From assembly GCA_038045985.1 (NCBI GenBank), contig JBBSXA010000017.1:18799-62485 (forward strand): a stretch of DNA of 43,687 bases. The letters run 5' to 3'. Positions 1-43,687 of the stretch are shown here, one piece after another (position 1 is the first letter of the stretch; every line of letters starts with the position of its first letter). Below the pieces are notes generated by a model. That model was not told the DNA's origin. It saw only the letters and a list, made by a program, of their open reading frames with translations, and searched no databases. The position numbers and the translations under genes are program-made. Source of the DNA: Nanobdellota archaeon (GTDB lineage: Archaea > Nanobdellota > Nanobdellia > Pacearchaeales > GW2011-AR1).

Positions 1-1
1 T

Positions 2-385
2 TTATCAAAGCGCTCGCAGGGAGTTATAGAATTCGCAATTATATTTGGATTTGTCCTTTTTTTCTTTATTGTGTTTTTTACTATAATTCAGGGGAATATT
101 CAGGAAAAGAACAAAGAGAAAGAGAGAATTATAGCGCAGAACATTGCTTTGGACTTTCAGGATGAAATTAATCTGGCAGCAAAATCTTCCAATGGATATT
201 CAAGAACTTTTGAGCTTCCCGAGAATATCCTAGGCAAAGACTATGAAATAAATGCATCTGGAGATAGATTATCTTTTGTAATGGAAGGCTTTGGAGCATC
301 ATATAAGATAGCTATTTTTATGGGTTCAATAAATAAAGGTCAGAATATTGTCAGAAAAGAAAATGGCTCAGTTTACCTCAACTAA
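2..385 (+). CDS. Class III signal peptide (pilin-like) protein, 5'-partial
   Basis: Frame is open upstream of the listed GTG(71) to the window edge and reads LSKRSQGVIEFAIIFGFVLFFFIVFF: basic residues, SQ, an E shortly after, then a hydrophobic helix. Confidence 0.8.
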   Translation, partial: LSKRSQGVIEFAIIFGFVLFFFIVFFTIIQGNIQEKNKEKERIIAQNIALDFQDEINLAAKSSNGYSRTFELPENILGKDYEINASGDRLSFVMEGFGASYKIAIFMGSINKGQNIVRKENGSVYLN

Positions 386-392
386 GAAAAAA

Positions 393-845
393 ATGGAAAA
401 AATTCAGAAATTTTTTTGTCCTTCGCTTTTTCCGAAATCGAGAAAGGCACAGGCATGGGGACTTGATGTAATCATAGCTTCAGTTATATTCTTAGTTGGA
501 ATTATTATCTTGTATTTTTATGCAATTAACTATGCTTCCAATTCTAAAGGACAACTCGAAGAGCTGCTTTATGAAGGGCAATTGGCTTCTGAACTAATCT
601 TGAGTGATGATGACTTTGGAATTTTGTCTGAAAATAAAGTTAACCAGTCAAGACTTGATAATTTTTCGACTTCTTATGACTATGAAAAATCTGTTTTAGG
701 CGTTACTCATGATTTTTATTTTAATCTTGATGGTTCTGTTTATGGTCGATTAAACAGCACTGCTACTGAGGATTTTATCAGGATAACAAGAATAACTGTT
801 TACAATGGCAAACCCGCTAAATTTGAGCTTTATATTTATCGATAA
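393..845 (+). CDS. Class III signal peptide (minor pilin-like) protein
   Basis: KSRKAQAWGLDVIIASVIFLVGIIILYFY. ATG at 393 follows the previous stop at 385; the ORF track start at 348 is less likely. Confidence 0.75.
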   Translation: MEKIQKFFCPSLFPKSRKAQAWGLDVIIASVIFLVGIIILYFYAINYASNSKGQLEELLYEGQLASELILSDDDFGILSENKVNQSRLDNFSTSYDYEKSVLGVTHDFYFNLDGSVYGRLNSTATEDFIRITRITVYNGKPAKFELYIYR

Positions 846-846
846 G

Positions 847-3800
847 ATGAAAGTTTTATTTAATAATAAGAGAGGATATTTTTTCAGCCTTGATGCTTTT
901 ATAGCTCTGCTTGTGATAATAGGCGTTGTGATTTTTATAAAGCCTCCTTTAGTCCAGACAAATTACAGCGATACTCTCCATCAAGATTTGCTTTCTTCGC
1001 TTTCTTCGCTTAAGATAGGCGAGTTAGATAATTTTTATGCCTATCAATGGATTGCTGATGGAAGTATAAATAATTTAAACCAGAGTGTTTTAGAGCAGAT
1101 TGGAGAATTTTATGCGCTAAATGAAACTAGAGCAACTCTTCTTGCCCAATCGATTCTTGATGATCTTAATTTAAATTCAAATATTGGGATTTATTTCAGC
1201 AATAACCTTATTGCCATGTCTGGAAATTTTGGCACTCCTGAAAGAGTTTCTACCGCGCGGCAGCTTATAAGCGGTGTGGAGGGGGGGCAGGCAGTCAAGG
1301 GCTATTCCTCAAGGGCGTTCTTGACATCTGAAAACAGAGTTGATTATTTCTATTTTGGAGGATATGTTGGAGATGGAAATATAAGCGTAAAAATAATTGG
1401 AAATGTTATCAGCGCAAGTATAGAGGGAGTTTTTTCAAAACCATTTAATTTATCAATTAATGGGCAGCCGTCAGGATATTATTCTCCATCATCAGGCATT
1501 CCTTATAATATTTCCTTGACTCCTTATCTTGGCTATTTTACTTCAGGAGTTAATTATGTTAATTTTACTGCTGATGGAACAATGTATATTGCCGGCGGTT
1601 TTATAAAAGTTGTCCGCAATTCTTCTTATTATTCCAATGGAGATTATTATCTCCCAGGAATCAACGGTCTGATAAATCTTTACAGCAGTTTTTACGTTCC
1701 TAGCGCTTTAAACACTATGAGCGCTTTTATTCATTACAAAAGTGATTATGATATTTTTATGAGCATAGGGAATAGAACGGTTTATCAAGGAAATAGCAGC
1801 GGAAGCGACGCTTCTATTGCACTAGACAATGCTTTCTTTTCAAGCATTTTCAACTATGCAGATTTAAGCAGAAAAACCACGCCATTAAGAATAGGTTTTG
1901 TCAATGCGTCTTATTTTTCAAACAATACTGCAATCGCTGATGTTTTTTCCGTAACTGATATTTCTGGAAGCATGTGCCAGTGCACAGATGCAAGTGGGAG
2001 TTGTTTTTACAATCAAATTAATTGTGAGAATCCTTCAATTTGTGGAGCAGGAGAAGTTTGCACAGGAGGAATTTATGAAGCTAAACAGGCAAATAATATT
2101 TTGATTCAGGGCATTTTAAACTCTTCCAACAATACTATTGGCCTTAATGGGTATGCAACAAGCGCTTTGGATAGAGATTTCCATTCTTTGTCAATAGATG
2201 AGGCAGCACTTGATTCTATAGTTGCTAATAATTGGAAAGCTGTGGGAAGCACTTGTATTTGCTGCGGGATAAATAAAGCTGTTGAAGGTTTTTTGGATAA
2301 ATTAGGAATGACTGCTTATTATGATTTTGATAATAACACTGCAGATAAAAGCAGTTATGGAAATACTGGAACAATTTCTGGAAATCCTACTTATGTTTCT
2401 GGCGTGAATAACAGCGCTTTAAATTTTGACGGCGTTGGAGATTATACTAGTGTTGCGGATTCTGACAGCATTGGAAATATAGGGCTTGACGGCTTGACTT
2501 TTGCAATGTGGATATATCCTAAACGTGATGCCTTTTATGCGCTTGGCGGAACTACAAATGGTTTTGGCGGGGGCGGCTTTAATCTTTATCTTAGGGGAGG
2601 TCAGGCAAATCAAGAATACTCTTTTGGGATTGACAATCGTTTTGTAAGGGCAGGAAACATTGATGTGAATCAATGGCATCATTTGGCTGGAACGTATGAT
2701 GGCGCGGTGATGACTCTCTATTTAGATGGTGTTTCGATTAGAACAGGCATTTCTAAATCAGGAAGGATTTTCTCAAATAGCGCTAATGGCCTTTATATCG
2801 GAAGAATTCTTAACGCTGCGCCCGGAATCCCTGATTTTAATGGAACTATAGATGATGTTAGAATTTACAGAAGGGCGCTTTCACAAGGAGAAGTTTCAGC
2901 TTTGGCAGATCAAACACCTTCTTGTGGAAATGGATTTTTAGAGGCTGGAGAGGTTTGTGACGGGGAAAATTCGTGCACATCATTGGGAAAGATGGGCGTT
3001 AAATCATGCAATCAGTGTGAGAGTTATAATTCTTGTGTGATAGACACAAGATATAGAGTTGCTGTTGTTATGAGTGATGGAGAGGCAAATTTCCAGTGTG
3101 CTCAGCAGGGAACAGGCAATGCAGTTCAAGATGCAATTCAGGCTTCTTGCGATGCATACAATAATTACGGGATAAAAACTTATTCTGTCGGCTTTGGCCC
3201 TGCTGTAGATGTGATTACTCTTCAGAATATTTCTTCCTGCGGAAATGGAAATTATTATGAAGGTGATGTAGATGAAATAGTTAGCATTTACCAGCAGATA
3301 AGCCAGGATATAATTACTGCTGCTTATTATGAACAGACTCTTATTGGAGAAGGAATTGAGAGCACGCTTTATCCTGATTCTCATATAACTCTTGGCTATG
3401 ACCAGTCTGTTCCTTATGGGCTTGTTTTAACAGCAGAAACTCCCATCTTTAACAACAGCCAGTCTCAAGGAAGTTTTACAGTTCCTAATGATGCAACTCC
3501 TTATGAGACAAGAGTTGTTTCTTATTCCGGCCCGAGATGGACGTCTAGAGTGGATGTTTATAATTCATCTTCCGCAATTTGGAATCCTGTTTTTGACCTA
3601 GGCATCTACAATTCAAGTTTTATAAATCTTGGAGACCCTTATGCTGTTGATGTTCCTATAAATAATATTGTTCATGGGAATAATACTGTGAGAGTTTTCG
3701 AGGGGCTAGGTACCACAAATTATTCAGCAGGCTCCCTTTATAACAAAATAATTTATACTATTATCAAGAACATTTCTTCCTTCTCGCCTATAGTTGCTTC

Positions 3801-4095
3801 TGCTCAAGGGTGTTTATGGACTATTGAATTTGATGATGGAACTGCAGCTAATATTTCGGTTCCTTCAAATTATTCCGGCTCAGGGACTTGCTCTTACACA
3901 AGTTCAAATATTGCCTATAATGAAAATGATGCAATTGATTGGGCAGTTTTGAATCTTTTAAATAGCACTGATTTAGACAGCGATGGAAAAGTTGACATTA
4001 AATTTACTGATGCAGAATTAAATATAGATTCAAGTGTTATTGAAGGAATTCCATTTACATGGGAATCAGAAGTTCAGGTGAGGACGTGGCGTTAA
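847..4095 (+). CDS. Large pilin-like adhesin with vWA domain and inserted LamG/concanavalin-like domain
   Basis: NKRGYFFSLDAFIAL class III signal; vWA MIDAS DISGSM, GSTCIC, VVMSDGEAN, TYSVGFG; LamG motifs AYYDFD, WHHLAGTYDG, FNGTIDDVRIYRRALS; Cys-rich CGNGFLEAGEVCDG. Likely start ATG 847. Confidence 0.8.
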   Translation: MKVLFNNKRGYFFSLDAFIALLVIIGVVIFIKPPLVQTNYSDTLHQDLLSSLSSLKIGELDNFYAYQWIADGSINNLNQSVLEQIGEFYALNETRATLLAQSILDDLNLNSNIGIYFSNNLIAMSGNFGTPERVSTARQLISGVEGGQAVKGYSSRAFLTSENRVDYFYFGGYVGDGNISVKIIGNVISASIEGVFSKPFNLSINGQPSGYYSPSSGIPYNISLTPYLGYFTSGVNYVNFTADGTMYIAGGFIKVVRNSSYYSNGDYYLPGINGLINLYSSFYVPSALNTMSAFIHYKSDYDIFMSIGNRTVYQGNSSGSDASIALDNAFFSSIFNYADLSRKTTPLRIGFVNASYFSNNTAIADVFSVTDISGSMCQCTDASGSCFYNQINCENPSICGAGEVCTGGIYEAKQANNILIQGILNSSNNTIGLNGYATSALDRDFHSLSIDEAALDSIVANNWKAVGSTCICCGINKAVEGFLDKLGMTAYYDFDNNTADKSSYGNTGTISGNPTYVSGVNNSALNFDGVGDYTSVADSDSIGNIGLDGLTFAMWIYPKRDAFYALGGTTNGFGGGGFNLYLRGGQANQEYSFGIDNRFVRAGNIDVNQWHHLAGTYDGAVMTLYLDGVSIRTGISKSGRIFSNSANGLYIGRILNAAPGIPDFNGTIDDVRIYRRALSQGEVSALADQTPSCGNGFLEAGEVCDGENSCTSLGKMGVKSCNQCESYNSCVIDTRYRVAVVMSDGEANFQCAQQGTGNAVQDAIQASCDAYNNYGIKTYSVGFGPAVDVITLQNISSCGNGNYYEGDVDEIVSIYQQISQDIITAAYYEQTLIGEGIESTLYPDSHITLGYDQSVPYGLVLTAETPIFNNSQSQGSFTVPNDATPYETRVVSYSGPRWTSRVDVYNSSSAIWNPVFDLGIYNSSFINLGDPYAVDVPINNIVHGNNTVRVFEGLGTTNYSAGSLYNKIIYTIIKNISSFSPIVASAQGCLWTIEFDDGTAANISVPSNYSGSGTCSYTSSNIAYNENDAIDWAVLNLLNSTDLDSDGKVDIKFTDAELNIDSSVIEGIPFTWESEVQVRTWR

Positions 4096-4514
4096 GGAAT
4101 ATTTTATTCGTTTGCAAGCATAATATATTCAGAAGCAAAATTGCTGAAGCATATTTTAAAAAAATTAATAAGGATAGAAAAATCACAATTAGAAGTGCAG
4201 GGATAATAAGGGGAGATGTGCTAAATAAAGACCAAAGGGAAGCCGTTGGCCTGGAAAAAACAATTGCGAAAAAGTTTGGAATAAAAATAAAAGCAGGATT
4301 TGCCGGGTTGAGCATAAGCCTATTGAAGAAACAAGATTTAATTATTGTGGCAGCTGATGATGTTTCTAAAATAATTTTTAATAATAAAACATATGTTAAA
4401 AAAGTAATTCATTGGAAAATTAAAGACTATGGTTTTTATGGGAGAGGCCATACTACAAATATAATCAAGCAGATAATGAAAAAAGTTGATAATTTATCAA
4501 AGAAATTAAAATGA
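4086..4514 (+). CDS. Low-molecular-weight protein tyrosine phosphatase / ArsC-like protein
   Basis: NILFVCKHNIFRSKIAEAY (CX5R P-loop), IRSAG, DLIIV, WKIKD. Start uncertain (GTG 4086 or ATG 4059). Confidence 0.75.
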   Translation: MALRNILFVCKHNIFRSKIAEAYFKKINKDRKITIRSAGIIRGDVLNKDQREAVGLEKTIAKKFGIKIKAGFAGLSISLLKKQDLIIVAADDVSKIIFNNKTYVKKVIHWKIKDYGFYGRGHTTNIIKQIMKKVDNLSKKLK

Positions 4515-4562
4515 AAAATAAACGTTTTAGAAGGATTTCCAAAAACGAATTGAGGCGATAAA

Positions 4563-4696
<134 letters not shown>

Positions 4697-4700
<4 letters not shown>

Positions 4701-5656
4701 AATATTTATCTTTCAAAAAATCTAAAAAAACACAGATTTTTACAGTCTTGTCCATAGTTTTAATTTTGCTTATGTTTGTTTCATTTGAGATTTTTTCCCT
4801 TATAAGAGAAAGGCAGGCAATAAGAACAAGAGTAGCCTCGATGGAAAGTTTTTTGAGCTCCATTGAAGACAATTTGGAGAGGCAGGTTTACATTTCAGGA
4901 TTTAGGATTTTGTTTCTGGCAAATTCGCATATAACCTCTACTGGAAATTACATCAATGTGGATGATTTTTTTCAGGAGGCTTTTTTTAATGGAACAGTTA
5001 GTGGAGCTAATGAAAGTCTTCTGGATGGAACAACTTACAAAGACATGCTTGATTCAATGAACAAAAAGGCTGCGAAGATAAATGTAGAAATAAACATGAC
5101 AAATTCTGTGCTTTTTGTTTCTCAGGAAGATCCCTGGAAAGTTAAAGTTACTCTGACGTCTTATTTTACAATGAGCGATAAATCTGGATTGGCAAGCTGG
5201 AACAGAACTCAAAATATCTCTGCTTATATCCCTATTGAGAGTTTTGAAGACCCTATTTATCCTGTAGAAACTGGCTTGCCTCAGATTTCCAAAAGAATTA
5301 ATAAGACTATTTACGAGGGGAATTATGTTTCAGGAGCGGATGTTTCTAATCTTTCGAAACATGTTCAAGATGGCTTGTATGCTGCTAATCCCGACGCCCC
5401 TAGCTTCTTGAAAAGATTCGAAGGAAATTTTTCTTCTGATGTTAATGGAATTGAAAGTTTTGTAAATATTCCCAATATGGAAGCTCAAGGAGCATCAACT
5501 GTTGTTAAATCTTCAGTAGACTATATTTACTTTTCCTCCAACGATCCTTTTCATTATGGCGTTGAAGGAATGCCTGTCTGGCTCAGAATTGACGGTGAGG
5601 ATGATCATGTTAATAAATATCAAGTTTTGGGTTTGCTTTGTCCTGCCTTGTGCTAG
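4697..5656 (+). CDS. Class III signal peptide-like secreted protein of the pilin cluster
   Basis: KKSKKTQIFTVLSIVLILLMFVSF N-terminus; 319-aa ORF with many N-x-S/T sequons. Confidence 0.7.
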
Positions 5657-5722
5657 TAAATATTCAATTTTTGACTTAATTTATTTTCATTGAGGAAAAC
5701 TTAAAAACCAGCGTATGCTTTT

Positions 5723-5950
5723 ATGAATATGAAAAAGAATAAATCCAAAAGAGTCGAGATAAGCTCAAAGGAAGTGAGGATAAATCTTGAGAGATTCCAG
5801 GAAGACATGAAGAATGCTTATGACAGATTGAAGAAGATTGTTCCGGAAGCGGTCAGCAATAAAGAGATAAGGCCTTATGGAAAATTCAGCCATATTATAC
5901 TCCCTAAGAAATATGCTCACAAAAAAGCGACGGTGATAATTAAAAAATAG
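5723..5950 (+). CDS. Small DUF2080/AbrB-like protein
   Basis: C-terminal KEIRPYGKFSHIILPKKYAHKKATVII resembles the DUF2080 swapped-hairpin pattern. Confidence 0.6.
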   Translation: MNMKKNKSKRVEISSKEVRINLERFQEDMKNAYDRLKKIVPEAVSNKEIRPYGKFSHIILPKKYAHKKATVIIKK

Positions 5951-6011
5951 TTTAGGAAAACATTTAAATACTAAACTTTCATAAAATGATTATATTAACA
6001 ATTAAATAAAA

Positions 6012-6017
6012 AGGAGG
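6012..6017 (+). promoter_or_regulatory. Shine-Dalgarno of the pilin gene, with TATA-like TTTAAATA near 5963
   Basis: AGGAGG 5 nt before ATG 6023. Confidence 0.75.
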
Positions 6018-6022
6018 TTGAT

Positions 6023-6475
6023 ATGTTATTTAACAGAAAAAAGGGACAGGCTGCTATGGAGTTCCTGATGACGTATGGTTGGGCTATATTAGCTGCAATT
6101 ATTGTTGTTGGGGTTTTGTGGTATTTGATTGGTAACCCTGCAAATCTTGCAGGAACTAATTTTCAGCTGGGTGCTCCATTAAGTGCGAATGCTGTTGTAT
6201 TTAGGGCTGGTATTCCCATTAATAGTATAACAATGGAATTTAGAAATGGTGCAGGTCAGCAAATAAATGTTACCAGTATAGTAATTTCTAATTGTGCTAC
6301 TATTACTCCTAATGTGTTTATGCCTCAAGGAAATTTGACTGCTTTTGACTTTGATTGCTTTCCAGATCTTGGTGCTGGAAACAGATTTATAGGTGATGTA
6401 ACTGTTTACTATGTTACAGCGCAGAGTAGCCTAACACAACAATCAACAGGTACTATCTCGGGCAAAGTTCCTTAA
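6023..6475 (+). CDS. Archaeal type IV pilin (probable major pilin)
   Basis: RKKGQAAMEFLMTYGWAILAAIIVVGVLWY, a typical archaeal class III signal peptide; strong SD; T-rich tract after the stop. Confidence 0.9.
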   Translation: MLFNRKKGQAAMEFLMTYGWAILAAIIVVGVLWYLIGNPANLAGTNFQLGAPLSANAVVFRAGIPINSITMEFRNGAGQQINVTSIVISNCATITPNVFMPQGNLTAFDFDCFPDLGAGNRFIGDVTVYYVTAQSSLTQQSTGTISGKVP

Positions 6476-6524
6476 TTTTTTATTTTTATTCTAGTTCTTA
6501 TTTGTTTGACTATTAGCTTGGGCT

Positions 6525-6794
6525 TTGAAGAAAATGAAAAACAAAGGAGTTTTTACATCTGAAGCTTGGAATGATTTAGCAACTATGAAAGACCCAAATA
6601 GATGGTATCATCTAAATGAAATTGCTAAAGCTTCCAAAAAAACTCCGATTATAATGGAAAAACGTCTTGATTTAGCAGTAAAACTTAAAATTCTTTTAAA
6701 AAAAGGAATAGGAAGAAGGATTTTTTATAAACTAAATCCAGAAGACTCTCAAGTTAAAAATATGTTGAATGTTTTATCTGTGGTAGAAAAATAA
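6525..6794 (+). CDS. Small winged-helix-like protein
   Basis: WYHLNEIAKASK...LLKKGIGRRIFYKLN pattern. Start could be ATG 6534. Confidence 0.55.
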   Translation: MKKMKNKGVFTSEAWNDLATMKDPNRWYHLNEIAKASKKTPIIMEKRLDLAVKLKILLKKGIGRRIFYKLNPEDSQVKNMLNVLSVVEK

Positions 6795-6869
6795 CTAAGC
6801 CTTAATTCACATCAATAAGTTAACCAAAAGACAAGTTTTAAAAGTAGAATATTTCTTTTTAATTGATAA

Positions 6870-7014
6870 GGCCTTATAGTCTAATGGCAGAACATCTCGT
6901 TTACACGCGAAGGGAACCAAGTTTCCTTACCGCACTACCCTCCTTTTTGAGGAAGCCGCTTATGCGAAATCGCTAAAAGCCGAGAAGGCGGAGGTCCGAT
7001 TCCTCCTAAGGCCA
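6870..7014 (+). tRNA. tRNA-Val: tRNA-Val(TAC) with 74-nt intron at 37/38 (6906-6979); CCA not encoded
   Basis: Acceptor GGCCTTA/TAAGGCC plus A; anticodon stem TCTCG/CGAGA; anticodon TAC 6902-6904; T arm GGAGG-TCCGATT-CCTCC; BHB with central TTTA/TAAA helix, bulges CAC and AGC, outer GCGA/TCGC. Confidence 0.93.
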
Positions 7015-7029
7015 TCCTTTTATAAGTTA

Positions 7030-7425
7030 ATGAATATTAATTTAAATATGAAAAAAGAAACATTTCACAAAAAATGGTATTATCGATTGCTTCAAATAAT
7101 CTTTCTGGGTTTTTTCATATTCTTTATAATTGTAGGTTTTCGGGGTATTTTTTACGGAGAGGGTGAGCCATTTGTTGGGTTCATCTTTGCAGGCATTTTA
7201 GCTATTGTGTACTGGCTAATCATGAAAAATAAAGGTTCAATAGGTGGTTTCGTTTTTGGTGTAATAGTTGGCCTTCTTTTATTATTTATAATATCTAAAC
7301 TTAATCCTGGAGATGAAATAGCCGGAATAGTGATATTTACCTTATTAATAAGCGGATTATTTTTTGCGTTTATAGGCTACTTGATTCATAATTACTTTGG
7401 AAAGAAGAATAAAAAATCTTTCTAA
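7030..7425 (+). CDS. Hypothetical multi-pass membrane protein
   Basis: About four hydrophobic segments in 131 aa. Confidence 0.65.
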   Translation: MNINLNMKKETFHKKWYYRLLQIIFLGFFIFFIIVGFRGIFYGEGEPFVGFIFAGILAIVYWLIMKNKGSIGGFVFGVIVGLLLLFIISKLNPGDEIAGIVIFTLLISGLFFAFIGYLIHNYFGKKNKKSF

Positions 7426-7456
7426 AATATATAAATTATTAGCCATTGTGAATATT

Positions 7457-7726
7457 ATGAAAAAGAGCAGAATAAATCCTAAGAAAAAAACAAATGCTGG
7501 TGCATTGCATAAATTGCCAGACGATTTACGAAATGCCCTTACTTCTATACCTGCAGCGCAAGAAGCATGGGAAGATATTACGCCGCTTGCGCGCAATGAG
7601 TGGATCTGCTGGGTTGAGTCAGCCAAGAAACTGGAGATGAGGAGCCACCGAATCGAGAGGATATGTACGGAGCTTATGGAAGGAAAGCGCCGGCCTTGTT
7701 GTTGGGCTGGATGTCCACACAGTTGA
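7457..7726 (+). CDS. YdeI/OmpD-associated family protein
   Basis: LPDDLRNAL...AWEDITPLARNEWICWVESAKKLE.R..RI...L.EGKRRPCCWAGC. Likely start ATG 7457. Confidence 0.8.
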   Translation: MKKSRINPKKKTNAGALHKLPDDLRNALTSIPAAQEAWEDITPLARNEWICWVESAKKLEMRSHRIERICTELMEGKRRPCCWAGCPHS

Positions 7727-7914
7727 AATTAAATAGACTGCCAAAAAAATATAGAGATGTTCTTTTTCTTGTTGATATTGAAGAAAGGCCTTATAAAGAA
7801 TCCTTGGAGATTTTGGAAATACCCTGCGCAACTTTAAAATCAAGGCTTTTTAACGCCAGGCAAATTTTAAAGGAAAAATTAATGGCAAAATCCAAGGCTA
7901 TTAGTAACATTTAA
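7711..7914 (+). CDS. Stand-alone sigma70 (ECF) region 4 HTH domain, possibly a gene remnant
   Basis: LNRLPKKYRDVLFLVDIEERPYKESLEILEIPCATLKSRLFNARQILKEKL matches the ECF region 4 pattern; no region 2 upstream. Confidence 0.65.
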   Translation: MSTQLKLNRLPKKYRDVLFLVDIEERPYKESLEILEIPCATLKSRLFNARQILKEKLMAKSKAISNI

Positions 7915-7938
7915 AAGCCATTGAAGATTTTTTTAAGT

Positions 7939-9765
7939 ATGAGTTCAAATAAGCGGGCAGAGAAAAAGGATTCTGACGATGCTGAAATTCCTGGAATGAA
8001 GCTTGACCAGAAATATTCAAGCAAAAAGCCATTGATCCCTGAAAATACTGAAGAAGTTCAGAAAGAAATGGACAAGACTAAAAAAGAGCTGGACAAGCTT
8101 AAAGGAAGCATAATCAAAAAATATCCTTTTACTATTTTTTTAAGCATTTTGCATCCTCAATCTATTAAGTTTTTTATAGAGGAAGAAGAAATTCCCAAAG
8201 AGACTGAAAAATACATTCAGCTTTACTGGCTTGTTCCTGAAGACCAATTTAAGAATATTTCTAAGCTGAAAGCAGAAGCTGTTAAGATGATTGAAGATCT
8301 CCAAGGAAAGTTTGGACAGAAAGTCTGGATTCAGGTTAAGACTCCTGTTGATATATGGGAAATGGGCCTTGACAGCAAGTTTGAATTAATGCAGGGAGTT
8401 GCAATGTCTCTCCCTTTGCATGATAAAGGATTTTTACAGGGTCTTAGATTGACAGAGATTCATAAGTCTCTTGTTCTTCAGAAATTCGAGAAATATGTTG
8501 TTAGCTATGTGCTTGGAGGAAGTTTTGTTCGAGGCGACACTATAAAGACTTCTGATATAGATGTTTTTGTCATCATTAATGACACTGATGTGAAAAGAAT
8601 GCCTAGGGTTGAGCTGAGAGAAAGACTTAGAGGAATTATTGTCGGTGAGCATGTGCAGCAGGCTTGCAGCTTTGCAGGCGTCAAAAATAGCATTCTTAAT
8701 ATTCAGGTTTATCTTTTGACGGATTTTTGGGAAAGCGTCAAAGACGCCCATCCTGTTATTTTTACCTTTATAAGAGATGGCGTTCCGCTTTATGACAGAG
8801 GGACATTCATGCCCTGGAAAACATTATTGAAAATGGGCAAATTGAAACCGAGTCCTGAGGCTATTGATATGTTTATGTCTATGGGAGACAACACTGTGAA
8901 GAGGGCTAAACGAGCTCTTCTTGACATTCTGCTCCAGGACATTTATTGGAGTGTTATAACGCCTAGCCAGGCTTTAATTATGCTTTATGGCCTGCCTCCT
9001 CCAAATACAAAAGAAACTTACACCCAGATGAAAAAGATATTTGTTGACAAAGAGAAAATGCTTGAAAAAAAGTATATTGACATTCTTGAAGAGATAACAA
9101 TAAAGTATTACAAAGGCTATGAACATGAGAAGATCAAAGAAGTTTCTGGAGCCCAAATTGACAAGCTTCTTAAGGGAACAGAAGATTATTTGAAAAGATT
9201 GAAAGAGCTTAGAGAGCAGATTGAAAAGCAGTCTCTTCAAAAAACAATAGAACAGGTTCATAAAGATGTTTTTGGCCTTCTTGAAGCAGTAACGGAGAAG
9301 AAATCGCAAGTCCAGATTATACAGGAATTTGAGAAACTTATAAAAAGGGGGAAGTTTACGCAGCAGCACCTTAGAATTTTGAATGAAGTTGTAAGCGCAA
9401 AAGCAGAATCAAAAAAAGGAAAGTTGAATTTTCAGAAGTCAGATACTGCAAGAAGAAATGCCATGATTCTTATTAATGACCTTATAGAGTTCAGCCAGAG
9501 AAAAGACTTGGCTGTCTTTGAAAAAGGAAAAATGAGGATTAAATTCGGCGAGAAAGATTATGCCGATTTAGCGGCTGTAAATGGCCAGGTATTTCTTGTA
9601 AAAGAAGGGGTTGTTCATAAAGTCACAAATAAGCTGGAGAATTCAAGCCAGGAGGAATTTTCAAAGGCAATGGATGAGCAGAAGTCAAAGAAGTCTGTAG
9701 AGATTAATCCTGAAGTCTTTGCAGTTTTGAAAAAAGAATTTGGACGTTTTGATATAATTTTATAA
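7939..9765 (+). CDS. Pol-beta-family nucleotidyltransferase with HEPN-like helical domain
   Basis: GGSFVRGDTIKTSDIDVFVIIND (GS...DxD), then IRDGVPLYDRG and a helical HEPN-like region. Likely start ATG 7939. Confidence 0.8.
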   Translation: MSSNKRAEKKDSDDAEIPGMKLDQKYSSKKPLIPENTEEVQKEMDKTKKELDKLKGSIIKKYPFTIFLSILHPQSIKFFIEEEEIPKETEKYIQLYWLVPEDQFKNISKLKAEAVKMIEDLQGKFGQKVWIQVKTPVDIWEMGLDSKFELMQGVAMSLPLHDKGFLQGLRLTEIHKSLVLQKFEKYVVSYVLGGSFVRGDTIKTSDIDVFVIINDTDVKRMPRVELRERLRGIIVGEHVQQACSFAGVKNSILNIQVYLLTDFWESVKDAHPVIFTFIRDGVPLYDRGTFMPWKTLLKMGKLKPSPEAIDMFMSMGDNTVKRAKRALLDILLQDIYWSVITPSQALIMLYGLPPPNTKETYTQMKKIFVDKEKMLEKKYIDILEEITIKYYKGYEHEKIKEVSGAQIDKLLKGTEDYLKRLKELREQIEKQSLQKTIEQVHKDVFGLLEAVTEKKSQVQIIQEFEKLIKRGKFTQQHLRILNEVVSAKAESKKGKLNFQKSDTARRNAMILINDLIEFSQRKDLAVFEKGKMRIKFGEKDYADLAAVNGQVFLVKEGVVHKVTNKLENSSQEEFSKAMDEQKSKKSVEINPEVFAVLKKEFGRFDIIL

Positions 9766-9791
9766 ACCCATTAATTATGAATTATTCTAAC

Positions 9792-10127
9792 ATGGATGAT
9801 GGGCAATTAACTGGAAAAGAAAGGATAGTAAGGAAATAATACTTAGACGGTCGTGGTGCACCTGACGATGCAAATTTATTGATTGAATTTAGAAGATCTG
9901 TGTCTTTTGTTTTGAGGGCAGGGACTTACTACAATATAAGAAGTGGGAAAAGAACCGGGCTTAGAAGTGCGTATAGAGTTATTGAGAAACTTGATGACGA
10001 AAGGTTGAGGCTTATGAAAATTGAAGATGAAAAAGAGCTGGATAAATTGGAAAATTTAATTCTTGGCTATACTCCATTTATAGCAGAATCATCGCATGGA
10101 AGAAAAATCCCTAAAAAACATCCTTGA
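9792..10127 (+). pseudogene. Hypothetical gene with in-frame TAA at 9837-9839
   Basis: ATG 9792 lies about 30 nt after TTTTATAAA and reads MDDGQLTGKERIVRK*YLDGRGAPDDANL, continuing in frame into ORF 9879..10127. Confidence 0.55.
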
Positions 10128-10206
10128 AATTTTGATGGATTCTTAGGTATATTAACAGTTTTATTTATTCTAAATAAACTATATATTCTAGAGTATATAC
10201 TTTAGC

Positions 10207-10452
10207 ATGGGAAATGACCTTGATTATGAAGGGAAGCCGAGAATTTTCGAGCTGGACGGAAAAAAGTATATTGTTGAGTATTCTGAAATCTTTGATTTAG
10301 TAAAGAAACGCAGTGATAGAATAAAATTTGCAATGAGGATTGCTGAGAAAAATCAAGATGGTGTTCAGTTGGTAGAGCCTGCAAGAGAAGATATTCTTGT
10401 GAAGCTGACAGAGAGAATTTTCGACAAAATTTCAAGAAATCTCATAAATTAA
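10207..10452 (+). CDS. Hypothetical protein
   Basis: 81-aa ORF with typical composition; AT-rich box upstream. Confidence 0.6.
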   Translation: MGNDLDYEGKPRIFELDGKKYIVEYSEIFDLVKKRSDRIKFAMRIAEKNQDGVQLVEPAREDILVKLTERIFDKISRNLIN

Positions 10453-10453
10453 T

Positions 10454-10729
10454 TTATTTTTTTGATTTGATTATTAATTCTCTTATATTTTCATCGAGAA
10501 TAATTTTGTTTACCTTAGAATCGCTTCTCATTTCTGCTGCTTTTAAAAGCTCTTCAAAAACTTTTTCTTCTAAATTTAACTTTAATGCATTTGGATTTTC
10601 TGAGGGATTGTAGTCAGATTCCATCCCTAAAATTACTGGTGGCAGGTCAGATATTACAATTCCATTTCTTGAAGTAGGATCATAAAAAAACTCTCCAAAG
10701 GCTATTTTTGGAATATAATAAATTTCCAT
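10454..10729 (-). CDS. Hypothetical protein
   Basis: 91-aa ORF, convergent with the previous gene without overlap. Confidence 0.6.
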   Translation of the reverse strand: MEIYYIPKIAFGEFFYDPTSRNGIVISDLPPVILGMESDYNPSENPNALKLNLEEKVFEELLKAAEMRSDSKVNKIILDENIRELIIKSKK

Positions 10730-10844
10730 AGGATTTGATAATCTTATTACTTATAAAGATTGCTGCATCAAGATAGAGTTAATTTAACCTCCTAAACTAG
10801 ATGGCAGGGCAAGTTTTATAAATCAATTTCCTGTGTAATTTTTT

Positions 10845-11276
10845 ATGTCAATCAAAAATAATTTACAATATTTGGATGGATTTCTTAACCCAGTCAGCGA
10901 TGCAACAGAAGCAAAGATAGCTTTGACGAGGGCATTCAATGGCGATGAAGGAGAGTATAATGGGCTGGAGTATAGCACGCCTTATTTTAGGGCAGAAGTT
11001 ATTGATGTTTTTAGCAGGGGATTGGCAGAGGCATTTTTTGGAATTTACAATGATCAAAAATTTATTGAAGCGATAGAGGTTAATCCTGATTTAGAGGAAA
11101 GACTGAAGAAGCTCGATAATGATCTTACTATCGGAATTGGGGCGCAGGTGAAAAAAATCAGCTATGAAGATTGGGTGAAAGGTGAGAGGGGCAGTTTAAC
11201 CGAAGCTTACCAGGAATTATCCATTAGATATTATAATTTAAGGAAAGAGCTTGAAAAGCTGGAAGACAACCTTTAA
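10845..11276 (+). CDS. Hypothetical protein
   Basis: 143-aa ORF; TTTTATAA about 30 nt upstream. Confidence 0.65.
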   Translation: MSIKNNLQYLDGFLNPVSDATEAKIALTRAFNGDEGEYNGLEYSTPYFRAEVIDVFSRGLAEAFFGIYNDQKFIEAIEVNPDLEERLKKLDNDLTIGIGAQVKKISYEDWVKGERGSLTEAYQELSIRYYNLRKELEKLEDNL

Positions 11277-11340
11277 AAACTATTTTTCTTGATATTATCT
11301 ATGAATAAAGATTATAATGCTAGTAGGTGGATTAACTAAA

Positions 11341-11610
11341 ATGTCAAAAATGATTAACGGAAAAGTTATTCAGTTCAGAATGGGAAGGCATACTATTCAC
11401 AAAAGGCATTTTCTTATAGAGATAAATGGAATTTCCAGCAAAGAGAAAGCTGAAAAATTTATTGGAAAGGAAGTTGAATGGAAGAGTCCTGCTGGCAAAG
11501 TTATAAAGGGAAAAATATCTGGAGCTCATGGAAATAAAGGAATTGTGAGAGCTATTTTTGAAAGAGGCCTTCCAGGTCAGGCTGTCACAACAAGTGTGGA
11601 GATAAAATGA
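11341..11610 (+). CDS. rpl35ae: 50S ribosomal protein L35Ae
   Basis: FRMGRHT...AEKFIGKEVEWKSPAGKVIKGKISGAHGNKGIVRAIFERGLPGQA. Confidence 0.95.
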   Translation: MSKMINGKVIQFRMGRHTIHKRHFLIEINGISSKEKAEKFIGKEVEWKSPAGKVIKGKISGAHGNKGIVRAIFERGLPGQAVTTSVEIK

Positions 11611-11882
11611 ATCCAAAATATATTTATATGATGAATGGAAAAAAAGAAGAAAAAAGAGCACCCATTAGAGAGATTAGCGAGCATCTAGATTCAGAAAAAT
11701 ATTATAGCCTTGCTTGGGGTGTAAATGGCGATGGCGTTAAAATGGATAAGGTTAATTATGCTTTTGTAAATAAAAATACGGTTGATGGCATATTAAATCA
11801 AATTGATAAAAAGAAAGTTTCTAGAATTGAAATCCATACTGAAGAAGATTTTTTTAAATCTTATGGGAAAATTAGAAAATGA
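11607..11882 (+). CDS. Hypothetical protein
   Basis: ATGA overlap with rpl35ae (start could be a later ATG). Confidence 0.6.
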   Translation: MNPKYIYMMNGKKEEKRAPIREISEHLDSEKYYSLAWGVNGDGVKMDKVNYAFVNKNTVDGILNQIDKKKVSRIEIHTEEDFFKSYGKIRK

Positions 11883-11904
11883 TATTTAGTGGAGGAATAG
11901 ACTA

Positions 11905-12207
11905 ATGGAAGCCAGAAAAAAAATTGAAGAAGCTAGAGAATTGCGGGAAAAAGTCAAGGGATTGGATGAGGTATCAAGATCCGGTACAGATGTTACTTTA
12001 ACCAATGGTAAAAAAGAGAATTATAACGGAGTAGTTATATACAAAGATATTTCAGGGAATTCTGGTTATTTTTTTAGGGAGAAGGGAGCTAATTATGAAA
12101 GGCATTTATACAAAAAAGATATAGTTGACATGTATACTGGAACTAACGGCAAAGGTGTAATTATTCAGATAGATAGCTCAAAAAGGAGAATGAAGAGAGC
12201 TGTTTAA
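11905..12207 (+). CDS. Hypothetical protein
   Basis: GGAGG upstream; 100-aa ORF. Confidence 0.65.
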   Translation: MEARKKIEEARELREKVKGLDEVSRSGTDVTLTNGKKENYNGVVIYKDISGNSGYFFREKGANYERHLYKKDIVDMYTGTNGKGVIIQIDSSKRRMKRAV

Positions 12208-12274
12208 AAAGGGGATTAACTAAAATCATAGATTTTGTAGACTCCAATTTTAAAAAGCAAGCAAACAAACTAAA

Positions 12275-12838
12275 ATGGGATTAAGAAAAGCAAGCGCGTA
12301 TTCAAAGAGAAGAGTTGTGCCCTACACTAGAGTAAGCAAGAGAAAAAGCAAGTCTTTCATAAAAACGGTGCCGCCCCAGAAAATTGTAAAGTTTACTATG
12401 GGAAGTCAAAAATTATTGAATGAAGGAAAACTCCCTTACCAACTAACTGTTGTTTCAGAGCAAAAAGCCCAAATTAGGCATAATGCCCTTGAAGCCTGCA
12501 GGCAGTATATAAACAAAATTGTGGATACACATTTTGCAGGCCAGTATCTTTTCAGAGTTATTCCTTTTCCTCATCATATTCAGAGAGAGAATAAAATGTT
12601 AACTGGAGCTGGAGCTGACAGAATGCAGACAGGAATGCAATTGGCTTTTGGAAGATCTCAAGGAAAAGCAGCAATTGTAAAGCCCGGAAGCAGGATTTTC
12701 TTTGTAGCTGTTCAGACGCCTAAGGCATTGGCTATTGTGAGAAAGGCTATTAAAGAAGTCAGGCCAAAGCTTCCGTGCAAGACGAGGATTCTATACGAAG
12801 AGGTGAAGCAGCCTTTACAGCCTTCTAAAAGCTTTTAA
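12275..12838 (+). CDS. rpl10e: 50S ribosomal protein L10e (uL16)
   Basis: QIRHNALEACR, FPHHIQRENKMLTGAGADRMQTGMQLAFG, KLPC. Confidence 0.96.
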   Translation: MGLRKASAYSKRRVVPYTRVSKRKSKSFIKTVPPQKIVKFTMGSQKLLNEGKLPYQLTVVSEQKAQIRHNALEACRQYINKIVDTHFAGQYLFRVIPFPHHIQRENKMLTGAGADRMQTGMQLAFGRSQGKAAIVKPGSRIFFVAVQTPKALAIVRKAIKEVRPKLPCKTRILYEEVKQPLQPSKSF

Positions 12839-13075
12839 AGCCTTTATAAATACATAATATGAACCTTGAGAGGACTTAAAAAGCAAGGTTTCTTTAAATA
12901 CTCTAATTTGTAACTCTTTTAAAGTAGCTACATATAGAAAAGTTTATATACTAGTGGTGTGTAGGGAAAGTATACCTTTACATACTCAAAGAAAAAGAGT
13001 GATGAAGATGGAACTAAAATTCCACAACATCGATATTAAGATATCGCTGAAAGGAGGTCAAAAACAATAAACAAA

Positions 13076-13762
13076 ATGGCAAACGAAAGAAACAACAGAA
13101 ATAGAAGAGACAACAGAGATAGTAGGAACAGCGGAGATAACAGAGCTAGCAGAAACAATAGAGAAAAAGAATTAACACCTCAAGAGAAAGAAACCCAAAG
13201 AGAGGTTGCTCTTAAAAATTTGAGTTCAGCAGGCCTGGTTAGTCTGGCTAGTGCTTATCAAGTCTATGCAGATAAAAAAAACTATGGGGAGATGGATAAT
13301 GCTGTTCTTGAGCAATACAAATACTTTCCAGCAATAGCTGGCGGAATAAAATATATTGACCCAGAAACAGGGCAGGAAACAGATTTAATGGCAAATTCTA
13401 TTTTAGCATCAAGAGAAGATGGAGAGAGATATTCAGGAAGCGTTTCTGAAAAGAAAGTCCTTAAAACAGCTGGATCTATAACCACTCAATCTTTAACAAG
13501 GGTTAAAGTTCAGGATGTTCTTGAGCTTTCTGGTTCAGGCAAAACAGTTCCGGAAAGGTATAAAAATGCATATGTAGGAGATTTGCTTTCTTCTGAAGAC
13601 AAGGAAACCAAGGAATTTGCTAAAAATTTAATTGGAGCATATGTAAGCTTATTCACGTCTAAGAATGTTCAAGACGCATACGGCGCTAGATCTGAAGACA
13701 TAAAGAAAAGCCTTGAAACACTTGTAGCTCCTGACGAAGCACAGAGCGCTAGAGCAGCTTAA
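13076..13762 (+). CDS. Hypothetical protein with N-terminal Arg/Asn/Asp tripeptide repeats
   Basis: 228-aa ORF; AGGAGG at 13052; T-rich tract after the stop. Confidence 0.8.
   Translation: MANERNNRNRRDNRDSRNSGDNRASRNNREKELTPQEKETQREVALKNLSSAGLVSLASAYQVYADKKNYGEMDNAVLEQYKYFPAIAGGIKYIDPETGQETDLMANSILASREDGERYSGSVSEKKVLKTAGSITTQSLTRVKVQDVLELSGSGKTVPERYKNAYVGDLLSSEDKETKEFAKNLIGAYVSLFTSKNVQDAYGARSEDIKKSLETLVAPDEAQSARAA
13088..13159 (+). repeat. Eight degenerate 9-nt repeats encoding R-(N/D)-x
   Basis: agaaacaac agaaataga agagacaac agagatagt aggaacagc ggagataac agagctagc agaaacaat. Confidence 0.75.
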
Positions 13763-13815
13763 TTTTTTATTTTTTAATTTTAATATATTTTAGATAAATT
13801 TTATTGATTTATAAT

Positions 13816-14271
13816 ATGGCAAACGAAATTCCAATGAAGAGAGAAAGAGTCCCGGATGTAAATGAAATTGGAGGAGAACTTGAAGGAGCAAAACTTGTTG
13901 TCAAAAGAGGGAATAGTTATTCTCAATTTACTAACAATTGCTATGATATTGCTTCAAGGATTTCTGATAAGCTTGGATATGAGATGCCTTCTAGGAGAGA
14001 AATTAGGGATTATGTTGAGATGCGAAAAAGAATGGGCATGATTAAAGGCTGGATTAAAAGAGGAATTCCAGGAACAGAGCCTCTTAATATTAAGGATTAT
14101 GAATATAAACTTCAACCTTCTTTAAGCTATCTTATAGTTAGGATTCCTGATGAAGATGGATGCGCACATGTTTCATTTGAGTTTATTAGAAGAGAATATA
14201 ACTATGGAGCAAGAGGTGATGATAATGCGCCAATACTCATGAAAATTCCTCTTCAAAAAACTAACAGATAA
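13816..14271 (+). CDS. Hypothetical protein
   Basis: ORF with likely ATG at 13816. Confidence 0.65.
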   Translation: MANEIPMKRERVPDVNEIGGELEGAKLVVKRGNSYSQFTNNCYDIASRISDKLGYEMPSRREIRDYVEMRKRMGMIKGWIKRGIPGTEPLNIKDYEYKLQPSLSYLIVRIPDEDGCAHVSFEFIRREYNYGARGDDNAPILMKIPLQKTNR

Positions 14272-14272
14272 A

Positions 14273-14617
14273 ATGGAAGAGAGAATAAAAATATTTTGTG
14301 ATGAAAATGGCTGTGCAAGAGTATTTAACAATCCGCAGGATAGATTCTTTTTATCTGATTTAGAAGAATTAAACAGGCATAATGGCAAAACCGAGAAGGA
14401 TAGAATAAATTACAATGGGAAAAGTGTTATATTCGAAGGGTGGGCTATAGAAAACCCTTCAACAGGGTTTATTCCAAAATCCGCAGCTGTTTTAGGATAT
14501 GAAGCTTCAAATAATGATTATGAAAGAATAAAAGATTCTCAAGAAATGGCAGATATTGAAAAGTTAATTAGAGAAAGATGGGGCGAGAGACTGGTTAGAT
14601 TATATTTTATTAGCTAA
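14273..14617 (+). CDS. Hypothetical protein
   Basis: 114-aa ORF, 1 nt after the previous stop. Confidence 0.65.
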   Translation: MEERIKIFCDENGCARVFNNPQDRFFLSDLEELNRHNGKTEKDRINYNGKSVIFEGWAIENPSTGFIPKSAAVLGYEASNNDYERIKDSQEMADIEKLIRERWGERLVRLYFIS

Positions 14618-14618
14618 A

Positions 14619-15482
14619 TCAAGAATTTCTTTCAACAATATCCTTTACAAGAAGAGTCATAACGTCAACAAATTCTTCTGCGCGGGTCTGCCACGCATCA
14701 ATCTCAATTCCTTTCAAGTCTCTTAGCTCACCGTGGCTTATTTTTTTGTGCAAAAGAAGAAGATCCCTAAACCATATTACATACTTCATCTTTAATTTTC
14801 CAGAATTTACAAAATGCTCTTTTAAGTCAACAGTGAGATGTTCTGGCGAAGGCGGAAGAACATTTATTGCTATTAAAACAGCGTGCGCTGAATCCACCAT
14901 TGCCCAAAATAATCCTTCAATTGCCCCTAACTCTGATGCCCTGCTTCTTGCAAGATTTTCTGGCGCTCTCTGAAGAGAAACATAGATTGCCTCTGGCGAA
15001 GGTCTTATTTTTCCTTCAAGCAAAAGCCTCTTTAATGGCTCAAAAAATCCGGCGTAATCAAGGAGTGCTTCGCCGTGCCTTAAAATATTAATAACAACCG
15101 GATCACCTCTTAAAAGATCCTCCCACCATGTTGTTAACTTTACAGTGTTTATATGAATGCTTTGGGAGTAAGGATTTGATTTCATGAGCTTTTCAAGCTC
15201 TTCCCTATACCATGCAATAAGCTCTTGATCCCATTTTACTGAAGCATCGTCTAAAATTATTATTATATCAACGTCAGAGCTGGAATTTGCAGTTCCTTTT
15301 ACAGTTGAGCCGAAAAGAACTATTGACTTTACCAATCTGTCAAATTTTTTGTAAGCCTTTATGGCAAAGTCCATTGCGATGTCCTGCTCTGTTTTTAGCT
15401 GCAGAGTCGTTGGCTTGGCGCCTTCCTCTTTTCGGATTTTTTTTTCAGAAGCGATTCTCCTCACAAATTTCTTTTTTGCCAT
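14619..15482 (-). CDS. Nucleotidyltransferase-HEPN-like fusion protein
   Basis: LFGSTVKGTANSSSDVDIIIILDD; C-terminal LFWAMVDSAHAVLIA...PPSPEH...RDLLLLHKKISHG; paralogous to 7939..9765 (GKIRPSPEAI vs GKLKPSPEAI). Confidence 0.82.
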   Translation of the reverse strand: MAKKKFVRRIASEKKIRKEEGAKPTTLQLKTEQDIAMDFAIKAYKKFDRLVKSIVLFGSTVKGTANSSSDVDIIIILDDASVKWDQELIAWYREELEKLMKSNPYSQSIHINTVKLTTWWEDLLRGDPVVINILRHGEALLDYAGFFEPLKRLLLEGKIRPSPEAIYVSLQRAPENLARSRASELGAIEGLFWAMVDSAHAVLIAINVLPPSPEHLTVDLKEHFVNSGKLKMKYVIWFRDLLLLHKKISHGELRDLKGIEIDAWQTRAEEFVDVMTLLVKDIVERNS

Positions 15483-15555
15483 ATCAACCTCTATATTCTA
15501 TAATATATATTTTAGTTTTTAAATGTTATTAGTGAATGATTTATTTTTTTGAATT

Positions 15556-17373
15556 TTATTCCATAGGTCTTCCCGACATTCTTCCGCCTGCCTGCTGCCT
15601 AGAGCCGCCGAGTTCTGATGGAAGCTGTGAAAAGCCAGCACCCCAAGTTTCATAATTTATCTGGGGGAGCATCATCCCATATCCTCCAAAATAATTTTGT
15701 TGCAAGCCTATTGCCTGACTCCAGTAAGGCGCAACTCCTGTATTGTAAATAGGAGAGCCCATAAGCTCGAGAGATTCTGGAACAGGCGATCTTTTGAATT
15801 GTGTCCACCAAACACCAGCCTCGATGATTTTTTTTGCCTCTTCGCCTTTTTTTCCGAGCTTTTCCATCATCTCTTTAAGAGGAACATTTCCCATTCCCAT
15901 AGGCAGCTCTGTGTGCTCTATTCCAAAGTTATCAGAAAGATGAACGTGCCTTACATAAGGAGCAATTTTTTCAGTTTCTTTTATGATGTCTTTTTCAGTA
16001 TAGCCGTATTTTCTTAGCATGTTTATATGGCCGACGTCCCATGTTGCCCCAATTAGTTTTGAAGCTTTTTCTTTTGCCTCGTTTTCACTTAATCCGTATT
16101 CTTTTTTTATTTTTTTTGCAAACTCTTCTCTTGATTTTTCAACAAGGCTTCTTAAGCCTTCGCCAGTGCTTAAAGCAAAGCCAGCAGGGGGATTTTCAAT
16201 TGTAAGAAGAGGAGCTTTATCTCCGAATTTTTTGTAGGCTTCAAATGCGGAATTTCCGAAAGTTTTTGATGATTGTTCGAGGGCAAAATCATCTATTTTA
16301 ACGTATATATTTGGCACCACTTCTTCATGCTTTTTTAAATCTAAAAGAAGATTCTGCGTGGCTATTGATTGAGCAAATATGTTTTCAGGGTTAGACTTTA
16401 TCTGCTCCCAATAATTTTGAGATATTTTTCCTAGAACTTTTCTTTTCTCGTTGTCTCCATATTTATATGCCTTGCTGAATATGCTGTTGGCTTGCCTGTT
16501 GATATCTTCCAAATAAGTATGCGCCGTTTCAACTGTTCTGTATACATTTTGCTGTTCTGGAGGCAGGTCTTTAACGCTGTATTTAGGATTTTTATTTTTT
16601 TTGGCACGAAGATCCTCCATAAGATGCTGAATAAGCGGGCGATTCCTCTCGAGTATTTCATCGACTCTCTCTTGGTTAAAGTATAACTGGGAAATTGAAT
16701 TGTCCCATTCTGTCGAGTTTATGATTTCTAGATTTTGTTCTGGTGTATATTTTTTATATCTGATTGGCTTTATCTCTCCCGTTTTTTCGTCTTTTGAAAG
16801 TCCAGGATAATATTTTTCCTCTTCATCGAGAGGGTGAAGCCTTCCTGTCTCCCTGTTCACAGCCATAATCCTTTTGTATTTTGTTCCTTCTTCTCCTTCT
16901 GTCCACTTGTCTGGAGGCAAAAGTTGAGAGCCGGGAATTCCCTCTGCTGAATGAAAATTAACAGGAATGTTTCCATCTGGATTTAATTCATGCGCTCTTA
17001 GCAAAGTTTGAATTATTCTTTTTTCAGATTCAAGCCTGTTTATCTCGCTGAATCCTCCTCTTTGGTCTATTCCTGATACATCAATTACAGGACCGTGAAC
17101 AGAGACTTCTGCGCCAGTTAATTTTGCAAGCCTTCTGACTTCTTCTGTGTGCTGCCTGGGAATAGAGTCAACAATTTCTGGAGAGAGCATTTCAATTTCT
17201 ATCTGCTTTAAACCAGAAGATATTGAAGCGCCGACTTCTGTTAAAATATCTGGAGAAGGTTTTGTTGTAACCCCAAGCTGGCCTGTCTTAAAATAAGGGC
17301 TTAAAGGAGACGGCTTAAAGGAAGAATATCCTCCTTGATAAATATTTTCTATTTTGTAGTCTTCTTTTGTCAT
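15556..17373 (-). CDS. Xylose-isomerase-like / AP endonuclease family 2 TIM-barrel protein with large helical insertion
   Basis: VSVHGP, NFHS, IENPP, WDVGHINM, HVHLSDNFG.EHTELPMGMGNV, IIEAG. Confidence 0.78.
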   Translation of the reverse strand: MTKEDYKIENIYQGGYSSFKPSPLSPYFKTGQLGVTTKPSPDILTEVGASISSGLKQIEIEMLSPEIVDSIPRQHTEEVRRLAKLTGAEVSVHGPVIDVSGIDQRGGFSEINRLESEKRIIQTLLRAHELNPDGNIPVNFHSAEGIPGSQLLPPDKWTEGEEGTKYKRIMAVNRETGRLHPLDEEEKYYPGLSKDEKTGEIKPIRYKKYTPEQNLEIINSTEWDNSISQLYFNQERVDEILERNRPLIQHLMEDLRAKKNKNPKYSVKDLPPEQQNVYRTVETAHTYLEDINRQANSIFSKAYKYGDNEKRKVLGKISQNYWEQIKSNPENIFAQSIATQNLLLDLKKHEEVVPNIYVKIDDFALEQSSKTFGNSAFEAYKKFGDKAPLLTIENPPAGFALSTGEGLRSLVEKSREEFAKKIKKEYGLSENEAKEKASKLIGATWDVGHINMLRKYGYTEKDIIKETEKIAPYVRHVHLSDNFGIEHTELPMGMGNVPLKEMMEKLGKKGEEAKKIIEAGVWWTQFKRSPVPESLELMGSPIYNTGVAPYWSQAIGLQQNYFGGYGMMLPQINYETWGAGFSQLPSELGGSRQQAGGRMSGRPME

Positions 17374-17375
17374 TT

Positions 17376-17645
17376 TTATACAACCTTTAACTTCTTTTTT
17401 ATTAAATCTATATCGCTCTTTATATTAATAAAACTATGTTTTACTCCGACTTTTATTTCACCAATCTCCCTGCAGATTTTAATTATAAAACTTGTTATTA
17501 GGATAATTAAGGCAAAATTAAACTCACTAAGCCCCGGACTTCCTCCAAATATTAGCTGGATAAACCAGAATATCACTAAAATAGATAATATTATTATAAT
17601 GACATTTATGATAATATCAATTGTGCTTTTTTCTTTATTTCCCAT
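17376..17645 (-). CDS. Small two-TM membrane protein with coiled-coil tail
   Basis: Two hydrophobic segments around GGSPG; ends 2 nt before the TIM-barrel start. Confidence 0.7.
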   Translation of the reverse strand: MGNKEKSTIDIIINVIIIILSILVIFWFIQLIFGGSPGLSEFNFALIILITSFIIKICREIGEIKVGVKHSFINIKSDIDLIKKKLKVV

Positions 17646-17646
17646 T

Positions 17647-17742
17647 TTAATCAGGAGACCCGTTAATCAATATTTTAATTAAAAGTATTATTCCAAGGAA
17701 AATTATTAAAAATAAAATCAAGAGCCACCAAGGATATTCCAT
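17647..17742 (-). CDS. Putative 31-aa single-TM peptide (not in ORF track)
   Basis: MEYPWWLLILFLIIFLGIILLIKILINGSPD*; TATATAAA-like box upstream; stop 1 nt before the next ATG. Confidence 0.55.
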   Translation of the reverse strand: MEYPWWLLILFLIIFLGIILLIKILINGSPD

Positions 17743-17771
17743 CTTTTTATATGAAGTTTTAATTTATATAA

Positions 17772-18380
17772 TTATCTTCCAGATGCTTTGAATTCGTACT
17801 TTTTCTTTTCCCTGTCTGAAGCATTGTCGCGGCCAGCTTTGTCAATATCCAATCTTTCTGGAGTTTCGTATTTTTCTCTTGAAAAAGACTGGAGCCCTAG
17901 TTGATGAGATTCTGAAAATCTTTCTCTTGAAACCTCAAAGTTTGACTCAAATTTTTTTCTTCCAAATTCAGAGAAATCTGATTTTTGAATGGAAACATCC
18001 ATTGAGGCGTTAGTTCCCATATATCTTTGCTCTTCTGACGCGTTCGCTTCTGGAATATATTTTGAGCCAGAACTTCTTTTTATTTCTTCATCATCTTCTT
18101 CAGTAGAAAACCTTCTTCTAGGCCTGAATTCTGATGCTATGGCCACTTGTTCTAAAACGGGAGCTTTGGATTCGTTGCTTATTAAATCCTGGAGCTTTGC
18201 AGTGTCAAATTGGAATTGAAAATTTTGAGAACCTTCATTTAAACCCTCGTCTAAAAGCCCTTCTTCCAATTCTGATTCTTCTTCATGGTCGCCTGATTCT
18301 TTTTCCAGCTCATTTTCATCATCCAACTCTTCATGTTTTTCATCTTTTTTAATTTCTTTGAACTTCTTCTTTTTTGGCAT
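17772..18380 (-). CDS. Acidic, low-complexity hypothetical protein
   Basis: E/K/S-rich, 202 aa, probably disordered. Confidence 0.7.
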   Translation of the reverse strand: MPKKKKFKEIKKDEKHEELDDENELEKESGDHEEESELEEGLLDEGLNEGSQNFQFQFDTAKLQDLISNESKAPVLEQVAIASEFRPRRRFSTEEDDEEIKRSSGSKYIPEANASEEQRYMGTNASMDVSIQKSDFSEFGRKKFESNFEVSRERFSESHQLGLQSFSREKYETPERLDIDKAGRDNASDREKKKYEFKASGR

Positions 18381-18455
18381 TGTTTTTTGAGGATAATGAA
18401 ATATATAAAATATTCGGAAGTATAGATTTATATAATTTAGTTTATTATCCTGTTT

Positions 18456-18707
18456 ATGAGAAATAATCTTGTTAAAGACAGAGGCGCTTTTGTTATTCCT
18501 GGCTTAAATTCAACAACAGGAATAGTCAGAGTTACGGGTGTTTTAGTTCTGCTTTTTGGAATGGCTCTGATTGCAAATTCTTTTTTTGGAATTACAGGTT
18601 TTTCTGTGGGTGGAGGAGTAAATGATAATGCCGGCTCTATTTTAGGATTGGTGTTGGAGGCAGTCGGCGGCGCTCTGATATTAATAAGAATTGAGAAGAG
18701 TGATTAG
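18456..18707 (+). CDS. Small membrane protein (GITGFSV motif)
   Basis: Two TM segments flanking GITGFSVG; TTTATATA about 29 nt upstream. Confidence 0.7.
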   Translation: MRNNLVKDRGAFVIPGLNSTTGIVRVTGVLVLLFGMALIANSFFGITGFSVGGGVNDNAGSILGLVLEAVGGALILIRIEKSD

Positions 18708-18770
18708 TGTTTAAACTTAAAAGTTAAGACAAACGAAAGATTTAAAAAGTGAGCCTAAATTCTTTATGGC

Positions 18771-19580
18771 ATGGAAGTTAAATTTGATGTTATAAAGCCT
18801 AATTTGTATTTGGCTGGAGATGAAATCTATTTTGGCATAGATTCTTCTGATATTATTCCTGTGAGCAAATCTATTGAAGAAATTGTTAGAAACAATATAG
18901 GCGAGTTGAAAGTAAAAGAATCAGATTTAGAAGTTGCTGAATTTGGGAAGAGCAAAAAAACCGAAGAAAAATATATTGCTCCATTAAGAAAATATCTAGA
19001 TACATGCAGCCCTAAATATAGTTTAGGTCGTATACCTGGAGTGGCAACTCAGGATTCTCTCTTGTTTGGTTTGGGTTATATAATTAATGCTCAAACAGCA
19101 GAAAATAGGAGCGAAATAGATGACTGGAAGCGACTCCAAGCAGAATTGGCTGATCCTGACAAATATTTTAATGGATTAGAAGAAAGCAGTTTTATTCTCA
19201 AAGTGGACAGGGAGAAGACACTAGAACAAATGAAGAAAGTGCATGAAGAATTAGATTTGAAAATGCCTGAAAATTATGCAGAATTTGTATTAGTGAGTGG
19301 ATATATTCCATCTACAAACACGGAAGTTAAACGGCAACACCTTGGTGTAATAGCCTTTGAACAATTAAAAGCAAAAGATAAAAACAAGATTGAGGGGGCT
19401 AAAACTGGCCTTATTGAAAGATTAAAAGAAACAGATGGTCCGTGTTTATCATTTGATGCTCCTTGCATATTTGGTCAAATGATGGATTTGTTTTATGACG
19501 CTCCAGAGTTGATTCAAAGATATGGGGATGTTCTTGCGTCTCCAAATTGGAAGACAAGATTATTTAGATTAGATCCTTGA
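18771..19580 (+). CDS. Hypothetical protein
   Basis: 269-aa ORF; TTTAAAAA 30 nt upstream. Confidence 0.75.
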   Translation: MEVKFDVIKPNLYLAGDEIYFGIDSSDIIPVSKSIEEIVRNNIGELKVKESDLEVAEFGKSKKTEEKYIAPLRKYLDTCSPKYSLGRIPGVATQDSLLFGLGYIINAQTAENRSEIDDWKRLQAELADPDKYFNGLEESSFILKVDREKTLEQMKKVHEELDLKMPENYAEFVLVSGYIPSTNTEVKRQHLGVIAFEQLKAKDKNKIEGAKTGLIERLKETDGPCLSFDAPCIFGQMMDLFYDAPELIQRYGDVLASPNWKTRLFRLDP

Positions 19581-19658
19581 TTCTTTGAGTGAAATAAATA
19601 TTTTTTGGCTTCTATTTATCTCAGGTATAACTTGCCATTGAGAACCTCCTGCGGGTTC

Positions 19659-19726
19659 TTCACAACTCCAGCATCCTGCTTCGCAATGAGAACCTGTTTT
19701 TTCACAACTCCAGCATCCTGCTTCGC
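19659..19726. repeat. Two perfect 26-bp direct repeats between convergent genes
   Basis: TTCACAACTCCAGCATCCTGCTTCGC at 19659-19684 and 19701-19726. Confidence 0.92.
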
Positions 19727-19730
19727 TATA

Positions 19731-21155
19731 CTATGTATAGCTCGCCATTCCATGAACTTTCTTGTAAATGTCAAACAGGCTAAAAGCTCTTTCTATTGCA
19801 TTTTTAGCAGATAGTTTTCTTAAATGCTCTTTTTCAATCCAATTGTCTTTTTTCACTTCTTTTATTTTTATCTTCTCTGGTTTTTTATCTTCTCGTTTTT
19901 TTTCATAAGATCCGAAAAGCGCTGAAAAAGGGTTCGAGCTGTCTTTTTCTTTTTCTTCTTTTTCTTCTTTTTCATCCAAGAAAAAGTCTATCTCATCCTG
20001 TATCTGCTTCAGGCTCTCGCCGGTAGACCCTTCCATTAATCCAATGACATCAGAGAGATCTGATTTGTCGAGCTCTTCATTCAATTTGAAGATTTCATCT
20101 TCGTTGAGGGAGTATCCTTTGAATGTTATTTCAACTTTTCCACCAAAGACGTAATGCTGGCTTGTCTGGATTCTCTGCGGAATCCCCCTGAATTTGAAAT
20201 CTACGAGGATGCATGAATAATATTTTCTTTTTAATTTCCTTAAGAAGGATTCTTTTTGAAAATCATTTGGCAGAGACCCTTCAAGCGCAGATTCCTTGAC
20301 TTTTAATTCGTTTCTTCCTAAAATAGTCAGTTCCAGAAGCAGTGTGTTAAAAATATTTACCATGTCTGGATTTCTTCCGTAATCTTTTTGCTCTAGTTTT
20401 GCAGCAGCCCTTAAATAAGGCTTTGCCCATCTTGAATAAAGCTTTAAAGAATTTACCTGGCTTTTCAGGTAGTTTCTTTCAAGTTCATAGCGTTTTTTTA
20501 ATTCTTTTCCAGAGTGCTCTACCCACATGTTGAACTCAGCTATTCTTGGCGTGACAATCCTTCTTATTCTTTCATTTAGATCAAGCTTGTTTACTTCTTT
20601 TTCATCCTTTACAGCCAGAAAAGCGTCGATAAGTGTTGCGAAGCCGCCTTGAAAAGCCAAAGGCTTTATTGCAGAATTGCCCTTTTGAATGTCAACTTTG
20701 TCCATCCATACTTGTTTTAACGCAAGCCTAGCTCCTTCTGATTTTGAGGGAACTTTTGATCTTAAATCATCGTAATACTGAAGCCTTATCCTAAACTCTT
20801 TTAGATCATATATTATATTCAGAACACTTCTCAAAACAATATTAATATCTCCTAAAATTTTTGCGCCTTGCTGCTGCATTACTGTTGCTCTTTGGCCAAT
20901 CTCGGAAAAGTGGCCCGATCCAGGAGATGATGCAAAATTATCAATTAATTTTTCTGGATTTAGCTTGAAGTCATTCATTAAATCTAAAACGAAAAAATAA
21001 ACGGGCTCTAGGGTTTCAGAGCTTGAATCATAGACAAGAGTATGCTCTGCCTCTGCAACGCTGTCTATTAAGCCTGCTGATTTTTCTTTGGCTCTTTTTG
21101 AATAGTACGGGCTAATTTCCTGTATTATTTCAGAAACTGTTTTCACCTCTGCCAT
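19731..21155 (-). CDS. Hypothetical protein (helical, charged C-terminus)
   Basis: 474-aa ORF; no motif confidently recognised. Confidence 0.85.
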   Translation of the reverse strand: MAEVKTVSEIIQEISPYYSKRAKEKSAGLIDSVAEAEHTLVYDSSSETLEPVYFFVLDLMNDFKLNPEKLIDNFASSPGSGHFSEIGQRATVMQQQGAKILGDINIVLRSVLNIIYDLKEFRIRLQYYDDLRSKVPSKSEGARLALKQVWMDKVDIQKGNSAIKPLAFQGGFATLIDAFLAVKDEKEVNKLDLNERIRRIVTPRIAEFNMWVEHSGKELKKRYELERNYLKSQVNSLKLYSRWAKPYLRAAAKLEQKDYGRNPDMVNIFNTLLLELTILGRNELKVKESALEGSLPNDFQKESFLRKLKRKYYSCILVDFKFRGIPQRIQTSQHYVFGGKVEITFKGYSLNEDEIFKLNEELDKSDLSDVIGLMEGSTGESLKQIQDEIDFFLDEKEEKEEKEKDSSNPFSALFGSYEKKREDKKPEKIKIKEVKKDNWIEKEHLRKLSAKNAIERAFSLFDIYKKVHGMASYT

Positions 21156-21253
21156 GCAAATACCAAGTAATTTAAGTTTAAAAAATGTTTCTAATCCTTT
21201 TTGTTAAAGAAAGAGTTTATAAAATCAATTTACGAAAATATTGTTATGGGGTG

Positions 21254-21367
21254 TCATTCATCTTTTAGCTTATCTTCATCGATTAATTCATCATCTTCTT
21301 CATAATCAATTTCAACTTCCTTGGATAGCTGGAGATAGTCTGAATTAGCAGCACGCTTTTCCATCAT
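21254..21367 (-). CDS. Putative 37-aa acidic peptide (not in ORF track)
   Basis: MMEKRAANSDYLQLSKEVEIDYEEDDELIDEDKLKDE*; AT-rich TATA-like tract at about 21385-21398, shared with the divergent ABC gene. Confidence 0.5.
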   Translation of the reverse strand: MMEKRAANSDYLQLSKEVEIDYEEDDELIDEDKLKDE

Positions 21368-21411
21368 GAACCAAAGGGCTTGAAATATATAAATATATTC
21401 GTTATGGCAAG

Positions 21412-23196
21412 ATGAAAACAAGGCGGGGAGAGAAAATAGAATTCAAGTACAATCTTAAAGAGTACTGGGATTTTTTAAAGAAATACAAAAAACTGCTTTT
21501 TTCACTTTTATTTATTTCCTTGGTTGTAGAGTCTCTTTTAACACTTGATAAGTTTTTATTCAAGAGAATCATTGATGATGGGTCTTCTTTTATAGGGGGA
21601 AGCCTAGGCCAGAGTATTTTTGTCCAGGTTTTGATGATTATACTGGCTATTTATGCAGGGTCTATTATTTTGAGAGTTGCTGGAAAATGGCTTGTTATTA
21701 ATCTCTTAAATAAACTGGATTCTGGACTTATTCAAGATATTAAAGTCAAGTATTTCAGCCATATTTTGAGGCTTTCGCATAATTTCCATACTACTCATAA
21801 AACAGGCTCTTTGATTTCAAGAATGAACAGAGGGTCTGGTGCAATAGAGACAATGACCGATATTATTGTTTATAACGCCGCGCCTTTATTCTTCCAGCTG
21901 ATTGTCGTCGGGTTCACATTGGCTTATTTCAGCACAGGATCTGCTTTTGTCATTTTGGCAGTGACTATTGCGTTTGTAGTCTACAGCTATTACATCCAGG
22001 AAATTCAGCAGGATTCCAAATTGAAGTTTAATGAATATCAAGATTTTGAAAAGGGATTCATAAGTGACATCTTCACAAATATCGACTCGATTAAATATTA
22101 CGGGAAAGAAAAAGATATAGAAAATAGATTTGATTTTATAACTTCAACAGTAAAAAAGAGATCTCTGAAATATTGGAGTTATTTTAGGTTCTTTGATGCA
22201 GGGCAGGTTCTAATAATCGGCATTGGAACAATCCTTCTGCTTTATTTCCCTTTGTCAAGTTTTTTAGCTAAAGAAATCAGCCTTGGAACTTTAGTTTTTA
22301 TATACACAATTTATGGGAATGTCGTAGGGCATATTTTTGGATTTGTCTATGGAATGAGGAATTATTACAGGGCAATGGCGGATTTCCAGGATCTTTTTAA
22401 TTATGGGAAAATACAGAATGATATAAAAGACAAACCAAACGCCAAAATTTTTAAAATAACAAAAGGGGAAGTTGAATTTGTAAATGTCAATTTCAGCTAT
22501 GGGAAAAGGAGAATTTTGTCTGATTTTAACTTAAAAATAAGGACTAATGAGAAAATTGCCTTTGTGGGCCATTCTGGAAGCGGGAAGACTACTATCATCA
22601 AGTTGCTTAATAGATTTTATGATGTAGACTCTGGCGCAATACTTATTGATGGAGAAGACATAAAGAATTTCAAACAAGAGTCATTAAGGTCTGAATCGGG
22701 AATAGTTCCCCAAGAATGTATCCTGTTTGACGATACTCTTTATAATAATGTAAAGTTTTCAAAGCCAAATGCCTCTAGGGAGGAGATAATGAAAGCTATT
22801 GCCTTTGCCCAACTTGATAAGGTCATTAAAAACTTTCCAAAAAAAGAGGACACTATTGTCGGTGAAAGAGGAGTGAGGCTTTCTGGAGGGGAAAAGCAGA
22901 GAGTTTCTATTGCAAGGGCAATACTGGCAAATAAAAAAGTTCTTCTTCTGGATGAGGCCACTTCATCATTAGATTCTGAAACAGAAAGCGAAATCCAAAA
23001 AGACATGCAGAAGCTTCTACAGGGCAGGACTTCTATAATCATCGCGCACAGGCTTTCTACCATCATGAGTGCTGACAGAATAATTGTCTTGAAAGATGGG
23101 AAAATAGTCCAGGAAGGGGCCCATTCAGAGCTGATAAGGCAGAAAGGTGAATACAAAAAGCTGTGGAATCTTCAAAAAGGAGGATACATAGAATAA
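21412..23196 (+). CDS. ABC exporter, fused permease/ATP-binding (ABCB/Atm1-MsbA-like)
   Basis: N-terminal TM domain; GHSGSGKT, LSGGEKQR, LLLDEATSSLD, IAHRLST. Confidence 0.93.
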   Translation: MKTRRGEKIEFKYNLKEYWDFLKKYKKLLFSLLFISLVVESLLTLDKFLFKRIIDDGSSFIGGSLGQSIFVQVLMIILAIYAGSIILRVAGKWLVINLLNKLDSGLIQDIKVKYFSHILRLSHNFHTTHKTGSLISRMNRGSGAIETMTDIIVYNAAPLFFQLIVVGFTLAYFSTGSAFVILAVTIAFVVYSYYIQEIQQDSKLKFNEYQDFEKGFISDIFTNIDSIKYYGKEKDIENRFDFITSTVKKRSLKYWSYFRFFDAGQVLIIGIGTILLLYFPLSSFLAKEISLGTLVFIYTIYGNVVGHIFGFVYGMRNYYRAMADFQDLFNYGKIQNDIKDKPNAKIFKITKGEVEFVNVNFSYGKRRILSDFNLKIRTNEKIAFVGHSGSGKTTIIKLLNRFYDVDSGAILIDGEDIKNFKQESLRSESGIVPQECILFDDTLYNNVKFSKPNASREEIMKAIAFAQLDKVIKNFPKKEDTIVGERGVRLSGGEKQRVSIARAILANKKVLLLDEATSSLDSETESEIQKDMQKLLQGRTSIIIAHRLSTIMSADRIIVLKDGKIVQEGAHSELIRQKGEYKKLWNLQKGGYIE

Positions 23197-23252
23197 ATTA
23201 TAATTTATTACCCCACAACTAACTTTAAAAATGTAAATATCCTCATTAAAGA

Positions 23253-23588
23253 ATGGGTTTTTTTGGAAGAAAAGATAAGGTGATTGATCTTTCTGAGAGA
23301 TATAGAGTAAGGCAAAAACTGGCAGATAAGAATAAAAAAGAGCCAGAAGATAAGCCGGCTGAAAACCAAAATTCTGGAGGGCTTTTCAGTTTTTTCAGCA
23401 ATGTTGGAAGCCAAAATGCAGCGAGCTCACAAGCTAATGCTGAAAGCTCAGAAGATTCAGATGAAAAAAGAAAAAAGCTTGCAAAAAGGCTTGTTGAGAT
23501 GACTAATAAAATTGAAGAGATTTCAAATCAGATTTATAGGCTTCAGCAGAGAATTGAGGTTCTTGAAAGAAGAGCAAATATAAAATAA
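23253..23588 (+). CDS. Hypothetical coiled-coil protein
   Basis: C-terminal heptads IEEISNQIYRLQQRIEVLER. Confidence 0.75.
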   Translation: MGFFGRKDKVIDLSERYRVRQKLADKNKKEPEDKPAENQNSGGLFSFFSNVGSQNAASSQANAESSEDSDEKRKKLAKRLVEMTNKIEEISNQIYRLQQRIEVLERRANIK

Positions 23589-23591
23589 AAC

Positions 23592-26500
23592 ATGAAGAGG
23601 GGCAGAAAAAAGGGTTTGTCAGAAGTTGTTACGGCATTAATTGTTATTCTTATAGTTCTTGTGGCTTTGACTATAATATGGGTTGTTGTGAAAAGCATTC
23701 TCAGCACGGGAACAGATGACATTAATGTGAACAGGCTGACTATTGATGTTGGAATTGACTCTGCTAACATTGATAATTCAACAAACAGCATATGTGTCAA
23801 GGTGAAAAGAGATCCTGGATTGGGAAATTTAAAGGCATTGAAGTTTATATTCTATAATCTCACAGACAGTGAGGAATTTATTCAGGACGCCACTTTATCA
23901 GAGCTTGAAGAAAGGCTTTTTTGCTTTACGCTTGTGAATCTTGATGTGGATAATCTTACAAGAATCGCTATAGCTCCTATTATAGAGACAGCGTCAGGCA
24001 GCGAGGTTTTTGGAGATATCATTGACACTTATAATATTAGGGGGGGAAGTTCAGGCAGGGGATCTAGCTCTTCATCTGGAAGCTCATCGTCTGGCGGATG
24101 CACGCCAACACTAACTTGTTCTTCTTGGAATGCAGCCTGCGGAACTCCTAGTGACGGATGCAATCCTTTACCAAGTTGTGGAACCTGTGGAGGTGGACAG
24201 TTCTGCAATGCGACTTATCAATGTGAACTTGCTCCCTGCAATTTGACAAATGCTTATTGGCTTCAAACAAATGTTGTTGTTGGAACTTTTGTCGGCTTGA
24301 ATGTTAGCGGGACAAATTGTAATGGTTTAACAGTTAATTTCACAGTCTGGGAGGATGACATTAATTCTGCAGATGATCTTATAAATGTGTCTGGTCCGGC
24401 AAATGCAGTGTTTTCAGGAACAAACGCAATAGGTTTCTGGCAAGCTGAATATCAATTTGATGAAGGCGCAGAAGCAAGTGTTGATCCGGAATATTATTTC
24501 AATGTAACTTTAGTTGGCAACTCTTCTGAATGGATTTTAAGCAGTCCGCCAGTGCTAAGTGTGACAGAGTTTGCAACCTGTATAGACAGCGATGGGGATA
24601 CTTATAATACTTCTTCGGGAGGAGCTTGCGGAACGCAATCTGACTGCAATGATTCAAATATAAATATTTATCCTGGAGCGGCGGAAATATGCAATGGTGT
24701 TGATGATGATTGCAATGCTGGAACTATTGAAACTTGCCCAACATTAAATTATTATTGTGATGGCGATACTGATACTTACAGGAGCTTGTCAATTTCTGGG
24801 AGCTGTTCAACTTATAATTGCGTTCCAGGAAGCTGTTCGCAGACAGTTGGAAACGACTGCAACGATACAAATATAAATGTTAATCCAGGAGCTACAGAAA
24901 TTTGTGACGGAGTTGATAACAATTGCGTTGGAGGAATTGATGAAGGAGGGGTTTGCGGGGGAAATCCAACATACCTGAATTGCGCAGCTGTTCCGGCAAA
25001 TGTTTTAGGTGGAAAGACTTGTGTTGAGGTTACAAGTTGTGGGACTTTGAATATAACTGATTCTTATTATTTAATGATGAATGATGTGTCTTCTGCAAAT
25101 AGCTGTTTCTTTGTAAATAACAGGAACATTACACTTGACTTAAATAATTATACCGTTACATACGCTAGTGCTGGTTCAATGGTTAATTGCGGAACATTAA
25201 GACTTAGCAGAGATGGTTTACCAGATAATTCTCCGGATAATATATGTCACTTTGGTATTTATCAGTCAAACCCGGATCTTTTTTTAGGGTTAACAATGGT
25301 TCCCGATAGTCCACCCGGACTTTCTAATAGCGTTCAATATTTTACTTTAAAAAATGGAAGAATAGAACAGTTTGACGGCTCGGCTGATTATTCTGCAGCT
25401 ATTATGTGGAAGAATGGCAATCTTACAGTTGTTGATGTTACGGCCACTGCCAAAGGGAAAAATTCTGATACATTGAACTGCATGATATTAGGTTATTGTT
25501 CTGGAGCACAAATTTATAACAATGAATTTTACAGCGTTGGCCCTTTAATTCAGCAGTCGGACAGAAACGCTAATTTTGGAACACTGAGATTAAACGGAGA
25601 TTATTCTAATGTTTATAATAATAAATTATGGTATAGTCGTCAAACAGGTATAAATTTAGGTGCAAGTTATTCAAAAATTTACAATAATGATATAGCACAA
25701 AATCAGAGTGCAGAAAATGCTTTCTCGATTTCTTGTTGGGATTGTTCTGACAATGAAATATATAATAATTATATTCATCCTTTTAATGGAAGGGGAATTA
25801 TAATTGATAACGCTGCTAGAAGAAATAAGATTTACAATAATACGATTATTGTTAAAGAATCAAACAGAACTCAAATTGAAGGATATCCTTTGTCACAAGC
25901 ATATGCTTTGCGTATAAGAACTTGGGCTGCAAATAACAATTTTGATAATGAAGTTCACAATAATAACCTAACTGCTTATGCTGGATTTCCAGGAATGGAA
26001 AATGATGGAACAGGATTAATTTTGACTTTTGTCGACGGTGCTCAACCTAACGGTTATAATCCAAATTACATCTATAATAATACAATTACTGCCATTAGTT
26101 TTAACACCAATTACATTGCAAGCGCTGTGGGTATTGAAGGACCTGATAATGATACCCCTCCTATAGGGATTTTTTTTAGTGGAAATACGTTAGCAGGAAA
26201 TAGTCATTTAATCTCTGTTGGCACTATTGCTGGAAATGACCGCGCTGGCCATGATTATGAATTCATTAATACGCTTTTTAGGAAAGAGGGAATGGATTTG
26301 CCATCATTTTCTGCTGTTGATTTGCATGCAGGTACGGATGCAAACTACCAAGCTAATAACATAACTGTTTTAAACGCCAGTTTTTCAGGAGGAGCAAGTA
26401 TAAATGACATTACTTTTGATAGCGTAAGATGTACTCTATTTCCTCCATGTTATTATTTCTTGAAATGGTTTTTGAATGTGAATGTTTTTGATGGGGCTAA

Positions 26501-29500
26501 TCCTGCACAGAATGCACAGGTCACTATAAGAGATTCTTTTAACAATATTGTTTATTCTGGTTTTACATATTTAAATGGATCTGTTCCCATACAAAATCTC
26601 ACTGAATTTAAGAATCAATTTTCTGTTGGAAAAACTTATTATACTTCTCATAATGTTACAGTAACTTACAATTCTACAACACAATCAAGACTTGTGAACA
26701 TGAATCAATCAAGAACAGAGGATTTTGTGTTTAGTGGTGGAGGAGCTCCAGGCACCCTCACTTCAATTCACAATTCTCCTGTAAATAACTTTAATATTAC
26801 TAACGGAAGCTCTTTTTTATATAACGTTACACTTTTCTGCAATGGTGGAATTTGCGGAGACGTTGTTGCGACTTTAGATCCGTATTGGAATGGTATGTTT
26901 GGATTTAATTATATGAGCACAGGAACAGGACTGACTGTTCTTGATACAAGTGATGAGATGATTGCTATACCTTTCAAGTTTATAACAAATGGAACACCTA
27001 CATCAAGCGTAACAAATGTTTATACCTTATTGGGGGGAGCTGGAACACCTCCAGCATATAATTTGGGTTTAGTGGCAGATAATGCAGGAACTCCCGGAAC
27101 AACTTGGCTTGGAGCGTCAAATAATGGATTTTGCGCAATAACACCGTCACTTACTCAAAGCCTTCAAGGATGCAATTTAATAGAAAATGTAACACTAACT
27201 AATAACACTGTTTATTGGGTTTTGATGAATTACAGCAGCGGAACAATTGACGGAGGAAATAATGCAAGAGCAATTAGCTTTAGCGAACAAGCAGGACATA
27301 GTCTTGAGCAGGCATATCTTAAGAATATGGAAGATAGAGATATTCAATTTTGGTTTTTTACTTTAGGAGTGTGGACATTACAAACAGGAAATGGCGCCCA
27401 ATTTGTTTTAAATTACCAAAGAGATGACTTAGCTCAATACGGAAATCCTTATATTTCCTCTGTTACAAACAGTATTTACGGAATTCAATTGGCTGCAGAA
27501 GTCTTTCAAGTGGATGAAAATATAACAGTCAGCAATGTAAGCTTAACAACAAGCGAAGCAGGAACTCCTCCTTGTGCTGGAGAGTTTGTTTTAGTAAATG
27601 GTGTTCCCGATGTTAACTGGAATGCAAATGCTTTAGCAAGGTGCTCTGTTCCGTCAACATGGACAGGAACAGCAGTAAGAGGATGCAACTTTGCAAGCGC
27701 AGTTAATTTGACTAAAGGAAATAATTATACAATACTTCTTAGAGATATGAATAATACCTGCGATGCAGTAAATAGATTAACAGGAACAATATCTCAAAGT
27801 GTTTACGGAAATTCTTATGCAATAGATTTAACTTATGATGGAAGCGGAAGTTATTTTGTCAATACAACTGATAATGGAACAACATGGACAACTGATTATT
27901 CTAAAGATTGGGCATTTGCTTTTAATTATTCCTTGACACCATCTCAAGGTGCTCAACCCCCAACATCAAAAGGAGTTGTTTCTCAAGGGTCTGGAACTCC
28001 TTTTTACACAACTTCATCTAATCCACAATCATGCTTGAATATGCAAAGCGGGAATTCGTGCAATTTAATCTGGAATGTTTTCGCAAATGGGACTTTACAA
28101 AATTATGATTTCTTTGTTATATTTAATGCAACAGATCCGCTTGTCACAGATATAAATTCATCAACAATAAATATTTCAATTGTTCAGCCTCCTTGCAATT
28201 TAACAAATGCACTTTGGTCAACGAGTAGCGTGGTTCAAGGAACACAAGTAACTTTAACAGTTAATGGGACAAACTGTGACGGAAAAGCCTTGAACTTTAC
28301 AATTAAGGAAGATGATTTTAGTTTTGGTGGAGAAGATACTTTTGACGATGATGTGACAATTAATCCTTCAAATGCAAACTTTGTTGGAAACACAGCAACA
28401 ACAACTTGGATTGCAGAACATCAGGGTGATGGAATTCTTGGAGGAGATCCAGAATATTATTTCATATCCACTTTAGTAAGCAATGCAAGTGAAAACATAA
28501 AAAGCAATCCGCCTTTGTTAAGTGTTTCACAAGATACAATCCCTCCAATAATTACAAATGTTCAGGCAATAAGCATTACTGAAAATTCTGCGACAATATC
28601 TTGGACAACAAATGAGAATGCAGATTCAAAGGTTGAATATGGCCTTACAACCAGCTATGGAACAAATACTACTCTTGACACAAATTTAGTTACATCACAT
28701 TCACAATTAATTTCAGGGTTAACAAATGATACATTATATCATTACAGGGTTTTATCAAATGATTCTGCAGGAAATTTAAATAGTTCTGGAGATTATAACT
28801 TTACAACATTGAGTCCTGGAGCAGCAGGACAGCATTTAAACTGCACTGATATTAACTTATTATATCCATCTATGACTTGTGTTGAAGTTGCAAGCTGTGG
28901 ATTAAATCTTAGCGCTTATAACACTTATTATATTTTGATGAATGATATAAGCTCAGCAAACACTTGCATTATCGTGAATCCTTCCACAATTCCTAACCAA
29001 AATCCACCATTGAGCATTTTTGATTTGAATCAATACACTCTTACATTTGGTGAATCCCTTGGTGTTGGACAATACGGAATAGACATTCAAGGAGGGTTTA
29101 ATTTTAGGCCAAATATAGAAATTAAAAATGGTTTTATTAGACAAGGGGCTGGAAATGGAACAGATTGTGTAACAATTGATGGAAGCTCTTCAAGCCCAAA
29201 CCAAGAATATCATCATCTTAATTTGTTCACTTATGGGTGGGATTGTGGGAATCTCAGAATAGCTGGAAAGAATATTACAATCAGAGACAATTACCTTGAG
29301 CAGAATGTTTCTTATGTTACAGACAGAGCTAGAAAAGCAATAAATCAAATAGGAGTAAGTCAAACTGATGCAAGTGGAGCATTTGGTTTTCTTGTAGGAA
29401 AATTATTGATTTATAATAATACTTTAAGAGGCAAAGGACAGATGGGAATATCTGCCACTAGATACTCTGCAGCTGCTTGGGGAAATTCTACTGCATTAGG

Positions 29501-31208
29501 TTTTGTCCAGGGAATGAATATATCTTACAATGATATAAGCATGGAAGGAGTTGTCGCAAATCCGTATGCAATCGTTATTAGTGGCTATGAGGCAAACCAG
29601 TATTACACACCAGTTATACACAATAATAATATTCATCAAATTAATGCCAGAGGATTAGACTTGGATGGAATTGATGATTTGATAGGAATGAAAGGAGGAT
29701 TAGTTTATAATAATATTTTTGACGCAAAGCAAGGGTGCTTAATAGATAATAATGGGGGTAGTTTTCAGGGGTATAGCTGTGGCGTTCATTCGTTAAGGAT
29801 TAGAACTTCTGATGGTTACTACAGAACCGCTTTCTTCAATAATCTAGGCAATGTAACGATAGGTAACTCGTCTGACCCTGGAACTCTATTAAATCCGGGA
29901 ATTAGAAATTATACTACAGGATTAAGATTCCAAAATGTTCAAATTCCTCAAGGAGCAGATATAACCTCTGCTTTTCTTAGGGTAGTTTCAGGTTCTGACA
30001 ACTCTTTAACAACTGTCAATGTTCGATTTAGAACACAAATCGATAATAATCCTGGAAATTTTACATCTTATGAGAATTTTGTTGGTAGAAATCGATCCTC
30101 CTCAAGCGTGCAATGGAGCAATGTTCCTGCCTTTATCAATGGGTTAACGTACACCTCACCTAATATTTCTCTAGTTATTCAAGAAGCAATAAACAGTGCA
30201 AACTGGGTACAAGGAGATCCCTTAGTCATATTCATAGATGATGATGGAAGCTCTTCTGGAGCTATAAGAAATTTGAGAACATATGAATCAGGAAGCCCTG
30301 CAATACTTACAGTTAACTACACTACAGGGGGTCCTGAAGCAAGCATTTCTGTCCCGATAGTTCAAGGAGGAGATGATGCATACATTTTCGGAAGGCGTTT
30401 TCAAAATCCTTACGGTGAAAACGGAAACAATGTTTTCATAAACAATACAATAATAATGAGACAAGGAGAATTGCTTCCTGACGGAACTTTAAGCGGAGAT
30501 GGGTATGCCGTTCGTATAAGTCTTAGAGATTATAATCAAAGCTTAAACATGACATTTATTAATAATACCTTTATAGCATATACAAATTCAACATTTGATG
30601 GGTGCATTCCAGCGTGCACTGATGCTACAGAAGCCACTCCTTTGTTTATTGATGATATTCTTCCAAACAATAATCTGCTATTCAAAGGAAATACTTTCAT
30701 AAGCAATTATCTTCCTTTATGGAGCGCTGGAAACGACATTGTCTTTGAGAATAACAAGATTTTGAGACAGGGAGTTGTAAATCCAAATTACAAGCCTATA
30801 GCCATAGGCTATTATACTTGGGGTGTTGCAAATAATTCATTCTTTAATCAGACTTTTGAAAATAGCGTTGGATTTAGCGGATTAGTTTATAGAAGCACAG
30901 GATTTGCTTTAAGAGATATAACTATAAAATGGCCTTTGGACGTTTCTGTCACCAGCGGAGGAAATCCTGCAGTTGGTGCAAATGTTGAGGTCAGAAATAT
31001 TTCTAATAGTTTAATTGGCAATGGAGTCACTGATTCAAATGGAATATTCAAAATAAATGTTACTGAATTTTTTGAAGAATGCGATGGAATTAATTGCATT
31101 AAGGCAAGAACAAACCACACACCCCACAACATTACAGTTACATTTGGCTCAACCCAATCGAGAATCGTCACAATGAACCAATCTCGAACTGAGAATTTTG
31201 CGTTTTAG
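23592..31208 (+). CDS. Giant modular pilin-fused surface adhesin (2538 aa)
   Basis: RKKGLSEVVTALIVIL class III signal and pilin-like domain; Ser/Gly linker; Cys-rich and DCND...PGA.EIC.GVD.(D/N)C repeats; two parallel beta-helix modules (I/Y-x-N-N ladders); FN3-like DTIPPII...ATISWTTNENADSKVEYG. Confidence 0.88.
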   Translation: MKRGRKKGLSEVVTALIVILIVLVALTIIWVVVKSILSTGTDDINVNRLTIDVGIDSANIDNSTNSICVKVKRDPGLGNLKALKFIFYNLTDSEEFIQDATLSELEERLFCFTLVNLDVDNLTRIAIAPIIETASGSEVFGDIIDTYNIRGGSSGRGSSSSSGSSSSGGCTPTLTCSSWNAACGTPSDGCNPLPSCGTCGGGQFCNATYQCELAPCNLTNAYWLQTNVVVGTFVGLNVSGTNCNGLTVNFTVWEDDINSADDLINVSGPANAVFSGTNAIGFWQAEYQFDEGAEASVDPEYYFNVTLVGNSSEWILSSPPVLSVTEFATCIDSDGDTYNTSSGGACGTQSDCNDSNINIYPGAAEICNGVDDDCNAGTIETCPTLNYYCDGDTDTYRSLSISGSCSTYNCVPGSCSQTVGNDCNDTNINVNPGATEICDGVDNNCVGGIDEGGVCGGNPTYLNCAAVPANVLGGKTCVEVTSCGTLNITDSYYLMMNDVSSANSCFFVNNRNITLDLNNYTVTYASAGSMVNCGTLRLSRDGLPDNSPDNICHFGIYQSNPDLFLGLTMVPDSPPGLSNSVQYFTLKNGRIEQFDGSADYSAAIMWKNGNLTVVDVTATAKGKNSDTLNCMILGYCSGAQIYNNEFYSVGPLIQQSDRNANFGTLRLNGDYSNVYNNKLWYSRQTGINLGASYSKIYNNDIAQNQSAENAFSISCWDCSDNEIYNNYIHPFNGRGIIIDNAARRNKIYNNTIIVKESNRTQIEGYPLSQAYALRIRTWAANNNFDNEVHNNNLTAYAGFPGMENDGTGLILTFVDGAQPNGYNPNYIYNNTITAISFNTNYIASAVGIEGPDNDTPPIGIFFSGNTLAGNSHLISVGTIAGNDRAGHDYEFINTLFRKEGMDLPSFSAVDLHAGTDANYQANNITVLNASFSGGASINDITFDSVRCTLFPPCYYFLKWFLNVNVFDGANPAQNAQVTIRDSFNNIVYSGFTYLNGSVPIQNLTEFKNQFSVGKTYYTSHNVTVTYNSTTQSRLVNMNQSRTEDFVFSGGGAPGTLTSIHNSPVNNFNITNGSSFLYNVTLFCNGGICGDVVATLDPYWNGMFGFNYMSTGTGLTVLDTSDEMIAIPFKFITNGTPTSSVTNVYTLLGGAGTPPAYNLGLVADNAGTPGTTWLGASNNGFCAITPSLTQSLQGCNLIENVTLTNNTVYWVLMNYSSGTIDGGNNARAISFSEQAGHSLEQAYLKNMEDRDIQFWFFTLGVWTLQTGNGAQFVLNYQRDDLAQYGNPYISSVTNSIYGIQLAAEVFQVDENITVSNVSLTTSEAGTPPCAGEFVLVNGVPDVNWNANALARCSVPSTWTGTAVRGCNFASAVNLTKGNNYTILLRDMNNTCDAVNRLTGTISQSVYGNSYAIDLTYDGSGSYFVNTTDNGTTWTTDYSKDWAFAFNYSLTPSQGAQPPTSKGVVSQGSGTPFYTTSSNPQSCLNMQSGNSCNLIWNVFANGTLQNYDFFVIFNATDPLVTDINSSTINISIVQPPCNLTNALWSTSSVVQGTQVTLTVNGTNCDGKALNFTIKEDDFSFGGEDTFDDDVTINPSNANFVGNTATTTWIAEHQGDGILGGDPEYYFISTLVSNASENIKSNPPLLSVSQDTIPPIITNVQAISITENSATISWTTNENADSKVEYGLTTSYGTNTTLDTNLVTSHSQLISGLTNDTLYHYRVLSNDSAGNLNSSGDYNFTTLSPGAAGQHLNCTDINLLYPSMTCVEVASCGLNLSAYNTYYILMNDISSANTCIIVNPSTIPNQNPPLSIFDLNQYTLTFGESLGVGQYGIDIQGGFNFRPNIEIKNGFIRQGAGNGTDCVTIDGSSSSPNQEYHHLNLFTYGWDCGNLRIAGKNITIRDNYLEQNVSYVTDRARKAINQIGVSQTDASGAFGFLVGKLLIYNNTLRGKGQMGISATRYSAAAWGNSTALGFVQGMNISYNDISMEGVVANPYAIVISGYEANQYYTPVIHNNNIHQINARGLDLDGIDDLIGMKGGLVYNNIFDAKQGCLIDNNGGSFQGYSCGVHSLRIRTSDGYYRTAFFNNLGNVTIGNSSDPGTLLNPGIRNYTTGLRFQNVQIPQGADITSAFLRVVSGSDNSLTTVNVRFRTQIDNNPGNFTSYENFVGRNRSSSSVQWSNVPAFINGLTYTSPNISLVIQEAINSANWVQGDPLVIFIDDDGSSSGAIRNLRTYESGSPAILTVNYTTGGPEASISVPIVQGGDDAYIFGRRFQNPYGENGNNVFINNTIIMRQGELLPDGTLSGDGYAVRISLRDYNQSLNMTFINNTFIAYTNSTFDGCIPACTDATEATPLFIDDILPNNNLLFKGNTFISNYLPLWSAGNDIVFENNKILRQGVVNPNYKPIAIGYYTWGVANNSFFNQTFENSVGFSGLVYRSTGFALRDITIKWPLDVSVTSGGNPAVGANVEVRNISNSLIGNGVTDSNGIFKINVTEFFEECDGINCIKARTNHTPHNITVTFGSTQSRIVTMNQSRTENFAF
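31161..31201 (+). repeat. 41-bp direct repeat, copy 1 (3' end of giant adhesin)
   Basis: AGAATCGTCACAATGAACCAATCTCGAACTGAGAATTTTGC, identical to 32582-32622. Confidence 0.95.
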
Positions 31209-31274
31209 TTTTTTGAACTTGATGCGTAAGCACTCCAGATATTGGAGGCGTTTGAGTATTGTTTTTGAGAATTA

Positions 31275-32486
31275 TTAATTCAACAGCCATTTCCAAACAG
31301 GCATTATCTTTATTTTTTTGCCATCGATTTTAAATTCATCTTCTTGATTAAAAGTTAAAATTAATCCTTCTTTTAAACCGAATTTTTCTAACACCTTTTT
31401 AATGCCGTTTATTTCTCTTTCTTTATTGTCGTCATTTAAATCATAACACACCTGAATTGCCTTGATAATTTTTATTCCTTCTTTAATAACAAAATCACAC
31501 TCTCCTCCATCCTGAAAATAAAATATTTCCTTATAATTTTTTCTTAAATTTATAAAAACTAGGTTTTCAAGCATTTTTCCATTGTCTTGGGAAAAAGAAG
31601 CAGAGTTAATATTTGTTAAACCATTATCAATTGAGTATATTTTTTTGGGACTAACAAGCTGCTTTTTCAATGAATAACTAAATTTAGGAACTGTAAACAT
31701 CAAGTAGCTATCCTCTAAATATGAAACAAATGCTATTGCGCTGTTTGTTGAGCCTAAATTAAATGTTTTTTTGAGACTGTTATAAGAAAATTCCTTCCCT
31801 ACATTGGTTAATAGATATAAAGCCATTTCTCTTAATGACTTTAGACTTCTAACTTTATGTCGAATTGCTATATCCCTTATAAGAATGTCATTAAATAACT
31901 CCTGCAATATAGCAGATTTTTTTAATTTCAAATACTCTGGAAACCCTCCACCAATAAAATATCTTTCAAAAGAATTTATACTTGATTTTTCATTAATTAA
32001 TAATAAAAATTCTGTGTAAGAAAATGGAAAGAGCTCATATCTTAGATGCCTTCCAGTAAGTCTTGTTCCTAGCTCTTTGCTTAATAAAGAGGCGTTTGAA
32101 CCAGTTATAATAACATGTTTTCTTCGGTCTAGAAGAGCTCTGACAAAAAGTTCCCATTTCTTAACATTTTGCATTTCATCAAAAAAATAGTAATTTTTCT
32201 CTCCATGTTCTTCCTTAAATATTTCATCAAGTTTTTGAAAGTCATCAACTTCAAAGTTAACTGCCCGCGGATCTTCAAAATTAAAATAATAAAAATCCTT
32301 GACTTTTTTCATAATTTGTTTTAATAGGGTGCTTTTTCCACATCTTCTTATTCCTGATAAAACTAATACAAATGGAATTTTAACATCTATTTTTTTCAAG
32401 GCTTCTCTTTCTATGCTAGATTCTGCCAAGTCTAAACTTTCCTTTTGTGTTCTAACTATATTCTTTAATGTTTCCTTAAGTATCAT
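31275..32486 (-). CDS. AAA+ ATPase (AAA_14 + DUF4143, COG1373-like)
   Basis: GIRRCGKST Walker A, FFDEMQ Walker B, ITGSNASLLS, LTGR, GGFPE, KKIYSIDNG, ECDFV...IQVC C-terminus. Confidence 0.92.
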   Translation of the reverse strand: MILKETLKNIVRTQKESLDLAESSIEREALKKIDVKIPFVLVLSGIRRCGKSTLLKQIMKKVKDFYYFNFEDPRAVNFEVDDFQKLDEIFKEEHGEKNYYFFDEMQNVKKWELFVRALLDRRKHVIITGSNASLLSKELGTRLTGRHLRYELFPFSYTEFLLLINEKSSINSFERYFIGGGFPEYLKLKKSAILQELFNDILIRDIAIRHKVRSLKSLREMALYLLTNVGKEFSYNSLKKTFNLGSTNSAIAFVSYLEDSYLMFTVPKFSYSLKKQLVSPKKIYSIDNGLTNINSASFSQDNGKMLENLVFINLRKNYKEIFYFQDGGECDFVIKEGIKIIKAIQVCYDLNDDNKEREINGIKKVLEKFGLKEGLILTFNQEDEFKIDGKKIKIMPVWKWLLN

Positions 32487-32515
32487 AAAATGTAAAAAGA
32501 AACTCTGTTTTTAAA

Positions 32516-32559
32516 TGTTTGCATTACTAATGAACACTTTTGTTCATTACAGATGAACA
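32516..32559. promoter_or_regulatory. Tandem palindromic operator-like sites upstream of the ATPase
   Basis: TGTTCAT-TACAG-ATGAACA (32541-32559) plus a degenerate copy 23 nt upstream; next to the minus-strand TTTAAA box at about 32510-32515. Confidence 0.6.
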
Positions 32560-32581
32560 AGTTTCTTTGGATTGACAGTCA

Positions 32582-32628
32582 AGAATCGTCACAATGAACC
32601 AATCTCGAACTGAGAATTTTGCCTTCTA
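32582..32628 (+). repeat. 41-bp direct repeat, copy 2: orphan adhesin 3' end with its own stop
   Basis: Encodes RIVTMNQSRTENFAF* but an in-frame TGA lies three codons upstream, so it is not part of a gene. Confidence 0.93.
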
Positions 32629-32682
32629 ACGATGATTTTTTAGTGAAATTAAGTTTATTAACCATAATTTGATGATTTTAAA

Positions 32683-35124
32683 ATGGGAAATAAAAAGGGG
32701 TCTTCGGAGATAATAGCGAGCTTCATCGTAATTTTGATAGTCTTAGTTTTTTTAACGATAGTTTGGGTGGTTGTTAAAGGGCTAGTTGATGATAAAAATC
32801 AAGATACAAATGCTGAAGGGATAAAATTAGATGCTAAGATTGAAAAAGTTGTTTTAGATAATTTTTCAAATAATGCAAGCATTAAAATTAAAGGAAACTA
32901 TGGATATGAAAATTTAACAGGATTGAAATTCATATTTTATGCTAAAACTCAAACAGAGGAATTTTCAGTGAATACCTATCTTGAAGAGCTTGAAGATAGA
33001 TTTTTTGTCTTTCATCTAAATTATTTAAATGTTTCAGATTTAACAGAAATATCTGTAGCCCCTATTCTAGAGACTGTGTCTAATGGTGAGATTCTTGGAA
33101 ATGTGACTGATACATATAATGTTGTAGCAAGTTCTGGTGGAGGAGGCGGAGGAGGAAGCTCTTCGTCTGGAAGCTCATCTTCTGGAGGATGTGTGCCAAA
33201 AACATGCCAAAATTTAATGGCAAGCTGCAGCAGCCCAAATAACGGATGTGGGGGAACTTTAAATTGTGGAAGCTGTGCATCTGGCAAGACTTGCAATAGT
33301 TTGTATCAATGTGTGCCACAAGCTCAGCATTTAACATGCGCTAATATAGTGCAAATGCATCCAGGAGCAAATTGTGTTCAAGTAATAGCTTGCGGGACTT
33401 TGAGCCAGTACAATACTTACTATCTTTTAATGAATGACATCTCTTCTGATAATGATTGCATTACAATTGATCCTTCTTTGCAAAGTGATGGAAGCCTTCC
33501 TCCAATTATATTTGATCTAAATCAATATATGGTTATGTTTGGAAATGTGAAGGGTCAGAATCAAAATGGAATTTACATAACGGGAAACTCTAATAGAAAA
33601 CCAAATATTGAGATAAAAAATGGATACATAAGACAAGGAGCTGGAAACGGAACAGATTGCGCTTCAATTAGAGGAGGTTATTGGTCTCCAAATAAAAATA
33701 TATCAAATATAAATGCATTTGCTTATGGGGTTGACTGTAAAAATATTGACATTAATGGAGGCAAGAATATAACAATAATAAATAATTATCTTGAGCAAAA
33801 TGTTTCTTACGTTACTGACAGGGCTGGAAAAGCAATAAGTCAAATTGGCGTTGGCGGACAGGGGAATATTGGAGAAGGAGATGCAACCCTTGGAGGATAT
33901 TTGAAGATAATTAATAACACTCTTAGAGGCAAAGGACAGATGGGAATTACTGCTGGAAGATCTACTGCTGCTGCATGGGGCAATTACACTGCGCTGGGAA
34001 TTATTCAAGGAATGGAAATTGCTTATAATGACATAAGCATGGAAGGTGTTGTTGCAAATCCTTATGCAATAGTTATTAATGGCTATGAATCAAATCAATA
34101 TTACACACCTTTAGTTCATGACAATTACATTCACCAAATAAATGCAAGAGGAATTGATATTGATGCTATTGATGATCTGCTTGGAATGAAGGGCGGAAAA
34201 CTTTACAATAATTATATTGACACAAAACAAGGATGCTTGATAGATAATCTGGGAGGAGACACATCAAGGTCTCCAAGCTGCGGGACTCATTCATTAAGAA
34301 TAAGAAGCTCTGATGGTTATTACAGATCTGGCGGGAGTTTGTCAAATCCTTACGGAGAAAATTCTAATAATTTAATTTATAACAACACAATAATTTCAAG
34401 AGGAGATGAGCTGCTGCCTAGTGGAGAATTGAGTGGTTATGGGTATGCTGTTCGTATAAGTGTAAGAGATTTCAATCAAAGCCTAAACATGACATTTGAA
34501 AATAACACAATAATTTCTTATACAAGTTCAACAGGAAGCAATGTCAAGTCAGTTTATATTGATGATGTTATTCCTGGCAATAAATTAATTTTCAAAAATA
34601 ATAAATTTATAAGCAATTATAATCCTCTTGAAGTTGCCGGCTCTGATATTTTATTTTTGGACAATCAAATTAATAAATCCGGCACTTTGAATTCTGGCTA
34701 CAGACCATTGACTATAGGCTATTGGACATTCCAGGCAACAGGAAATATTTTCTTAAACCAGTCTTTTGTTAACAGCCCTGGCTTTGACTCTGTTGTTTAT
34801 CAGGGGACTGATGGAGGAAATTTAAAGAATATAACGGTTAAATGGCATGCCAAAGTTTATGTTACTAGTGGAGGAAGCCCTGTGTCTGGGGCAAGTGTTG
34901 TTATAAAAGATGCATTTTCAAGTCAGGAATTTTTAGGCGTAACTGACTCAAGCGGTTTTGCAAGAACTAATCTAACCGAATTCAAAGAAGCCTGCAATTT
35001 TCAGGGATGCACACCCTCAAAAACAACCTACACTCCTCATAATGTTTCTGTGAATTATAATTCTGTGAATCAGTGGAGAATCATCACAATGAATCAGTCG
35101 AGAATTGAGAATTTTGCGTTCTAG
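32683..35124 (+). CDS. Pilin-fused beta-helix adhesin, paralogue of the 2538-aa protein
   Basis: NKKGSSEIIASFIVIL signal; same pilin domain and SSSSGSSSSGGC linker; beta-helix very similar to the last module of the giant protein; ends MNQSRIENFAF. Confidence 0.88.
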   Translation: MGNKKGSSEIIASFIVILIVLVFLTIVWVVVKGLVDDKNQDTNAEGIKLDAKIEKVVLDNFSNNASIKIKGNYGYENLTGLKFIFYAKTQTEEFSVNTYLEELEDRFFVFHLNYLNVSDLTEISVAPILETVSNGEILGNVTDTYNVVASSGGGGGGGSSSSGSSSSGGCVPKTCQNLMASCSSPNNGCGGTLNCGSCASGKTCNSLYQCVPQAQHLTCANIVQMHPGANCVQVIACGTLSQYNTYYLLMNDISSDNDCITIDPSLQSDGSLPPIIFDLNQYMVMFGNVKGQNQNGIYITGNSNRKPNIEIKNGYIRQGAGNGTDCASIRGGYWSPNKNISNINAFAYGVDCKNIDINGGKNITIINNYLEQNVSYVTDRAGKAISQIGVGGQGNIGEGDATLGGYLKIINNTLRGKGQMGITAGRSTAAAWGNYTALGIIQGMEIAYNDISMEGVVANPYAIVINGYESNQYYTPLVHDNYIHQINARGIDIDAIDDLLGMKGGKLYNNYIDTKQGCLIDNLGGDTSRSPSCGTHSLRIRSSDGYYRSGGSLSNPYGENSNNLIYNNTIISRGDELLPSGELSGYGYAVRISVRDFNQSLNMTFENNTIISYTSSTGSNVKSVYIDDVIPGNKLIFKNNKFISNYNPLEVAGSDILFLDNQINKSGTLNSGYRPLTIGYWTFQATGNIFLNQSFVNSPGFDSVVYQGTDGGNLKNITVKWHAKVYVTSGGSPVSGASVVIKDAFSSQEFLGVTDSSGFARTNLTEFKEACNFQGCTPSKTTYTPHNVSVNYNSVNQWRIITMNQSRIENFAF

Positions 35125-35153
35125 ATATTTAAGGGCAGAAAATTTATGAGTAG

Positions 35154-35191
35154 TGTTTACTAAAATAAACAGATGTTTACTAAAATAAACG
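35154..35191. repeat. Tandem palindromic repeat TGTTTA-CTAAAA-TAAAC(A/G), two copies
   Basis: Copies at 35154-35171 and 35174-35191, period 20. Confidence 0.85.
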
Positions 35192-35264
35192 ATCTTTGAT
35201 TACCTTTTGAAAACCGAAAGATGGTATAAGTTAATTTTATTAATAGTGTTTTCTTTTCATTTGT

Positions 35265-36527
35265 ATGATTAAGAATTTAGACAAAAAAATAAGAGCTTAT
35301 GCTTTAAAGAATGCAATCGCTTATAATGGGAAGGCTAATTCTGGAAGTGTTCTTTCCTCTTTATTCAATGAAGGCCTGAAAAAAGAAGAGGTTAATGGCA
35401 TAATGCCTAAGATTCAACAAGTAATTAAGGAAATAGAAAAACTTTCTTTAAGTGAGCAGGAAAAAGAATACGAAAAATTGCATGAAGTAATAAGCGAGAG
35501 ACATGGAAGAGAGGGGCTTCCTGAACTGCCTAATGCTAAAAAGGGAAAAGTTATTATGAGATTTAGGCCTGCGCCTTCAGGCCCGTTGCATGTTGGTCAT
35601 ATAATTTCCAATCTTGCGTCTTCACTTTATGTAAAAAAGTATGGAGGTAAGTTTTATGTAATTATTGACGATACTGATCCTGAAACTACTGTTTTAGAGT
35701 CTTACAAAAGAATAAAAGAAGATTGCGATTGGATTTTTGGAAATGTTCACAAATACCTTAATAGCTCTGACATGGTTGAGAATCATTATGAATATGCTGA
35801 GAAATTAATAAAGAAAGATTCAGCGTATGTCTGCATATGCTCACAGGAGAATTTTAAGAAGTTTTCTTTGGAAAAAAGAAATTGCCCTTGCAGAAATTTA
35901 TCTGTTAAAGAGAATCTTGAGAGATGGAAAAAAATGCTTGGTAAAAAAGGATACAGATTTTCACAAGTTCAGTCTGTATCGTCCAAGCTTGGTCAATACA
36001 AAGAAGGAGAAGCTGTTTTGAGATTTAAGACTCCGAACGAATTTGGGGGAATGAGCCATAAAAATCCCGCAATGAGGGATTTTCCCCTGGCTAGAATAAA
36101 TGTTAAAAGCCATCCTATCCAGAAAAATAAGTATAGAGTCTGGCCTCTTATGAATCTTGCCGTTGCTGTTGATGACATGGAATACAGGATGACTCACATA
36201 ATAAGGGGAAAAGACCACAAAGACAATGCAGAAAGGCAGAAAATGATGTTTAAAGTTTTTAATAAAGAGTATCCATGGACATTTTTTATTGGGAGGATTA
36301 AGTTCACTGATCTTGTGCTATCCAAAAGAAAAATAAGCTCTTTGATAAAAGCGGGAGAGTTTTCAGGGCATGATGATGAGAAGCTTCCTACAATTTCTTC
36401 TTTGAAGAAAAGAGGATATAAGCCAGAAACATTTGTAAAATTTATTGAACAAAGGGGTTTGACAGGAGTAGACAAGGTTATTTCCGGGAAGGATTTTTTT
36501 GAATCATTGGATGTTTTTAATAGATGA
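35265..36527 (+). CDS. gltX: Glutamate--tRNA ligase, archaeal type, lacking the C-terminal anticodon-binding region
   Basis: YALKNAI..NGKA N-terminus, MRFRPAPSGPLHVGH (HIGH), DDTDP, AYVC.C, NPAMRD, VWPLMN, THIIRGKDH, LSKRK (KMSKS-like). Confidence 0.9.
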   Translation: MIKNLDKKIRAYALKNAIAYNGKANSGSVLSSLFNEGLKKEEVNGIMPKIQQVIKEIEKLSLSEQEKEYEKLHEVISERHGREGLPELPNAKKGKVIMRFRPAPSGPLHVGHIISNLASSLYVKKYGGKFYVIIDDTDPETTVLESYKRIKEDCDWIFGNVHKYLNSSDMVENHYEYAEKLIKKDSAYVCICSQENFKKFSLEKRNCPCRNLSVKENLERWKKMLGKKGYRFSQVQSVSSKLGQYKEGEAVLRFKTPNEFGGMSHKNPAMRDFPLARINVKSHPIQKNKYRVWPLMNLAVAVDDMEYRMTHIIRGKDHKDNAERQKMMFKVFNKEYPWTFFIGRIKFTDLVLSKRKISSLIKAGEFSGHDDEKLPTISSLKKRGYKPETFVKFIEQRGLTGVDKVISGKDFFESLDVFNR

Positions 36528-36944
36528 TTATTTTTTTGAATGAATTATTTCGAACCTTTCTTGGTTGAAACACTCGCCAATTCCGTTGTTTTTAAGAATG
36601 TCTTTGGCAGTTAAATCTGTAAGCACGTCTTCTTCTAAATTTCTTAAAACACTACCTTTAAATTTTTCATCTTCCATAATTTTTTTATGAGCTTTTCTAT
36701 TAACAGGCATGCCATTCCATTCAAATCTAGAACATCCTAAAAGAGTTATATCATATATTGATTTTGTTGGGCTTTCAGAACAGTAGTGAATATCTCTTTT
36801 CTTTTCCAATGATTTGTAAGGATCTGGGTGGTCTTTCTTACAGTAGATGGTCTCCGCATGCGTCCCGAAAATTCCAAAATACTTACATCTAGCACATGCT
36901 TCAAAGTCCCATAGTTGGAGTTTTTCTTCTCTGTTATTCCCCAT
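36528..36944 (-). CDS. Hypothetical Cys-rich protein
   Basis: CARCKYF...C...C...C, possibly metal binding. Confidence 0.65.
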   Translation of the reverse strand: MGNNREEKLQLWDFEACARCKYFGIFGTHAETIYCKKDHPDPYKSLEKKRDIHYCSESPTKSIYDITLLGCSRFEWNGMPVNRKAHKKIMEDEKFKGSVLRNLEEDVLTDLTAKDILKNNGIGECFNQERFEIIHSKK

Positions 36945-37084
36945 TTCTATTCTAATTTTAAATGCTTTTTAAGTATTTATTTAATGTATGACAAGCAAAA
37001 GACAAAGCAAGAAACTAACAAAAACCTTTAAATATTCAAAAATCTTGCTTGAAGCATATTTAGACAATGAAAAGGAGGTGTTAA

Positions 37085-37528
37085 ATGATTATTAACAAAA
37101 AAGGTTTATCGACTGTTGTTACGACTTTGATAATTATACTTTTAGTTTTGGTTGCTATTGGAATTATATGGGTCGTTATAAGAGGTGTTATTGAAACAGG
37201 ATCTGAGCAAATTGATATTGGAACAGCTTGTCCTTTAATTGACTTAAGAGTTATTGGAAACAAGACTTGTGATGGAACATCTTGTGTTGTGACTCTAGAA
37301 AGAAGAGCTGGCGGCAAGGATTTTGAAGGCGTTAGATTAGTGGTTTCAAATAATGTAACATCCGCAGTAACTGATATTGATGGCAATATAGATCAGCTTG
37401 TTACTATGGACAAAACGGCAACGCCTTCTGTGGCGAACCCGGGGAAGGTTATAATTGCAGCTTATTTCAGAGACACACAGAACAACATACAATTGTGCCC
37501 TAACTCACAGGAGTACAATATTATTTAA
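37085..37528 (+). CDS. Archaeal type IV pilin (KKGLS type)
   Basis: NKKGLSTVVTTLIIILLVLVAIGIIWVVI; AGGAGG at 37073; T-rich tract after the stop. Confidence 0.88.
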   Translation: MIINKKGLSTVVTTLIIILLVLVAIGIIWVVIRGVIETGSEQIDIGTACPLIDLRVIGNKTCDGTSCVVTLERRAGGKDFEGVRLVVSNNVTSAVTDIDGNIDQLVTMDKTATPSVANPGKVIIAAYFRDTQNNIQLCPNSQEYNII

Positions 37529-37599
37529 TTTTTTATTTTTCTAATTCTTGACTATTTTTATATCAACAGCTTTTTATACTGCTAAAATTTACATAAATT

Positions 37600-37860
37600 A
37601 TGGCTAAAGTGACAAGTATAGAAACAAATGAATCAAGAGACGTTGATGATAATTCTAACATAAAAGAAGCTTGTGAAGAGCTTGGCGTGCCGTTTTGCTG
37701 CGAGGAAGGGCTTTGCGGGAGCTGTGCAGTTGATGTTGTTCATGGCGAGGATAATTTAAGCGAATTGACAGAAAATGAGGAGATTCTAGACAGGGATAAA
37801 AAGCATAGGCTTGCATGCCAGTGCAGAATAAAAAAGGGCGAGGTTGAGATTAGGTTTTAG
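37600..37860 (+). CDS. fdx: 2Fe-2S ferredoxin
   Basis: GVPFCCEEGLCGSC...RLACQC. Confidence 0.92.
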   Translation: MAKVTSIETNESRDVDDNSNIKEACEELGVPFCCEEGLCGSCAVDVVHGEDNLSELTENEEILDRDKKHRLACQCRIKKGEVEIRF

Positions 37861-37863
37861 AAA

Positions 37864-38847
37864 ATGTTAGACTTTGAACTTGATAAACTTGTAAGAGAAC
37901 TTAAAAAGAGAAAGCCAAAGAAAGTTTTAGTCCAGCTTCCAGAGGGAATAAAACAGAATGCAATTGAGATTAGCAAAGTTTTTGAGAATCTTGGGATTGA
38001 AGTCATTTTTTCAGGAGAAACATGCTGGGGAGCGTGCTCTGTCGCGGTACAGGAGGCTGAAGCTCTTGGTGCGGATTTAATTGTTCATTTCGGGCATGCT
38101 GAATTTATAAAAATAAATTTTCCTGTTTTTTACATTGAAGTTAAAGATAATCTTGATTTGAGCAAAATTTTAAACAAGTCTTTAGCTCATATAAAAAAAT
38201 TCAAGAAAATAGGGCTTTCTTATTCTATTCAGCACAGGCATGATATTAAAAATATAATAAAATTTTATGAGGATAATGGAAAAGAAGTTACACTTTCTAG
38301 GAAGCTAGGAAAAGTTGCTTATGAAGGCCATATTGTAGGATGCCAGTATTCTGGATTAAAGGCAATAGAAAAAAATGTTGATGTTTTTCTTATAATTGGA
38401 AATCAGTTTCATTCTATGGGTGCTGTTCTTTCTGTTGAAAAGCCAGTTGTACTTCTTGATGTTTATAATGATGATGTAAGAGACATGGGAAATTTAAGAG
38501 AAAAAATAATCAAGCAGAGGCTGGTTTCAATACAAAAATTGAAAGACGCGAAAACTGTCGGAGTTATTGTCGAGATAAAGCCAGGACAGCAGTTTGGCTC
38601 TCCTAAATGGCTTATGAAAAGACTTAAAGACGCCGGCAAGGAAGCTGTATTAATAACAATGAGCGAGCTTTCACCTGACAAGCTTATGAACTTTTATTAC
38701 ATTGACTGTTTTATAGAACTTGCCTGCCCTAGAATAGCTATTGATGATTTTTATAAGTATGAGAAGCCTATTGTAACTTTCAAGGAAGCTTTGTATGCGC
38801 TTGGAGCAAAATCTTGGGATGAAGTTTTAGAAATGGGGCTGGTTTAA
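37864..38847 (+). CDS. dph2: Diphthamide biosynthesis enzyme Dph2
   Basis: VQLPEGIK, CWGAC, VHFGH, GHIVGC, KPGQ, ACPRIAIDD; the three Fe-S cysteines are present. Confidence 0.93.
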   Translation: MLDFELDKLVRELKKRKPKKVLVQLPEGIKQNAIEISKVFENLGIEVIFSGETCWGACSVAVQEAEALGADLIVHFGHAEFIKINFPVFYIEVKDNLDLSKILNKSLAHIKKFKKIGLSYSIQHRHDIKNIIKFYEDNGKEVTLSRKLGKVAYEGHIVGCQYSGLKAIEKNVDVFLIIGNQFHSMGAVLSVEKPVVLLDVYNDDVRDMGNLREKIIKQRLVSIQKLKDAKTVGVIVEIKPGQQFGSPKWLMKRLKDAGKEAVLITMSELSPDKLMNFYYIDCFIELACPRIAIDDFYKYEKPIVTFKEALYALGAKSWDEVLEMGLV

Positions 38848-39015
38848 AACTTTATACCTAAAATTTGTAAAAGCCTGATGATTAACAGCCATATGAGTTA
38901 TGATGTTTACACGGCAAGTAATTGCAATAAGCGGCAAGAAAGACCAGCAGACAACAATAAATCACATAATAAAATATTTTGATGAGTATAAAGAATATTT
39001 AATAAGGAAATTAAA

Positions 39016-39171
39016 TTAAGCTGCCTTTCTTATTCTTCCTGCTTTAACGTCTTCAAGGCTATTTTTAAACTGCCTCACTAAATCAAAATCTATTTTTTCA
39101 AGCTCTTTTAATCTTTGTAATTCTGAGAGCATTTGCTCGTATCGTGATTTTGATATTTTAACTGTTTCCAT
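39016..39171 (-). CDS. Small antitoxin-like protein (51 aa)
   Basis: METVKISKSRYEQM...LVRQFKNSLEDVKAGRIRKAA; TATATAAA-like box upstream. Confidence 0.6.
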   Translation of the reverse strand: METVKISKSRYEQMLSELQRLKELEKIDFDLVRQFKNSLEDVKAGRIRKAA

Positions 39172-39193
39172 AGAAAATGGAATTGCAAGATAT

Positions 39194-39928
39194 TTATATA
39201 CTTTTATTAATAGATTTATATCCTTTCTCTTCAAGTTCGTCTATCAACTCGGGTCCGCCTGTTTTTGCAACTTTACCGTCTATTAAAACAGAAACCCGAG
39301 TTGGCTTTAAATGATGGAAAATTCTTTTATAATGTGAAATAACAAGAAGGGATTTCTCCTGAGACATAAAATTACTAAGAGCTTCTGCTATTTTTTTTAA
39401 AGAGTCAATGTCAAGCCCTGAATCAGTTTCATCCAAAATTGCGAGTTTAGGGTCTAAAGTCAGCAATTGGAGAATTTCTGATTTCTTTTTTTCTCCGCCG
39501 GAAAAGTTTTCATTAAGATACCTTGTGGAAAAATCTTCTGGAGCATCGAGCTTTTTGGATTTTTCATCCATGAGAGTTTTGAATTGTCTTGTTAAAAGTT
39601 TTTTTTCTTTTAATTCATTGTAGGCTGACTTTAGAAATTTTAACATTGGGACGCCTGAGACTTCTTTTGGGTCCTGGAAGCTTAAAAATATTCCTAGTTT
39701 AGCCCTTTTATCTGGCGCCATATCAGTTATTTCTTCACCATTAAAAAATATCTGGCCTTTAGTTATTTTGTATTTTGGATGACCTGCAATAACTTTTGCC
39801 AATGTGGATTTTCCAGAGCCGTTTGGTCCCATAAATGCATGAATCTCTCCCTTTTTGACTAAGAGATTTATTCCCTTCAGGATTTCTTTGTTTTCTGCGC
39901 TGACGTGGAGATTTTTTATTTCTAACAT
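39194..39928 (-). CDS. sufC: Fe-S cluster assembly ATPase SufC
   Basis: MGPNGSGKST, FLSFQDP, RYLNENFSGGEKKKSE, ILDETDSGLDID. Confidence 0.95.
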   Translation of the reverse strand: MLEIKNLHVSAENKEILKGINLLVKKGEIHAFMGPNGSGKSTLAKVIAGHPKYKITKGQIFFNGEEITDMAPDKRAKLGIFLSFQDPKEVSGVPMLKFLKSAYNELKEKKLLTRQFKTLMDEKSKKLDAPEDFSTRYLNENFSGGEKKKSEILQLLTLDPKLAILDETDSGLDIDSLKKIAEALSNFMSQEKSLLVISHYKRIFHHLKPTRVSVLIDGKVAKTGGPELIDELEEKGYKSINKSI

Positions 39929-39929
39929 T

Positions 39930-40301
39930 TTATTTTTCTCTTAGAATTTTTTTCAAGCCTTCCAAAGGAAGGATCTGACATTTGACTCTTGTCAGTGTTA
40001 TCTCTGCGCCGATGAAATCATCTAGGTCTTTTTTCCCCAGCTTTAATATGTCCTGGATATTCATTCCTTTTATTTTTTCAAGCAAAACAGAAGTTGAGAC
40101 GGTGCTCACGAAACATCCACCTCCTGTGAAGCCGACGTTTAATATTTTTTCATCCTTGACTTCCAGCTCAAGATTTATTATATCGTCGCATATTGGGTTT
40201 TTTATTGTTATTTCATGAGTCTTGTTTTTCAGCTTTCCATAGTTAGGCCTTTCAGAGTAAATTTCAAGAAGCTCTTCGCGGAATAGAGTTTTGTTCAACA
40301 T
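39930..40301 (-). CDS. sufU: SufU/IscU-like scaffold or sulfur-transfer protein
   Basis: NPICDD, GGGCFVS, TRVKC. Confidence 0.85.
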   Translation of the reverse strand: MLNKTLFREELLEIYSERPNYGKLKNKTHEITIKNPICDDIINLELEVKDEKILNVGFTGGGCFVSTVSTSVLLEKIKGMNIQDILKLGKKDLDDFIGAEITLTRVKCQILPLEGLKKILREK

Positions 40302-41683
40302 ACTGAGTTTTCAATCTCTAATTCAATTAATTTATTTAATTCGGCAGCATATTCCAAAGGAAGCTGTTTTATTATAGGCTCTATAAATCCAGAGACTATC
40401 ATTTTTGTCGCTTCTTCTTCACTGAGGCCTCTTGACATTAAATAAAAAAGCTGTTCTTCTCCTATTTTCCCAACAACAGCTTCATGTGAGACTTCAACTT
40501 GATCTTCTGAAACTTCCATACTTGGGAAGGTCATTGATTTGCTTTTGTTATCAAGCATTAAGCCATCACACCTTACAGAAGTTTTTGAATTTTTTGCCCC
40601 GGATTTTATTTTGACCAAACCACGGTAAGAGCAAATTCCACCTGCATGACTTATTCCTTTGCTTACAACAGTTGAAGATGTGTTTTCAGCTAAGTGATAA
40701 ACTTTGCAGCCAGTGTCTTGATACTGCCCCTGGCCTGCGAAAGCTATTCCCAAATAATCTGATTTTGAGTTCTTTCCCATTAAAATACTGCAAGGATACA
40801 GCATTGTAAGTTTTGAGCCCATGTTTCCATTTACCCATTCTATTATTCCGTTTTCATGAACAACAGCTCTTTTTGTGTTTAGATTATATGTGTTTTTACT
40901 CCAATTTTCTATTGATGAATAACGAACTTTAGCTCCTTTAAGGACAAATATTTCAACTCCTCCTGCATGAAGGGAGTTTTCAGTATACAAAGGAGCTGAA
41001 CATCCTTCAATATAATGAACATCAGAATTTTCATCAGCGATTATTAAAGTGTGCTCGAATTGACCTCCTTTTTTTGCATTCATTCTAAAGTAAGCCTGAA
41101 GTGGCAGCTCGACTTTAATGCCTTTTGGAATGTAAATAAAAGTTCCTCCAGACCAAACAGCTCCATGAAGTGCTGCGAATTTATGCAAGTTGGGCGAGAT
41201 GCATTGAGTCATAAAATACTTTTGGACTAGTTCAGGATATTTTTGAACTGCTTCGTCACAATCTAAAAAAACAACTCCTTGTTTTTCTAAAGATTCTTTA
41301 AGATTATGATAGACGACTTCTGATTCGTACTGAGCGCCAACTCCTGCTAAAGCTTTCTGCTCTGCTTTTTGTATGCCTAGTCTTTCATAAGTAGCTCTTA
41401 TTTCGTAAGGAACTTCATCCCAGCTTTTTGAATTTCTTTCTGCATTAGGCCTCATATAAAAATGAATTTCTTCAAGATTAAGATCAGAAAGATCAGGCCC
41501 CCAAGACGGAATTGGTTTTGAATTAAAAATTTCAAGGGCTTTTAGTCTTTTAGCCAGCATCCACTCTGGCTCGTTCTTGTCTTTTGATATTTGGATAACT
41601 AGCTCTTTGTTTAATCCAGCAACAGCTTTGAATTTCAAGTCTTCTGGATTTACAGAATCATAAGTCTGCCTTGAAAATTCCAT
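40295..41683 (-). CDS. sufB: Fe-S cluster assembly protein SufB
   Basis: KNEPEWML, AQYESEVVYH, GQFEHTLII, HYIEGCSAP, SHEA.VGKI.EEQLFYLMSRG, LPLEYA.ELN. Confidence 0.95.
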   Translation of the reverse strand: MEFSRQTYDSVNPEDLKFKAVAGLNKELVIQISKDKNEPEWMLAKRLKALEIFNSKPIPSWGPDLSDLNLEEIHFYMRPNAERNSKSWDEVPYEIRATYERLGIQKAEQKALAGVGAQYESEVVYHNLKESLEKQGVVFLDCDEAVQKYPELVQKYFMTQCISPNLHKFAALHGAVWSGGTFIYIPKGIKVELPLQAYFRMNAKKGGQFEHTLIIADENSDVHYIEGCSAPLYTENSLHAGGVEIFVLKGAKVRYSSIENWSKNTYNLNTKRAVVHENGIIEWVNGNMGSKLTMLYPCSILMGKNSKSDYLGIAFAGQGQYQDTGCKVYHLAENTSSTVVSKGISHAGGICSYRGLVKIKSGAKNSKTSVRCDGLMLDNKSKSMTFPSMEVSEDQVEVSHEAVVGKIGEEQLFYLMSRGLSEEEATKMIVSGFIEPIIKQLPLEYAAELNKLIELEIENSVC

Positions 41684-41685
41684 AT

Positions 41686-41705
41686 ATATTAACTATAGTT
41701 AATAT
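41686..41705. promoter_or_regulatory. Perfect 20-bp palindrome, candidate operator of the suf operon
   Basis: ATATTAACTA-TAGTTAATAT between the minus-strand TTTAAAAA box and the sufB ATG. Confidence 0.75.
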
Positions 41706-41760
41706 TTTTAAACCTTCTTAATTCCTAAATCTTTATAAAATCAACTTTTCTAGTAAAAAA

Positions 41761-42165
41761 ATGAAGAAAATCTGGATTATATTTATTATTGCATTTATAG
41801 CTGTGAATGCAGTTGCTTTTAGCGTGTTTTTAACAGGAAACAGTCAGCAAGGCAATAGTCTTTCAAATGCAATAAATCAGCAGAATAAGACAGGAAATTC
41901 ACAAGACAATAATCCAATAACATCTGGCTCAATATCTTCTTCAGAGCTTTCTAAACATTCTAAACAGAGTGATTGCTGGATTTCATATAAAGGAAAAGTT
42001 TATGATTTAACAAAATGGCTGCCTAAACATCCTGGATCAGCTGCAGCAATAGCCCCTTACTGTGGAACTTCTAGTGAGTTTGAAAAAGCATTTAGTGACA
42101 AGCATGGAACTTCTCAAGTGCAGAGGATGGTAGCTGAAGGAATTTATAAAGGAGAATTAAAATAA
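41761..42165 (+). CDS. Membrane-anchored cytochrome b5-like heme-binding protein
   Basis: N-terminal TM; ELSKHSKQSDCWISYKGKVYDLTKWLPKHPGS...F...HG. Confidence 0.9.
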   Translation: MKKIWIIFIIAFIAVNAVAFSVFLTGNSQQGNSLSNAINQQNKTGNSQDNNPITSGSISSSELSKHSKQSDCWISYKGKVYDLTKWLPKHPGSAAAIAPYCGTSSEFEKAFSDKHGTSQVQRMVAEGIYKGELK

Positions 42166-42203
42166 AAATGAAAATTCTGCAAATCAGATAAATTTAAAAT
42201 AAA

Positions 42204-42611
42204 ATGATGAACTTTAAAAAATATTCACCTCTTTTGTTAAGAGTTGGAATATCAATGGTCTTTTTGTGGTTTGGGTTTTCACAGATTAAAAACCCTTCAA
42301 ATTGGACAGGAATGATGCCTGAATATATTCAATCAGCAATTTCTCTGCCGCCTAACACTCTTATTTACATCAATGGCGCTTTTGAGATAATGTTTGCTGT
42401 TCTTTTGCTTATCGGGTTTTTCACAAGAACAGCTTCTTTGCTTTTGACATTGCATCTTTTTCACATAGTCACTATTGTTGGTTATGGGGCTGTTGGAGCA
42501 AGAGATTTTGCTTTAGCTTTAGCTACGTTTTCAATATTTTTAAGAGGAAGAGATGAATTTTGCTTGGATGAGCTTTTAGCGGAAAAAAGAAACAAGAAGA
42601 AGAAAGGATGA
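42204..42611 (+). CDS. DoxX family membrane protein
   Basis: LLRVGISMVFLWFG...GAFEI...LLLIGFFTR.A...RD. Confidence 0.85.
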   Translation: MMNFKKYSPLLLRVGISMVFLWFGFSQIKNPSNWTGMMPEYIQSAISLPPNTLIYINGAFEIMFAVLLLIGFFTRTASLLLTLHLFHIVTIVGYGAVGARDFALALATFSIFLRGRDEFCLDELLAEKRNKKKKG

Positions 42612-42702
42612 TTTTGGTTGCTGGTTTCAAAAGTTGGAATTGGAAAAATTTAATTTTATTGTTAACCATAACATATTTAATTGAGCAAGACATAGAAAAA
42701 TC

Positions 42703-43062
42703 ATGAAAAAGATCATGCCACAGGAGATTGAAGTTTGGTATCTTATTCCTTATTTGAGAAAAAAGATTTCTATTATCTTAGCTCAAAAAGGCGTTAAACA
42801 GAAGGAAATTGCCAAGATTTTCGGAATAAGCGAGGCTGCTATTACCAATTATATAAAAGAAAAAAGAGGAAGCAAGGTTACTCTTCCTTCAGACTCTATT
42901 AAAGCAATAGAAAAGGCTGCTGACAAAATAATCAAAGGCGAGGACTCAACAAAGACTCTTTACGAACTTTGCGAGAAATTCAGAAATTCAAAAGAATTGT
43001 GCAAAATACATAGGAAGTTTGACAAGTCTGTCCCAGAAAAATGCGAAGTTTGCTTTGAGTGA
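42703..43062 (+). CDS. HTH transcriptional regulator with Cys-rich C-terminus (COG2522-like)
   Basis: MPQEIEVWYLIP.LR...QKEIAKIFGISEAAITNYIKEKRG; LC...LCKIH...CEVC. Confidence 0.8.
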   Translation: MKKIMPQEIEVWYLIPYLRKKISIILAQKGVKQKEIAKIFGISEAAITNYIKEKRGSKVTLPSDSIKAIEKAADKIIKGEDSTKTLYELCEKFRNSKELCKIHRKFDKSVPEKCEVCFE

Positions 43063-43072
43063 AAGTTGGAAA

Positions 43073-43687
43073 TTAATTAAACCCTGCGTCTTTTTTGAAA
43101 ATTATGTGCTTGATCTTTTTTAATTCTGAAAGTATTTCTTTTCTTACTTCACTATCAAGGCATTCCGGAGGAAAAACCCCTCTGTTTTTTATTTTCGGCA
43201 TTGCCATTATAAACAGCTTTACTGACAAGGCAGTTGGATAAGTGATAAAATTAGCCCCCAGTTTTAAATTATTTATTTCTTTTTGCTTTGGAAATATTAA
43301 GGAATATTTAATGGTTCTTTTCTTGCCGTTGGATTTTCCTGTAGCTTCTGTACATACGGCAAATCTTGCTTTTGGGAATTTCTTTTCTTCTCCAGGAACC
43401 TGATCAGGCAGAATTTTGGATAAAAAACTTATTGGTTTTATCTGCTTCCCATCAACAAGAATCTCTTTTTTAGAAAACAGCCCCAACGCAACTAAAATCT
43501 TTAAGACGTCAATGTTGTTGTCATGGATTTTTACATCTAATTTTTTTGTTTTAACGTAAAGGGGAATTGAACCTACCTCATCCTGTGCAAAATAATAAGT
43601 TTTTCTTTTTCCAATAGGAGCTGGAAAATCGTATTCTTCCCCATCTCCAAAACGTTCTACAACTTTAAATTTTCCATTATTATAAAT
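43073..43687 (-). CDS. Saccharopine dehydrogenase / carboxynorspermidine synthase family protein, 5'-partial
   Basis: Frame is open to the window end: IYNNGKF...EEYDFPAPIG...QDEVGSIP...LGLFS...GVFPPECLD. Confidence 0.75.
   Translation of the reverse strand: MYNNGKFKVVERFGDGEEYDFPAPIGKRKTYYFAQDEVGSIPLYVKTKKLDVKIHDNNIDVLKILVALGLFSKKEILVDGKQIKPISFLSKILPDQVPGEEKKFPKARFAVCTEATGKSNGKKRTIKYSLIFPKQKEINNLKLGANFITYPTALSVKLFIMAMPKIKNRGVFPPECLDSEVRKEILSELKKIKHIIFKKDAGFN

Follow-up and report, generated by a model that had tools for sequence, protein, structure and literature searches.

Elements that integrate at tRNA genes or at the 3' ends of genes by means of an integrase are bounded by attL and attR sites that share an identical core. 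Integron cassettes are single-gene mobile units, often related to defence or stress, that pass through circular intermediates and collect in arrays. They are mostly promoterless, carry attC at the end, and insert at attI beside the intI gene. In Campbell-type insertion, a single crossover duplicates the shared segment on either side of the insert; the repeat is as long as the homology carried, and the reverse crossover excises a circle. Such insertion-duplication is known mainly from laboratory use or from plasmids, and its natural use by 1.3-kb single-gene units with 23 to 230 nt of homology was undocumented in the literature that we searched.

The closest described systems are the restriction-modification (RM) units, for which a long target duplication was reported by Nobusato et al. 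(2000) and extended by Furuta, Abe, and Kobayashi (2010; PMC2853133). As described in the passages of the latter paper that deal with them, these bacterial insertions lack mobility genes and carry long, variable target duplications over start or stop codons. The repeats exceed 30 bp, vary in length and are unique in the genome, and there is a single-gene case, mcrA. A start or stop codon is often included in the repeat, which leaves the target gene intact. The same passages propose that such units insert, are amplified through the repeats and are then released, in a cycle; they cover bacterial RM systems, define cases by their empty sites, and report a screen that kept no archaeal case.

The window analysed here is a 43,687-nt stretch of contig JBBSXA010000017.1 from a Nanobdellota archaeon, and all coordinates are positions in that stretch. 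It holds a 1.3-kb unit that looks like a tiny mobile cassette moving without an integrase of its own, since relatives of the unit elsewhere are bracketed in the same way. It is best read as a variant form of the long-target-duplication insertions described for RM genes. A 41-nt exact core, at 31161-31201 and again at 32582-32622, lies within a 53-nt direct repeat. The two copies are spaced by 1,421 nt and enclose 1,367 nt, with one ORF only between them, an ATPase gene of 403 aa at 31275-32486 on the minus strand. The repeat search and the ORF list thus bear out the first-pass annotation of this DNA, which had described a 41-bp exact repeat around about 1.4 kb containing only the ATPase and its promoter palindromes. 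The genome (889,329 bases) has the 41-mer in exactly two places, and a reversed control pattern gave 0 matches.

Copy 1 (31136-31207, plus strand) is the functional 3' end of a surface-protein gene; copy 2 (32560-32628, plus strand) is a dead 17-codon stub of the same 3' end. The copies are identical at 49 of 53 positions, and the homology grows to 69-72 nt (31136-31207 versus 32560-32628) if small indels are allowed. Both encode QSRIVTMNQSRTENFAF*, and an in-frame TGA at 32573-32575 directly precedes copy 2, which is therefore part of no gene. With TAG versus TAA counted, five nucleotide differences separate the copies, and all five are third-position and synonymous; the earlier annotation had likewise called the differences synonymous. 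They sit at the two edges of the repeat: in these flanks 5/5 third positions differ and 8/8 non-third positions match, whereas in the core 0/13 third positions differ. The distal 16-19 nt of the stub hold two indels (1 nt and 2 nt), and the adjoining 53 nt are free of replacement changes. Third-position differences confined to the edges, an exact core and matching non-third positions indicate that the flanks are old coding homologues rather than a drifted fresh duplication.

The target is a giant surface-protein ORF of 2,538 aa (23592-31208, plus strand; ORF list and Pfam), whose last 17 codons and stop are copy 1, and it is intact. Cu-binding_MopE (59.9 bits) and Pur_ac_phosph_N (32.8 bits) are both above the Pfam cut-off in this ORF; fn3, Beta_helix and Big_6 are all under it. 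The ORF comprises two paralogous units joined in frame, and at their junction lies an internal, diverged tail motif (26682-26734, plus strand, 74% to copy 1) from which the sequence runs on in frame. A downstream surface-protein paralog of 813 aa (32683-35124, plus strand), evident from the ORF list and from the long paralogous repeats D1, D2, D4 and D7, starts 54 nt past copy 2 and ends in a tail of its own (35071-35123, 83%). The 53-nt repeat family hence has four members, counting 31155-31207 as the reference and 32576-32628 (92%), and the two more diverged copies that had been placed near 35077-35124 and 26688-26732 are those just given. These are the only four occurrences of the tail motif genome-wide, every one at this locus. 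The tandem array of paralogs also offers a local explanation of the stub, as the relic of a lost paralog. The stop codons of the surface-protein and ATPase genes are separated by a 66-nt spacer (31209-31274), which is not common to related cassettes; homologues in the phylum align only from 31276-31295 onward. Nor does it significantly resemble the DNA that follows the other tail copies. A small hairpin, CTCCA-gatat-TGGAG, occupies 31233-31247 in this spacer.

By Pfam and PADLOC, the cassette gene encodes an AAA+ ATPase with a winged helix and a PD-(D/E)XK-like nuclease domain, of the PDC-S01 type (COG1373). AAA_14 matches residues 40-161 (129.2 bits, cut-off 27) and is followed by DUF4143 at residues 204-348 (81.4 bits, cut-off 28.1), and the PADLOC PDC-S01 profile PDLC04787 aligns residues 22-403 to its positions 8-408 of 412 (E 3e-114, 380 bits). 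Walker A (G45-K51) and Walker B (D103-E104) are intact, and G45, R47, G50, K51, D103 and E104 are invariant in 47 sequences. The nuclease motif has invariant E307, E329 and D331. Its (D/E)xK position is Q345-V-C in the clade of the window protein, with Cys in place of the canonical catalytic Lys, and E-x-K in the distant paralogs L004, L005 and L016. An AF2 model of the protein (pLDDT 92.6) has McrC as the top, weak fold match of the C-terminal domain (E 1.4e-3, TMq 0.43). The whole protein has Orc1/Cdc6 bound to origin DNA as its top match, with MuB also among the matches. DUF4143 is listed among PD-(D/E)XK families of unknown function in the relevant part of PMC3424549. According to passages of PMC12988326, PDC-S01 is a fusion of an ATPase with a PD-(D/E)XK domain; the family is very common, is over-represented in archaea and has passed between domains of life. 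The same passages treat it as a candidate defence system whose protection against viruses is not yet validated. One survey puts it fourth in frequency among prokaryotic "defence systems". The protein is probably an NTP-driven nuclease directed against viruses, and it probably autoregulates by way of a winged helix acting at the operators. The base composition of the cassette is foreign: with a GC content of 28.3% it ranks at percentile 1.5 among 2,782 windows of the genome, and the ATPase gene has 28.1% GC versus 33.6% for the genome.

The borders of the cassette are discrete. The promoter region (32487-32559, minus strand) holds a tandem pair of palindromic, operator-like sites (32518-32536 and 32541-32559), which give substance to the "promoter palindromes" of the earlier annotation. 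The outer site marks the 5' limit of the cassette: the extended homology between the repeat copies stops exactly at its end, 32559, the stub begins at 32560, and homology to related cassettes ends at 32557-32559. Cassettes with 86-97% nucleotide identity are found in unrelated flanks in at least nine lineages. Nine pairs of like cassettes have a printable left border, and in eight of these the break on that side lies at the first of the two operators. Among like cassettes in unrelated flanks, the right breakpoint falls 6-80 nt past the conserved P-x-W-K-W codons. The operator sequence co-varies with the protein. We saw no inverted repeats that pair or mark the cassette ends. The unit does not match a DNA transposon or IS element: it has no terminal inverted repeats and no transposase domain, and the direct repeats are long and variable (23-227 nt).

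The bracket around the window ATPase is beyond chance. When flanking direct repeats were scored in the 600-nt flanks of 278 ORFs of at least 250 aa from the same genome, this ATPase ranked second (43) behind its own distant paralog (49). The third-best score, 30.5, belonged to the surface-protein paralog, and the remaining ORFs scored at most 18.5. Indeed, the two testable ATPase paralogs of the 889-kb genome have the two strongest flanking repeats of all 278 ORFs. The distant paralog lies on contig C30 (31% identity), between the copies of a 59-nt repeat (55/59, or 93 nt if the promoter is counted). This repeat is a duplicated 5' end of the AspRS gene with a 33-nt core found only twice in the genome. 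The earlier view of the ATPase segment as a discrete inserted unit is supported, and it holds no recombinase gene. The accompanying remark "no integrase" holds for the cassette, with its single AAA_14/DUF4143 ORF, but not for the cell. Two tyrosine-recombinase-like frames (PF00589) were found on contigs C32 and C38; PF00239 had no match in the genome, and the window's contig has no integrase frame.

The bracket recurs around homologues elsewhere. Flanking repeats were found at 8 of 51 metagenome loci versus 3 of 441 shifted control windows and at 6 of 65 GTDB contig loci versus 3 of 434, or 14/116 versus 6/875 when both large sets are pooled; the odds ratio of about 20 is only rough, because the control windows overlap. 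Three of 11 loci in relatives (L010, L011 and L015) and four of the nine closest homologues in the phylum are bracketed. Most homologous loci have no bracket (102/116 in the two large sets, 8/11 in relatives and 5/9 in the phylum). The duplicated stretches, 23 to 227 nt long, come from the ends of host genes or from tRNA genes, and the targets include single-copy genes and tRNAs: AspRS in the own genome, tRNA-Gly, CBS-HTH, ligase and flippase-like genes, one of the last duplicated at its 3' end (L011). As in the window, the repeat spans a start or stop codon and the target is intact in L004, L011, L040, L062, L105, L039, L167 and L195. In two Bathyarchaeia loci (L110 and L114; protein 62-63% identical), an intact tRNA-Gly gene is followed by the cassette and a 5'-truncated tRNA copy, with a spacing of 1,337 and 1,320 nt, no other gene between, and a repeat of 67 nt in the former and 23 nt in the latter. 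Exact brackets occur at L066 (28/28), L057 (26/26), L162 (26/26), L015 (50/50) and the neighbour of L061 (44/44). At L015 a remnant ATPase 3' end abuts the operator of a full cassette, which is a head-to-tail junction. In L061 and L063, other, unrelated single genes are bracketed likewise, which favours a general route over one driven by the ATPase itself. A pooled codon test of nine repeat pairs gave 69 synonymous and 71 non-synonymous differences (third-position share 0.54) and is only suggestive, with P from 0.0008 to 0.22 depending on the assumed expectation. The adhesin C-terminal motif had been proposed as a recombination or integration site. Its role as a dedicated site is not upheld: related cassettes use other gene ends, among them the 5' end of AspRS, the 3' end of a flippase-like gene and tRNA-Gly, and the motif is restricted to this one locus.

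In run X6, from an independent study, a 306-nt contig (depth 4.49, 0 mismatches) joins 32477-32581 to 31161-31348 through the core. This is the excised junction, CAGTCA-core-GTTTTAG, that had been predicted, and the contig could represent the predicted circle or a tandem junction. It could also be a low-coverage artefact of the k=31 graph, because k is shorter than the core. The flanks are nearly without coverage in that run. In two runs of the source study, k=31 Logan contigs break inside the 41-nt core and are therefore unable to phase the flanks. The cassette has a depth of 20.1 versus 17.5 and 21.4 for its flanks in run X1, and of 14.0 versus 11.4 and 11.3 in run X2. An empty site was sought and not recovered: no joint skipping 1,421 nt was present in the four runs, and the locus had no syntenic match in 40 relatives. 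Nor was an allele of the window locus with alternative cargo found in the 40 relatives or in JGI metagenome contigs, where the 41-mer had 0 matches. The best match to the cassette in 400 genomes of the phylum was 73%, and none of 28 whole short contigs of homologues had a circular terminal overlap.

We lean toward the view that window positions 31209-32559/32575 are a single-gene mobile cassette inserted by Campbell-type recombination. A cassette with a PDC-S01-type gene, its own promoter and an operator pair would have been placed directly behind the surface-protein stop codon. The insertion would duplicate the last 17-24 codons, one copy ending the intact gene and the other forming the dead stub beyond the cassette. 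The donor would be a circular form of the cassette carrying a short, diverged copy of the surface-protein tail, and a crossover with the chromosomal tail inside the 41-nt identity (Campbell-type, "insertion-duplication") is the most likely route. The reverse of the same crossover would release the circle. Catalysis may fall to the homologous recombination machinery of the host, to a recombinase supplied in trans, or to the cassette protein. A simple crossover of diverged sequences gives no identical core by itself; prior identity or mismatch correction must be assumed.

Other explanations deserve weight. Under a strict long target duplication the cassette, linear or circular, would enter at two staggered breaks lying far apart, and fill-in would give identical copies of 50-70 nt; their later divergence would come from drift, or from allelic recombination between the flanking genes and those of other strains. 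The nearest published pattern, in the passages of PMC2853133, is of this kind. The spread of repeat lengths from 23 to 227 nt, even at one tRNA target (67 versus 23), and the several exact brackets (L066, L057, L162, L015 and the L061 neighbour) fit it, and the pooled codon test is compatible with one drifting copy. However, drift would hardly change 5/5 third positions in the flanks, 0/13 in the core and no other position. The distal 19 nt of the stub also have two indels, and the next 53 nt have no replacement change. Allelic recombination would need two separate exchanges, each ending within 53 nt, and we consider a strict duplication unlikely. A relic of a lost paralog, in which the ATPase replaced the body of a fourth surface-protein gene formerly located between the present two, left its last 17-23 codons and acquired the core by short gene conversion from the neighbouring tail, would suit the tandem array with its tails 74-83% alike. 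Saturated synonymous divergence of the flanks around an identical core resembles a converted paralog tail, and tandem paralogs also lie behind the bracket matches in control locus L155. Against this, brackets occur at single-copy genes and tRNA genes that have no paralog array (AspRS, tRNA-Gly, CBS-HTH, ligase, flippase-like), the stub end coincides exactly with the conserved operator border, and the stub lies 54 nt ahead of the next paralog start, as the original intergenic spacer would. We find this account quite improbable; of the two alternatives first offered for the locus, integration of an ATPase unit with the C-terminus kept fits better than an overwritten paralog, because the same bracket is found at homologues beside single-copy and tRNA genes.

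The cassette protein might itself be the recombinase, its AAA+/winged-helix part binding the terminal operators and its nuclease cutting and joining, with short-homology integration independent of a host integrase. The coincidence, across many lineages, of the cassette borders with the operators on one side and the end of the ORF on the other, the co-variation of operator and protein, the Orc1/Cdc6 and MuB fold matches, and the fact that a bracket never holds another gene all point that way. Yet unrelated single genes are bracketed likewise, the catalytic Lys is a Cys in the window's clade, the fold matches are generic AAA+ matches, and tight borders could also arise from repeated transfer with selection for a minimal working unit; we regard this role as very doubtful. 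A wider proposal, that PDC-S01 genes are autonomous minimal mobile elements that recognise their operator pair, excise as circles and re-integrate at short homologies in gene ends and tRNA genes, is likewise a long shot. If true, it would make the AAA+/winged-helix/nuclease protein a new kind of recombinase or transposase and would explain the single-gene "defence candidates" embedded everywhere across both domains. An assembly artefact, with an empty site and a free 1,421-nt circle, or another strain's arrangement, mis-joined through the 41-nt repeat, would go unnoticed in a k=31 graph, and Logan contigs do break in the core in both source runs. Nevertheless, the window's contig spans both copies, each with its own flank variants, and assemblers using words longer than 53 nt should resolve such a repeat. 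The cassette depth is close to the flank depth in X1 and X2, and the same integrated architecture appears in many independent assemblies of homologues. An artefact is thus exceedingly improbable.

Among known systems, McrBC type IV restriction is a functional analogue of the cassette protein, and McrC is the best fold match of its C-terminal domain. However, McrBC is a two-protein GTPase system. The unit does not match an integron gene cassette, as neither an attC-like inverted repeat at the ends nor an integrase frame on the contig was seen. The likeness to integron cassettes lies in the single-gene unit and in the neighbouring bracketed single genes at L061 and L063; unlike them, the window cassette has its own promoter and operators, and its sites are host gene ends. 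As with att-type elements, the window has an identical 41-nt core, diverged arms and a partial copy on the other side. Element-borne sequence would restore the target gene, a putative circular junction turned up in a single contig, and tRNA-Gly is a target in L110 and L114. It differs from them as a 1.3-kb unit free of a recombinase gene, with related cassettes at unrelated targets and a duplicated length that varies at the same tRNA (67 versus 23 nt).

The literature passages that name DUF4143, COG1373 or PDC-S01 make no mention of flanking repeats or cassette mobility. Still, the first-pass annotation's description of the system as undescribed does not wholly hold, as RM insertions with long target duplications were already described in bacteria in the passages of PMC2853133. 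Like those, the window insert has repeats longer than 30 bp (53 nt, 41 exact) that span the stop codon of an intact target gene, it has no mobility gene inside or adjoining, and its 41-mer occurs only twice in the genome. Unlike the RM units, these cassettes carry a PDC-S01 ATPase-nuclease, which occurs in bacteria and in archaea, both DPANN-like and other; they have defined ends made of the operator pair and the ORF end, and tRNA genes are among the targets of these integrase-less cassettes. Moreover, the window copies carry old synonymous changes around an exact core, which points to exchange with an element-borne homologue rather than to a fresh duplication.

Surface-protein paralogs lie in tandem at this locus, and the ATPase gene (31275-32486, minus strand) separates the second unit from the third. 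Units 1 and 2 are fused in frame in one ORF (23592-31208, plus strand, 2,538 aa), unit 3 stands alone (32683-35124, plus strand, 813 aa), and all three units carry a common terminal motif. They are connected by long paralogous repeats, and at the junction of units 1 and 2, near 26682-26734, the unit-1 tail motif continues into SGGG... without a stop. The N-terminus of the 813-aa paralog (MGNKKGSSEIIASFIVILIVLVFL..., 32683-32790) resembles the class III (pilin-type) signal peptides of archaea. The tail peptide pattern was found at only four sites in the genome, all in the window, and was absent from ATPase loci L006-L108 of other genomes and metagenomes; the DNA behind the three tails showed no mutual similarity beyond chance (P 0.07-0.6). 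Further along, a Glu/Gln-tRNA synthetase-like ORF of only 420 aa (35265-36527, plus strand) matches the catalytic domain and is directly followed by an opposite-strand ORF. The genome itself measures 889 kb in 45 contigs and is 89% complete; the runs that contain the stretch are groundwater metagenomes. The window has archaeal traits, namely a diphthamide synthesis gene and a tRNA with a probable intron. This tRNA is an Rfam match at 6870-7014 (plus strand, 145 nt, 48.5 bits), which ARAGORN did not report. Rfam gave no match at the cassette locus, and a scan there for sigma-70 promoters and terminators, ill-suited to archaea, found nothing above shuffles.

A repeat search of the window confirmed what the first-pass annotation had described, an ATPase gene alone between direct repeats: 53 nt at 31155-31207 and 32576-32628 are identical at 49/53 positions, with an exact core of 41 nt. 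If two small indels are allowed, the repeat grows to 31136-31207 versus 32560-32628. Copy 1 is the final 17 codons and stop of the large surface-protein ORF; copy 2 is directly preceded by an in-frame TGA and is part of no gene. The copies differ at 5 of 54 coding positions, all of them synonymous third positions at the two edges, and are identical at 13/13 core third positions and 8/8 non-third flank positions. Synonymous differences at the edges only, with an identical core, therefore point to old coding homologues with a recently exchanged core. The core occurs just twice in the genome and had 0 exact matches in JGI metagenome contigs.

The 403-aa cassette protein has the Pfam domains AAA_14 and DUF4143, matches the PADLOC PDC-S01 model (E 3e-114) and keeps Walker A and Walker B intact. 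A fold search with its whole AF2 model (pLDDT 92.6) placed Orc1/Cdc6 on origin DNA at the top, followed by STAND Avs, MuB, RuvB and RFC; these are generic AAA+ proteins. The C-terminal domain alone (pLDDT 89) had a weak best match to McrC (E 1.4e-3, TMq 0.43) and further matches to Can2, DdmD and NucS, all PD-(D/E)XK nucleases. Residues E307, E329 and D331 are invariant, but the (D/E)xK motif reads Q-V-C in the window's clade (E-x-K is kept in distant paralogs), which leaves nuclease activity at most plausible on model and sequence. DUF4143/COG1373 is entered in a table of PMC3424549 as a PD-(D/E)XK family of unknown function. PMC12988326 ranks PDC-S01 as the fourth most common defence system, archaea-enriched and a candidate without validation, and describes it as having moved many times between bacteria and archaea.

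Two tandem palindromic operator-like sites (32518-32536 and 32541-32559), a sequence unique within this genome, precede the gene. The closest homologues have the TTCATTA-N-TAATGAA pair at an equal distance, and elsewhere the pair varies by lineage. Its members are putative operators for the protein's own winged helix. An orphan copy of such an operator region occurs at one Bathyarchaeia locus (L114, 5430-5475; 85% over 46 nt to 2950-2995 of a second, L110), immediately ahead of a gene for an unrelated secreted repeat protein. One contig of sequencing run X6 matches only the operator region (window 32508-32557), with unlike sequence on both sides, and may represent a related operator in different surroundings or in a different organism. 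The GC content of the cassette is 28.3% versus 33.6% for the genome (1.5th percentile of 2,782 windows), and its closest relatives are in Bathyarchaeia, Micrarchaeota, Nanoarchaeia and Woesearchaeota records.

When all loci were compared with one another by blastn, cassettes 86-97% identical in nucleotide sequence emerged within unrelated flanks, in at least nine lineages (among them L062/L063, 96.9% over 1,273 nt; L035/L038, L044/L117, L040/L112, L081/L092, L094/L160, L107/L174 and L159/L165). Of the nine pairs with a left border that could be displayed, eight have their left breakpoint at the first operator, 63-88 nt ahead of the start codon. The right breakpoint falls 6-80 nt after the conserved P-x-W-K/E-W/F codons; in L061/L062/L063 it lies within the final codons, so the flank provides the stop. 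The part of the window to which the phylum's homologous cassettes (72-73% nt) can be aligned runs from 31276-31295 up to 32557-32559. Its limits are the ATPase stop and the far edge of the outer operator, and the stub begins at the next base. At one locus (L015), a remnant ATPase 3' end abuts the operator region of a full cassette, forming a head-to-tail junction. The unit is about 1.3 kb, an operator pair and one gene, without a recombinase of its own, and no terminal inverted repeats were found at its ends. In Dyadobacter (L046, L119-L122) and in a Cytophagales group (L072-L077, L144, L146), several species have the cassette in one shared context of 7-9 kb (83-98% nt); an inserted gene can therefore be inherited vertically for long periods.

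Where the host ORF is readable, the repeat is its very end; one flank of the cassette carries an intact copy and the opposite flank a truncated one. The targets are 3' ends in the window, L011, L040, L062, L039, L195 and L167, and 5' ends in L004, L105 and a neighbour of the L061 cassette. In the two Bathyarchaeia records L110 and L114 (62-63% protein identity), tRNA-Gly(CCC) is the target. The intact tRNA is followed by 65 nt, then by the cassette with the ATPase as sole gene, and lastly by a 5'-truncated tRNA copy; 52 nt of this copy match at 51/52 in L110 (about 67 nt in all), and in L114 it is only 23 nt. These two share their upstream flanks and differ in their downstream flanks. The L062 stub consists of two target-gene pieces that a related contig has separated by about 900 nt, and therefore points to a longer duplication that was later trimmed.

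The bracket, as we call such a flanking repeat, is special to the ATPase gene. When every ORF of at least 250 aa in the window's genome (n = 278) was scored for the best direct repeat between its 600-nt flanks, the two testable ATPase paralogs ranked highest (49 and 43), a surface-protein paralog was third (30.5) and the remainder scored 18.5 or less. The paralog on contig C30, only 31% identical in protein sequence, lies between a truncated AspRS 5' end (19.7 codons plus promoter) and an intact one; its bracket is 59 nt (55/59), or 93 nt with the promoter, with a 33-nt exact core present twice in the genome. A third paralog (C32, 32411-33502) ends 159 nt from the contig end and fell outside this test; the contig may break at a repeat. 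Among relatives, 3/11 loci are bracketed: L010 (35 nt, 34/35), L011 (105 nt, 91/105, within 218 nt, at the 3' end of a flippase-like gene) and L015 (50/50). So are 4/9 of the closest cassettes in a 400-genome sample of the phylum.

In broader sets, brackets surround 8/51 metagenome loci versus 3/441 control windows (shift of at least 1 kb) and 6/65 GTDB contig loci versus 3/434; pooled, the odds ratio is about 20, with P values that are rough because control windows overlap. The loci counted were 51/80 and 65/80, those truncated or lacking 700-nt flanks on both sides being excluded. L104 equals L105 in sequence, and L066/L138 and L042/L113 are the same records; collapsing the two duplicate positive pairs gives 12/114. 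In three of the six control hits, the bracketed gene is another single defence-like one next to the ATPase, and three are tandem paralogs; the L155 hits were rejected as cassettes on the latter ground, as three tandem paralogous genes. Also uncounted were an 80-nt repeat in L008 (spacing 2,949), which falls within two paralogous genes at a distance from the ATPase, and a tRNA-like 33-nt repeat in L006 (79%), whose score was too low. An extra 1.5-kb gene beside the cassette in the L107/L174 comparison had no clear bracket. Bracketed neighbours include a DUF4062 + HATPase_c_4 + Fic_C gene in L061 (5213-6949, 44-nt exact direct repeat) and, in L063, a Schlafen gene with AlbA_2 + HATPase_c_4 (5152-6805, 31 nt) and a DUF3990 gene (6510-7857, 105 nt, 97/105). 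These repeats are also host gene ends, so the insertion route looks like a general one for small genes of defence islands.

Read evidence came from Logan contigs (k=31) of four runs, including X1 and X2, possible source samples. From either side, X1 and X2 contigs reach only 30 nt into the core (ending at 31190, spanning 31172-32611 and starting at 32593), so the flanks cannot be phased. Cassette depth is 20.1 in X1 (flanks 17.5 and 21.4) and 14.0 in X2 (flanks 11.4 and 11.3). The excised junction predicted by the first-pass annotation appeared in X6, from another study: one 306-nt contig (depth 4.49, 0 mismatches) joins 32477-32581 through the core to 31161-31348, stepping back 1421 nt, as would be expected if the cassette were excised as a circle or present in tandem. 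This contig could be a graph artefact, given that X6 has next to no coverage of the chromosome flanks and that k does not span the core. The corresponding empty-site joint, skipping 1421 nt, was seen in none of the four runs, the uncovered parts of X5 and X6 being uninformative. Protein and DNA searches of 40 relatives for an empty site or alternative cargo returned only ATPase matches (72% nt or less), the best match to the cassette DNA among 400 genomes of the phylum was 73%, and none of 28 whole contigs of homologues (1.4-6.5 kb) had the terminal overlap of a circle.

The proposal that a small ATPase unit integrated and kept the adhesin C-terminus is largely supported by these results, although its mechanism is one that we infer. 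A circular cassette bearing a short homologue of a host gene end would integrate by a single crossover of the Campbell type, and could leave by the reverse crossover. Such a cycle is the most likely mechanism, and it fits the fixed ends, the variable gene-end repeats, the window's exact core beside old synonymous divergence, the junction contig and the head-to-tail relic. Its weak point is that the exact core requires prior identity or mismatch correction. Possible catalysts would be host recombination over short identity, a tyrosine-recombinase-like gene elsewhere in the genome (the search for recombinases that had been advised turned up two), or the cassette protein. Since unrelated single genes share the bracket, a route not encoded by the cassette is favoured.

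That same observation counts against the cassette protein being the recombinase, a reading to which we give little credence. A staggered cut that duplicated the target, followed by divergence, is unlikely but the strongest of the rivals: the window's own five differences clearly argue against a fresh duplication that drifted, while the pooled codon evidence is suggestive only. Across nine repeat pairs, there are 69 synonymous and 71 non-synonymous differences (37/28/75 by codon position, third-position share 0.54), and the pooled pN/pS of 0.29 was dropped as strong evidence, weakened by transition bias and these codon-position counts. For a relic paralog tail homogenized by gene conversion, the tandem array with its common tail motif provides the material; bracketed homologous cassettes at single-copy genes and tRNA genes lie outside any such array, and we consider this reading quite unlikely, if slightly less so than recombinase activity of the cassette protein. 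Misassembly would have to produce a bracket that recurs in relatives and is very improbable, even with contigs that end inside the core.

If this picture of the cassette holds, it would suggest a concrete way in which single-gene defence candidates could become "embedded" within other loci, and provide a testable form of gene mobility, through host recombination over 25-70 nt of homology or a new enzyme; defence-island abundance may then in part reflect selfish spread. In the searchable papers we found no description of how PDC-S01 travels. Supplements aside, the searchable text on DUF4143/COG1373/PDC-S01, embedding and insertion-duplication (PMC3424549, PMC12988326, PMC4158269, a 2026 and a 2024 bioRxiv preprint) contains no link to flanking repeats or cassette mobility, and in that of the 2024 preprint, on embedded defences, "direct repeat" and "duplication" have 0 occurrences. 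The nearest described kind of event is insertion with long target duplication, known for restriction-modification (RM) genes. As set out in PMC2853133, those insertions have repeats of more than 30 bp, often across start or stop codons, and no mobility genes; they include single-gene cases. The screen retained no insertion from archaea. We therefore regard the cassette as a variant of long-target-duplication insertion, one that, if true, would carry the process beyond bacterial RM genes, into a further large family of defence genes and into archaea whose genomes are tiny.
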